Assembly (NCBI RefSeq): GCF_964355755.1
Contig: NC_092672.1
Location: forward strand, 36,834,437 to 36,898,436
DNA from: Antedon mediterranea
Taxonomy: Eukaryota > Animalia > Echinodermata
DNA length: 64,000 nucleotides
Reading direction: 5' to 3'
Every line of letters begins with the position of its first letter. Position 1 is the first letter of the stretch. The notes under the pieces are model-generated. The model was not told the origin of the DNA and made no database searches. It saw only the letters and a program-made list of their open reading frames with translations. This document shows, piece by piece, positions 1 to 64,000 of the stretch. The position numbers and the translations under genes are program-made.

Positions 1-519
1 TACTGTACAACATGTAGGTCCTGCTACTGCACTGTACAATTATACAGTATGATACATTAATACAAAACTTTACATGTATCCCCATTTACCTGCAATAATA
101 AAGTACTACAGTAGTCACCTAAATCTTGCCTCTTAAAACACTACAGTACAGGAGAATAGAATAACCATTAGGTCATCAACTATCCCTAGTTTCACAGAAT
201 ATCTATTGCATAGAATTTGGTTCAATGCCAAAAAGAAACACACACAGTACTTTAGATCACACAGACACTGTGAAGTTGTTCAATATTTAGTACTGTATTT
301 CTCTAGTTAGGTCACTTGTTACGGTTCAGAAAGAGGCAATGTACATTCAATCACTTTTATTTGGTTTTCATAGGGTTTACTATGGGTTTTTTTTTAGGTT
401 TTAACCCCAAAAATAAGTAGTTAACAATGTTTTAAACTGACATATCAAGTGAGTTGTACACTATGATTCAATCACTTTTATGTTAGTTTGCTATGTTTTT
501 TTGTTTAGGTTTTGCAGGT

Positions 520-730
520 TTAGCAATTAACTGTACACTGATGAACTGTACACTGATGAACTGTAGTAGCGCATATAAATACTGTAGCTGCGCATATAAA
601 TACTGTAGCTGTATGTAACTGTAGTAGCGCATGTTTAAATGTGTAACTGTAGTAGCGCATGTTTAAATACTGTAGCTGTATGTAACTGTAGTAGCGCATG
701 TTTAAATACTGTAGCTGTATGCAACTGTAG
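520..730. repeat. Imperfect tandem repeat, unit about 39 bp (TGTAGTAGCGCATGTTTAAATACTGTAGCTGTATGTAAC) with shorter sub-units
   Basis: Unit recurs several times between about 560 and 730; the overlapping ORFs 520..765 and 635..829 are just its periodic translation. Confidence 0.8.
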
Positions 731-809
731 ATTCGTTGCAATTGAATAATTTGCTGAATGTGCAATGTTACAGTTTACCAGTGTCTTTTTACAATGGATC
801 CGGGTCATA

Positions 810-995
810 CAGTCAGAGACAAATTTCATTTCAAAATTGTGTTTAGCAATTATTGCTAATCAAACTGACTTTTGGGTCGAGAAACATACAGTAGTTTTAT
901 ATTGTATTTTTTGCTACACAATTTTAGAAGTGTACAGTAGCAATAAGGCTGTTTTGTAGCTGTTTGCTATGCTACACTGGTGAAATTATTCTCTA
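810..995 (-). mobile_element. Copy of a short non-autonomous element (element Y)
   Basis: Reverse complement aligns by eye with 30742-30845 joined to 31771-31844 (e.g. TTGCTAATCAAACTGA, TTTTTTGCTACACAATTT, GCTACACTGG). Confidence 0.65.
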
Positions 996-1405
996 AAAGT
1001 ACAGCAGTGTTAACATTCATGACACTGGTGAAATTATTCCCTGAAAGTACAGCAGTGTTTGTTAACATTCACGACACTGGTGAAATTATTCTCTGAAAGT
1101 ACAGCAGTGTTTGTTAACATTCATGACACTGGTGAAATTATTCTCTGACAGTACAGCAGTGTTAACATTCATGACACTGGTGAAATTATTCCCTGACAGT
1201 ACAGCAGTGTTAACATTCATGACACTGGTGAAATTATTCCCTGACAGTACAGCAGTGTTAACATTCATGACACTGGTGAAAATATTCCCCGACAGTACAG
1301 CAGTGTTAACATTCATGACACTGGTGAAAATGTTCCCCGACAGTACAGCAGTGTTAACATTCATGACACTGGTGAAAATGTTCCCCGACAGTGTTAACAT
1401 TCATG
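975..1405. repeat. 48-bp minisatellite, about 9 copies (GACACTGGTGAAATTATTCCCTGACAGTACAGCAGTGTTAACATTCAT)
   Basis: Head-to-tail copies without spacers; gives the 16-aa periodic ORFs 1086..1400 and 1111..1416. Confidence 0.9.
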
Positions 1406-2705
1406 GGTTGAATTGAAACAATACTTTTTAAACAAAACTTTTTTCTATAATGCAGAAATCAGAGAAAATAAAATATTTAAATTGATTCATGTGATGTCTG
1501 ATTTTAAATGATTGCAATAAAAACAATTGGATGATTGTTACAATATTCTCTATAATTCAGTAAAGGGAAATCCTATTTTGGGGATTCCCTTGGAAAAGGT
1601 AAGTCTGTACAGTACTGTAAGTACAGTAAGTACAGTATAAGTACTTTACTATAGTACATTAGATATACTAAAGGGAAAACAAGCTGCTTAAATCGCTACA
1701 CCGATAACGATATACTGTAACAATTACAATACCTGTTTCTTATTCAAAGTATTTTTACAGTTCAACGAAAAAAATAAGTGTCATTGTAAAAAATCCATTA
1801 TGGGATTATCCCAATTTAGGGGGATTCCCCACATATTGAATCTGTTAATATGTATTATCATAGATACTATAATGAATGATCATTCAACCAATTTCTTTAA
1901 CGCACATTTTTCTAGTCATTCAAACTATAGAGGGCTAACTTAATTCACAGCAGAACACAGCTATAATAAGACAGACCAGCTGATTGTATAGGTCATCTGA
2001 GAGTAAGACCATTAAAGTTGACACATTCAGCTGGTCAATGTAAACACTAAGGTTAATAATAAAATATATAAAATAGATTTTTTTTATATTTAAATGTAAA
2101 AATACCTTAATTTTACTACCCTAAATGTTCGTAATAATTGCAACTCATATTTTAGTACATTTCCTTTCATAAACATTCATTATTAATTATACATAAATAA
2201 GCATAATTACAAAGAGAACAAAATATGATTTAATCATCTGCTGTATTACAGCGGTACAGTTAGCTACAGTATTTACTTTCACAAATTCTACAGATCAAGT
2301 TAATTCTTTTTATAATAAAACTAATTTGTTCAATGTTTATCTAGAAATTTTATTAAAGAAAATAAATAAATAAGAAAAATAAATTATAAATACATGTAAT
2401 TAAAATGTGCATAATTGTAATTCTTACTCTAGTCAATCAATATTGATATTATGACATTGAGTAATATTGCAAGTTTTAACTTTATTATGCAATCACAATT
2501 GTTGTTTAGAAAGATAAATATAAACTAAAAGTCTACATGGTAAATCCCAAAATGACAATTACAACACAGTTTATTTATATTAATAAACAATGCATAACAT
2601 CAAGCAAGTATCAAGCAAGTAATATATATTTCACTTGAATTGAATTTGAACAAACATACAAATTATTTTACTTTATTGTTTAAAAAAAAATAATTTCATA
2701 CTTAC

Positions 2706-3510
2706 ATTGTAACTCTGCTGGAATTATCTCATTAAAATTTGGATCATCTCCATACCAGTAAATCCACAACTCTTTGGTTATTCCTTGTTCAGTTTTTTCT
2801 GGACCTCCAGGGGTAGTGGGTTCAGTGATTACATTTGTGCATGGTACCCGGCGCCAGGCACTAAGCATATTTGACGCCTGACATAGTGAATACGCCAGCA
2901 GCACCGGGTCCTCGAGAGGGCCTACGGGCTCTGCCGACTGGTACTGATAACTAAAACGACGCCATTTGATTCCATACACGTCCGCCTAAAAGGACAGATT
3001 TGTAATATTGAAGTTAATAAATAAATACTATATAATTTCGCGATAAGGGTAGATACATTTAATATTATTAAAAACAATTTGATGGCCTACAAATGTCGTT
3101 AACTGTATTGAATCCGTTAGATCAATTACGATTAATCTGGCCATTTTCATCATACGCACAAGCGTGAGTCGTGACCCCGGCACAGCTTCGTGGGGAATGA
3201 CGGTGAAAAAAAAGACGCTAGTGGTTTCAAAGAAATTATCTAAAATTGTATAGTTTAAGTATCGATTTATCACCCAGAATCGAAAAATTATAAACTCCCA
3301 CTGAACTCTTAAATATATTTAATTCAATAGTACTTTGATGGCCCATTTAACCTCATTGTTAATCGCATTAAGCTGTTCAAAACGAGGAATTAACGAACAT
3401 TTCTGACATATTCTTCGCTGTGATTATCAGGCCTGACTTACCAGTGCAAACAAATTCGTGTGGCAATCCTCCAAACTTGCACCATTCGCTGCAGAATTTG
3501 CTGCAGTCAT
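2706..3510 (-). CDS. MED13: Mediator subunit 13 (MED13/MED13L), first two coding exons (3442-3510, 2706-2985); the rest lies further left
   Basis: Exon 1 MTAANSAANGASLEDCHTNLFAL|gtaagt; exon 2 ag|ADVYGIKWRR...EDPVLLAYSLC...WRR...KELWIYWYGDDPNF. Matches the vertebrate MED13/13L N-terminus (NGASLEDCH.NLF.LA.L.GIKW...ELWIFWWG.DP); frames join across GT-AG sites. Confidence 0.93.
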
Positions 3511-5159
3511 AGTCCATACATGGCTCTATTATATTCCAAATGGGTTCCTTACTAAAATCCACAAAAGAGGAGTAAAACCGTCAAAAGTAATCCAGATGTA
3601 CTCGGTAACAACAAGAGTTAGCGATAATGGCGACCGTGCAGTCCAAAATACAAGGCGGTAAATACAACCGATTGATTGGTTATTGAGTGTCACATGACGT
3701 CTCTGAGGTTATTTCCTACCTCTATGCTTTCGCTCGCTCTTTCTGCACCTGTCTAGAAACTCGCAAAGGTCAATGAATTTTCTTGTACAAAATACAACTG
3801 TATGTTTTTAATGTTTTGATTTGTTAAAAATTAAAAATTATTGTTTTATTCGTATAAATGTTTAGATCATTTAAATCTGACATGTATGTAAAAAATATAC
3901 CTCATCGAATTTAAATAAATCTGTGATATTGTTTCGCGAGAATCTGATGTGATTTGTGTATCAATTTGTTTTATATAAATTTATCTTTATATTTTATTAT
4001 TTTTCTGATGATTCATTGTATTTTATGTTTTAAATACAAATCCAAAATATATTTCTAATTTATATAACAGCTTACTATAGGCCATCAATTCAAGGCATTT
4101 AAAATAGTGACATTACAAAGATAATAAATGAAGCAAATCTGATATTTCGTTTTGTATTGTCCCTTAAAATGAAAAAAGATTAATATTATCAGACTTTTAA
4201 TAGGCTATTTTGCAGTTTTAATACAGTTATTCATTTCAATAGAAAAAATAATGATTTCAAAGTCAAAATGAATGGTTAATTGTATTGAAAAACACTTTAA
4301 CACATGCTTTAAATTAGGCCTACACTTCTTTTTAATGTAAATATTTTTTCCATCCAATTTTTTCAAAGAGAATGTATGTGACATTAGAATGGCATATTCA
4401 AGAAAGTGATTTAAAAATAATTCTTTTTTTTTCAGGGAAAAATAGGCCTATAATAGGTCATATCATTGTGATACTCATCAATACAAAATATGATCGATCA
4501 ATTTAGATTATTGATTGATGTCGTTTATCGCCAATAAATGATATTAGTTGGTAATCAATACAATTGTGATCGTGTATCTGTCGTCGTCTTGGTGGTATGA
4601 TCGATTGGAACATGCTGGGCAAACTTTTCCCACGCAAACTCAACTTGTTTAATTTGACCAATCACGCGATCAAGTTTTGATCTTTGCTTTGATTGGTCAG
4701 ATTACTTGCGCTTTTGTGCGCTGTCGAGTCAGTACTATTAATTATGAAACTTAGCCTAGCAACAAATCATCTTAATGTTTTAATTCAATGGTTGCTTAAG
4801 TCATTAATGTGTTCAAACCTCCGATAATTATACATTTTTAAACTGAATTCGGTAACATAGCCTATAGGCCAAAAGAACTGTTATGTATTTATGATATATT
4901 ACATTCCGGTCCTATAGCGTTTTTGCAATGGTTATGTAATTTTTTTTTAATGTAGTTTTTATTGTCTTATTTTGCCAAGCCAAATGAATTTCCATTTTAA
5001 GTGGACCAATAGGCCTACACTTTCTTGAATCTTGGAATTTAATTTCACTTAGGTTAAGCACTGCTAATTATTTTGACTTAAGCAACAGCATGTGCCCCCT
5101 GGATGTCAAAATGAACTAACATTTATTCATCATGGGAATGCGCAAAAATACGTTTATTC

Positions 5160-5290
5160 TTGATGATGACGCAAATGAGTGTGACGAGTTGATGACGTCG
5201 TCTAAAATCCTTGTTCATATCCCACACTAATCATGACGTTGGTGAGTCGGGTTCACGGCGGCGTCCAGACGAACATGACGTAACTTCAGA
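5160..5290. promoter_or_regulatory. Cluster of CRE/ATF-type TGACG sites upstream of PSPH
   Basis: ATGACGCAAAT, GTGACGAG, ATGACGTCG, ATGACGTT and ATGACGTAA within about 125 bp, in otherwise CpG-poor DNA. Confidence 0.45.
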
Positions 5291-6502
5291 CAACCATCTA
5301 CAGTAGGCCTAATAGTACTCTCACATGTTGATTGCATTTGTATAAATAAAATGCAAAGTAAACAAAGCGACCATTAGAAACTAAATCATCTTTAAAATTA
5401 TTATTTGACAAGTTTCTCTTCTTTTCATTATTCAAGTTAAAATAGAAGTCTAGTTAGAGGTTTATTTTAATACTCGTAAAAAATAGTTCTATTTAATTGT
5501 TCTCAATCATTAATTCTTTAATTATAAACACATTTCTGAATTCAAATTTAAGGTGATTTTTATTTAAAGTTAGCTGTTGGATATACAAAACCCGTGAGGC
5601 AATTAAAATTAGCACACAAATAGTAGGCGGCACGAGAACAAATAATTAGAGAGGGCGCTATACAACATTTTGTTATCTTCACGTTTATTTTTTCGTGTTT
5701 ACGTTTTGCCGGTTGTATGTTGGTTTCTTTTGTGTATTTTGTTGAGGTAGGCTAGATAGGTATTAACAATGTAAAGATTCATGTATTTAATACTAACAAT
5801 AACTCTCACACATAATGCGCCTGAATAACACATAAATGAATTAGTAATTCTTGTAAATCTAGGCCTAGGCCCTAGTTAGGCCTAAAAAGGCTCATATAGC
5901 CAGCCGCAAGGTAGAGCCTGGCCCTGGGTTACTGGCCCTAGCTGGCCTATATAATTGCACTTTTCATGCCAGTTTGCGTTCCTCTGCGTTGGGGACAAGA
6001 AGGTGTGCGTGCCTGGAGTTTATAAACTGCAGTTGAAAAGAAGTTAATATACAGTTACTGCCAAACTTGGAATCTCACTTTCTATCTAGGCTTAATAAGT
6101 TTAATATTAAATACTGTATTTGAGTATGGTAGAACATTATACCTATAATAATATCTACAAACTATTCGTCCTGTAAAAGGAGGCATATACTTTCTGCGGG
6201 GCCTAGTTATCAACTAAAACTAAAGCAATCATCTACACAGATCCACTGCAAGTGCATTCTTTTCTTATTTGTCACTATCGTTACAAAAACCCGAATGCAA
6301 CCTGACCAGACAACCTTTAAAAATTAAATTTAAAAAAAAATGTACAGTTAATGTTATATAGCACGCTTTCATTTTGGAATGATAGACAAATGACAACCGT
6401 TAAATCGACCAAATATAGTTCTGAGAATATTAAATGGAACGGTGTGTATACTGGTGCGCATATGAATCTTTTGTATTACCATCTCCTTCATCTACCATCA
6501 GT

Positions 6503-6640
6503 AAAGCTCAGCTGTCTACACTATAGTTTGACAAAAAAAGTGTGATGTGCCCAAATATGGTAGTGATATGCTTAAATATGGTAGTGATATGATGTCATAA
6601 GGGCACATCACATAAAGTTAGTTTGATATAGACAGAACTT
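6503..6640. mobile_element. MITE family Z (about 130-180 bp; termini AGCTCTGTCTACACTATCAAA...TTTGATAGTGTAGACAGAGCT)
   Basis: Terminal inverted repeats and shared core GATGTGCCCAAATATGGTAGTGATATG. Other full or partial copies near 8875-9020, 10638-10822, 11985-12090, 16215-16420, 21588-23138 (interrupted), 26276-26436 and 57484-57634. TAA/TTA flanks suggest PIF/Harbinger. Confidence 0.8.
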
Positions 6641-6726
6641 AAAAACAAAAGCTTACTAATCACCAAATTAAAACAAAAGTTTTCTTTTATCATTTTGTAT
6701 ACCATAAAAGGTAAAATAATTAACAA

Positions 6727-8742
6727 ATGGCCACATTTGAAGAAACAAAGAAAATCTGGAAAGATGCAGATGCAGTGTGTTTTGACGTTGACAGCACCGT
6801 GGTAACGGACGAGGGAATCGATGAACTAGCCAAGTTTTGCGGAGTTGGTAATGAGGTAACGGAACTGTAAGTGTTTAAAAAAAAATGGGAAGAGTAGAGT
6901 AAAAGATATTTACTCCTAATTTTAGTTTAAATTTTGCATGTTACAGCGCCGTAGCCACCAGTACGGTTTGTAAGGTTTCAACCTGACCACTATTTCACAG
7001 AGGCCTTTGACAACCCAGTGGCTTAACAGAGATTGTTCCCTTTTTCTTGTGAACACCGGACCACTTTATTTCTTGTGACTGTGTTAATATAACAAACAGA
7101 TCATTTATGGCAATTTACTGTATTTGGTAAGTGACGTATTATAATATATCTTGTTTTGTTTTAAATGCCAAGTTTTTTCTCCTATAGAACAAGAAATGCA
7201 ATGAATGGTAACATAACGTTTCGAGAAACCTTGATAGCTCGTCTAGACATAATCAAACCAAGTAAACAGCAGGTTACAGACTTTATAGAGAAAAACCCTC
7301 CAAAACTTACCAATGGTGTCAGGTATGGTTTTATTAAAAATAACAGTTAATTTAAAAATTTAATGTGAAAATGAATTTCAAAAGAAAAAAAAATTAATTT
7401 GCATAAAAAATGTTTGCTACTAGTTGCTACATTTTAAATCCGTTATTCTGATGGTAGTATCATGGTTCACACTCTGATGTAGTTAAAATTCTTCACACTG
7501 TGACCCACATTACATCTGGGTCACAAAACATATGTGTTTTTTTTGCGCCACTCCTTTAAGCAGTTATATTCAAGAGAATGGAATCATTAGGAAACAGTCA
7601 TCATAGCAGCAGCTTATTGTTTACGGCTGAAAAAAGGGGTATTTGGAAACTTAGACTGGACATGCGCACACTCCAAAGAAGGTCTATGAAAACATTTGTT
7701 AAATATTAAGATGCATGTAGACGGTAGTTATTGTCAGATGAGAGCCGTTATTTTTGTAAGAAATATTTCTTGTTTGTAGTGAGTTGGTAAACACTCTACA
7801 ATCTAGAGGGGTTGATGTATACTTGGTGACAGGAGGATTCATGAGTATAGTTTCTGAGGTTGCTAAGAAACTGAGTATACCAATTGAAAACATCTATTCA
7901 AATAAATTAATGTTTTATTTCAACGGTAATTACACAATTATTTACTCCACTTCTAATTGATTTTCTACCAAATAATAAAACTGATATAATGGGCATGCAT
8001 CGATTTTGAACCACTCCAATCACAGACTGTCACGTGACATGGTTTGACCCCAGTGTGGAGATGTGGCTTAGTGGTTATGATGTTTTGCTACCAATCCAAA
8101 GGTTCTGGGTTCAAGTCCTGTCATATGTCAGGAATTTTTCTAATGACAAATTACAACTTCACTCCCAAAGACTTGTATTAAGACTTTGTTTATGTAGAGC
8201 ATCTAAATATGTTTTTCTTGTGAATAGGATTTCCATGAGTGAATAAATTCACTTTTGGTTTCCTTGGCAATTTGTCTAAATATATAAAAACAAAACAAAT
8301 AATGACAGTATACAGGACTCTGTAACTTTGTAAAATTAAACTTTCAGTTTATCTATCTTTTGTAGGGGACTATGCTGGATTTGATGTGGACCAACCCACG
8401 TCTTCGTCTGGTGGAAAGCCAAAAGTGATTGAAAAATTGAAAAAGAAAGGGTATAAAAACTTGGTGATGATTGGCGACGGATCAACAGACATGGAAGCCT
8501 GCCCTCCTGCGGTTAGTTCATACTCCTTGTTTTTTATAATAATTTGTTGCTAAAATAATTTATTTCAGTTAACAATATGAAAATGTTATTTTAATACAAT
8601 ACATAAATCTATCATTGAATCTTATTTTCAACAGGACGCATTTATAGGATTTGGTGGCAATCAGGTTCGGCCTAAAGTACAAGAAAACGCAAAATGGTTC
8701 GCTACCAACTTTCAAGAACTAATAAGCGTCCTTGCCGAGTGA
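6727..8742 (+). CDS. PSPH: Phosphoserine phosphatase (HAD family), 5 coding exons: 6727-6866, 7188-7322, 7780-7925, 8366-8511, 8635-8742
   Basis: MATFEETKKIWKDADAVCFDVDSTV (HAD motif I), VYLVTGGF (motif II), SSSGGKPKVI, MIGDGSTDMEACPPA|DAFIGFGGNQVR; all introns GT-AG and in frame. Confidence 0.97.
8052..8250 (+). mobile_element. tRNA-derived SINE-like element in a PSPH intron
   Basis: A-box-like TGGCTTAGTGGTT and B-box-like GGTTCAAGTCC; related heads at about 19830, 20345 and 56626 (GGAGCTGTAGCTTGGTGGTTAA...CAATCC...GGTTC). Confidence 0.55.
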
Positions 8743-9892
8743 ATTGTATGAAGGATACAAGAAAGAAGCAACCTATACAAATGCCATAAGAAACGAGTTG
8801 TTTGTAATTGGAAGATTTATGATGGAAAGAATGGGAGATGAGAAAGGAAAAATGAGGTTACTATGGTGCTCTTATGCTGTCTACTCTATCAAACTACTTC
8901 AACAAAAAAAAGAGTTATGTGCCCATATATGGTAGTGATATGCTTAAATATGGTAGTGATATGACATCATCATGTCCATATATGGGCACATCACATTTTT
9001 TGTCACATAAAGTTTGATGTTATGATTTATGATGCACAAATGTATTTTTGTATTCAACTTGAATGCTGCAGCTTTAGAAATGTCAAATTTTACACGGTGT
9101 CCACAAATGTTTAAAATCGGATACACTACAGACATTTTCACAACACCAACTCATGTGAATAAATCCTTTATGGTAGGATAATGAAAAAATGATAATAATT
9201 ATCATTAAATAAATAAAACAATTTTTATCTAAACAAGTGTGAATCTTTATTTTCCAATTTTTGTAAGTTTCTGTGGCAAGAGTAGGATAAATAGTGTCTC
9301 ACTTTCTCCTAGTTTTTTAAAATTTTAAACTAAACTGAAAGTCAGGTTTGCGACGCACATTTCCAGTTATGTTTCCTTGTAAAAATATCATGTACCGCAA
9401 GTGGTCATTCACCGCAAGTGGTCATTCACCATGCAAACCAAACGACAAAAGCAACAGTGTTTCATTCTTTTCTGTAAAATCTAATTAATGTCCATTTGTT
9501 TAGTAGTAGAAAAAGAGGACAAAAAATGTCAATATATAATTTAGGATTTAGATATCTACAATTATTTGTTTATTAAAATTATTACATAATATAAAACTGA
9601 TTAAATATAATCAGTGCATCTATTGGTTTTTGAAAATCATTACATATTAATGATTATACAATATTGTTTATGTAACCAATTTTTTTTTTATTTTGCTTGA
9701 GGATAAATTGCTCTAAGAAAACTATAAACAAAATGTTAACTTAAAAATATAAAATTATATTGTGCATCTCATAGACTATAGATAGTACAGAACTAGAGTG
9801 TACACTACTCACTCTACTGGAATACAATGGTAGCTGTACTGGAGTAGAACTCTAGAGGAGTGTACACTCTAACCCTAAATATTGCTTGTACT

Positions 9893-12800
9893 TTAGTTTT
9901 GCCAATCAACTTTCACTGGTTTAAAATCAAAGACGTCGGGTTGTCCTAAATGAAGTAGTTTTTCGTTGTAGTCCGACGTGCTCCATTGAAATGCAGGTTG
10001 CTGGTCTGTGGTTGGTCCACACTGCGCTATCATCGACAGCGTCTTTTGCATTGAATAGGAGGTAACCTGAAAAGATTCAAATTTTAATTGGTTGAATTCT
10101 AGTCACATCATTGTACTAAACCTCAGCATTATGTGGTAGGGTGGCCAGTTTCCACGCCACCTTATCCTCCCTAGTATTTTCAACCAGGTACTCATTTACA
10201 GCTGAGTGGGCTGGGAATTTAACCCGGGTCTCTCTGTATGACAGTCAAGTATCCTAACAGTTGGCTACCCAACTCTATGTAACATTAGGATTGATGAAAA
10301 CAACAGAAATATAGGACAGCAGATTGATTGATTCATTCATTCATTCATAAATCAACAACAAAAATAAACTTTTAAAAAAAATCAGTAGTTTAAAAAAAAA
10401 TAGTTAAAACTTTGTTTACCTTCATATCGGTAGCACCATGGCAACGGTGACCAAGAGCACCAAATGGATATGATCCATTGATAGGGTTGAGGTCTGAACG
10501 AGCAGCTATAGCGTTCTCGGCACTGTACGCAGGGTTACATTTGTCACAGCGGGATAAGGGATCCTCTTTGAAGTTGTTGTACCTGAACACAAACACAACA
10601 CATGTTTAGTAAGTAAGCACTATGGATTGGACAACATAAAGCTCAGTCTACACTATCAAACTAGATTGACAAAAAAGTGTGATGTGCCCAAACATGGTAG
10701 GGATATACCCAAATATGGCAGTGATGTACCCAAATATGGTAGTGATATGACATCATCGTGTCCATATATGGGTACATCACATTTTCTTGTCATTTAAAGT
10801 TTGATAGTGTAGACCGAGCTTAACACAATCTTCTGGTGGCCATTGTAATGAACATTCTAAAAGAAAAGACCAGCTGCATTAAATGCTACATAAAATATAT
10901 TATGTACCTCATTAAACGGATCATTGAATCCATGTCTTGAACTTTGACATGATCACGACGGAATATATTTGCTCTTGGTGATTTATCGTATGAAAACCAG
11001 TCACCATATTTTTCCACATTCTCACGACATCCACTGGTATTGAATATCTCTTGAAAATATCTATCAAAATTAAAAATGACAATAATAATAAAAGATCAAC
11101 ATAAAGAATAAAGAAATTATTTTAAAGTACGACACTATGCATTTACTTACGGTATATTGTAACTAGGCCAGTATTGTGTGTCTTTTAAATGTTTTGTCAA
11201 ATCTTGGCCGACAGTCATACCACTAAAAATAAATATATAGAAATTTATTAAACATGAATCTGGCCAACTATACTTCGCCTTTGAACTTTTTTGTAGACGA
11301 GGCCTACTACTGTAAATTACTTTGTTAGTTGTCTTTGAATTATTTTTATTATATTGTTAATGTTTCTCTACTGAAACTCTTTGGAAATCAATGCTTCAGC
11401 ACTGACAGTGTCATTCAGTAGAAAGACAGAATAAATAAATAAAATAATTTGTACTTTAGCTTACAAATTTAACTTACGGAATTTGTTCCAGAACGTATAG
11501 AACACCTTCATCCGGTAGTGGCTTGCCTGGTGTGAACTCATTGTAATTCACAACCATCCATTGATTATTGTATCTTTGGAGAAAAACAAACATAAAAAAT
11601 AAATGTTTTGAATGAATTACAATTTGTTTGTACTTATTAGGGTCCATAAATTACACAGCAAGACAAGTATTAAAGAGTGAAAATTGCACAAAAGTACTTT
11701 AGTCATCTCCCGCATACTGAACTACCTGAAAACTGTAAACTCTGCCAAAATGAGGCTTTTCTTGAGGTCCATAATACATGTTTACCATTAAAACACATTT
11801 AAAATACCAAACATATTAGCCCAGCCCAAAGGGTTCAGTTTTTAAAGAGTTGACTATATTTTAAAATCTTTATACAATATTCAAACTTTTCTTGTTTGTT
11901 TTTAATTAAATTCTTTGCGTTTAATTTGGTCTAAACCTGTAGATGGCAGCAGATTAGCAGGCACCATTGTAAAAATTCCTTATGCCTTGTCTACACTATC
12001 AAACTTTATGTGACAAAAAATGTGCCCAAATATGGTAGTGATATGCCCAAATATGGTAGTGATGACATCATCCATATATGGGCACATAAATGATACTTAC
12101 GTTCCCATGTTGTATAAAGCAAAGATGTCACCCCACTGCTCACCGGCTGTTGCTAAGCGATTGGCAATGACATTTCTGAACATCTCAAACATGTGGTCCT
12201 CTGGTTTGATGTATTTAAATAAAATGGGGTTACTGTTGCCAATCGTGGTTTCCAAAGTCACCTGGTTTGTAATGGAATTAAAATGAAATTAGAAATATGT
12301 ATTGCAGCACATTTCAAGTTTGTGGTTTTAAGGTTGGTCGGTGGTGTCCTCTGAAAAGGAGTGTCCCTGAAAAGAGGTGTTCCAAATAATAATATAAATG
12401 TTGACATCAATCACATACCAATCCAGTGTTCATAATATAGAAGTCATCGCCAGAATACAAGACACCAGGATACGACGAGAATGACATCACATGACCTGGA
12501 ATCGCTTCTTTGCCTGAAATAAAAATTATGTTTTCCTTACTTTACATTAAAGGTAAACATTTGATGGTTTTTTTTCTGATTATGTTATGCAACTGTCTCA
12601 ATACACTTTCACTGGTGTTATTGGGAACTGCAATATTGGGCTATTCCTATTATAAATTTTAAAATAAACACCAAATATATTTACTTTTTAAATTGATTTT
12701 AAAACTATATTTACCTTTACTAACTTTACGGAAAGCGAAATCATATTTTTTAACAATACGTATCATTGAGTTGTACACACTCCAAGTGTCATGTGATACA

Positions 12801-14812
12801 TAAATATCTTTGTTGCCAGGTAACAACTTGATAAGGGCGGAGCAAGAACCTGAACCAAACACTGGATTTCTGTCAGGTTTGTCTAGCGCAACTTCTAAAT
12901 CTTCCAAATCTCCAGAAATCTGCAATAATCTGAATTTTGATTTAGATTAAATTGCTTTAAAAATGTGTAAATATTAGAATGTAGCAATTTATTATGGATG
13001 ATTTAAAAATAAACAATTTACGCTAATCTGTGTGTTAAAAGATTACAGCAGACAAACAGTACAAAACATGGCTTATGAATCTGGGAATATAGCTGCCAAG
13101 ACAGATGTTGTACAATGAAGGTGGGAATTTAGAGAAATTCTTATAGTTATGGTAAGTTTAGACATATTATTTAGATGACTGCAAATGGTAATTTTAACCT
13201 TCAGATGGTGTTGAAATGACAATGGAGAGGGTATTGGGAAACTATTAATTTTATTTCTTAAACATTTATTTTGATAATAATGACAACAAAAAAAACATTT
13301 GAGTAAAAAGAACAGTTATCATAGGCCTTACAGTAAAAAGTAAAACTTGTCTCACTAGGACCCAGAATTCGTGCTTACATGTAATTTGTAGTTCAACTTA
13401 CAGAAAGCCAAATGGGTTTACTTCAAGTCTTGGTTGCGATGAACGGTTTGTGTATCCATCTTGAAGGCCAGCTAATTGCATCAGCAGCAGTTCTGCCTAA
13501 AAACAGAATGTTTCATTTATGTACAATCAATCAGATATATCTATATAAATGTATTTTGTATTTATAGTATTTTGTACACAAAACTGAGGTACAGTATATC
13601 TGTGGCCAAATAAGTAAGGTGCAAAAATTCCTTTTCATTTTATTTTCATCAATATTTCAATTTGCATTTAAAATATACATATAAATTATGTTTGCTCTGA
13701 GATATACAACAACAGATAAATAAAACAAAAACAATTACAATTCAAAGGATCAAATCACTCTCATGTAAATGACAAGCATTCAGTGCCCGAATGGCAGCTA
13801 GATAAAACCTGTTGGAAACATATTTGTACGAGAGATGATGGACATTATGCAAACATTATGTCAAACAATAATATTCCTTTCTTTCACAATTAAGTAGAAC
13901 TAGGTTTTAACTTTCAACTGTTGGATTTAAAAGCATGATACAAAGGTCAAAATATCATAGAGGAATTCTTTGTATTTACCTGGTGAAAATATGCATCATC
14001 TGGGTTGTTCTTGATCTTATCTGACAACCATTCCATGTTAGTATTAATAAATGTTTGCAGTCGGTTGCAGTAATCAGTCTTCTCTAGGCAGTAGGATGAC
14101 ATGGTGTTTACCCAGTGCATATATATGGGACCGGCAGTGATGTAGCCCTCAACAAGACCCGCTGCATAGGCTTGAACATTGTCATCGTAATCTGGGTTGG
14201 TGTTCACTGTCAGATGAGACCATCTAATAGAAAAAGAAATTTAACATAACTTCCATTAATTTTAATTCTATTTAAATTAAGAGATTGTTTTCTAAAGAAT
14301 ACAATAAAAACTTAATAAATAGCTTAAAATTAAATTGTGCATGTGTCGAAACAACATACAATATAATACCAGAAATATGTAATTGTAAAACAATAACATT
14401 AAACACAATTATTAATTAATTCATAATAATTAATATAGTTAAAAAACAGTTAATATACGTCTTATTTTATCATATTCAGGTATCCATTTTTTCAGTAAAA
14501 ATAATTAATATGTATTACAGTTAGTATTTGATAAAATGGCCTATATTACACTAAACCAGGCACCTATTCTTTCAGCTACCCTCTAATCTAATCTGACAAG
14601 ACCCAGTGCAACCCCAATAATGCTTACCCGGTGTTTTGTACATCATCAGTGTAGTTTGCCCATGCAGCAGCCCCAGACAACATTTCTTCCAAAATGACAA
14701 ATGTACCGGTTGCATGATTATATTGTACAGAAACGAACGTACTCGGGAGAACCGCTGAACACCGAAGTATATAAGAGGCAAACAGAAATGTTAACACATA
14801 TGATAAATGCAT
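9893..14812 (-). CDS. PLBD2: Phospholipase B-like 2 (lysosomal Ntn-hydrolase), about 11 coding exons
   Basis: Signal peptide MHLSYVLTFLFASYILRCSA; QAYAAGLVEG, GDLEDLE, catalytic GSGSCSALIKLLP..DIYVSHDTW, YNMGTYNNQWMVV, RYNNFKEDPLS, ENAIAARSDLNP.NGSYPFGALGHRCHGATDMKV and C-terminal HLGQPDVFDFKPVKVDWQN* (stop 9893-9895). Confidence 0.96.
10638..10822. mobile_element. MITE family Z copy with internal core triplication
   Basis: TAAAGCTCAGTCTACACTATCAAACT...AGTTTGATAGTGTAGACCGAGCTTAA; three tandem CCCAAA(C/T)ATGG(T/C)AG units. Confidence 0.85.
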
Positions 14813-15225
14813 TTTAACTGCAAAATTACCACAAAACTACCACCGTTTGTAAAGAAAACAGTGCGTAGAGTGACAAAAACAAAATGTTTACTATTGGAAG
14901 GTCAGCTGACTACCGTCAGGTGACTGAGCGCCCAGAAGTACTAATCCAATCGTACTAATAATTACTAATTGTTATGAATACTTTGCGTATTTTGTAATCA
15001 AAATGTATTTTTATATCATTTTAGTTACTTTTCTATATTAATTGATAGTTTTGTTTATGTTTCTGTAAAATTATAGCTTGTTTTTTTGTGCTACTTCAAA
15101 TTTCTCTTGATTTAGCACTCATACGACGAGTCGAAAAAGTTCGGACATCTGGTACGTGAAAAAGTGCAGCAAGTGGATTTTGGGATAGGCCATTTTGTGG
15201 AAAGGTAGAATCTTTGCGCCGGTAA
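14813..15225. promoter_or_regulatory. Compact divergent promoter shared by PLBD2 (-) and beta-adaptin (+)
   Basis: PLBD2 ATG at 14812; probable non-coding first exon of beta-adaptin ends near 15221 (GCCG|gtaatt). Palindromic E-boxes GTCAGCTGAC (14901) and GTCAGGTGAC (14915) lie between. Confidence 0.55.
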
Positions 15226-16059
15226 TTATCATTATTTAAATCTTATTTAATCTCATTTGTTAATTTATCTATACAAAAAATAGTATTATTAAAATATTTA
15301 GATATTATTTATATAAATTTAGTATAAATAATTTTCTGTTTATACCATATATTTTGAATATTTTTACTAGGCCGACCCCACCTCTATTTCAACACAGTTC
15401 TTCCAAGTAGTAAATTCATTCTAACCGGCTATCTAAAAGGGATTGGGTAACGCCTTTTTTTCTACAGTAGGCCTATCATTAAAAGAACTAAAGTTCCTTC
15501 TTTATTGAGGTTGTCTTGTTTTAATAATTAGTCTAAGCTCTTTTTGAACACATAATATAAATTGTGGGGGTTTTTTTTCTGAGGAAAACATGGCATTAAA
15601 ATAATATTTGATACTAAATTGGGCCTAGAGGCCTAGGCCTAGCTTAGGCCTAAAACTAAACAAAATATTTTCCTAAATTCTAGAAAAAGGGCTAGCCCTA
15701 GCCTAACCCATGTCCCCATATCTGTTAAACTACCTATTATATTTTATATATTTTTATATTAATGTACAATTTCAAATACAATTCATTCATCTCATTTATT
15801 TTGTCAATATAAATTTCAGATGCTGCTTTTTGTATTGTATTTGCTATATGCCACAATAAATAAAACGATATGATCTAGATACAAAGCGTAGCATTTTATT
15901 AATAAAACACCAAAGTTGAATGAATATCGCAACAAAAAATTGTACATTAAAAAAGTACAGTAAATACCTAGTTTTCATAATATGTCATTTTCTTTCTCAA
16001 AAACCACACAGGGAACAAATTTGATTTGAAAAAAAAAGAAATTCATTTGCATTGTCAAC

Positions 16060-19000
16060 ATGTCCGATTCCAAATATTTCACGACCACCAAGAAGGGCGA
16101 GATCTTTGAGTTGAAAGCAGACTTGAACAGTGAACGCAAAGAAAAGAAGAAAGAGGCTGTCAAGAAGGTGATCGCAAGCATGACAGTCGGAAAAGATGTC
16201 AGGTACTCAGAAACCCTAATCTACAATATCAAACTAGTTTGACAAAAAATGATGTACCAAAATATGGTGGTGATATCCCCAAATATATTGTATTGATATG
16301 ACATGTCTATATATGGGCACATCACAAGTTTGATAGTGTAGATAAAGCTCTGTTTACACTATCAAACTAGTTTGACAAAAAAGGTGTGATATTCCAAATA
16401 TGGTAGCATGCCAATATATGTGTACCTCCCATTTTTTTAATATTATTGGTTTATTTTAATGAACATTTACTCTGTAAATTGAATAATGTTTAAAAATAAC
16501 AAACTTGTGCTTTTGAATATGTTACTGTTTTATTTATGAAGTGCTCATTTATTTATGTAGTGCTCTTTTCCCGGACGTTGTGAACTGCATGCAGACTGAT
16601 AACCTGGAATTAAAGAAGCTTGTTTACTTGTACTTAATGAACTACGCTAAGAGTCAACCTGACATGGCTATCATGGCTGTCAACACATTTGTCAAGGTAT
16701 GATGTAGATAGTTAGATTATGATTGGTTCCCACTAGAGACGCAACGCAAGGACGCAAGAGTGGTTCGATAAATCTTAATTTCAAATCATTCGATTTTTTT
16801 AAAACGAACAAAATATATGTCTGATTTAAATTTATACATGTTACAAAATATGTTTGTAAACAATGAAACCCATAAAATTAAGTCTTTTGCAACTTACTTA
16901 TATAAAGCTTATGAAAAAAGATAAAGCTGTGTGTCCGTAAATAATATAGATTTTATTTTGTGAAATGGGCCGGGGGCTATTGTTTATTGAAATAAGAGAA
17001 AGAACAATGGATTATCGAACTATAGCTTGTCATTATTCAACTTGCTTGCGCTGCGTCTACGTGTTGCATCTCTAGTGCGAACCAAGCTTATTGAATGTGG
17101 TGGTACATTATTGTGATGTTTGTATGGTATGTTTGACCTATGATGATAACCATTATCATTCAAATCAAATGATGGAATAATGATCAATGATGAGGATTCT
17201 GATCAGTGAGATAATGATTTTGATAATTCCTAATCTTCCAGGATTGCGAAGACACCAATCCTCTAATCCGTGCCCTTGCCGTCAGAACTATGGGATGTAT
17301 CCGAGTCGACAAAATCACTGAATACCTGTGTGAGCCGTTGCGTAAGTGTCTTAAGGATGAAGACCCGTACGTTCAGAAGACCGCGGCTGTGTGTGTAGCA
17401 AAGCTGTACGACATCAACCCACAGCTGGTGGAAGATCAAGGGTTTACAGAACAGCTGAGAGATCTTCTCACAGCCTCAAACCCTATGGTATGTACATTTG
17501 ATTCTCTGAAACCTATGGCATTTGACAACGTTCCTTTAATATTTGAATTCTGATGAAATATTCTTGTTTATATTTACAGGTTGTGGCAAATGCTGTGGCT
17601 GCATTATCAGAAATCAATGAAGCGTCACCAAATGCTTCTGGTTTAGATCTCAGCACCTCCACCATCAACAAGCTACTTACCGCCCTCAACGAATGCACTG
17701 AGTATGTCTATGTTCAACCTAATCTTCTGCATTATGCCTTTCCTCTATTATTTATTATTGCTATTAAAGAAATCTTAAAATGAATAAAGCTTTCCAACAA
17801 CTGATGAGTTGTTGCTTGTCGCCTAGACCTAGAATTCACCAAAGCTGTATCATGGAATACAATGAGAAGGCATATCCTTATTTTACCTGCATGTCCTACC
17901 TTATATTACCTGCATGTCCTTTGTGAATTACTCAAATTGAAAGCTACAAACAAATCTGAAAATATAGTACTCAATTCTGAAAAAGTTTGATTTCATCTAT
18001 ATTATTATTATCAATAATAGTAAAACTAAAGTGGATGTTATATATCTTTGTAAAGAAACACCATAAAAATTGTTATACATTACAGAGATATAGTTTAAAG
18101 TTTTGTGCTTTTTTTCTTTAGATGGGGACAAATTTTCATCCTCGACTCACTTGCCAACTTTAATCCTAAGGACGAGAAAGAAGCCCAGAGCATATGTGAG
18201 CGTGTCACACCGCGACTTGCTCACGCCAATGCTGCTGTCGTTTTGTCATCTGTTAAGGTAACCATATAACTATGTAACATCAATGATTTCAATGTTTTTT
18301 TTAAAATAAATAATTTGTTTATGAAATGAGTATTTAATTGAATTTTTTTTCTGATATTTTTTTAGGTGTTGATGAAATTCATGGAATTCATGTCTACATC
18401 AAATGCTTATGTAAGCAGCCTAATCAAGAAACTATCGCCTCCTCTTGTCACATTGTTGTCAGCTGAGCCAGAGGTACAATATGTCGCCCTCAGGAACATT
18501 AATCTCATCGTCCAGAAAAGGTAATCACAATCTTACATTTTACTAGTAAAACCCCTATTAAGGGGACATCCTGAGGCCCAACATACTAGTGTCCCCTTGA
18601 TAGTGATCTTCCCCGAATAAGGGTTGGCCTTGGTGTTAAAAGATATATTGCCCCATATTTATTATCATAGGAATGTGTCCCTGTAAAATAGGGAAAATAG
18701 TACTTTGTGAATTAAAAGAACATACAGTATAGTAATAGTATCTTTATAATCATGATCATAAATTCTGTATTTGCCTATTAAAATTAATTGTTTTGAAAAC
18801 TGGCATAACATATATAAATAAAACAGTAAAAATACACAGACAAATTTCACCAGCACAGATAAGCACTAAAACAACAAAGAAAAACAACACAATTCTCTGA
18901 TAAAAAGTTTATTGATTACAGACCAGAGATCCTGAAGCAAGAAATGAAGGTGTTTTTTGTGAAATACAACGACCCAATTTATGTGAAGCTGGAGAAACTA

Positions 19001-22000
19001 GACATCATGATCCGTCTAGCAACTGAACAGAACATCGCCCAAGTCCTTGCTGAGTTGAAGGAGTATGCTACAGAAGTCGATGTGGACTTTGTCAGGAAGT
19101 CTGTCCGTGCCATTGGACGTTGCGCCATCAAGGTTGATGTGAGTATCATTGTCATTATGTTTATGGGATCGATAGAAGTTCTGTTTTTAACCTTGTTCAA
19201 CCAGGCGAACAATATACACAAATTGGGTTTTCATATTAAAGTTGCATTGTCCCCCAAAAACATGAAAAATAAAAATTAATAAATCAGACTTTAAATAATC
19301 CATTTTGCAGTTAAAGTTATTCACTTCTGTAACAAAAAAATCCAACAAAAATAATTATTTCACTTATAAAAAGACAAACGAAATGGTTAATTTTAACCAA
19401 AAACCATTGTCTTTAAGTACTTTTTTTCCAGTAAATCTCTTTTTTTTTTCAACCCAGTTTTTGGTCAAAGTGAATAACTATTACGTGACATTAAAATGGC
19501 ATATGAAAAAAACAATTTTTAGGGTACAATATGTCTTATATTTTGTGTTTGTTTTTGTAGATGTCTGCTGAGCGTTGTGTTAGTACCCTGCTGGATCTGA
19601 TCCAGACAAAGGTGAATTATGTGGTACAGGAAGCCATAGTGGTGATCAAGGATATCTTCAGAAAGTATCCAAACAAATACGAGAGCATCATTGCTACCCT
19701 GTGTGAGAATCTTGACACACTGGACGAACCAGAAGCAAGGTAAATTACTAAGACTAAATGTTTTAAGTTGTCTACTTCTTGGTCTGTTTAAGTTGATGCG
19801 GTCTTACAATTGTAAATTAGCATTAAGATGGAGCTGTAGCTTGGTAGGTAACATGCTTGCCCTCCAATCCCAAGAGCCAGTGACCATAATCGCCATTCAC
19901 ACTTAGGCTAAAGGAAACACCCTTAAATTTAAAATAAATCTCCTATCTAAGTGAATACAATTTAAGGGAAATATCTCATTTAAGTATGATTGGTGAATAC
20001 AGCCACTGGGTTGTATATAACTGTTTTTACTCCATAAGCTGGAAATAAGAGTTTGTTTACAAGCATGATGGTTGGATTTGTATGAAATTAAAAAAAATTA
20101 ACTGTTTGTTTTCAGAGCCTCAATGATCTGGATTATTGGTGAATATGCTGAACGTATTGAGAATGCTGATGAACTACTGGAGAGCTTCCTTGAAGGCTTC
20201 CATGATGAAAACACTCAAGTTCAACTACAACTGCTTACTGCCATCGTCAAGCTGTTCTTAAAGCGCCCTCAGGATACGCAGGAGTTGGTGCAACAGGTGC
20301 TTAGTCTTGCCACACAGGTTAGTAAATGAGTTACATATTGTAGTGGAGCTGTATATTTGTGGTTAACATGCTTGCCTACCAATCCCAAGGGCCGGTGTTC
20401 AAACCAGGGTTGTAACTCTTTTTGTCTCAAATGAGACTTATAAGCATGATGAATTATAAAATAGTTATCCATATCCATCCTGTAATTGGCGAGTTGCTCA
20501 ATGTTGGATGCATATGAAAATCACATTTTTTTTAAAAATATCCGCCATTATAGAACACTTTAGATAAAGTGTAAGAATACATGAATTATCGTTTGTTTAA
20601 TTTCAATTGCAGGACAGTGATAATCCTGACTTGCGTGATCGTGGCTACATATACTGGCGTTTGCTGTCTACTGACCCAGCTGCAGCCAAGGATGTCGTTC
20701 TAGCAGAGAAGCCTCTGATCTCTGAGGAGACTGATTTGATTGAACCTACACTCTTAGATGAACTTATCTGCCACATTGCTAGCCTAGCCTCAGTTTACCA
20801 TAAGCCTCCAAGTGCTTTCATTGAGGGCAGGACCGCTGCAGGCTACCGCCGATCTCTACCAGCTAGAACACAGGGGTAAGAATGCGGCTTGTTACTCTAT
20901 GTATACTGTATATTTGTTAAGTTTTACATTAAAGTTACGACTTGTTATTTTTTGTTTTTTTTTCTGTCCAAGGTTAACACACTGTTATATACATATTTTT
21001 TGCACACAATTGTTTTCAAATATTATTATTACTTTGTATGCCATTATGTACTAATGTTTGTGTTTCTGCTAGAAGTTCTGGATCAACATCACCCGATAGT
21101 CCTGAGGCAGCACCAGTTGCCGCGGCAGCTCCACAGCCAACCGTCATCCCACAACCTGCTGGCCAGGCTGACTTGATCGGCGACCTACTGAGCATGGACC
21201 TAGGCCCACCTCAGCCTACTCAAAGCATGACCCAGCAGCCATCAGCTGGTATGGACCTCCTTGGAGGTGGCCTAGATAGTCTGGTAAGAATGACTCATTG
21301 AGTATAATTATACAATTTCAACTACTACTTATGAAAGTAATTAGACTTATAGTGGAGCTTAATGAAAATTGCGTACAGTATTCTGTGGAAGCGATTTTGC
21401 GGGAGAAAATGTCTTAAGAATTTCAATTTTGTAAAAATTATTTTTTAGCTTGGCGGACCAGTGGCGCCTACAGCTCCGGTTCAGGCTGGCGGCGGGGGTG
21501 AGAGTCTTGGGGACATATTCAGCCTTGCAGGCCCAGGCTTGATGGCAGGAACTGTCACATCACCAAAAACAGTAAGATTTGTTTGTAAAGCTCTGTCTAC
21601 ACTATCAAAATTTATGTGAAAAACAAATGTGATGTGCCCATATGTGGACATGCTAGGCTCGCACTGGCCGATCGCCAAGTCGCCATGGGCGAAAATGTTT
21701 CTGGATTGGCGAAAAATAAAACGGCTACTTTAGCCATTTTGGCGATGACATTATGATAAAATAGATAATTAAATAATCATTTTGGCGAAAGCATAAAGTC
21801 CAACTAAAAGGTCCATTTGTCGATCTCCAAGCATTTATTTTGTTCGTTATCACGTTGTTTACTTCAAGCTCCATTTTTCGTCAACTTGTTTCGTTGTTCC
21901 AGGCGTCTCTTTGTTATTTCAAAAAGATGGATATAGCAGAGGTAGACTGCACAGAGAGACAGACGTTACACGACACATGGATGATGAAGTCTACCCAAAC

Positions 22001-25000
22001 TATCACGTGTTGTGTGCTGCACAAACGATCGACTACGTAGCCGACGGTCGGCTAATTACCGGGATTGTCTATATTTCGATAGGGGTGTACTTTTCAGATT
22101 AAAAAGAAACATTATAGTATCTTCGATGAATGACGTCTTAATCTTATCGAAATCAAAAATGTATGCGTTATGCATTTTAGAGTCTTCCAATTTAATGTAG
22201 TTTCATATTTTACCCTTAATAACCTTCCCTCGTGCGTCAGTGTAAACAAAACAACATGCGGGAAATGGTAGAGTCTAACGGGAATTTAGCTAAACACACA
22301 CGTGCATCTGAGCGGGGCTGGCCGCTGGAATAATAATCGGGATAAATTTCTCGCCCTGACAGAAACGCTTCGGCGCAGCCTTACTTGAGGGATGAAAGAC
22401 GTGTACAGTACTCTGTGCTTTGGCCTATATTATTTTACGTTTAACAACGATACGAGTGTTCGTTTGCTAGGAATTTTCCTCAATATTTTTAGCATACGAT
22501 ATACCGTTGCGTTGTTGTACATAATTTTGTAGGCCTAGGCCGGCGGTTCTGCACTTTTGCACCTCTAGAGCATACCCAATTTAAACATGACCAGCCAAGC
22601 GTAAAAAACAAAAGTAACATAGCGTTCAGGGGATTTCAGAAAACTGTAAAATGTTTCTTATTAAATTGATAACTGTATGAATGCTGTATGATTAAAAACA
22701 ATTTGAACAATTGTTTTGATCATGTAAAAAAAATACAAAAAAAAATATTTTTTTTAATCATACAGTGATTTAGGCATGGTTCTTTATCTCAATGCCTTAC
22801 AAAAATGTTCAGGGAACAGTGTATAATAGACCTGTTGACATAGATAAATTGACTAAAATGTTTTTACCACTATATTTCAAAAATTTTAAATTTTGGCTAT
22901 AAACCGATACATTTGGCTAAATAAAAAAATTTGACTTTAGCCATTTTGGCTATAGATAAACTGATTTGACTAAAAAAAATATTTTGACTTTCGCCAAATG
23001 GCTAAACAAAATGAAATGTTAGTGCTACCCCAGACATGATGATGTCATATCACTACTATATTTAAGCATATCACTGCCATATTTCGGCACATCACACATT
23101 TTTTTGTCAAACTAGTTTGATAGTGTAGACAGATCCTAATACTTTCAGTAATTTAATCCAATGAAGAGATATTAATAATTGCTTGTGTTATTGAAAAGAT
23201 TTTAAAGTTTTGGATGTACATTTTGTTGCTAGGTTTGGCTGTCGGCCGCTAAAGGCAAAGGACTTGAGATATCGGGATCTTTCTCAAGACGAGGGGGTCA
23301 AGTATTTATGGATATGACATTCAATAATAAAGCCATGCAACAAATGGCTGGATTTGCCATTCAACTTAATAAAAACAGGCAAGTACTCTAGAGCTATTAT
23401 GTACAGTAATTTAATTTCACATAGTAATTGAGAGGCTTTACTATTTCATCTAACATTTATATCGTGGCCTAGGTTCTAAAGAGACTACATTTTGGTTTTG
23501 CCATGACTTTTTTCTGTTTTCATTAAGCTTGGTTCCCACTAGGATGCAACACAAGTACGTAGATGCAACCTAAAGTGATTTGAGCAATGACAAGCAACAC
23601 TTTATCGCTGTTACGTCGCTGTTATCGCTGTTACGTCGCTGTTATCGCTGTTACGTCGTCGTGTTGCGTCTCTAGTGAGAACCATGAATTAGGGAAGACC
23701 TTTATTGTATAAGCAATTTATTTGTTTTCACCAATAACATCTAACTTTGTCATTAATGTTTATATTGCAGTTTCGGTCTTACTCCGGCTGCTCAACTGAA
23801 TATTCCCGGAGCCCTAATGCCCAATCAGAGCTTGGATTCGTCGTTGGCGTTGAACACAATGGGCCCGTCACAACTTATGGATCCACTGAATAATTTACAA
23901 GTTGCTGTAAAAAATAATATTGATGTATTTTACTTCAGTGCTCTTGTAAATATACATGTACTTTATATGGAAGATGGTAATATGGGTAAGAGGAATTTTT
24001 TTACATTTTTTCGGGAAATGACACTTGTAAAAGGTGTAATTCATGTATATCCAGGAAGTGATGTGAAGGTAAAGGAAAAACCTGCGAGTCTAACTGGGCT
24101 GGAATTGCACACAAGTATGAACTCCTACAACAGCTATCATCTCCTCTAAAGAGTCCCTTTATGTCAAGATGCCACCAAACGGCACTCAATCGTCTGTCAA
24201 CAATTCGGGAGTATCTATAAAGTTGGGAGGGTAGTATTGCGTTTATTAACACGTAATGAATACTAACGATGAAAGATGTTCATGTACAACTGTATTTATT
24301 AACACTTGTGTATCACATACAGCATGGTCAATCTAACCTTTGGCCTCATATGAGGGGCCATACATGCCTTTAGCATAACAGTCGTGTAACAGGAAATGGT
24401 TTTAAGTGCTGGCCTATGTTCTCAGCATTATTAACATCTCAATTGGTTTTTTTGTTGCTTGTCATTGATAATTTTAATGTAATTTATATTGCATTTTCAT
24501 TCTGGCATATTCTGTTGTGTTTCTGTGCTGTATATATTGAAACGTGGTAAAAAAATCTGGTAAAATGTGCTTTGTCACATTGCATGCAAATTGTTATGTT
24601 GTTGGAGATGGTGTGTGACTGTGACATTTAGAAATACAATATGTATTTATCACATATTTCACTATATCAGCCTTATTTGCTGTAACTGATTAAATTATGC
24701 TAATTTATGCTAATAATGATATGTAATCTTGTTTTGCTTTTTATATTTAATGTTTTTTTGGATTGGAATGTTTTTTTTGCTTCTGTCTACATATTTTAGG
24801 TAAAGGTGACCCTAATGGTAAGCATAGCTAATCCCTTCTTCTCACCCTAATCCCTTCCTCTCTCCCTAATCCCTTCTTCTCTCCCTATTTTCTTCACCTC
24901 TCCCTAATTCCTTCACCTCTCCCTAATCCCTTCACCTCTCTCAATCCCCGCATTCCTCCCTAATCCCCTCACTGATCACATCCCCGGTCAGTCACTGACT

Positions 25001-28000
25001 TCTTGCTGTACTTCCTTTTTTTTTTTTTGGTCAGTGTGTCAAGTTTTCATACATTTTTCGTACTGTTTCAAACAAAACTGAACCAACAATTTATGGGGTT
25101 GTACTGTGTGTTACTTCCTAGTGTTGTCTCTTTAAAATTACTTTGTTATTGTTTTACTTTTGGTTTTCAGAACTAGTTCGATATTAATAGTTTGTTTTGT
25201 TTCCTTGTATTGCCACAATGTTTTTGTAAAGAACTGCTTTTGAAATATGATTAGAAATAAATTAATTTACAGTTGTTGACGTTGTATATGGCATAGAATG
25301 AACTAGAATTACACTATTATTACTATATAAGGTTATACAGTATTGTTAGCACATTTAACAAGAGTCACATCCAATGCGGTATAAATAAGTCCCCCTTTCA
25401 TATTTTCCCCTTGTTCTTATACAGTACCATACTTGACAATGTATAATTCAATTCAATTCAATATAATAATAATATAGTATAATATAGTGTTGCACAGAAT
25501 AGTGTAAGCATTACAATACAAGTATGATATTATAAGTTTAATTAAAGTGGAAAAATACTGTTAAATCAAATTACAGAAAACAATGCATAATTCAAGAAAC
25601 ATTTTAGCCTGTACAAAAAAGTCTGTAAAATCAAAACATTTGAGTACTGAACTGAACTTTTATTGTATCTCTTTTAAATCAGAGGCACGGTCTCAATGAG
25701 ATGTGCAACAAGTTTACAGTGAAAAATAATACATACACACTTAAATATAAATACAAAACAAGAAATTAGACATAAGAACAAAATTACAAAAAAAAAAAAA
25801 AAATTTAAGAAAACTGAGACAGATTAAATACTAAGAAAATGAATAAATTAAGTTTGAAAAGGAATTGTATTATATATATAATTTCGTGTGTTCCAAGCCA
25901 TGGTCAGAAGAATTTTACAAAGAATCAAAAAATTTGTGTTTTATTAAGCTATTTCTTTTTTTTTAGATCGCAAGGTGTTCCTGGCAACCTGGAAGGATAT
26001 TCCACCCTCAAATGAAGTCAACTATACCTTACAAGATGTTCATTTATCGCCAGGTAACAACAAACATTTACAGACTTCAGATAAATTATTTTTATGTGGT
26101 TTTCCTGCGATATGACGGTAATATAACTTCCTGAACTGTTACAAAGAATTCAAATGTTTGTTTTTAAGGAAGCAATCTAGTTGTATAGGAAATTTACATA
26201 CATTCAACAATAGTACATGCCCAACCCGTTGAACCACAAAAAAATAAGTTATAACAAAAAAATAAGTTATAACAAAAGCTCTGTCTACACTATCAAACTA
26301 GTTTGGCAAAAAAGTGTATGATGTGCCCAAATATGGTAGTGATATGACATCATCATGTCTATGAGCACATCACATTTTGTTGTCATATAAAGTTTGATAG
26401 TGGAACTATAAGTAGTTCCATGTGTAGACAGAGTTTAACCTAATTTATTTCTCCATGAGGGAACACAGACCAGCCAAATCATCCTAAAAATTATTGAGCC
26501 TCACATAATAACTATTCTTTGATTAATAATAATAGTAATAATTTTGGAGTGTTAAGTCAATCACTCATATAAAGTAAAAGCACAACATGTAAATATATTT
26601 AATATGTTATAAGCTTGAATTCGATCCAACTCGGCCCTAAACCGTCTCGGCCAAAGTCAAGTCGGCCCTACGTCAAGTCGGCCCCAAGTCAACTTGGCCC
26701 TACGTCAACTCGGCCTCAAGTCAACTCGACCTCAAGTCAACTCGACCTCAAGTCAACTCGACCTCAAGTCAACTCGGTCTCACGTCAACTCAGCCAAAAA
26801 CTAATTCATCAACTCGGCCTCTAAAAACTATGGAACGCAAAAAGTGCTAATATAGTAGTTAATATTATAATGGCAGGATAAACATCACAGAGTACGATTG
26901 GACTAGGGCCTACATAATAGACGAAATAAAACGGAAAATTCAATATAAATTATAACACACTGGGCCTGATCGTTTTTCGTTTAATTGATATAGTATTTAT
27001 TTATATTGTTTGAAATAAATAAATATTTCTTAACATTTTGTATACAGGAGGAATAACTGTCGAAGAAGACATTTTAATGAATAATATTTAAACAATATAC
27101 TTCGGTCTACAACTGTATATATCATCAATATAAAATCATGACAAATCAAAGGGCAAGAATACAAATTGCATAAGCATTATGGGTATAGGTTACATGCACA
27201 CACACCCAGACATGAATGTGCATTATTTACTTACGGTTTTTTGTATGACATTTTTATTTTCATTTCGTTTCTACTTCATAATTAATACAGTACACCATGG
27301 GAAGAGAGAAATTTGCTTCCATAACAGTCCATGGGGATGTGATTGTGATTTTATTGTATTAATTTATGGATTCATGGAATTTGTCATGGTGTGTGTTGTT
27401 ACTATCATAGGGAATCTTGTGTCCCGTTTTGTAATATCATCTTTAAACTGACAAGATGATCATATTGGTGAAGCGTCATTCTAAAAAGAATAATTTCTTC
27501 CTCACTATCATCCGATGACCATCCAGAAACGGCTGCCATTTTAACGTTTGCCCGTTGTCACGGAATACGTCAAAAAACGGAACAGGTGTGAATGTTTAAA
27601 ACGGAACGGTGAACGGACGCGCTTCGCGTTGAAAAAACGGCACCGTCTTCCGTTCCACGAAACGGAACAGGTACGGACGGTGGGAATGCCCCTTTAGGTG
27701 ATCAATTTTAGTGAACAATACAGGGCGCGGTGGGTGTTAAAAAACAGATGAGAATGCTAAGGCAATATTTTGTTGTTTAGGAATTCCGTTGTTTAGGACT
27801 CGTTTGCTTGACAAAATAAAAATACGCCATTTTTTCATGATGATTTCTTCAGTGTGTTTTAGATTAGTTTTTATGCTTGACAAAATAAAATACACCATTT
27901 ATTCATGATGATTTCTTCAGTGTGTTTTAGATTAATTTGCCATACATAAAATGTATTCATTGGATTCTCCATTATTATCAAATCACAAAAGTAATAAAAA

Positions 28001-29311
28001 CAATTTGAATAGCGCACAATTGCAATAGAACTTTAACATGACAGAACATTCTGAATTTGTTTCCATAATCTCTTCGGTAGTTTGATTGACATCGTCATTG
28101 TACACCCGTAACATATTGCTAATAATTTGAGAGAGAATATATACACAAAAAAAAAACCCTTTTTATTTTACTGTATTAATTTAATAATATATCTATATAA
28201 TATATCTATATAATATATAGGCCTTCTAAGAATATTTCGATTATTTCTGGGAACATCCACGTTGTATCAAAAAATAGATCTAACAAACACATTACTGAGG
28301 GTTTTTACTACGACTAACCAACCAACAATATAAATAAATACTAGGCGAAAAACGATCAGGTCCAGTGTGTTATAATTTACATTGAAATTTCCATTTTATT
28401 TCGTCTATTATGTAGACCTAACCGTACTATATCCTGTCATTGTAATAAATGAACTACTATATTAGCACTTTTTGCGTTCAATACTTTTTAGAGGCCGAGT
28501 TGACGGATGAGTTTTTGGCCGAGTTGACTTATGAGTTTTTGGCCGAGTTGACTTGAGGCCGAGTTGACTTGAGGCCGAGTTGACGTTAGGCCGAGTTGAC
28601 TTGAGGCCGAGTTGACGTGAGGCCGAGTTGACTTGAGGCCGAGTTGACTTGGGGCCGACTTGACGTGGGACCGACTTTGACGTGGGGCCGAGACGGTTAA
28701 GGGCCGAGTTGACCTGCACCCATAAGCTTGTACCAGGGCATGTAGGCAACAGTGCTCAATGCAAAGCAGAATAGAAATTGTCGAAGATGCTAGTTTTATG
28801 AGGAATATCTCTATCTTTTCAGTTATAACTAGAGTTGTTGACTTTCTCCAAGTATATGATGAGTTTTTCATCACAGAATCTTGATTATGATTTTCATTAA
28901 TTAGTAGGTCTAAAACTTTACGAAATTTATTTTCTTTAGATGCGGTTTTACAAAAATTGGAAGCATCAAATGTGTTTACGGTTGCTAGACGACAGGTCGA
29001 AGGTCAAGAAATGATATATCAATCAATGAAACTGACCAATGGTGTCTGGGTCTTGAGTGAACTGAAAATAAGTCCTGGTAATCCTGTAATTGGGGTAAGT
29101 TTATTGTTTTGTTGTTGAATTTAAATTTCTTGTCTGATTCTATCATCAATTTAACAATTTTATCCGATCAAAATTTACAAAATACAATTTTGGGTTGAAA
29201 TCGTAACATATTAATAAATTTTTTTTTTTTTTGCAGTTATCAATTAAATCCCGTGCGATGGAAGTAGCATCCTTTGCTATGGAATCTTATAATACCATAC
29301 TTCATCAATAA
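16060..29311 (+). CDS. AP1B1: Adaptor protein complex AP-1/AP-2 beta subunit (beta-adaptin), about 17 coding exons
   Basis: [85 protein letters not shown], hinge [11 protein letters not shown], ear [14 protein letters not shown] and [13 protein letters not shown]; stop TAA at 29309-29311. Probably co-orthologous to vertebrate AP1B1 and AP2B1. Confidence 0.97.
16723..17090. mobile_element. MITE (termini GCTTGGTTCCCACTAG...CTAGTGGGAACCAAGC)
   Basis: TTGGTTCCCACTAGAGACGCAAC on the left and GTTGCATCTCTAGTGCGAACCAAGC on the right; shorter relatives at 23524-23690 and 56829-56975. Confidence 0.7.
21653..23033. mobile_element. Non-autonomous DNA element (hAT-like) inserted into a family Z MITE in a beta-adaptin intron
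   Basis: Splits the Z MITE (21588-21652 / 23034-23138); GACATG duplicated at both junctions; short imperfect TIR (TAGGCTCGCACT / AGTGCTACCCCA) with subterminal TGGCGA/TGGCTA repeats. Confidence 0.6.
24800..24817 (+). other. Candidate 18-nt alternative microexon of beta-adaptin (adds GKGDPN)
   Basis: ttttag|GTAAAGGTGACCCTAATG|gtaagc; phase 1 at both ends like the host intron, no stop, long T-rich tract with TGC motifs upstream. Confidence 0.6.
26617..28721. mobile_element. Foldback-type non-autonomous DNA transposon with about 400-bp TIRs containing 17-bp tandem repeats (AAGTCAACTCGGCCTC-type)
   Basis: 26617-27020 is the reverse complement of about 28325-28721; flanked by direct repeat ATAAGCTT(G) at 26609 and 28722 (8-9 bp TSD, MULE- or hAT-like). 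Confidence 0.88.
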
Positions 29312-30075
29312 AAACTATAAAAAAAATTAAAGTCAACTTCAAATATAGTTTATCTTGCATTTATTATAATGTTTATTTCCTTATACTGTACAAAGCTTTT
29401 ATAATTGTAATACTGAAGTTGTGTCAGCATGTTTAATAATGTACATGTACTGTATCCTAAACAATTAGTACAAATTCATAACAAACAAAATTAAACACCA
29501 AATATGGAATTATGATATTGATAACTTCCTTTTTTCATTCCTGTTAAAGTAATATATAACAATGTTATTGTTCTTAAAATAAAGCATGTAGTTTTATTAT
29601 TATAATAATATAGCCTTGTGCTACCACACCTTATTTAAGCAACTCACGTAGTATCAAAGTTTAAAATACCGCATTGTATTTTGTAATGTTAATTATTCTC
29701 TATTGATAAACTGAACACAAAATTAACTATTTGAATATTAAGTTAATAATTATAAAGTTTTATAATGTTTTGACTCATACGTAACATACAAATGTCATAT
29801 TGGACAACAGTAAGCGATCAAAGTTTATAAAACAATGAAGAGGAATATAATAATTAATATATTGTTATATACATAAGCATGCTATTATTGCTATTATTTT
29901 TTATTATTTCATAATATTTTACTGTTATTAGTGTTGATAATATTAAATCATGCTGAAATTATTAAATGTAGTAAATGTGATAAAATGTAAAAGAGTAAAC
30001 TTTGTTAATTGATGTCATTGCAACAAACAAATAAATAAATATACAATTAAAACTGTAACCATGTACTGAGACTAT

Positions 30076-32116
30076 CGCCCGTATTCTTAAACCGGACTTT
30101 AGTCGTAGTTCGTTCGAAGTTCGACTTGGAAAAGTCGTAGTTCGAGCTATTACTTCAAATTCGATTCAAAAACGAAGTAGTCGAAGTTTGCAGTTCGACT
30201 TAACTGAAGTCGAGCTTTTAGTCGAGTTGCACACGTCTGGGTAACAAAGGCTATACATTGGCCAATGACAAGAGAGTATTGAGGAGCAGACGAAATTTTG
30301 CGCATTGATATCACTTTCCATTTCTTACAACACTTTTTACGCATCAGGACTATATACATGAAAAATAATTTTAATCGTTAATTATTAGAACAATATCAGT
30401 ATTAATTTAACAGTGAAGTATATTTGATTAACAACAAATAAAATCTTAAAAATATATTTAGGAACCATGGCGGTACGGTAACTTTTATATTTTCTAGGCC
30501 CCCAACAAACTATGATCGCCACGAACCACGCACTTCATAGCGTGACAAGAAAGCGCTAGGCCCCCTAAACATTCCATCGCGTGGTGAATTGCCGCATCTC
30601 CCATTGTCGCTATGGCGTGACGTAGCTCAAGTCGGACTTGCGCGAAGAAAATAATGTAATTTGTATACAGTTGTAAATAAAGATGATTTTCATTATTATA
30701 ATTTATACCAATGTATATTTAATTAAGCTAATATAAATATACAGGGAACATTTTCGCCAGTGTAGCGTAGCAAAAAGCTATACAAAACAACCTTATTGCT
30801 ACACATTTTGAAAATTGTGTAGCAAAAAATACAATACAAAACTATCGCCCGTATTCTTAAACCGGACTTTAGTCGTAGTTCGAGCTAAAACTAAAAAAAT
30901 GACGTCATTTTAATTCATAAACCGAACTTCAACTAAATCACCGACTAAATCAGGCCAACCTCGACTAAATCGAGACGGATTTTGATCGATTTTTTTAGTC
31001 CTGGAGGGGGCAGACTAAATGGTCGACTAAATGTTTTTTAAACGATGTTTATAAAAAACGTAACAGTCATTGAGTTGTTATATTGGCCAGATATTGAAGA
31101 ATGAAATATCTATATTTATATTAGCTTAATTAAATATACATTGGTATAAATTATAATAATGAAAATCATCTTTATTTACAACTGTATACAAATTACATTA
31201 TTTTCTTCGCGCAAGTCCGACTTGAGCTACGTCACGCCATAGCGACAATGGGAGATGCGGCAATTCACCACGCGATGGAATGTTTAGGGGGCCTAGCGCT
31301 TTCTTGTCACGCTATGAAGTGCGTGGTTCGTGGCGATCATACTTTGTTGGGGACCTAGAAAATATAAAAGTTACCGTACCGCCATGGTTCCTAAATATAT
31401 TTTGAAGATTTTATTTGTTGTTAATCAAATATACTTCACTGTTAAATTAATACTGATATTGTTCTAATAATTAACGATTAAAATTATTTTTCATGTATAT
31501 AGTCCTGATGCGTAAAAAGTGTTGTAAGAAATGGAAAGTGATATCAATGCGCAAAATTTCGTCTGCTCCTCAAATACTCTCTTGTCATTGGCCAATGTAT
31601 TTGTTACCCAGACGACGTGTGCAACTCGACTAAAAGCTCGACTTCATTAAGTCGAACTGAAAACTTCGACTACTTCGTTTTTGAATCGAATTTGAAGTAA
31701 TAGCTCGAACTACGACTTTTCCAAGTCGAACTTCGAACTACGACTAAAGTCCGGTTTAAGAATACGGGCGTATGTTTCTGGACTTAAAAATCAGTTTGAT
31801 TAGCAATATTGTTAAACAACATTTTTAAATGAAAATTTTCCCTGATATAGATATTTCATTCTTCAATATCTGGCCAATATAACAACTCAATGACTGTTAC
31901 GTTTTTTATAAACATCGTTTAAAAACCATTTAGTCGACCATTTAGTCTGCCCCCTCCAGGACTAAAAAAATCTATCAAAATCCGCGTCTCGATTTAGTCG
32001 AGGTTGGCCTGATTTAGTCGGTGATTTAGTTGAAGTTCGGTTTATGAATTAAAATGACGTCATTTTTTTAGTTTTAGCTCGAACTACGACCAAAGTCCGG
32101 TTTAAGAATACGGGCG
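30076..32116. mobile_element. Triple nest: MITE X (reverse) containing element Y (30742-31844), which contains a second MITE X (30846-31770, forward)
   Basis: X TIR CGCCCGTATTCTTAAACCGGACTTTAGTCGTAGTTCG occurs four times; inner X flanked by TAT/TAT; Y has CAGGGAA...TTCCCTG ends and an ATATA duplication. Confidence 0.85.
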
Positions 32117-32769
32117 TGAAACTGGGCTGAATTGCCATACATATTATCTTCTAAATGGGTTTCTTGCCACAAAAAATTGCTCATTCGTCTGTCCACAATG
32201 GCCGTGATTTCAGTTTTGTTTAAATTTAAAGGTACTGTAGGCCTATAGCAATTTTAAAGGCGATTTGTCTAACATAAAAGCTAAAATTAAATACATGTGG
32301 GAAATAGGTAATAAGCCCATAGTTTAAGTTTGAATTGTACATGCATACTTTTTAATAACCATTTTACGCAATCACACAATTTGTATTTTACCCTAATATT
32401 ATTATTAATTATTTAGTATTGAACGATATCTTTAAATTGGTACATTTAAGTAGACTCTAAATTGAGTCTCGCCTTGTCATTACATAACCACTAATCAAAA
32501 TTTAGTTTCAAAAGCTAATAAATTTGTTTATGTAGTTTAGTTGCATTTCTTTCAAGTCATGAAATATTCTGTAAACAATGCATTGTTTCTATTAATTTTC
32601 GAAAAGAAGTTTTTGAAATTCTTTACAGATAGGAAGCCAGAACAATAATGTACAATACTTTAATTTTAAAAACTGCAATTAAATTTGTCAACTGATGCCC
32701 ATCCACTTTAGAAAAACACATTTTAGACTTTTTATTAAATCCTGGCAGAATTTATGCCTTTTGTACTAT

Positions 32770-35700
32770 TTAGGATGTTTGTACTGTAAAGTAAAATGGT
32801 TTTTCGTCACCATTAACGGCATCTGGTTGAGCATCAGGTGACATCTTAACACCCTTGTTAACCTCGAGAATGTTATAATCATCATCTCCAGCAAAGACAT
32901 CAGTAAAAACAGACATTTCTGGATTGTCATCTTGGTCAGAGCTTTTCTCAAGAACATAATAGTCACCCTCTGCAAGAACATTCTCTACGTCCAAACGAGA
33001 CGTTTGAGCCGGACCAACGTCTCTCTCAAGGACATGATAGTGACCCTCTGCAAGAACATTCTCTACGTCCAAACGAGACGTTTGAGCTGGACCAACGTCT
33101 TTACCGGAGTCCCTCTCAAGGACATGATAGCCACCATCTGCAAGAACATTTTCTACGGCCAAACGAGACGTTTGAGCTGGACCAACGTCTTTACCAGAGT
33201 CCCTCTCAAGGACATGATAGCCACCCTCTGCAAGAACATTATCTACGTCCAAACGAGACGTTTGAGCTGGACCAACGTCTTTACCAGAGTCCCTCTCAAG
33301 GACATGATAGTCACCCTCTGCAAGAACATTCTCTACGTCCAAACGAGACGTTTGAGCTGGACCAACGTCTTTACCGGAGTCTCTCTCAAGGACATGATAG
33401 CCACCATCTGCAAGAACATTTTCTTGTATCTCTACGCGGCGAGGTATTTGTCCCGATTTAAGAAGAGGGTCATCTGGATACGCGTATTCGTGATCATCAG
33501 CATTCGATCCAACAATCTGATTGGCTCTACTCGAAATATCGGTGCCATTGTTGTGAGAATTCTGGCTTGTTGAATTGCCAATATTGGCGACTCCTCTACC
33601 AAGAACATTGTAGTCGCCTCCGGCAAAAGATTTTTCAATATCTGTTGATACGCCGCGACGAGTTATTGGACCTGATGCAAGTATCGGATCATCTGGATAA
33701 GCATATTCGTGGTCGTCTTCGTTAGTAAACTGCGCTCTACCATCATGCGTCTGATACCGAACTTCACCTGAAGCACGGGACGCAATGGCAACTGTTGCAG
33801 ATGTGTGCTCAGTTCCTGGTGGCAATGAAGACACACTCGGTGGTTCTGGTGACAAGTGAACTATAGCACTGGAGTATCCGCTGCTGATTACGTTTTTTGG
33901 TTGACGTTGTAGTCTCATGTATTCATGATTGGATTGATCTCCAGTGTCAGTGTGAATGTCTTGATTCAAGTGTGGTTGTCGGTTTTGGTGTTCTGTTACT
34001 GAATTGTCATGCACTCTTTGTGAGTCATCTGTTACTTTAAAACAAATCAGATCTTATTAGACATGATGTGTGTAATGAAAACTAAATATACAAATTTCGC
34101 CAAAATTATCAATAAATAAGACTACCTGTTTTTAATTTCACGTTCTCTTGAACTGTAGCAACTTTCGTTGTGTTTCTAAGGAGATATAATTATTTGGTGC
34201 TTTATCTTTATCGTCATCATTTATTTGAAAATTATCATTGAATATCGTCTTTAATTCTCTTTAATGACATTGTCACATTATAACACTCTTTTCAGTACTA
34301 TCACGATCATTATATTATTCCAATTGTAATGAAGTAGAAGTCTTCAAAACAGTCTACAGTGCAAACAAGCATAGTTAGTTAGTCACTGAGAAATGTAATC
34401 ACTACCATGATAACCAAAACTAAACATGATAACTAAAGTAAATTCAGATAATTAGCGCTACTTTCATAATATAATTGTACGAAGCCGACTGAATGATAAT
34501 AACACGTTACTTTGTAACACATTCACAAATGTGTTCTTAATATATACTCAGTATTCAGTAAAATTACGGCAGAAAAAAAACGTCAAAACAATTAATAGGC
34601 CTACATAATTATTAATTAAAAATGCACTTCTTGAACCTACCTTTGATTCTGTCTTCGATGGTAGAAATATATCGCTAACATAATCATAAGTAGTATTAGA
34701 ACACAAATCGGTATGTATATCTGTGGATTCTGCTTTGTTGAATCTTGGAGTGACCCTCCAACAAAGTCCCTGGTTGTAGCATAGTTGGGAGTAGTATCCT
34801 GATAATTTGTTGAAGCGGGTGATGTCAATTGTGGGTCTTTTAGTGACTCTAAAAATAATTGTTATTGAATAAAACAAAATAAATATACTCAATATAAAAA
34901 CAATTAAGCCGCTAAAATGTTTTGAAATCGTTTACACTCAGTGTTGTAGCCTTATTGTAGGTCTACTTACAGTTTTCTTGACTAGTTTCTAAAACTTCAG
35001 GCCTACAATCAGTTTACCGGTATTATACTTGCCGTAAGAAAGGAAACCCTCTTAACCCTTGTTGAGCCATGAAATGGGCAAAAAGTCAAATTTATGAAAA
35101 CATGGCACTCTCAAATGTGCAAATCTGTAAACAATTCTTAATCCACTAATGTGCCGTTAAGTGTCCAAACGATCAGTTTTGACGTTAAATGTGCAAAGGA
35201 AATTCTACAAATGTGCAAATCATTTTGAAAAATCGAATAACAGAAGGAACATTTTATAGATGAAGAAGGCATGCATAGGGATAAATAATAATCCTTAGGC
35301 AAATGAAATGATGCGCGATTTAATATAGCGCAAAGATTTTGTTGCCCAATTTGAATTTGCACAACAACCTTGTATAATTTGAAATTGCGCAAGGAAATCT
35401 TTGAGCAATTTCAATAACATTTTTTGTTAAACTTGCATTTTTTTTAGTATGCGTAAAAGATTTATAAATGAGCTTTGGTTTGATCAAATACTGAAAATAC
35501 ATTGCGCTGTTTGAAATTTTCTGCGCAATATTAAGTTTTATTTTGATACAATTTGTGCACAGAAATCCTTGAAATTTAGGCTACATTGATCAAATCTCGC
35601 ATAACATAAACATGCACTTTAAATAAAATGTAGAAAATATAATGCACTCAGTTAGGTCTAATTATATTTTGTAATTTCCTTTTAAATAAGAGAACATCTA

Positions 35701-37204
35701 AGGAACTTAAATTCCAACGGTATGGAAGTATTGCCATCTCCAGCAAGCAATACCACGTGTCAGTCCTGAATCCCCGGATCATTGTAAAAATGTTGTAAAA
35801 CACAACACAGATTATTTCAGGCTGTATTACTATCAATGACGCCAGTGGCAATATATCGAAAACATTATGTTAGAAAAACCCATGGATAGTTAGAATCATT
35901 TTTATTTTAACTAGTCCTATGACTAAACTTATTTTGGTTGAAGAAAATTACAGTATTTGCACATTTGTAGAATTTCGTTTTCAAATCTAACGTCAAAACT
36001 GATCGTTTTGAGGGTGCAATGTTTGCACTAATTCAATCTTTCATTAGTGGAAAATTACTTCCATTTATTGTCATTTGCATAAAAAATACATAGGCATAGG
36101 AATTATGTTTGCTCTATTTATTAGTATTCTTACGAAAAAAACACACATGCAGTTTTCCGCGGGAAAGGTGGTACCGCAGTTTGAACTTTCGTAAGAATAC
36201 TAATAAACAGAGCATAATAAAATTTTACTACTATTAATATATTACTACTGTAGGTACAGACATTGTATTACAAACGAATTTGTATTACCATCAACACAAA
36301 CTTTAGGCCACTCATGCCTTTCCGTTGAACTCTTGAGTACGCCTACATATATGCAATCAATGTCGTTTTGTAATATTATTATTCTACAGTTGTTTGATTG
36401 AAATCTGCAGTAGAATGTTTGTTTAACGGTCATTGCTTGATTAAATGTGCATTTTTTCATAATACAGCAAGCAGGCCTACAGGTTGACGCAATACGTGTG
36501 TTCTCTGTTCCATTGAAAAATATGCACCAAATAGCTTTTTTATAAAATGTACATTCATTGTTAATTTTAATTCCATTACAATGACAGATCAGCCAGGAGA
36601 ACAGCCTACCATCTATACTTTGTTTACATGTTCTCATATTACCGTCGCTCAGATTTGTGGGGCCTGAAATTTCGTTAGGACTACAGCAATAGTCAGTACC
36701 TTCTACCACCAACAGACTCATCATCCAAACCAACTGAATTTCCAGAACTAGGGTATAATGTATACCGGTAATTAATTAGTCAAAGTATACACAGGACTGA
36801 GAATATACACATGTACAGTATTGTTAAAATATTTTAAAAATTGCTATACGTTAATTTATACCGATTATACAATATCATCGGATTTTACAGTATTATAAAT
36901 TGATAATAAAGTAAATAGACCTGGAATTTAACAACGGCCATGGTACCGTCATGCAATGGTCAATGTCTACACTTATAATGAATGTTTTGCACAATGAACC
37001 ACACGATTTCATATTTTAGTATAGTTATAGGCCCTATTCGCACTAAAGGCTACACCATCAAAAATCTTATTTGCATTGCAATTTTTTTTAAATTTTGGAT
37101 CCGCTTTATGTGCTTGTCCTACTTAATTGTAATTTAATTCCATTCTGTTGAATCTCAGAGCCTGGATTAATATCAAATTGTAATTGTTACTTACGTTTAA
37201 ACAT
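32770..37204 (-). CDS. Receptor 1: unassigned type I membrane protein, about 663 aa; exons 37195-37204, 36289-36747, 34641-34848, 34126-34175, 32770-34034
   Basis: All junctions GT-AG and in frame (1992 nt). Signal peptide MFKLLEIQLVWMMSLLVVEG, 15-Cys ectodomain, short S/T stalk, TM IYIPICVLILLMIMLAIYFY plus HRRQ stop-transfer, long acidic tail with YMRL, 2x YAYP, YNVL, 5x YHVL, YYVL, YNIL and YFTV. Confidence 0.8.
32945..33425 (-). repeat. Coding 90-bp (30-aa) tandem repeat DVENVLAEGDYHVLERDSGKDVGPAQTSRL, 6 tyrosine-bearing units
   Basis: GACATGATAG recurs at 33121, 33211, 33301 and 33391 (90-bp period); one unit has an in-frame 12-bp deletion. Confidence 0.92.
35040..36060. mobile_element. 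Degenerate inverted-repeat element in a receptor 1 intron
   Basis: GATCAGTTTTGACGTTA...AAATTCTACAAATGTGCAAAT (35171-35220) is inverted at 35955-36004; ends not resolved. Confidence 0.5.
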
Positions 37205-39247
37205 TATTTGAATTTTCCTATATATATTATTACCAGTATGACTCTTGTTGACTAATGAAAAAATCGAACAATCATAACCTCACAGTCAGTATGTTTATAC
37301 TTCAAGGAAAATCGTAAAAATGATATCAATTTCCTTAGTCATGATGTTCTGACTTTACTCTATTACACTGGTATAGCTGCGTCAATTCATGTGTGTTCAC
37401 TATATCAATAATTATATAAGGAAGCTTAAACGTAATTATTTCTACTCCCGCCCTATAGACAAAAAAAAATCTATTCTATATTTAGAAAATACAAATAGAA
37501 TATAATATTCTCTTTCTAGGAAGGGAAATGTTAAATCACTGTTGTTATCGTGTTACCGTCTTACATACGTCCGTGTACTGTCAATGTACGACTGCTGCAA
37601 ATTTACCTATGTTTTCACCCTTAGGTCTATGTTTCTTTCCGCAAGGTATCAAACAGGACTGGTATTGTCCCGGAATGTGTGGAAATTCCACCTCAGTTTT
37701 ATTTTTTCTAATTGAAGGTTGTTCCGAACAATGGCAATACAATTCTATATTCTGAAGCTAGGATTCAACGAAAAAAAGACAAAATGGCCATGTCAGTTTA
37801 TCATATGAATTCCTTTTAGCGAAAAAGGACAATTCAGAAAACAGCTATTTTGGCACTCGTCACAGATCAGTGCACACAGCCACAAATATTCTGCTGAGCA
37901 GTGTACTGTTTAGACTATTCCATTCTCAAAATAGGTAAATTGTTTATAAGGTCAATTGAATTGATTTAAGATTCAAGAAATTTCAACCTCGGTTTCTTAA
38001 ATAGTTATTACATTATGTTCAACTGCGGTTTTACGAAAATCTATTATCATCTCTTTGGTTTTAGTAATATTAAGTATTAAGTTCATATTCTCACACCAAT
38101 TAACAAATGAACAAATTGCAAATAAACAGGTAGGCCAGTTTCAATTCAAACTTTATAGAAACCACCACATAATATATATGTATAAAAAGGTCATATATAT
38201 AGTCCAAATCACTGTTAAATAGTCCCTTAGATATATTAATTCTAACTTTACTAAGAAGAAACATAATTATTGCCTACTTATGTTCATTATATTTCCCTTT
38301 GATAAAATGGAATAACCCGCTACCAATCCAGCCTAGCCTAGCCTATGTTAGACAATGGCCGATGCGAAATTTGTTGTATACACTTAAAAGGGCTAGTAGC
38401 TTATAGACTATTTAGGTGGTATTATTGCGTATTTTCTCTAAAAAAATTACACAGAATTATTTTATATGACTTTAACTACAATATTGATTAACAAATTGTA
38501 ATGAAAATAAGCAGAATATACTCACATTTGGGTATCAAACACAGGCCAATAGTACACATAAGAGAATTTCGCGCGGAATTTCCCAAAAATATGCTGTTTA
38601 GTAATCAAATTTTCGCGGGTCTCACCATAATCCAATCAAAAAAAATATTACATGGTTAGAAAGCCACTGTATAGGAGACTACGATGTTAAAAGAACTAAG
38701 TTTTAAGAGGACGCTGTTCAAAGTTGTGGCAATTTCAAAACTATACATCAGCGAAAAACGCGAATTTCACACAGGAATCGGCTGTTTTTTGGCCGGGACA
38801 GGGTATGTTTAATGTAAATTCGCGATTTCCAGCTATCAAAAATTTATTTTTTAAATACATAGTCAGAAAGTACAATACCTTAGCTTCAACATAGTATGAG
38901 AACTAATGTATACTATGCGAGATAAAGATTTTACAAGTATAAATGTGAAAAAAAGTAGTTTCCTCCATGCACTTAGAATAGGAACAATATCGTGCGGAAG
39001 ACGTTTTTGGATTAGTGCACCAAAGGAATCCATATGATTTTGTTTATTAGTTGCAGCGGGTACTGCACCAACAGGATTGTAATTGTTTGCAACCACCGTG
39101 GAGTAACTTTGCGTCAAAGTGTTGAGTAAGCCTAATTAGTCCGATGTTTGCCGTACTGTCGTTTTTTTTCACAAGTATTCTCAATTTACTTAGTATAGAA
39201 TACAAATTACGTCAGAGTGGTATTACAAAAATTGGAAACACCAACTA

Positions 39248-39565
39248 GTTGCTAGACGACAGGTCGAAGGTCAAGAACTTCAAAGATAGCTTCTTGCATA
39301 TATTATTATTTTTAATGTTTTATTTCCTTATAAAAAGCTTTTACAATTGTAATACTGAAGTTGTGTCAGCATGTTTAATAACAACATGTATCTTAAACAA
39401 ATAGTATAAATCCATAACAAACAAAAGTAAACACCAAATACGGAATCCTATTTTAAGAAACTCATTCACTTAGTCTTAAAGTTTTAAAATACCACATTGT
39501 ATTTTGTAATGTTAATTATTCTCTATTGATAAACTGAACACGAAATTAACTATTGTAGTTAATAA
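39248..39565 (+). pseudogene. Duplicated fragment of the beta-adaptin 3' end (30 nt of coding exon fused to 3' UTR)
   Basis: GTTGCTAGACGACAGGTCGAAGGTCAAGAA is identical to 28981-29010; followed by sequence aligning to about 29337-29750; homology resumes at 42046. Confidence 0.85.
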
Positions 39566-42045
39566 GACACTACCCGCGTTTACGCGTAACACTTTAGAAG
39601 CGTCAAATTATAGTGCGCCCCCTCGCTTAAACAAGTAACGAACTTTTGCGTGACGATGATCGCAGTATTCTTTAGAAAATGGGATTGAGGAGTCGCGCCA
39701 AAGTTTGTATGGTTAAGAAACAATGAATGAAAAGAGAAAAAGTGGAGGGATGTACTGTGCTGCAATTAATTGTAAAAGCAATTCAAAGGCCAACCCAGAA
39801 CTTAAGCTTTACAATTTTCCCAAAGACAAGAACAGGTAAATTTATGTAATTAAATAAGTAGCCTACATCTTAACATATGCTATGTAGGCCTAGGGACTAA
39901 TCTTACTTTACTGTATTCAATTTATACATATATTAATAAACTAGGCTAGGTAGGCCTATTATTAATAATTATTATTTAAACGTATGAAATGATTATAGTA
40001 TCATTATTAGGCTACTACTAGTACATATAGTTGGTTATATTACTTATCCTTTAAAATTTAGTACCCTTAACAAACAATTTTTAAAACTTTCAATTCAAGA
40101 AACATTTATTGACCAAATATATATCATTACAATTGTTGGCATATAAGTAAAAATTTGGTCGAAAGACTACAATTACAATTGGCATGTCGCTGTAGGCCTA
40201 GTCCCTCTTTTTACATTATACAAATAATAATAATAATAATACTTAATATAAACAAATTGTGATCTTGATTATTTCATGCTTTCCGTCTCATGGTTAATAT
40301 TTGCTTTCTGTCTCATGGTTATTTGATTTCGTTTAATTTAACTAGCCGTTACATACATTACAGTATATTAACGCATGAAATGATTATTATTATCATTATT
40401 AGGCTAGGACATTAGTTATAATAACAGTGAAATTACACTATTTGTATTGTTCCCTTGTTATATTACTTATCCGTTGAGTAGCCCTAACAAACAATTTTTA
40501 ATTGAATCTTATACTTAATCTTTATGAAATTCAACCGTTAGTTAGTGGTTTTAGGTTAGGCTTAAGTATTTGATTTTCAAAATTTGAAAATCAATTAGCA
40601 TGCACGTAGACGTCCTATAATTACGTAAACGTTAATTATGATAAAGCAAAAACTCACTAGACAATTATTAATTTACAGGTGTGCAAAATGGGCCCAGAAC
40701 ACACGACGCGCGGATTTGAGAACGAAACCAAGTTCCTATTTACACCGTAATTGCCACTTGTGCAATATTCATTTCGAAGAATCTCAAATACTGATGGTCA
40801 CAAAAAGATTGTATGGAATGCATTCCCTACAATATTTGATGTCCCAAATCCACCACACCAAGTAGTTAATGTCCTATCTATCTGTGAAAAGATTTTTGTT
40901 TCAAACTTTAACAAATACTTACATACATCAAACATCAGCAGAAAAATAAAGTTAAAAATCGCTACCATGTTACATAGATTTGGTATGAAGTTGAATCTTT
41001 GTTCACCAGCAATTGAAACATTGCTAATTGAAACGTACGTAAACCTACGCATATTCTTCAACAGAGACATAATCAGTGATAAGAAGAAGAGTAAAAAATT
41101 AATTAAAGTATCACATTTATGAGGTCTGGTAAAGTTGTAAGAGGTCTGTACGCGCTCCGGTCTGTGCATTATTGGCTAGAAATGATTATCATTACGACGG
41201 TCTGGTATGATGATTGAATAATTGTAAATATGATGATTTTATTTCAATGTTTCTACATTTTTTATATTTCCTCTGGGTGGCCCGTGCATCATTTCGGAAT
41301 AGTTATTGAGTTAATTTTAAACTGAGACTACTATAACATAACTTATTGTTATCTCAGGTTTTAAATCAATTATAATAATAAATGAATGTCATGGCGAATG
41401 ATGGGTACCGGTATGCCTAGTATGAATTGTCTCAGAATTGACTATCATAATCTGTTTCATATCATGCCTGTAGGCTTAAGCCTATGATTGTTTATAAATA
41501 TATTCCGAAAAACTACTGCAATAAAATAGTCGAAGTAGTGATTTTAAAAAGTGACTCTTGTTCTTTTTTAATTGTTTTTAACACACTATTTGACTAATAT
41601 ATTTTCCTAATCTGTACTGTTTTGCTGCTGGATGAAAAGGAAGAACATATCAAGAACAAAAACGGAATACGATGCGCTTAGTGTTGTTAATACCAGAGGG
41701 ACCGACTCGCATAAATAAGTAGTAGTGATGTGAGTGATGATTACTCCTAGATGATGATTTTGAGGATGATGATAAACATTCAATAATAACAACAATATTC
41801 AGTAATTAAAACAAATAGATATACAAAGTACAGGAAATAAGTCTATCATTATAATTTAATCGCACATTACCACAATTATTGTGATGAAAAAAATTGAGTA
41901 TTCAGTTACAATACAGTAGACATATCTGATCCATAAATCTACTTGTTTGAGCGAGAGGGCGCCCTATAAAATGAGCTCCATGTGTGTTACATGAATTGCA
42001 CGTAAAATTCCGAGAGTGTCCCATCTTTAGTATATAAGATCTTTG
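39566..42045 (+). mobile_element. Internally deleted P-element/THAP-type DNA transposon
   Basis: Absent from the paralogous segment near 29745. Right end reads CAAAGATCTTATATACTAAAGA on the minus strand; imperfect inverted subterminal repeats (GCGCCCCCTCGCTTAAACAAGTA / TACTTGTTTGAGCGAGAGGGCGC); the left terminal ~25 bp is missing. Confidence 0.75.
39750..41122 (+). pseudogene. THAP zinc-finger transposase relic
   Basis: MYCAAINC...FPKDKNR|CAKWAQNTRRADL...LCNIHFEES, then a frameshift to AFPTIFDVPNPP (C2CH THAP plus AVPTIF box); intron 39836-40678; fused directly to a C-terminal-like segment, so the catalytic core is missing. Confidence 0.8.
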
Positions 42046-43070
42046 ATAATAATACAAGTTTTACAATGTTTTCGCACACATTCATAACATTACAAATGGC
42101 ATATTGGACAACAATCAATGGTCAAAGTTTATAAAACAATGAAGAGGAATCAAATATATTGTTTAATGTTTAATTTTAATTTTTTATTTGATTATGTTTT
42201 TCCTTTGTAATGTATTATATGATGAAATAATAAAAAAAAAATACATTGTTAACATTATATAGACCTATACACAAGCATGCTATTATTTCTTATTATTTCC
42301 TAATATTTTACAATTATTATTATTGTATAAAATGATTGAATGTAGTAAATGTGATAAAATGTGAAAGAAAGATAGAAGAAAATAAATTTAATTTAAATAT
42401 ATATTAACCTGAAACTTAACTGGGCTGGAATACCATACAAAATTCTACTAAATGGGTTTCTTGTATACTATACTTCGGTTGGTTGGTTGGTCGGATGGTT
42501 GGATAGTCGGATGGTCGGTCGGTCGGTCGGTAAACACTAACTCAAATTTGGCCTTGTTTTTTTTTTAATTTAAAGATACTGTATAGCAATTTTAAAGGCG
42601 AATTGTCTATCATGAATGCTAAAATGGAAAAATTAAGATAATAATACCTAGTTTAAGCATGAAACGCATTCGTTAATAACCATTTTACACAATCACACAA
42701 TTTGTATTTTCCCCAATATCATTTAATTCTTTAGTATTGAATGATATCTTTAAATGGGTACATTTAAGTAGACTCTTTTAAGTAGTCTCGCCTTGTCATT
42801 ACATAACCACTAATTAAAATTTAGTTTCAAAAGCTAATAAATTTGTTTATGTAGTATTAAGGTTTAGTTGCATTTATTTCAAGAAAGAAGTTTTAGAAAT
42901 TATTTACAGATAGGAAGCTAGAACAATAATGCTTTTTTTTAAACACAAGTATAAATAATATAAGTACAATACTTTAATTTTTTTTTAAACTAGATTAAAA
43001 TTGATGGACTGATGCCCATCAACTTTAAAAGAAACAATTTAGACTTTTTGTTCAATCCTGGCTTAGGTCT

Positions 43071-45684
43071 CTAAGATGTTTGTACAGTAAAGTAAAATGG
43101 TTTTTCGTCACCATTAACGGCATCTGGTTGAGCATCAGATGACATTTTTCCACCCTTGTTAACCTCGAGAAGGTTATAATCATCGTCTCCAGCAAAGACA
43201 TCGTTTGATGATAGAGGCATTGGTGGTGTATTACCATCAGTACAAACAGACATATCTGGATTGTCATCTTGGTCAGAGCTTTTCTCAAGGACATGATAGT
43301 CACCCTCTGCAAGAACGTTCTCTACGGCCAAACGAGACGTTTGAGCTGGACCAACGTCTTTACCAGAGTCCCTCTCAAGGACATGATAGTCACCATCTGC
43401 AAGAACATTCTCTACGGCCAAACGAGACGTTTGAACCGGATAAACGTCTTTATCGGAGTCCCTCTCAAGGACATGATAGCCACCCTCTGCAAGAACATTC
43501 TCTTGTATCTCTAGGCGGCGAGATATTTTACCTGACTTAAGAAGAGGGTCATCTGGATATGCGTATTCGTGATCATCATCAGTCGATCCAACAATCTGAT
43601 TGGCTCTACTCGAAATATCGGTGCCACTCGTACGAGCATTCTGGCTTGTTGAATTGCCAATATTGGCGACTCCTCTCTCAAGAACATTGAAGTCGCCTCT
43701 GGTAAAAGACTCTTCGATATCTGTTGATACGCCGCGACGGGTTGTTGGACCTGACGCAAGTATTGGATCATCTGGATACGCGTATTCGTGATCGTCTTCG
43801 TTAATAAACTGCGCTCTACCATCATGTGTCTGATACCGAACTTCACCCGAAGCACAGGACGCAATGGCAACTGTTGCAGATGTGTGCTCAATTCCTGGTG
43901 GCAATGAAGACACACTCGGTGGTTCTGGTGACAAGTGAACTATAGCACTGGAGTATCCGCTGCTGATGACGTTTTTTGGTTGTCGTTGTAGTCTCATGTA
44001 TTCATGATTGGATTGATCTCCAGTGTCAGTGTGAATGTCTTGATTCAAGTGTTGTTGTCGGTTTTGGTGTTCTGTCACAGAGTTATCTTGAATTCTTTGT
44101 GAGTCATCAGTAACTTTAAACAAAATATGGATATATCGTTAGACACATGGGGTTCTGTTTAGGTGTAGGTGATTACCTAAGTTAATTTGCCAAGGCAAAC
44201 TAGTTCCAGAAAAATGACATAGCCTACCTGTTTTTAATCCAACGTTCTCTGGTATCGTATTAATTTTCGTTAAGGTTCTAAAGAGAAAATAATGTTTCTT
44301 TTATCATCATCATCATTATTAAGAATATGATCATGTCGTCATCGTCAACTTATCTTAAGTCATTGGCGGTTCCGTTTCATTATATTGTAATCATCAACCT
44401 AATTTTGTATTACAGTACCATCACCGATCATGATTATCATTGTTGTCATTGTCAAGATTGAATGAAGCCCAAATACCTATCGAGATCTCCCAGAGTGTAC
44501 CGTAATAAGTGTATATTGCAGACACTATTGTATCAACAAATTTTAATTAATTAATGATTTTACATTGATTAAAATGTGCGCTGCTTGACCTACCCATTTC
44601 TCTGTCTTCGGTGGTAAAAACATATCGCTACTATAATCAACATTATTACAATACATATACAAATCAGTATAATAATGTATTTCTGCTTGGTTGAAAGCCT
44701 ATTACTCGTCTTCGGAAGTGTAGACCCATCATGAGCAGCATCAGGGGTAGTAGTAGTACTAACAGGACTATTACTAGCAGGAGTAGTAGTACTAGCAGGA
44801 GTAGTAGTACTAACAGGACTATTACTAGCAGGAGTAGTAGTACTAGCAGGAGTAGTAGTACTAACAGGACTATTACTAGCAGGAGTAGTAGTACTAGCAG
44901 GAGTAGTAGTACTAACAGGACTATTACTAGCAGGAGTAGTAGTACTAGCAGGAGTAGTAGTACTAACAGGACTATTACTAGCAGGAGTAGTAGTACTAGC
45001 AGGAGTAGTAGTACTAACAGGAGTAGTAGTACTAACAGGACTAGTACTAGCAGGAGTAGTAGAACTAGCAGGAGTAGTAGTACTAGCAGGAGTAGTAGTA
45101 CTAGCAGGAGTAGTAGAACTAGCAGGAGTAGTAGTACTAGCAGGAGTAGTAGTACTAGCAGGAGTAGTAGTACTAACAGGAGAGAGATATGAGATGTCCT
45201 GTTTATTTCCAGCTATAGTGTACGTAGAGTCAGTAATAACAGTAGGCCTAATGGTTGTTGAAGTAGCTTTTGTAGCAGTTTGTGTAATGTTATTGGCATT
45301 GCATCGAGCATCTATTATATTTTTAAGACATTGTGTGCTTAATAGTTCTTTCTCAATCATGGTAGTACAGGTTTTGCAAATCTTCACTTCTTTACAATTG
45401 TCTTTTATCATACAAATTGAGTCTAGTAATTCCAAGCATTTCGTCTTATTATTTCCAATGCCTGGTGGATTAAGGTTATTATAAGTAGGCATATAGCCTT
45501 CTGATGTTGATTCTTGCAAACATTCTAGGAGATTATTGTCAAGACAAGCACGTGGTGGTGGTGGTGGTGGGAGTAAACAGGAGGGTGGATTGGTAACCCC
45601 ATTAACTTCTTTACCAGTTGCATATTTGATCAAGAAAGTGAATGTCCAAACAAGTTGGCATACACAAATTATTTTTATATTCAT
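43071..45684 (-). CDS. Receptor 2: unassigned type I membrane protein with mucin stalk, about 727 aa; exons 44594-45684, 44228-44277, 43071-44113
   Basis: In-frame GT-AG splicing (2184 nt). Signal peptide MNIKIICVCQLVWTFTFLIKYATG, 10-Cys domain, (STTTPA)n stalk, TM YIIILICICIVIMLIIVAICFY plus HRRQ; tail highly similar to receptor 1 but with only 3 YHVL units. Confidence 0.82.
44750..45182 (-). repeat. Coding 18-bp VNTR (PASTTT/PVSTTT/PASNS) forming a mucin-like stalk, with a 54-bp higher-order period
   Basis: AGCAGGAGTAGTAGTACT repeated more than 20 times, in frame within receptor 2. Confidence 0.92.
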
Positions 45685-46529
45685 TGGTGATGTAGGCCTA
45701 TTTTTAAGCTGAGGTTTATAGCGCGCGGCAGCTTTTTCTTTCTTGTCCAAACAGCAAATCTGAAAAGAATGTGTATGTTATGATTATTTATTTTCTAAAG
45801 AATTACGTCTATCTATTATTTTTGTCAATGATTTTATATAGCCGAAGGCTAGATAGCAAACTGCAATGTTATCGCAGCAGGTAAAAAAAGTGATTCTCCA
45901 TGGAGAGAGGAACCAACAAGATGGCGGCTGCAATCGACCAATCAGATATGCCCTACGCAGTACGCACTGCTATACGCGTGCTGTGTTGAGCCTATCTGCG
46001 TGAGAACGATACGCAAGGCAGCGCGTTAAGCGTATAAACGCGATCGCATTCTATATGATCCTCGTATACATAATATGCTAGATTACCAAGAAATTATTCA
46101 TTCCATTGCGATTAACAATAATTATATTTAATTTTATAAAAACTTCACTGTGCTTTGACAAGAATATGTGTTGTAATTTATGTGGTCTTAATGTAGCCAC
46201 CATCTTGTTGGTTCCCTCTCCATATGAAGAATCACTTTTGAACTGCGATAACATTAAAAGATTGCCATCCAGCCTTCGGCTATTACAGATCACTGTTTTT
46301 AACACATTTACGGCCGCCATCTTGTTGGTTCCCCCCTCCTCCTGTTGGAATCACTTTTCAGTCTGGAGTACGCCCTCTAGCCTTCGGCTTATTACATGTA
46401 GTATATGCACGCGCACATATATATATATGCGTACTGCGCATATGCTCTGACGACTTTAGCCTACAAAACGTTCTATACTTGTTCATGACTACTAGGCCTA
46501 GTTGGTTTCATTAAATACGTTCATTATTA

Positions 46530-49202
46530 TGTAACAGGGTAACAGGTATGCTTATACCCAAATACTTGAATGATTTATCTGCTGAATCTGACTTGAATCT
46601 GAGAAACCTTGTGGGACCCATTAAAGTAAAAGCTGGAATGATAAGTGACCATGCTATAAATAGATGAGTCACCTCATCCAAGTGGCGGGAAAATGGTCAT
46701 GAATATTTAGTGTATAATGTTTCAGTATGGGTCAGTTCATAAATGGACAAGGGATTTTGTTAATTGATTTGCATTTTTAATAGTTTCTTTTTTTTGTATA
46801 ACCGAACTTTAAATTGATAATTACATGTGTGTGACTCGAGTTACAATACAAACGGTCTGTAAACTACGAAATAACGTTATGGTAAATGTATATACCATCG
46901 GTTAAAAATTGTAATAGTACCCAACTGGGAATGGATGACACTTACTAGTGCCTAGCCCAAAGTGAAGGTTTTCATCTCCTTCCGACTGGTTACTAGGTAA
47001 GCATCTATATTTTTATCTCTCTTAATTTTAGAATTGTTTTACTATAGTTAATATAGTTGATTAGTTATTTGATGTTATACTATAGTTAATATAGTTGATT
47101 AGTTAATCGATTGTTATACTAGACACAACGCAATAGCAGCCTATACAATACTGTCGTTAATGATACGATCACTGATGTTATCTTAAATAGTAACACTGTT
47201 GTTGTTATCTCCTTCCGACTGATTACTAGCTTCAATAAAAGAATATAACTTTTCCAAACCAAGAACTGTCTCTGTGGATGATTTTATTGTGTTTGTGGCA
47301 ATGCTGCAGCTCCTGAAAATACTACGCGATAAAGCTACGACGCTAGTAGTACGAACCTGTTACATTTGGTGCCGTGACTAGGATTTGCTGTTCAGCCAGG
47401 AAGGGATCACTCTCAAGAAAGACTACGATAAGTGCTGATTAGTCTTTTCTTAAGTTTTAACCAGCCATTTGGAAAGATGTGGATCTTACTCAACCTTACG
47501 TCCCTGAAGCTGCAGTACCAGAATCTGCTAATACAATATCCATAGAACAACAAGAAACACCATCTATCAACCCTGCTTCTGTCCATGCATCTGTGGAACC
47601 GTCAGAAACTTCTCCTTCAACTGAGCATGATATCACTCCCGTCGCAGTCGTCATGGATCATACTGATGATGATAACTCCTCAGGAGAAACACGTTCAGAA
47701 CCAACCTTAAGTCTCCAACGTTCGAAACGTGTAATTAAACCGCCAGACCGATACGGCTTTATTTCTAAGTGGCTCTGGGGAACCCCTGCACTAACATCCC
47801 ATGTGGGTTGTTTAGATGTTTGATTGTTTAAACTGTATTAATTTTGCTTGATACTTAACTTGTTTTTTATATAATTATGTCTGAGAGAAGACAATTTTAC
47901 TTGATTTTAATTTTAATCTCAATAGTTTAATTTGTTACCTTTATTGTATACTGTATCTTTTGTATGATCATGTTTTTTTAACATACTTGTTTGCCATGTG
48001 TATGGCTTGTGTTATGTTGGTACGTCACCTTGTGTTTGGTGGGATTGAACTTTCGAGTAGTAATCGCAGGATTTCGAGAAACTTCTGAAGTGTAAACGGG
48101 CACTTCTGTACACCGACTATTGTGGGGATGGCCACCCTTCAATAGTAATCCATTTGGATAAATTGTTATTGGTTGTTTCTAATAATTCTGTATAACTTGC
48201 TCTCATTGGTTCAATCAGGTACAGGTATACTGTTGTGATATAACAGTTTCATTTTTTTTATAAATGCCATTTAGTTAAGTTTTTTTATGTAATTCCCTAT
48301 GATGTCATTTTCATTGTATAAATCGTGACTTGTAAATGTACCGGTGTATTTAGGTTTAGGTTAATGAATTTGTATATAACTGATATTTAGCAGATAAATG
48401 GGGGGTGAGTGTAACAGGGTAACAGGTATGCTTATACCCAAATACTTGAATGATTTATCTGCTGAATCTGACTTGAATCTGAGAAACCTTGTGGGACCCA
48501 TTAAAGTAAAAGCTGGAATGATAAGTGACCATGCTATAAATAGATGAGTCACCTCATCCAAGTGGCGGGAAAATGGTCATGAATATTTAGTGTATAATGT
48601 TTCAGTATGGGTCAGTTCATAAATGGACAAGGGATTTTGTTAATTGATTTGCATTTTTAATAGTTTCTTTTTTGTATAACCGAACTTTAAATTGATAATT
48701 ACATGTGTATGACTCGAGTTGCAATACAATCGTTCTGTAAACTATGAAATAACGTTATGGTAAATGTATATACCATCGGTTAAAAATTGTCATAGTACCC
48801 AACTGGGAATGGATGACACTTACTAGTGCCTAGCCCAAAGTGAAGGTTTTCATCTCCTTCCGACTGGTTACTAGGTAAGCATCTATATTTTTATCTCTCT
48901 TAATTTTAGAATTGTTTTACTATAGTTAATATAGTTGATTAGTTATTTGATTGAATATACTAGACACAACGCAATAGTAGCCTATACTGTCGTTAATGAT
49001 ACGATCACTGATGTTATCTTAAATAGTAACACTGTTTTTGTTATATCTCCTTCCGACTGGTTACTAGCTTCAATAAAAGAATTTAATTTTTCCAAACCAA
49101 GAACTGTCTCTGTGGATGATTTTATTGTGTTTGTGCCAATGCTGCAGCTCCTGAAAATACTACGCGATAAAGCTACGACGCTAGTAGTACGAACCTGTTA
49201 CA
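46530..49202 (+). mobile_element. Non-autonomous LTR element nested in the 5' LTR of the Gypsy element
   Basis: LTRs 46530-47364 and 48410-49202 (TGTAACAGG...CCTGTTACA); PBS TGGTGCCGTGACTAGGAT (tRNA-His-like); PPT AAATGGGGGGTGAG; the ~1 kb interior keeps only a pol C-terminal remnant (LQRSKRVIKPPDRYG). Confidence 0.92.
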
Positions 49203-49424
49203 TATACTCATCTCAACGTACTTATTAATTTGTCTACGACGATACACGACACTGGCGACGAGGATGGGATCACATTTACATAGAGAAACGGAAGTATAAT
49301 AATATTATAAAACTAGGCTAGCAGTTTTTGATTTTCCAACAACGGCAACAGTAACCAAGGAACCACACAGGCTAATAGTAATAACGATTCTGAGCGCCCT
49401 GAACGTACAGAGCGAAGCGCGGTA

Positions 49425-52400
49425 ATGGCAGCGGCTAATACCAGAATTCTATTCGAGGAATTCAACGTCCAGGATGGAGACATAGATACGTATGTGGACA
49501 GGCTGGAACAATATTTTGTGGCATTAGATATCAATGACGGAGGTAAGAAAAGAGCGATATTATTGAGTAGTTTAGGAGAGGCTGGATACACAACGATACG
49601 AGATTTGTGTTTTCCTGATAAACCAAGTACAAAATCGTACGATACGCTCACAACCAAGCTCAAAGAGCATTACAAACCTACTCGAATAACGATTTCTGAA
49701 CGATTTATATTCAGAAATGTAAAACGGACACCGGGACAGACTATTTCTCAATTTGTATCACATCTAAAGAAAAAGGCGATACATTGTGGTTTTGAAGGAG
49801 AGGCATCCCGAGAGGCATTGGAAAACGCACTGCGTGATCAGTTCGTATGTGGACTAATAAGTCAGAGCATCCAAAAGAAATTATTGACAAAGAACCATAC
49901 GTTCAAGGAAGCAACAGACATAGCCATAGCCTCGGAGGCAGCAACAGCGAATATGAAAAGTATGTCGCACGATGTTGACAAGCCAATCAACCACGTTACG
50001 TCTAACAGCAGGAAGTCTACGAAAACTTATCAAGCGTCAAAACTAACGCGAACGCAGAAATGTGACCGCTGTGGTATGAACAATCATACAAGAGATACGT
50101 GTAAATACAAAAACGCTACATGCTTTAAATGCAACAAACAAGGACACCTAAAATCAGAATGCAGGCAGTCGAGTAAATCAACAAAACAATATAAACCTAA
50201 ATCCATCAAGCAAGTAGAAGCACCGGATTACGACGAAGGTAATGACGATTTTGTAGATAAAATGTTTTGCGTAGGACAATTCGGTACCACCAATAACGGT
50301 ACAGATGCGAGTTGATGATATAGATATTGATTTTGAAGTAGATACGGGCGCAGCAGTATCGATAATTAGCTTTGACGATTACGAAAGCAAGCTTAGCAAT
50401 CTACCATTAAAGTCAGTAAAACGTACACTTCACGCATACACAGGTACTAAGCTCGATATAGCAGGAGAAATTAAAGTCACCGTGAACTATAGGGGCCAGA
50501 GTAACGTTCTCCCACTGATAGTAGTGAGAACGCAGCGACGAAACTCACCACCCTTGCTTGGAAGAACCTGGTTAGAAGTGATTAAGTTGGACTGGAAGTC
50601 ATTATTTCCACCATCGCTTGCTCAGAATTCGGTAGAAATAGATAACGATGTCGGTCAGTCATTCAAACGGAAGTTCCCAGAAGTTTTCCGAACGGAATTA
50701 GGTACGGTTCAGGGACACAAAGCGACATTACATCTAAAAGTGAACGCAATCCCAAAATTCTGCAAAGCTCGAAATGTTCCATTTGCGCTACGCTCCGCAG
50801 TTGAGGTAGAGTTAGACAGAATGCAAAACGAAAGGAGTTATTTATCCGGTAGACTTTAGTCAGTGGGCAACCCCATTGGTATGTATTCCAAAGGCCGATG
50901 GCAGGGTACGTGTCTGCGGAGATTATAAAGTAACAGTCAACCCGAGTTTAAATTGCGACCAATATCCAATTCCGACCCCAGAGGAAGTTTTCACCAAGTT
51001 GGGAGGTGGAAAGCGATTCTCTAAGATTGATTTGAAATGTGCGTACCAGCAGTTAGTACTGGAAGACGAGGCGCAAGAGTTGGTAACGATCAACACGCAC
51101 CGCGGATTATATCGATACACGAGGTTACCGTTTGGTATTTCGTCCAGTCCAGCCATATGGCAGCGATTCATAGAACAGGTGATAGCAGGACTTAAAGTAA
51201 CATGTGCGATCATGGACGATGTTCTTGTTACAGGTGCGTCTGATAAAGAGCATATTAGTAATCTTGAGAAACTATTTGAGAGATTTAACAAGTATGGTCT
51301 CAGAGTGAAAGCTGAGAAATGCGCGTTTGTACAAAAGGAAGTAGTCTACATGGGACGTAAGCTATCAGCAGCAGGAATTCAACCGACAAACGATAAAGTG
51401 AAAGCCATCAAGGATGCACGAGCACCACAGAATGAAACAGAACTAAGATCCTGGCTAGGACTAGTTAACTATCACGCGTCATTTATTCCACGATTATCGA
51501 CGATGATACATCCTTTGAATGAGCTGTTGGGAAGCAAACCATGGTCATGGACTGTCGACTGTAGTAAAGCGTTTAACGCGGTAAAGCGAATTATTAGTGA
51601 AGACATGATGTTGACGCATTATGACCCATTAAAACCACTGGAACTATACACGGACGCATCACCATACGAGTTGGCGCAGTCATTTGCCACGTAAACGAGA
51701 ACAATATCAAAACACCGATCACGTACGCATCGCGAAGCCTGCATAAACACGAAAAGGGTTATGCACAACTAGACAAGGAAGCCCTAAGCATCATGTTTGG
51801 ACTTCAAAGGTTTAGAACATACTTATACGGACGGAAATTCACGATAAGAACTGATCATAAGCCACTTGAACGCATTCTAGGACCTAAATCAGCTATTCCG
51901 ACACTGGCCGCACAGAGATTACAGCGATGGGCAATCGTACTGTCAGCGTTCGAATAGGATTTAAAGTTCATTCCTGGAAAACAGAACGTAATTGCCGACG
52001 CACTCTCACGTCTCCCAATGCCATACGAAGGACGGGAAGACGATGCAGTATACAACATAGCGGGGCATACATTAGACAATTTGCCAGTCACGAGTACGAA
52101 CGTACAACAGCATACCACGAAAGACTCGCTATTGAGCAAAGTGTTATACATGGTACAGACAGGTTTATGGCAGTCAGAAAACGACGACGATCTAAAACCA
52201 TTCCTACACCGAAGAGACGAATTGAGTGTAGAACAGGACTGTTTGCTGTGGGGATACAGGGTAGTGATTCCACCGAAACTCAGAGGGGCAGTTCTGGAGG
52301 AGCTTCATTGTGCTCACCCCGGAATCGTGCGTATGAAAGAGATTGCGCGAAGTCATGTCTGGTGGCCCCAGATAGATTCCGACATTGAACGATTGGTGAA

Positions 52401-53533
52401 GCAATGTCAAGCATGTCACCAAACACAAAGTCGACCAAGCGTAGCACCAATGATGCCCTGGATCTGGCCAAATCAGCCTTGGACACGAATACATATTGAC
52501 TATGCGCAGAAAGATAAACGAGATTATCTAGTAGTGGTTGACTCATATTCGAAATGGCCAGAAGTCGTTCAGATGAACAGTACGACGAGTGCAGCGACCA
52601 TCAAAGCGATGAGAGAGTTGTTCAGTAGATACGGATTGCCTGTTCAACTTGTAAGCGATAATGGACCTCAATTTGTTAGCGACGAATTTGAATTCTTCTT
52701 AAAGCAAAACGGGGTGAAACATGTAAAGGTTGCACCTTATCACGCCGCAAGCAACGGAGCAGCAGAACGAATGGTTCAATCTTTCAAAAGATCGTTAGCG
52801 GCAAGCCGAGCGAATGGGAAGGATTTCCAACAATGTTTGGACAGATTTCTTTTATCGTATCGCACAACAAAACACGCAACTACGGGACAAACGCCAGCGA
52901 AGTTATTCATGGGCCGTGAGTTACGTAGCCATAACATCGGCATGGGTTCGAGGCTCACTCACTCCATGGTTCTGGTGGTAGAACGAGTCTTCTCGGATAA
53001 GGACTATAAACCGTAGGTCCAGTGTACACATCTAGCTCGTGTGCACTTTAAAGAACCTAGTACATCTTTCGAGACGAGTAGGGGGTTACCCCGGTGTATT
53101 AGTACATCACAGCCACTGATCACCAACTGGGCCCTCTGGGAGACCAGTCTTTGACTGAAGAGGTTACCCAGTATAAATATATATTTCAATTCAATTCAGT
53201 TGAGAACGCGAGTATCACTTTTACATCCCAGTACAGAAAACAAGGTACACAAGCAGAGTGATCAGAAGCTTCATCACGACAAAACGAAAGATCTACGAGA
53301 ATTTTACCCAGGTGAAATGGTATTAGTGAAAGATTTCCGACAAGAGGGAAAGTGGTGGCCAGGTACCGTGATAGAACGTACCGCTCCAAAATCATACGTA
53401 ATTAGTGTTGAGGATGGCCGAGTGTGGAAAAGACACATTGACCAGTTGAAAGCGACAGACGCGGACGCTTACGCGAGTAAAACCCCTACTTCACATAGCG
53501 AGTTGGAACACAAGATTAAACAGACAGTACCAA
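49425..53533 (+). pseudogene. Gypsy gag-pol, disrupted
   Basis: Gag with two CCHC knuckles (CDRCGMNNHTRDTC, CFKCNKQGHLKSEC), protease VDTGA, RT (RLPFG, IMDD), RNase H (TDASPY), integrase (H-H-C-C, HIDY, SDNGPQF, AERMV); several frameshifts, an in-frame stop and two insertions. Confidence 0.93.
52923..53197 (+). mobile_element. 5'-truncated SINE inserted in the integrase
   Basis: Interrupts GREL|RTRVSLL; AGTT duplicated at both sides; B-box-like GGTTCGAGGC, core CGGATAAGGACTATAAACCGTAGGTCC, (TTCAA)n tail. Confidence 0.8.
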
Positions 53534-53987
53534 CAAAGATTGTATAGCGCCGCTACGCTGCGCAAGATAGGTAACTGGGTGAGACCTTTGTAATCCATGG
53601 ACGCCATTCCGGCGGACAAGTTTGAACCGGAATAAAGTCGTTGTCAAGGCAATATCCACGATGTTTCGGTTAAAGAACGAAGTTGTCTAACCAAACATAT
53701 CAATGTAAACACACAGAATTAATCGGAAGGTGTCCAGATCCCAAAGAAATTTTTATTTTACTTTGTTTACATAATTTCTTCTCTTTTCGATCAATCAATC
53801 ATAAAGATGGTTAACCACAGATACTTCAAGGCGGACCGCAAAATTTAAACCATTTACATTTAAATCACAATAATAACCTGTCCGCCCGAATGGCGTCCAT
53901 GTATTTACTGGGCGCGTAGTGTTATAAGATAGGAGCTTGGCAACAGTTACCTATCTTGCACCGCGTAGCGGCGCTATATAATCTTTG
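53534..53987. mobile_element. P-element-type MITE inserted at the end of pol
   Basis: TIR CAAAGATTGTATAGCGCCGCTACGC / GCGTAGCGGCGCTATATAATCTTTG; 7-bp TSD GTACCAA (53527, 53988). Confidence 0.88.
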
Positions 53988-56170
53988 GTACCAATAACGA
54001 TTTTGCGAGCGAAACGATTGCGAACAAAGAGCAAACATCCACCAACCAACCGGTTGAAGAGGAACATAGATTGTCTTCATCGCCTGAGGTTATTCCACGA
54101 CGCTCCACGCGACTTCAAAGGAAGCCAACGCGACTTATCGAAGAGATATAGAACTTGTGAACAATGTTATTATTATGAACGTTAAAGTTACGTTGTTCAT
54201 GTTTTTACACAAAGTTATAATGGTGAGAATTACTCACATTTGTTAATTATATGAGGAACCAAATAAGAGCTATCTGGAACTATAGAAGCAGTAATTTAAT
54301 CACGATGATTAACCTATTTGATTAACAAGATAATTAACGAAAGGTTATTGTGCTTATTGATATAATGTTAACGTTAAAATAAGAAAGGAGGAGTGTAGTA
54401 TATGCACGCGCACATATATATATATGCGTACTCCGCATATGCTCTGACGACGTTAGCCTACAAAACGTTCTATACTTGTTCATGACTACTAGTTGGTTTC
54501 ATTAAATACGTTCATTATTATACTCATCTCAACGTACTTATTAATTTTTCTACGACGATACACGACATTACATCTCTCAGGTAATACTAATAGGCCTTTA
54601 CGGTAGCTATACAGTTACGTTACCGATCGTCTGCATATGGTTTTAAAGTTATATTAGGCTAGTACACTTATGAAAATGAACTAAACTAATTCCTCCCTGC
54701 TTCACTAAACATAAACATATCGATACAATTACCATTTAGTGAATGCTAATTATTAGATATTTAGATAATTGCCTACATGTTGTAAATTGTTTTACTTACC
54801 TTAAAAACGCATAAGTTCAGTTGTTGAAGAGGATCGAAAATAGAACTTATGAACGCTCTCGTCAAGTCATAGTAATTGTACAGTATTACCAATACGGAAA
54901 TCGATACATGTTGTTGGGTTTTATATCTTTTATTACCTTTCGTCAATTCGTGTATTAATATTCTTAGTAAATGAAAACATGATGCTGAACTGAACTATAT
55001 TTATTGGCCGTGAAAAAAAGCTTCATTTAATCATTTGACAATAAGAAGAGTCATTAATAGTTGGAACAATATCAGTTAATTCTGTTCAGGCCTACGCCTA
55101 TTGCTTATTGCTGGCAAGATTGTGCTTGATATAGCCTAACATGAAAATGAAATGAAAAATGCCGAATTAAAATATTTATAAATATTATCAAAGAACTTAT
55201 TCTTTAATATTATTATGAAACATTGCCCTTTTTTTCAAAGAATAAAAATAGCAAATTATTGTTTTTGTTAGAATGAGTGGAACGCTCACTTCGCCTGCGA
55301 GGACCTGCCCACAGATGATTCTCGAATACATTTCGACGTAAAAAACTGGCAATGTTAAAATGTACCGAGGCTCACTATGCAGGACTAATACCCGTCGTTC
55401 ACAAGGGGCAAATAAATACAGACATAATAATAGATAATAATTGCGAATAATCGCGTTGGCATAGTACAAAATCTAAATTTTGCCGTAAAAGCGCTCGCGC
55501 ATAATGGTTCCTATACAACTATGAATTTGCCTCGTAAGGTAAACGTCATAAGTTCCGTTCAGTTATTCAAAATGTCGACATAAGCACTCTCGTGCAACTA
55601 GTTCCTTTCAGTTCAGTTGAGTTCCGTTTCGACATAAGGGCCCCTTTAGGCCTATATTATACTTTATTTTAATTAATTTTATTTTAGATTCACAGCAGGC
55701 ATAGTTGACATTTTAATCTGTTTTAATATCCTTAGGCCTACATTTTAAAAATCACATTACGTACATCAGTTTATATCATATTCCTCACTATTCTAAACGT
55801 CACTATTTTATTTTTTGAACCAAAAAAAGCAAAATAAAAACATAACTTAAAATTGATTTGTTCACAACGCATCGAATAGCCATGGCAACGCAATATTACA
55901 TTATTCCTATAACAGAACAGATCCATTGATGTTGACAACTAACTTAAATGACATTATTGGTGCCCTCTTAAAACATTATTTGTCTCTCCGCAGAAAACTG
56001 AATTGTTCAAATTATTGTTTAGAATAGAGTCGCGAATGCCACTTTGTTATAGTTGTAGTCAATCGATCGCATCTTTTGTACTTTTTCAGATCACTTCGTT
56101 GTATTTCGTTATTCTGTACTTCTGAACCGGCCATGGGGTTCCTTAAGGTATCCTACCCATTTTTATATCT

Positions 56171-58012
56171 TTAATAAACATCATTTTCGAGTAACTTATC
56201 GTCTTTGTAAGTGTCTTTAACCTGCGCTGCAAGCAACTCATCTTTAAACAGGTTTTCGTAACTTAATTCTGTAGAATGCCGCTGTTCTTCATTACAGTAC
56301 GTATTTGGTAGCCAATCTCTGGCATCTGGATACGTGTATTCAAATTCCGCGGTGCTTGGTTTCATGACTTCGTATCCTACATCTGGTGGCAGTGGTGGTG
56401 GGGGTGGAGGTGGAGGCGGTGGTGGTGCAATTGGTTGATAAGTGTTCTTTTGTTGCAAATGTAATTGTTGTTGATGTTTCTTTACGTTGCTTCGAGGTTT
56501 GTGTTTCTCATCTTTAAAAAAAGCAAAATATATAAATACCGGTACTGGGTCATTTATTATGAAAAGTTGAAAGTAAACATAGGAATATATTGCGCCAAGA
56601 TATGAACAAATTTAATCTAAGTGTAAAGCTGTAGCTTGGTGGTTAAACGTGCTTGTCTTTCAATCCAAAGGCCCAGGGTTCAGTATATTATTGCCAGGGT
56701 TGTAACTCACGACTTTTTCAACTCCACTCCCTAGGCCTAAAATAAGACTTATATATTCAAGACAACCACGATAAATTATAAAATAGTTTATCCATCTTGT
56801 AATTGGGGTTATTCGCTGTTGGATGAATTAAAGCTTGGCTCCCACTAGGACGCAACAAGGATGTAAGAGCAACGCAAGTAATTTGACCAATCACGACGCG
56901 TTCAATTGTGATCCATCGCATTGTGATTGGTCAAATGTTGTTGTTCCTGTGTGCGTTGCGTCCTAGTGGGAAGTACTCAAAATGTATGATCAGGGTGTGA
57001 CTTCTTGAGAACTCTCCATTATTTGAAAACATAGACTTATTATTCATAGGAAAATAAGTGCTTATTTAATAACAGTGTGGTCTTACGTGTTTTCATCGGC
57101 GTTGAACTACTTGATGTGTTTAGAGTGTATCTAGAAAAAGAATATAGGTATTAATGAAATCTTTAATAATGATATAAAAAAGCTTCAACAAAACAATTAA
57201 ATATAATGATTTTTTTATTTTATATTAACATGATGGGGCTATCATAATATTGTATACCATCATAGTGTTCCGCCCTCTAGTGGATGTTATTGCCGCACTT
57301 ATCAAGAAATAGTTGCGTATGTTATCATTATTATACAATGTGCTATATAATTAATATATTTTTAATATTAAATTGATCAAAGGTCCGATATACAATTTAG
57401 TATTAAAGACCAAGACACAACTCATAAATCCAGTACATAGGCTTATAGTTCTACAGCAAACCATCGAACAGTTTTGACACCGTGAAGCTCTCATCTAAAC
57501 ACCATCAAACTTTGTGACAAACAAAATGTGATGTGCGCCCCTATATGGACATGATGTTTAGGAATATCACTACCATATTTGGACACATCACATTTTTGTT
57601 GTCAAACTAGTTTGATAGTGTAGACAGAGATTAAGTGACCACATCCATTCTACCACACCCAATGCTTAACCTATTTAGACATTTGGTCAGATTATTATAT
57701 TTAGTTAGAATCTAAATGACAACCTTGCAATACTGTTAAATTTTAATGTTTTTTTAATGCCTTTCTGAATGTTTAAATTTTATGCGTAGTTTTGCTGTGA
57801 ATTTGTCATTTTTAATGTTTCAATCTTGATGATGAATACAATATTTTCAGACTTTTGTCTACTTTTTGTAAATGTTTTATATCTGAATAAATAAACAAAA
57901 TAACTTACTTATTTCTATAAACTAGTTTTCTATATAAAAAACAGACAATCACGAACAGAGCAGCGACTGCCAGTGACAGGAGCGTTATGATTACAGTGCA
58001 TGTCGTATCCAT
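56171..58012 (-). CDS. Receptor 3: short membrane-anchored adaptor-like protein, about 162 aa (or the intact 3' part of a pseudogene); exons 57909-58012, 57087-57130, 56171-56511
   Basis: MDTTC-TVIITLLSLAVAALFVIVCFL-YRKLVYRNK, then a small exon ending MKT with the same 2/1 intron phases as receptors 1 and 2, then a tail with poly-Pro, YQPI, YEVM, YTYPD and YENL. In-frame stop a few codons upstream of the ATG. Confidence 0.6.
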
Positions 58013-58455
58013 CGCTAAACTTTCTCCTTTCTGCTACTTCATTATTTTTATTTCTCTTCAGTCTTTCCTAAAAGTTCACCAGTCGTTTTTAATTGCCTTC
58101 AACGATCTTCTCTACAAATGTTTATTGTTTTGCGAAAAAGATGACGCAATTTCATGTTGTACAGAATGTTGTAAGAATAGGCCTATACTATTTTTATGAT
58201 GTTACACTATTTCCTTGAATGTACAGTTATCACATAAAAACAGTAGTTTGCAAGAATAATGTGCTCACCGCAACACTTAAAACTCCATAAAAAAATATGT
58301 GTATTCGTGTATCCTTTGTATATTGTATTCAGCTATGCCGCTTCTCCTGTAAGAACCACTGTTCCAGTACCGGTATCTCTCCTTGCTGCTACCTCCAGTA
58401 TATATGATAATATTTTTAGAACAGAGAGCTATTTTCCGATGTCAACAAGCCTCAT
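58013..58455 (-). pseudogene. Possible decayed signal peptide/Cys-rich ectodomain of receptor 3
   Basis: MRLVDIGK*LSVLKILSYILEVAA..., KCCGEH, CDNCTFKE, FCTT*NCVIFF scattered over shifting frames with stops; weak resemblance to receptor 1 (KKCTFNQ, NNCRIII). Confidence 0.4.
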
Positions 58456-58957
58456 TAAAGCAGATTGCTTATAAGATTATACACATTAAACATGTACACA
58501 AGAATTCACCTTTCAGTTTTACCATTATTTGATTGTTATAATTCGTTTCGATGTAGTTTCGTGCTTAGTTTTGTTTATTGTTTTAGAGTTTACACAGACT
58601 GATCAGTTCATGGTCAATTAAGTATAATGTTCAATGTTGAATTGTTATTAACTATATCAATTTATGGCCGTTTCTAAACTTTCCTCTTTGACAGTTACAC
58701 GGTAGCTTTTCCAATCAATGAAACCGATATTTGAAACATATTATTGATTATTTGAAAATCAATACATATTCAATTATTGAATATTTTTATCCAAAGGTGC
58801 GTGTTTAAATTGACAGAAAGCATGAAGAATCTTATGAGGTTTATGTAATCAAAAGATGTTCTTTTTATTGCTGATCCATACAAAATATTCCATACTGTCA
58901 AATTATTGAAACAGTGCTCATACTCGGAATAAAGTGGTTAACTTGCGAAGAAGAAAC

Positions 58958-59776
58958 GTTTTTAGTCGCGTGGAAGCGACTCTATAGTTCACTATGTCGG
59001 TCGGTCGGTCTGTCTGTCTGTCTGTCTGTCGGTTTGTCGGTCTGTCTGTCGGTCTGTCTGTCTGTCGGTCCGGTATCACTATGCGTTTTATCGCTTTATG
59101 ACCGTATCTTGATATCAGTTTAATCTAGCTAAGTCAATTTTTCACAGAATATTCCTTATGGCCAGGAATCGATGTGGTTATGTTTTCACGGTGCGCAATA
59201 AAAAATTACGCGGTCTACGCACGATTTAACGAAATCACGTTTGTAATCATATCTTAACAACCATGAATCACAATTAAATAAAATTTGGTACTCATAAATT
59301 TCAGGGCATAAATCATCATATGGCAATACAATTATGTGCGTAGCGCATGTAACGCATGCGTACGCGCGCTTAAAATTTTCAAAATTTATTTTCTATGAAA
59401 TAAGAGTACGTTTCAGGCAATTTTAAGCGTTTACAAAATTGCCATGAGTGCGCAGATTTTTGCGCGCGCACTGCGCGTTAAATGTTATTGCGCACTCTTT
59501 TTACCCGATTTCTGTTTTCTTGACTTACTTTTCAACTCGAAATTACGTTATACGAGCACGTCAAAAGTGACAGGCTACGCACGTGTAAATTAAAATATAA
59601 ATGTTTTTAAACATTTCAACATTTTTAAACATGTTCAGTAATTTCGGTCAGTATAGTTCACTATGTCGGTCGGTCCGTCTGTCTGTCGGTCTGTCTGTCT
59701 GTCGGTCTGTTTGTCTGTCGGTCCGGTATCACTATGCATTGTAGCACGCGACTTTTAATGGCTGTTGGCCTTGTTA
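58958..59776 (+). mobile_element. DINE-1/Helentron-associated (HINE-like) non-autonomous element
   Basis: Starts TTTTAGTCGCGTG; duplicated core TATAGTTCACTATGTCGGTCGGTC followed by (GTCT/GTCG)n microsatellite at 58983 and 59653; subterminal inverted CACGCGACT; ends TTGGCCTTGTT. Confidence 0.65.
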
Positions 59777-61674
59777 TAATAATGTTAACAATAAAAAATG
59801 TCTCTGGAGGGATTCGAACCTGTGACCTCTTGCCTCGCAATACAATTGATTTACAAAATTTAGCATATATGCCTATAAAAGAAACAAAGAAAAAACTGTA
59901 GCAAATAGCCATATCGGTACTTAAATTAAAACGTTAAAAAACGTTTAAACATGTTTAATTCATTTACCGCTACTTACAGTATTATTATACAACCCCCTCA
60001 TCGGGGGAGTAAATGTACTGCAAAGTGGTACTGTAGGGTATTAGGCCGATTTTCCACTAGGCGAATTTGTTCGCGCGAAGCCAAATCCTTCTCTACGCAT
60101 ATGCGTATTAGCTGACGCCTACATATTAATGTATTCAAGCACTTAAGATCCCATCAATAATGTAAGATAAAGAAATTGTTTAAATTCAATTCACCTTTAT
60201 TTCAGACAAATTGTCCATATGAAACATATACATACAATCAAAAGAGAAAGAAATACAAGGCATTATGTGACAACCGTCCAAGAAAGAGGACCACGAATTA
60301 TTATTTTGTTGACATATAGTGCCTCTCTCCACTTAAAATACATTTTGGAATCAAACAGTAAATATTCATAAATACAATAACATTTTTTGCTTAATTTTTT
60401 TTTTACTTTAAACCGACTACAAACCGAGAAATAAAGACAAAATTTTTATATATGTGAACTTTATTCAATTATCAATCGTACATTTTTTTTGTATTATAAT
60501 GGTAACCATAATAACGTGTATTTACAGTGATTTTTACAAAAAAAAAAATAATTATAAAATATATACAGTAATTATTTACAGTAATGGTAATAAAAACAGA
60601 AGTTGAATAATAAAATACTGAAAAATACAATTAAGTTTCATTAGAAAAGATGAATTTAATTGTTTTCAAGTGAATATTCCCCATTTATCTCTACTTGACC
60701 TACTCATGAATGTCTGAGAATGATATAGCGCCACGTGATTAATGTAATCATGTTTAATATTACAGTATTCAAATGCCAAGCAGTTGTGACGTAATTTCAC
60801 CTATGACGTAAACAAAAGTCACACGCGCCCATACTATTACACAAGTTGGACGCGCCCGTGTACACGTTACCTCCGGTGACAATGACTATAGGCTAGACAA
60901 CAACAGTCATGCAACCACGTGTTACTCTCGAACTACATACACTTTATTAACATTATTAATTAAGAATGATGACTAATGTGTTATGACACGCAAAAAATAT
61001 TATTTTTGTTATTTACAACTACAACACATTTACATGATTTCACTAGGTCTATTAGCAAGGCCTAAAATCCAATATGGACCTGACTTTTAGGTAAAAATAT
61101 AAAATATTCGTTCACCAAATTTAAATTTCATAAATGAACTGCTATATAATTTTACATAATTATGAACAAAGGCCCTATTCACACACATTAATTTAATTAA
61201 TGTACCTATATTTCTTGTTTTGTATACAAATTAATTTAAGTTATAACTAAAATCATAGCGAAGACATACTATGGAGTACTTATAGCCTATATAAATCATG
61301 GAGCTATATATTATTTATTAATGTATAGCTCCATGGATAAATCACTATTAATCACTTTTTATTTGTAACCATTATGCTGTGTTATTGTCACATGGTAAGA
61401 TTAGTAAACAATGACGTCATTTACTTAAGTTCCCACACCAAAGGCGCCGCCCACTTTTGTTTACGAATGGTAGAGGTCGCTGCTTAAAGTTGTTTTGTTG
61501 GTTTATTTCTTGTCCATTGAACTGTTCAGTATATATCGTCTGCCAGTTGGTTGGTTTCGAAGGTGGCTAGGATTTGCATTGTACTGGCATCAGGTAGTGT
61601 TTTGTAAGATAATAATATAAGTAAATCCATTGATTTGACGTTGAATACCAGATTTAAGAAAAATAACTTTAGGG

Positions 61675-62545
61675 ATGAGCGCCAGGGAGAGGCTAACGAG
61701 CGCATTTTCGCTCAAATTTGGCCACAGTAACAAACCCCCGGAACTGGACTGCTTTGAGAATTCTATCAAGGGCCAACAGCTTATCGATGCTTTTGATCAG
61801 GACCTAACTTCTTTAGCGGAAAAAATTATTAAAGTTCAGGGCGAATTGGATCGTATTACTTTTGTACGGAATTGGATTGTTGAAGAAATTAAACAGCAAA
61901 CAGAGTGCACACCTTCCGTAGAGGCACAGGTAACAGAGAACGGAAACGTCAGTTCAGATCCAGAAATGAGCAGTAACAACAATCACAGAGGAGGAATAGA
62001 GGGGAATGAGTCCGGTACTAGCCCGCCCCTTTCAACATTCAGACCTGCTGGAGTTGTACAAAGAAAGAAGCCCCCCGTTGTACCCCCAAGAAGAGATTCT
62101 AGCCGTAATTCACGCGACTTTGAAACTGTAAACGTGAAACCTAATTCGCGTCCTCAAAGTTTCCAAGGTCCCCCCATCGTTGAGAAACCAGAAACGGATT
62201 CAGATGATGATTCCGATGATTATGAACAGATCTACGAGAACATAGATTTCCTGAAGAATCCGAAAGCATTCGGGCTTGGGTATATTGGGTGTATTAAAGT
62301 ACCGTCGCCCGAACCGGTTCGTCGCTTAATCGACGAAGACACAGACTATGAAAATGAAAATTTTGATGATGATTTGGCACACCATCGAGTCAGTCGTCAG
62401 CATAGTATAGAAGGCATGAGCGTGAATGAGCTTTTAACGAGCGGTGAGCATGCACCGACGAAACTCTCTAAAATTTTTATTGAAGAGGATGTGATATCTG
62501 AGGTGTCCAACAGCATTGAGGATACCTACTCAAAGGCAGACTCAG
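61675..62545 (+). CDS. BCR: BCR-like RhoGEF/GAP gene, first coding exon (the rest lies further right)
   Basis: N-terminus (LTSAFSLKFGHSNKPPEL...FDQDLTSLAEKIIKVQGELDRITFVRNWI) resembles the BCR oligomerisation coiled coil (FAEAWKAQFPDSEPP...EQELERCKASIRRLEQEVNQERF); IYENIDF resembles BCR Y177 YVNVEF; donor CAG|gtaagt at 62545. DH/PH/GAP domains are not seen, so the assignment is tentative. Confidence 0.6.
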
Positions 62546-64000
62546 GTAAGTTGATGACAATTCATTTTGACGAAAGGTGCATTTATTTTTATTTAGGTAA
62601 TGTTCTAGATGTGGTACTCTATATCCATATCAAGTTGGTTGTTCAAGTTATTCGTCAGAGGTTTGTGATCCTAAAGTTGTTTCGACAACACTTTCAGAAA
62701 GCATTCCATACTTTATCTTTTTGTATTTATTTTACATACAACAATGTTGCTTAGTTCAGTAATTTGCTTTTGGATTTGATTTATAAATGTTCAGAATTAC
62801 TACGTAAGGAATCCAGATTAATAAATGACATATAAATGGAAATGTAATGAACAAATGTAAGTTAAAAAATGCTATATTAAATTAAAGGTTTATTGAATTT
62901 TTCTAGACTACAGTATTTAAAGAAATGTACCCATATTTTATTTTGAACAATTTTAACAGTGTGTTGAGAAATGATTTTCTGACAATTAAAAAATTTGAAT
63001 ATTCATTAAATTGTGAATGATGAGAGAAATTGCACAAAGTAGATCTTTATTAGTGACAATATAAGAACTAAACCTATTTGGATTATGGTTTACGGAAGTC
63101 CTTAATTGACGTCAACGGAACTACTTCTTTGTCCCTCATACACAATAGGACCTACCTGACTAACCTCTAGCCTATCGTAACTGCATTTAAAACCCATTTG
63201 AAAACACATTATTTTAACACATTCCAGTAACTAATTGTAAATACAAACACATTATACATTAATATTCTACATATTTGCTATAATTTTTTTTTACCAAGTA
63301 ACAAAATTTTTTTCCAAACTTTTATTTTAGTACTAAATTTGTCAGACATTTTTTCGGGTAGTATAATCAGTGACACCTTATATTAGCCTACAATACCATT
63401 TAAGGTCATTAAACAGATTGCAAGGTCATCATTTATGAATTGATTTTGATGGTTTTTTTTCACCTAAACACAAATAAATTGTTGTAATGTACCTATTATA
63501 TAGTTATTATTTCACATAACCAAACTCTTACATACAGTAGAATCATGATTCAATATTTTAAACTTTGACTCAGTGTTTTTAACTGGTTGGGGCATAAAAG
63601 TTGACAGTACTGTACATACTTGTAAACTACTTTTGGCATTGTCACTGAAGCTATCATAACATGGATTGGTTTGTAAGCATGTGCATATATTATTCTTTTT
63701 TGACCAGCCAGTTGGCTAGCTCAGTAGCATATGAATAATTTAATGATAGTAGGGCCTGTACAGTAATCCTTGTTTTTCTTGTTAGGTACTGTACCAGTAC
63801 ATATTCTGTTTCTTGGTCATCATCGATTTAACAATTAAAATTAATGATTGTTTAGATTCTATCGTGACGTTATGGGCAAATAATAATTATTATCATCACT
63901 ACTTCCTTCTTATTTTGAATCACACTTTTTCCATGATTCTTTTTGGAAATTGGACAATAACCACATGGACAATAACGATTAGGACAATTTTTGATTGATG

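What the first reader, a model, noticed from the sequence alone, without database searches (positions are those of the whole stretch)
32945..43510. Signalling tail built as a VNTR of hemITAM-like YHVL units (6 versus 3 copies)
Seen: a 30-aa unit with (D/E)G(G/D/H)YHVL occurs 6 times in receptor 1 (one unit YYVL) and 3 times in receptor 2 (43275-43510). Every unit keeps Tyr and the +3 Leu, and the one indel is in frame. An older, longer duplication (DDHEYAYPDDP...GGDYNVL / DDHEYAYPDDP...DGGYHVL) underlies it, and receptor 2 has a Y>F change (YNVL>FNVL). Established: DGYxxL hemITAMs of Dectin-1 and CLEC-2 recruit Syk, and repeat number tunes output in CagA EPIYA arrays. Inference: repeat copy number acts as a rheostat on signal strength.
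Basis: partly seen in the sequence, partly recalled or inferred. Interest (0 to 1): 0.78.

Follow-up and report, generated by a model that had tools for sequence, protein, structure and literature searches.

The report
Expandable tyrosine repeats in feather-star receptors
Two neighbouring feather-star membrane-protein genes carry six and three copies of a 30-residue tyrosine repeat in their inner tails, copied from an old conserved motif and present in other numbers in related samples; the tail likely docks phosphotyrosine-reading proteins, but the repeats are not true hemITAMs and any tuning of signal strength by copy number is untested.

Summary
The repeat is real. Two tandem paralogous single-pass membrane genes (- strand) of an Antedon feather star carry 6 and 3 Tyr-His-Val-Leu units at a 90-bp period. 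The gene is spliced as predicted in a close relative, and the tail is under purifying selection (dN/dS 0.28). The only credible homologue, a probably syntenic Anneissia protein, holds one copy of the module and keeps 5 of 5 aligned tyrosines. So the motifs are old and the array is a young expansion. Unit number differs among samples: 2 in a relative (3 of 3 runs), and 1 and at least 2 in another sample (weak junctions). Allelic polymorphism at one locus is not shown. 0 of 9 units meets the triacidic hemITAM definition or DGYxxL; the units lost the acids that the ancestral motif has. Tyr/Leu invariance among units is expected by chance (P about 0.4-0.6). The CagA precedent is mostly a one-to-two switch, not a rheostat. 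Best reading: a multivalent SH2-docking tail with a mutable, largely tolerated repeat. New variant of a known kind, moderate interest.

The parts
32770..34034 (-). R1 last exon: acidic, hydrophilic cytoplasmic tail with stop
   Evidence: open frame; AG acceptor; intron 34035-34125 skipped with GT..AG ends in a contig of run X9
32946..33424 (-). R1 array of six Tyr-His/Tyr-Val-Leu units (90-bp period, one 78-bp step)
33470..33720 (-). R1 older duplication: two DDHEYAYPDDP motifs (Tyr at 33705, 33486) with GGDYNVL (33612) between
   Evidence: 6 synonymous, 0 non-synonymous differences between the two 11-codon motifs
32866..32889 (-). R1 terminal DDDYNIL motif, the direct counterpart of the Anneissia DEDYSIL; truncated after Tyr in organism B
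34126..34175 (-). R1 50-nt juxtamembrane exon
   Evidence: both flanking introns skipped in X9 contig
34641..34848 (-). R1 exon with short Ser/Thr-rich stalk and transmembrane helix
   Evidence: hydropathy 2.79; spliced in X9
37195..37251 (-). candidate R1 ectodomain exon (57 nt)
   Evidence: splice-site scan; X9 bin depth fits about 58 nt of cover; weak
37607..37757 (-). candidate R1 ectodomain exon, Cys-containing; its 5' end and the R1 start exon were not established
   Evidence: only 37607-37651 matched in organism B; no Pfam or PDB match
39219..42368 (+). decayed second copy of the 3' end of the adaptin-beta gene, split by insertions; marks the tandem duplication boundary
   Evidence: 76-89% matches to 28944-29994
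43071..44113 (-). R2 last exon: cytoplasmic tail with stop
   Evidence: 564 of 611 nt identical to R1 in the unique 5' part
43283..43503 (-). R2 array of three YHVL units
44228..44277 (-). R2 50-nt juxtamembrane exon
   Evidence: canonical splice sites, frame joins; 37 of 50 nt like R1
44594..45684 (-). R2 exon: predicted signal peptide, Cys-rich domain of unknown family, mucin stalk with its own 51-bp repeat (44749-45182), transmembrane helix
   Evidence: the start Met is inferred (a possible splice acceptor lies near 45760)
56171..58012 (-). R3, third Tyr-tail membrane gene (predicted exons 58012-57909, 57130-57087, 56511-56171); same exon phases as R1/R2; motifs YEVM, EYTYPD, SYENL; likely distant paralogue
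   Evidence: sequence similarity to the R2 tail is marginal (E 0.01-0.4)

Best explanation
The array is a young, Antedon-lineage tandem expansion of one conserved acidic tyrosine motif in the long, hydrophilic inner tail of two paralogous feather-star membrane proteins, and the tail likely works as a multivalent phosphotyrosine docking scaffold in which copies beyond two would add only modestly. Shown: gene structure, purifying selection on the tail, deep conservation of the tyrosine motifs, and differing unit numbers among genes and samples. Inferred history: one ancestral module (HEYxYPDDP followed about 30 residues later by FAxDxDYxIL, then PFYFT) was duplicated twice, and the YxxL half of the second copy then expanded by slippage or unequal crossover, probably helped by exchange between the paralogues. 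Inferred mechanism: clustering brings a cytoplasmic tyrosine kinase that phosphorylates the acid-flanked sites; the YxxP sites would bind Crk/Nck/Abl-type SH2 domains (recalled specificity), and YxxL sites 26-30 residues apart would be bridged on one chain by a tandem-SH2 protein (SHP2-, PI3K-, PLC-gamma- or Syk-type; partner not identified). A large avidity gain would come with the first closely spaced pair and small gains afterwards, so 6 versus 3 is likely a tolerated difference of a few fold at most.
For: Splicing of both introns as predicted in one X9 contig. R1/R2 tail dN/dS 0.28, P=1.7e-5. Old duplicate motif: 6 synonymous/0 non-synonymous in R1 and 4/0 in R2, against 4/5 and 3/7 in the next 10 codons. 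Anneissia XP_033098654.1 (E 6.7e-5 among 1.84 billion proteins) lies on a contig of the same length as the Anneissia phospholipase B-like 2 gene, whose orthologue is in this window. It holds one module, with 5 of 5 Tyr kept versus 38 of 72 other residues (one-sided P=0.049) and 22 of 29 versus 21 of 48 identities near versus far from Tyr (P=0.005). EYMRL is also kept, at another position. Unit counts of 6, 3, 2 and 1/at least 2, with all joins in frame. Tail net charge -35/-30, GRAVY -0.83. Known bivalent pair GAB1 Y627/Y659 has 31 residues between sites and 34-fold avidity (PMC13681993, passages). CagA KD 24,100, 208, 123, 77.8 and 40.1 nM for 1, 2, 3, 5 and 8 copies (PMC4623810 section 5). 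Syk, Src-family kinases, Abl, Csk, Grb2 and PLC-gamma transcripts are reported in a sea star (PMC11593052, passages).
Against: No binding or phosphorylation data. The repeat units are the acid-poorest versions of the motif (1 acid at -4..-2; ancestral sites have 2 there and 3 within -4..-1), so they may not be phosphorylated. Pooled dN/dS among units is 0.68 (non-independent pairs), no clear constraint. Between R1 and R2, changes near Tyr are not significantly rarer (3 of 52 versus 18 of 151, P=0.29) and 1 of 8 Tyr changed to Phe. Organism B loses the terminal YxxL and PFYFT motifs by frameshift. Glycine at -2 does not fit the ITIM-type SHP consensus (0 matches). The Tyr test rests on one homologue and hand-delimited segments, and Tyr is generally a conserved residue. 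R1's signal-peptide exon was not found in the window, so the six-unit gene could be 5'-disrupted.
Confidence: 0.5

Rival explanations
1. The conserved old motifs do the signalling, and the repeat units are nearly neutral passengers: acid-depleted copies that expand and contract by slippage in a disordered spacer without being read.
For: Units lost the flanking acids; invariance of Tyr/Leu among units is at chance level; counts range from 1 to 6 with no sign of an optimum; Anneissia has one copy; the same gene has a second, unrelated expanding repeat in its stalk, so the locus is repeat-prone.
Against: The unit core already diverged from the older copy while keeping Y-x-V-L and an upstream acid; all joins and the array indel are in frame (weak, since frameshifts would remove the C-terminus).
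Confidence: 0.25
2. One reading: the units are Syk-recruiting hemITAM equivalents and copy number is a selected rheostat of activating signal.
For: YxxL core; the ancestral motif has three acids directly before Tyr (DEDYSIL, DDDYNIL); type I invertebrate receptors with hemITAM-like motifs exist (Botryllus FcoR, PMC12582321, passages); a modelling and binding study suggests that tandem-SH2 proteins, including the ZAP70 linker, tolerate GAB1-like spacing; copy number does vary.
Against: 0 of 9 units meets the triacidic or DGYxxL definition (definitions); the triacidic patch is required for phosphorylation in CLEC-2; ITAM spacing not met (22-26 residues between motifs); CagA shows a threshold rather than a graded response; allelic variation at one locus not shown.
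Confidence: 0.13
3. The YxxL units are unphosphorylated YxxPhi sorting signals for clathrin adaptor mu subunits, so copy number would alter internalisation or surface residence rather than signalling.
For: All 9 units fit YxxPhi; Gly at -1 in 4 of 9 units resembles GYxxPhi lysosomal signals (recalled).
Against: Such signals usually lie near the membrane or the C-terminus and occur singly (recalled); these lie 235 or more residues in; the acid-flanked YxxP motifs point to kinases. The neighbouring adaptin-beta gene is no evidence.
Confidence: 0.1
4. The 6-unit array is an assembly artefact.
For: Short-read contigs do not span the array.
Against: No two full units are identical; X1 depth over the array is not lower than simulated for 6+3; multi-unit contigs also occur in X5.
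Confidence: 0.02

Closest known systems
Anneissia japonica uncharacterized protein LOC117102483 (XP_033098654.1)
   Same: Homologous tail module RYxTHDGR, HEYxYPDDP, FAxDxDYxILE, PFYFT and EYMRL; probably syntenic with PLBD2
   Different: One copy of the module, no 30-residue array, longer C-terminal part; the 316-aa model has no transmembrane segment (likely a partial model); function unknown
hemITAM receptors CLEC-2, Dectin-1, CLEC9A (PMC3576117 and PMC3819593, passages)
   Same: YxxL core with an upstream acidic residue
   Different: They have one YxxL after three acids, at a set short distance from the membrane, bridged across dimers by Syk, in C-type lectin-like receptors; here 3-6 copies with one acid on one type I chain
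Helicobacter CagA EPIYA-C array (PMC4623810, abstract and section 5)
   Same: Variable number of tandem Tyr segments in a disordered tail; avidity logic for tandem-SH2 partners
   Different: Bacterial effector with measured SHP2 binding and a different motif; the effect is mainly a one-to-two threshold; here a host gene with no binding data
Botryllus fester co-receptors FcoR (PMC12582321, passages)
   Same: Clustered invertebrate type I receptors with several Tyr motifs; core-2 motifs occur in pairs 29-33 residues apart; in the partner FF family, divergent ectodomains share similar C-terminal parts
   Different: Ig-superfamily, true ITIM/hemITAM, linked to allorecognition; variation by alleles and splicing, not by tandem repeat number; no homology shown
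Scaffold-type Tyr tails: GAB1 bisphosphorylated SHP2 site (PMC13681993, passages), transmembrane adaptors such as PAG (PMC2213442, search listing only), Prolectin (PMC2709368, abstract)
   Same: Long tails with many Tyr motifs; spacing of about 30 residues; R3 resembles a short-ectodomain adaptor
   Different: No tandem repeat array in the text seen; vertebrate proteins without detected homology

Membership tests
hemITAM | three acidic residues at -4, -3, -2 before YxxL | tested here: not met
   0 of 9 units (one acid each); 0 matches in R1, R2, R3 or the Anneissia protein; the terminal motif has three acids at -3..-1, shifted by one
hemITAM | DGYxxL consensus | tested here: not met
   0 matches to [DE]GYxx[LI]; units read D/E-G-G/D/H-Y
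hemITAM | single YxxL per chain at a set short distance from the membrane | tested here: not met
   9 YxxL/I in R1 and 5 in R2; first unit 235 residues from the helix
hemITAM | C-type lectin-like receptor context | tested here: inconclusive
   type I topology predicted; no lectin domain matched in the ectodomain pieces scanned, but the R1 ectodomain is incomplete
hemITAM | Syk-dependent phosphorylation and Syk tandem-SH2 binding | not testable with these tools
   needs peptides and kinases
ITAM | YxxL/I-x6-12-YxxL/I | tested here: not met
   0 matches; gaps of 22-26 residues in the arrays
ITIM/ITSM | S/I/V/L-x-YxxI/V/L or TxYxxV/I | tested here: not met
   0 in R1 and R2; one ITIM-like LSYENL in R3
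Coding VNTR | head-to-tail in-frame units | tested here: met
   period 90, 92-94% matches, 0% indels
Coding VNTR | unit number differs between alleles of one locus in one species | tested here: inconclusive
   X5 (same organism label, other sample) shows 1-unit and 2-or-more-unit contigs, but junctions have 27 letters on the short side (below the 31 advised) and cannot be assigned to R1 or R2; organism B shows 2 units in 3 of 3 runs of one study
Multivalent SH2-docking tail (works-like claim) | several conserved Tyr motifs in a long hydrophilic tail | tested here: met
Multivalent SH2-docking tail (works-like claim) | tyrosines phosphorylated and bound by SH2 proteins | not testable with these tools
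   no data
Any named ectodomain family | Pfam, PDB or fold match | tested here: inconclusive
   no match above cut-off; single-sequence model pLDDT 43.5, best Z 6.7 to generic helical bundles

The most novel reading that the evidence does not exclude
Feather stars carry a host-encoded counterpart of the CagA EPIYA-C array: receptors with different ectodomains are plugged into one shared, repeatedly homogenised signalling exon, and the number of SH2-docking units in it segregates as alleles from one to six or more, crossing the one-to-two avidity threshold and so switching or scaling receptor output between individuals.
Probability: 0.15. Interest if true: 0.72.

Novelty: new variant of a known kind. 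Interest (0 to 1): 0.42.

Why it matters
Tyrosine-motif tails are common in invertebrate receptors. Here the whole path is visible in one locus: a single conserved motif in Anneissia, duplicated modules, then a tandem array that differs between paralogues and close relatives. If the units are read by SH2 proteins, this is a natural allelic series for testing how valency sets signalling in an animal's own receptor, a question mostly studied with bacterial effectors and synthetic arrays. It also points to an apparently undescribed crinoid receptor cluster between the adaptin-beta gene and a BCR-like gene. If the units are passengers, it is an ordinary coding minisatellite.

Tried and rejected
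No genome is held for this window, so paralogues elsewhere and Syk/SHP2 genes of this animal could not be sought. Word-index protein searches found nothing for the tail (191-611 aa only) or the R2 ectodomain (638-2000 aa only). ESM Atlas gave no usable hit for either. Of 2 hits of the full HMMER search, P0003 (a nematode protein with its own 30-residue acidic repeat, 24% identity) was rejected as a periodic compositional match. The R2 Cys-rich domain model was too poor to interpret. A WSC-domain likeness of the 37607-37757 exon is recalled only; Pfam and PDB gave no match. A 48-nt candidate exon at 36698-36745 was dropped (no cover in organism B). The exon that precedes the transmembrane exon in X9 has no match in the window. 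No RNA holder was listed as such. Depth-based copy counting was too noisy to give a number. One X5 joint (33492 back to 32985) remains unexplained. A first Tyr-conservation count (6 of 6) double-counted one Anneissia site and was replaced. Join translations were out of frame through a coordinate slip and were redone. No complex prediction was run, because phosphotyrosine cannot be modelled there. Literature searches for a described receptor of this kind: 1 paper, unrelated by title; 0 papers; 4 papers, 3 listed, mammalian repeat surveys; 22 papers, 15 listed, none on these genes by title or abstract start; 1 review. These cover only the open library, and no supplements were read.
Full report
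Setting. The window is animal DNA. A phospholipase B-like 2 exon is 99% identical to the Antedon mediterranea protein and 77% to Anneissia japonica. Other exons show a few differences from A. mediterranea, so this is an Antedon feather star, species not determined. Gene order: PLBD2 (-), an adaptin-beta gene (+; Pfam Adaptin_N), R1 (-), R2 (-), an LTR retroelement, R3 (-), and an exon that I recognise from memory as BCR-like. A decayed second copy of the adaptin-beta 3' end at 39219-42368 marks a tandem duplication. No whole genome is held.

Observation. Confirmed: six and three units, one in-frame 12-nt deletion, the older duplication and the Tyr>Phe change. The invariance of Tyr and Leu among units is uninformative, because 23 of 30 columns are invariant (P=0.58; core of all nine units P=0.40). 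No two full units are identical, and read-derived contigs of the best holder match the window closely, so an assembly artefact is unlikely.

Gene models. Each gene has a transmembrane exon (ending in phase 2), a 50-nt exon (phase 1) and one large tail exon. One contig of run X9 (organism B, about 93% identical DNA) skips exactly the two predicted R1 introns with GT..AG ends, while a contig of X7 runs through them. R2 is predicted as a 727-residue type I protein with a Cys-rich domain, a mucin stalk (78% Ser/Thr/Pro, its own 51-bp repeat) and a 370-residue tail. R1 has a 444-residue tail; its upstream exons are only partly located and no signal-peptide exon was found. The paralogues are 92% identical in the tail exon, but 74% in the small exon, about 70% in the transmembrane part, and close to shuffled background in intron 1. 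In organism B one contig carries the tail at about twice the depth of two different upstream contigs (44.4 versus 20.9 and 21.4 in X7). This fits two genes or two haplotypes sharing an identical tail. Homogenisation of the tail exon is therefore inferred, not shown; contig depth is not a copy number.

Selection. Over 203 gapless codons R1 and R2 differ at pS 0.162 and pN 0.049 (dN/dS 0.28, P=1.7e-5). The two old DDHEYAYPDDP copies differ by 6 synonymous and 0 non-synonymous changes in R1, and 4 and 0 in R2, whereas the next ten codons show 5 and 7 non-synonymous changes. A HMMER search of 1.84 billion proteins gave 2 hits. One is a compositional match. The other is Anneissia LOC117102483, on a contig of the same length as Anneissia PLBD2, so probably syntenic. 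It carries the module once: RYHTHDGR, HEYSYPDDP, DEDYSIL, PFYFT, with EYMRL further on. Non-redundantly aligned, 5 of 5 tyrosines are kept against 38 of 72 other residues (P=0.049), and identity clusters around Tyr (22 of 29 versus 21 of 48, P=0.005). Against this: changes near Tyr between R1 and R2 are not significantly rarer (P=0.29), 1 of 8 Tyr changed, and organism B has a one-base insertion that ends the protein right after the terminal DDDY tyrosine (X7 and X9, equivalent join in X6; reading).

Copy number. I laid 5 of 9 listed runs, and the output tables were truncated (one search hides 46 pieces, hides 4064). Organism B shows one array of 2 units in 3 of 3 runs laid (three samples, one study), by an in-frame skip of 360 nt. 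Its spacing is 26 residues, like R1's last step. X5 (same organism label as the best holder, another sample and study) has, among 16 laid contigs, two that join the last unit directly to the pre-array flank (one unit; only 27 letters on the short side, below the advised 31) and two that imply at least two units. Its tail pieces differ from R1 by up to 8.6%, so these may be other paralogues or lineages. The series is thus Anneissia one motif; Antedon 1, 2, 3 and 6 units. The number is labile, but segregating alleles at one locus are not shown.

What the motif is. HemITAMs are defined by acids at -2, -3 and -4, which are required for phosphorylation (PMC3576117, passages), or by DGYxxL at a set distance from the membrane (PMC3819593, passages). 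0 of 9 units meets either; ITAM and ITIM patterns also fail. The ancestral site, with three acids directly before Tyr, is the most hemITAM-like, and the repeat units are acid-depleted derivatives of it. The 26-30 residue period resembles bivalent sites such as GAB1 Y627/Y659 (PMC13681993, passages; flexible linkers of about 40 A in PMC10231330, passages) and the paired core-2 motifs of Botryllus FcoR, 29-33 residues apart (PMC12582321, passages). For CagA, affinity rises more than 100-fold from one to two copies and about 5-fold in total from two to eight (PMC4623810, abstract and section 5). If the analogy holds, 6 versus 3 matters little, and the one-unit forms are the interesting ones. Even those keep the terminal YxxL nearby in the X5 contigs seen (no insertion at that site).

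Mechanism and odds. Multivalent SH2 scaffold with threshold-like avidity and largely tolerated extra copies 0.50; passenger repeat beside functional old motifs 0.25; Syk-type rheostat 0.13; sorting signals 0.10; artefact 0.02. Kinase, partner, ligand and cell type are all inferred. Echinoderm eggs do express Syk, Src-family kinases, Abl and Grb2 (sea star; PMC11593052, passages); their presence in this animal was not checked.

Novelty. I found no description of these genes or of a tandem-repeat Tyr array in an invertebrate receptor tail in the searches named under Tried and rejected; these cover an open library only and no supplements. Earlier notes of this scan list several other invertebrate receptors with Tyr arrays (unchecked), which suggests that the architecture is recurrent. 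Verdict: new variant of a known kind, interest 0.42.

Noticed in passing
window 56171-58012 (-): Third predicted membrane gene R3: no signal peptide, N-terminal helix, 136-residue tail with poly-Pro, YEVM, EYTYPD and SYENL; same exon phases and a K-T exon end as R1/R2; looks like a LAT/PAG-type adaptor (recalled resemblance).
   Followed up: partly
window 44749-45182 (-): Second coding tandem repeat in R2: 51-bp unit x 8.4 encoding a Ser/Thr/Pro mucin stalk.
   Followed up: partly
window 32866-32877, organism B contigs: The close relative ends its tail right after the DDDY tyrosine by a one-base insertion, losing two motifs that are conserved to Anneissia.
   Followed up: partly
X7/X9 contigs ending at 33929: A second contig type in organism B joins the shared tail just before HEYMRL with a different upstream sequence that reads open over the 30 letters shown, suggesting a different front end on the same tail.
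   Followed up: no
window 39219-42368 (+): Decayed duplicate of the adaptin-beta 3' end, interrupted by a multi-copy element that looks THAP-like (recalled; no Pfam match for the piece scanned).
   Followed up: partly
window 46397-54521: LTR retroelement with 134-nt terminal repeats (94% alike); its reading frames are in several pieces; a second repeat (46530-47365 / 48410-49203) is nested in it.
   Followed up: no
window 30076-32116: Young element made of long inverted repeats (670 nt at 97%, 272 nt at 98%) between the adaptin-beta and R1 3' ends.
   Followed up: no
window 61678-62547 (+): First exon of a gene resembling BCR/ABR (recalled; no Pfam match), with acidic Tyr motifs such as DYEQIYENI.
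   Followed up: no
P0003 (nematode): Unrelated protein with its own 30-residue acidic Tyr repeat; matches the array by period and composition only.
   Followed up: yes
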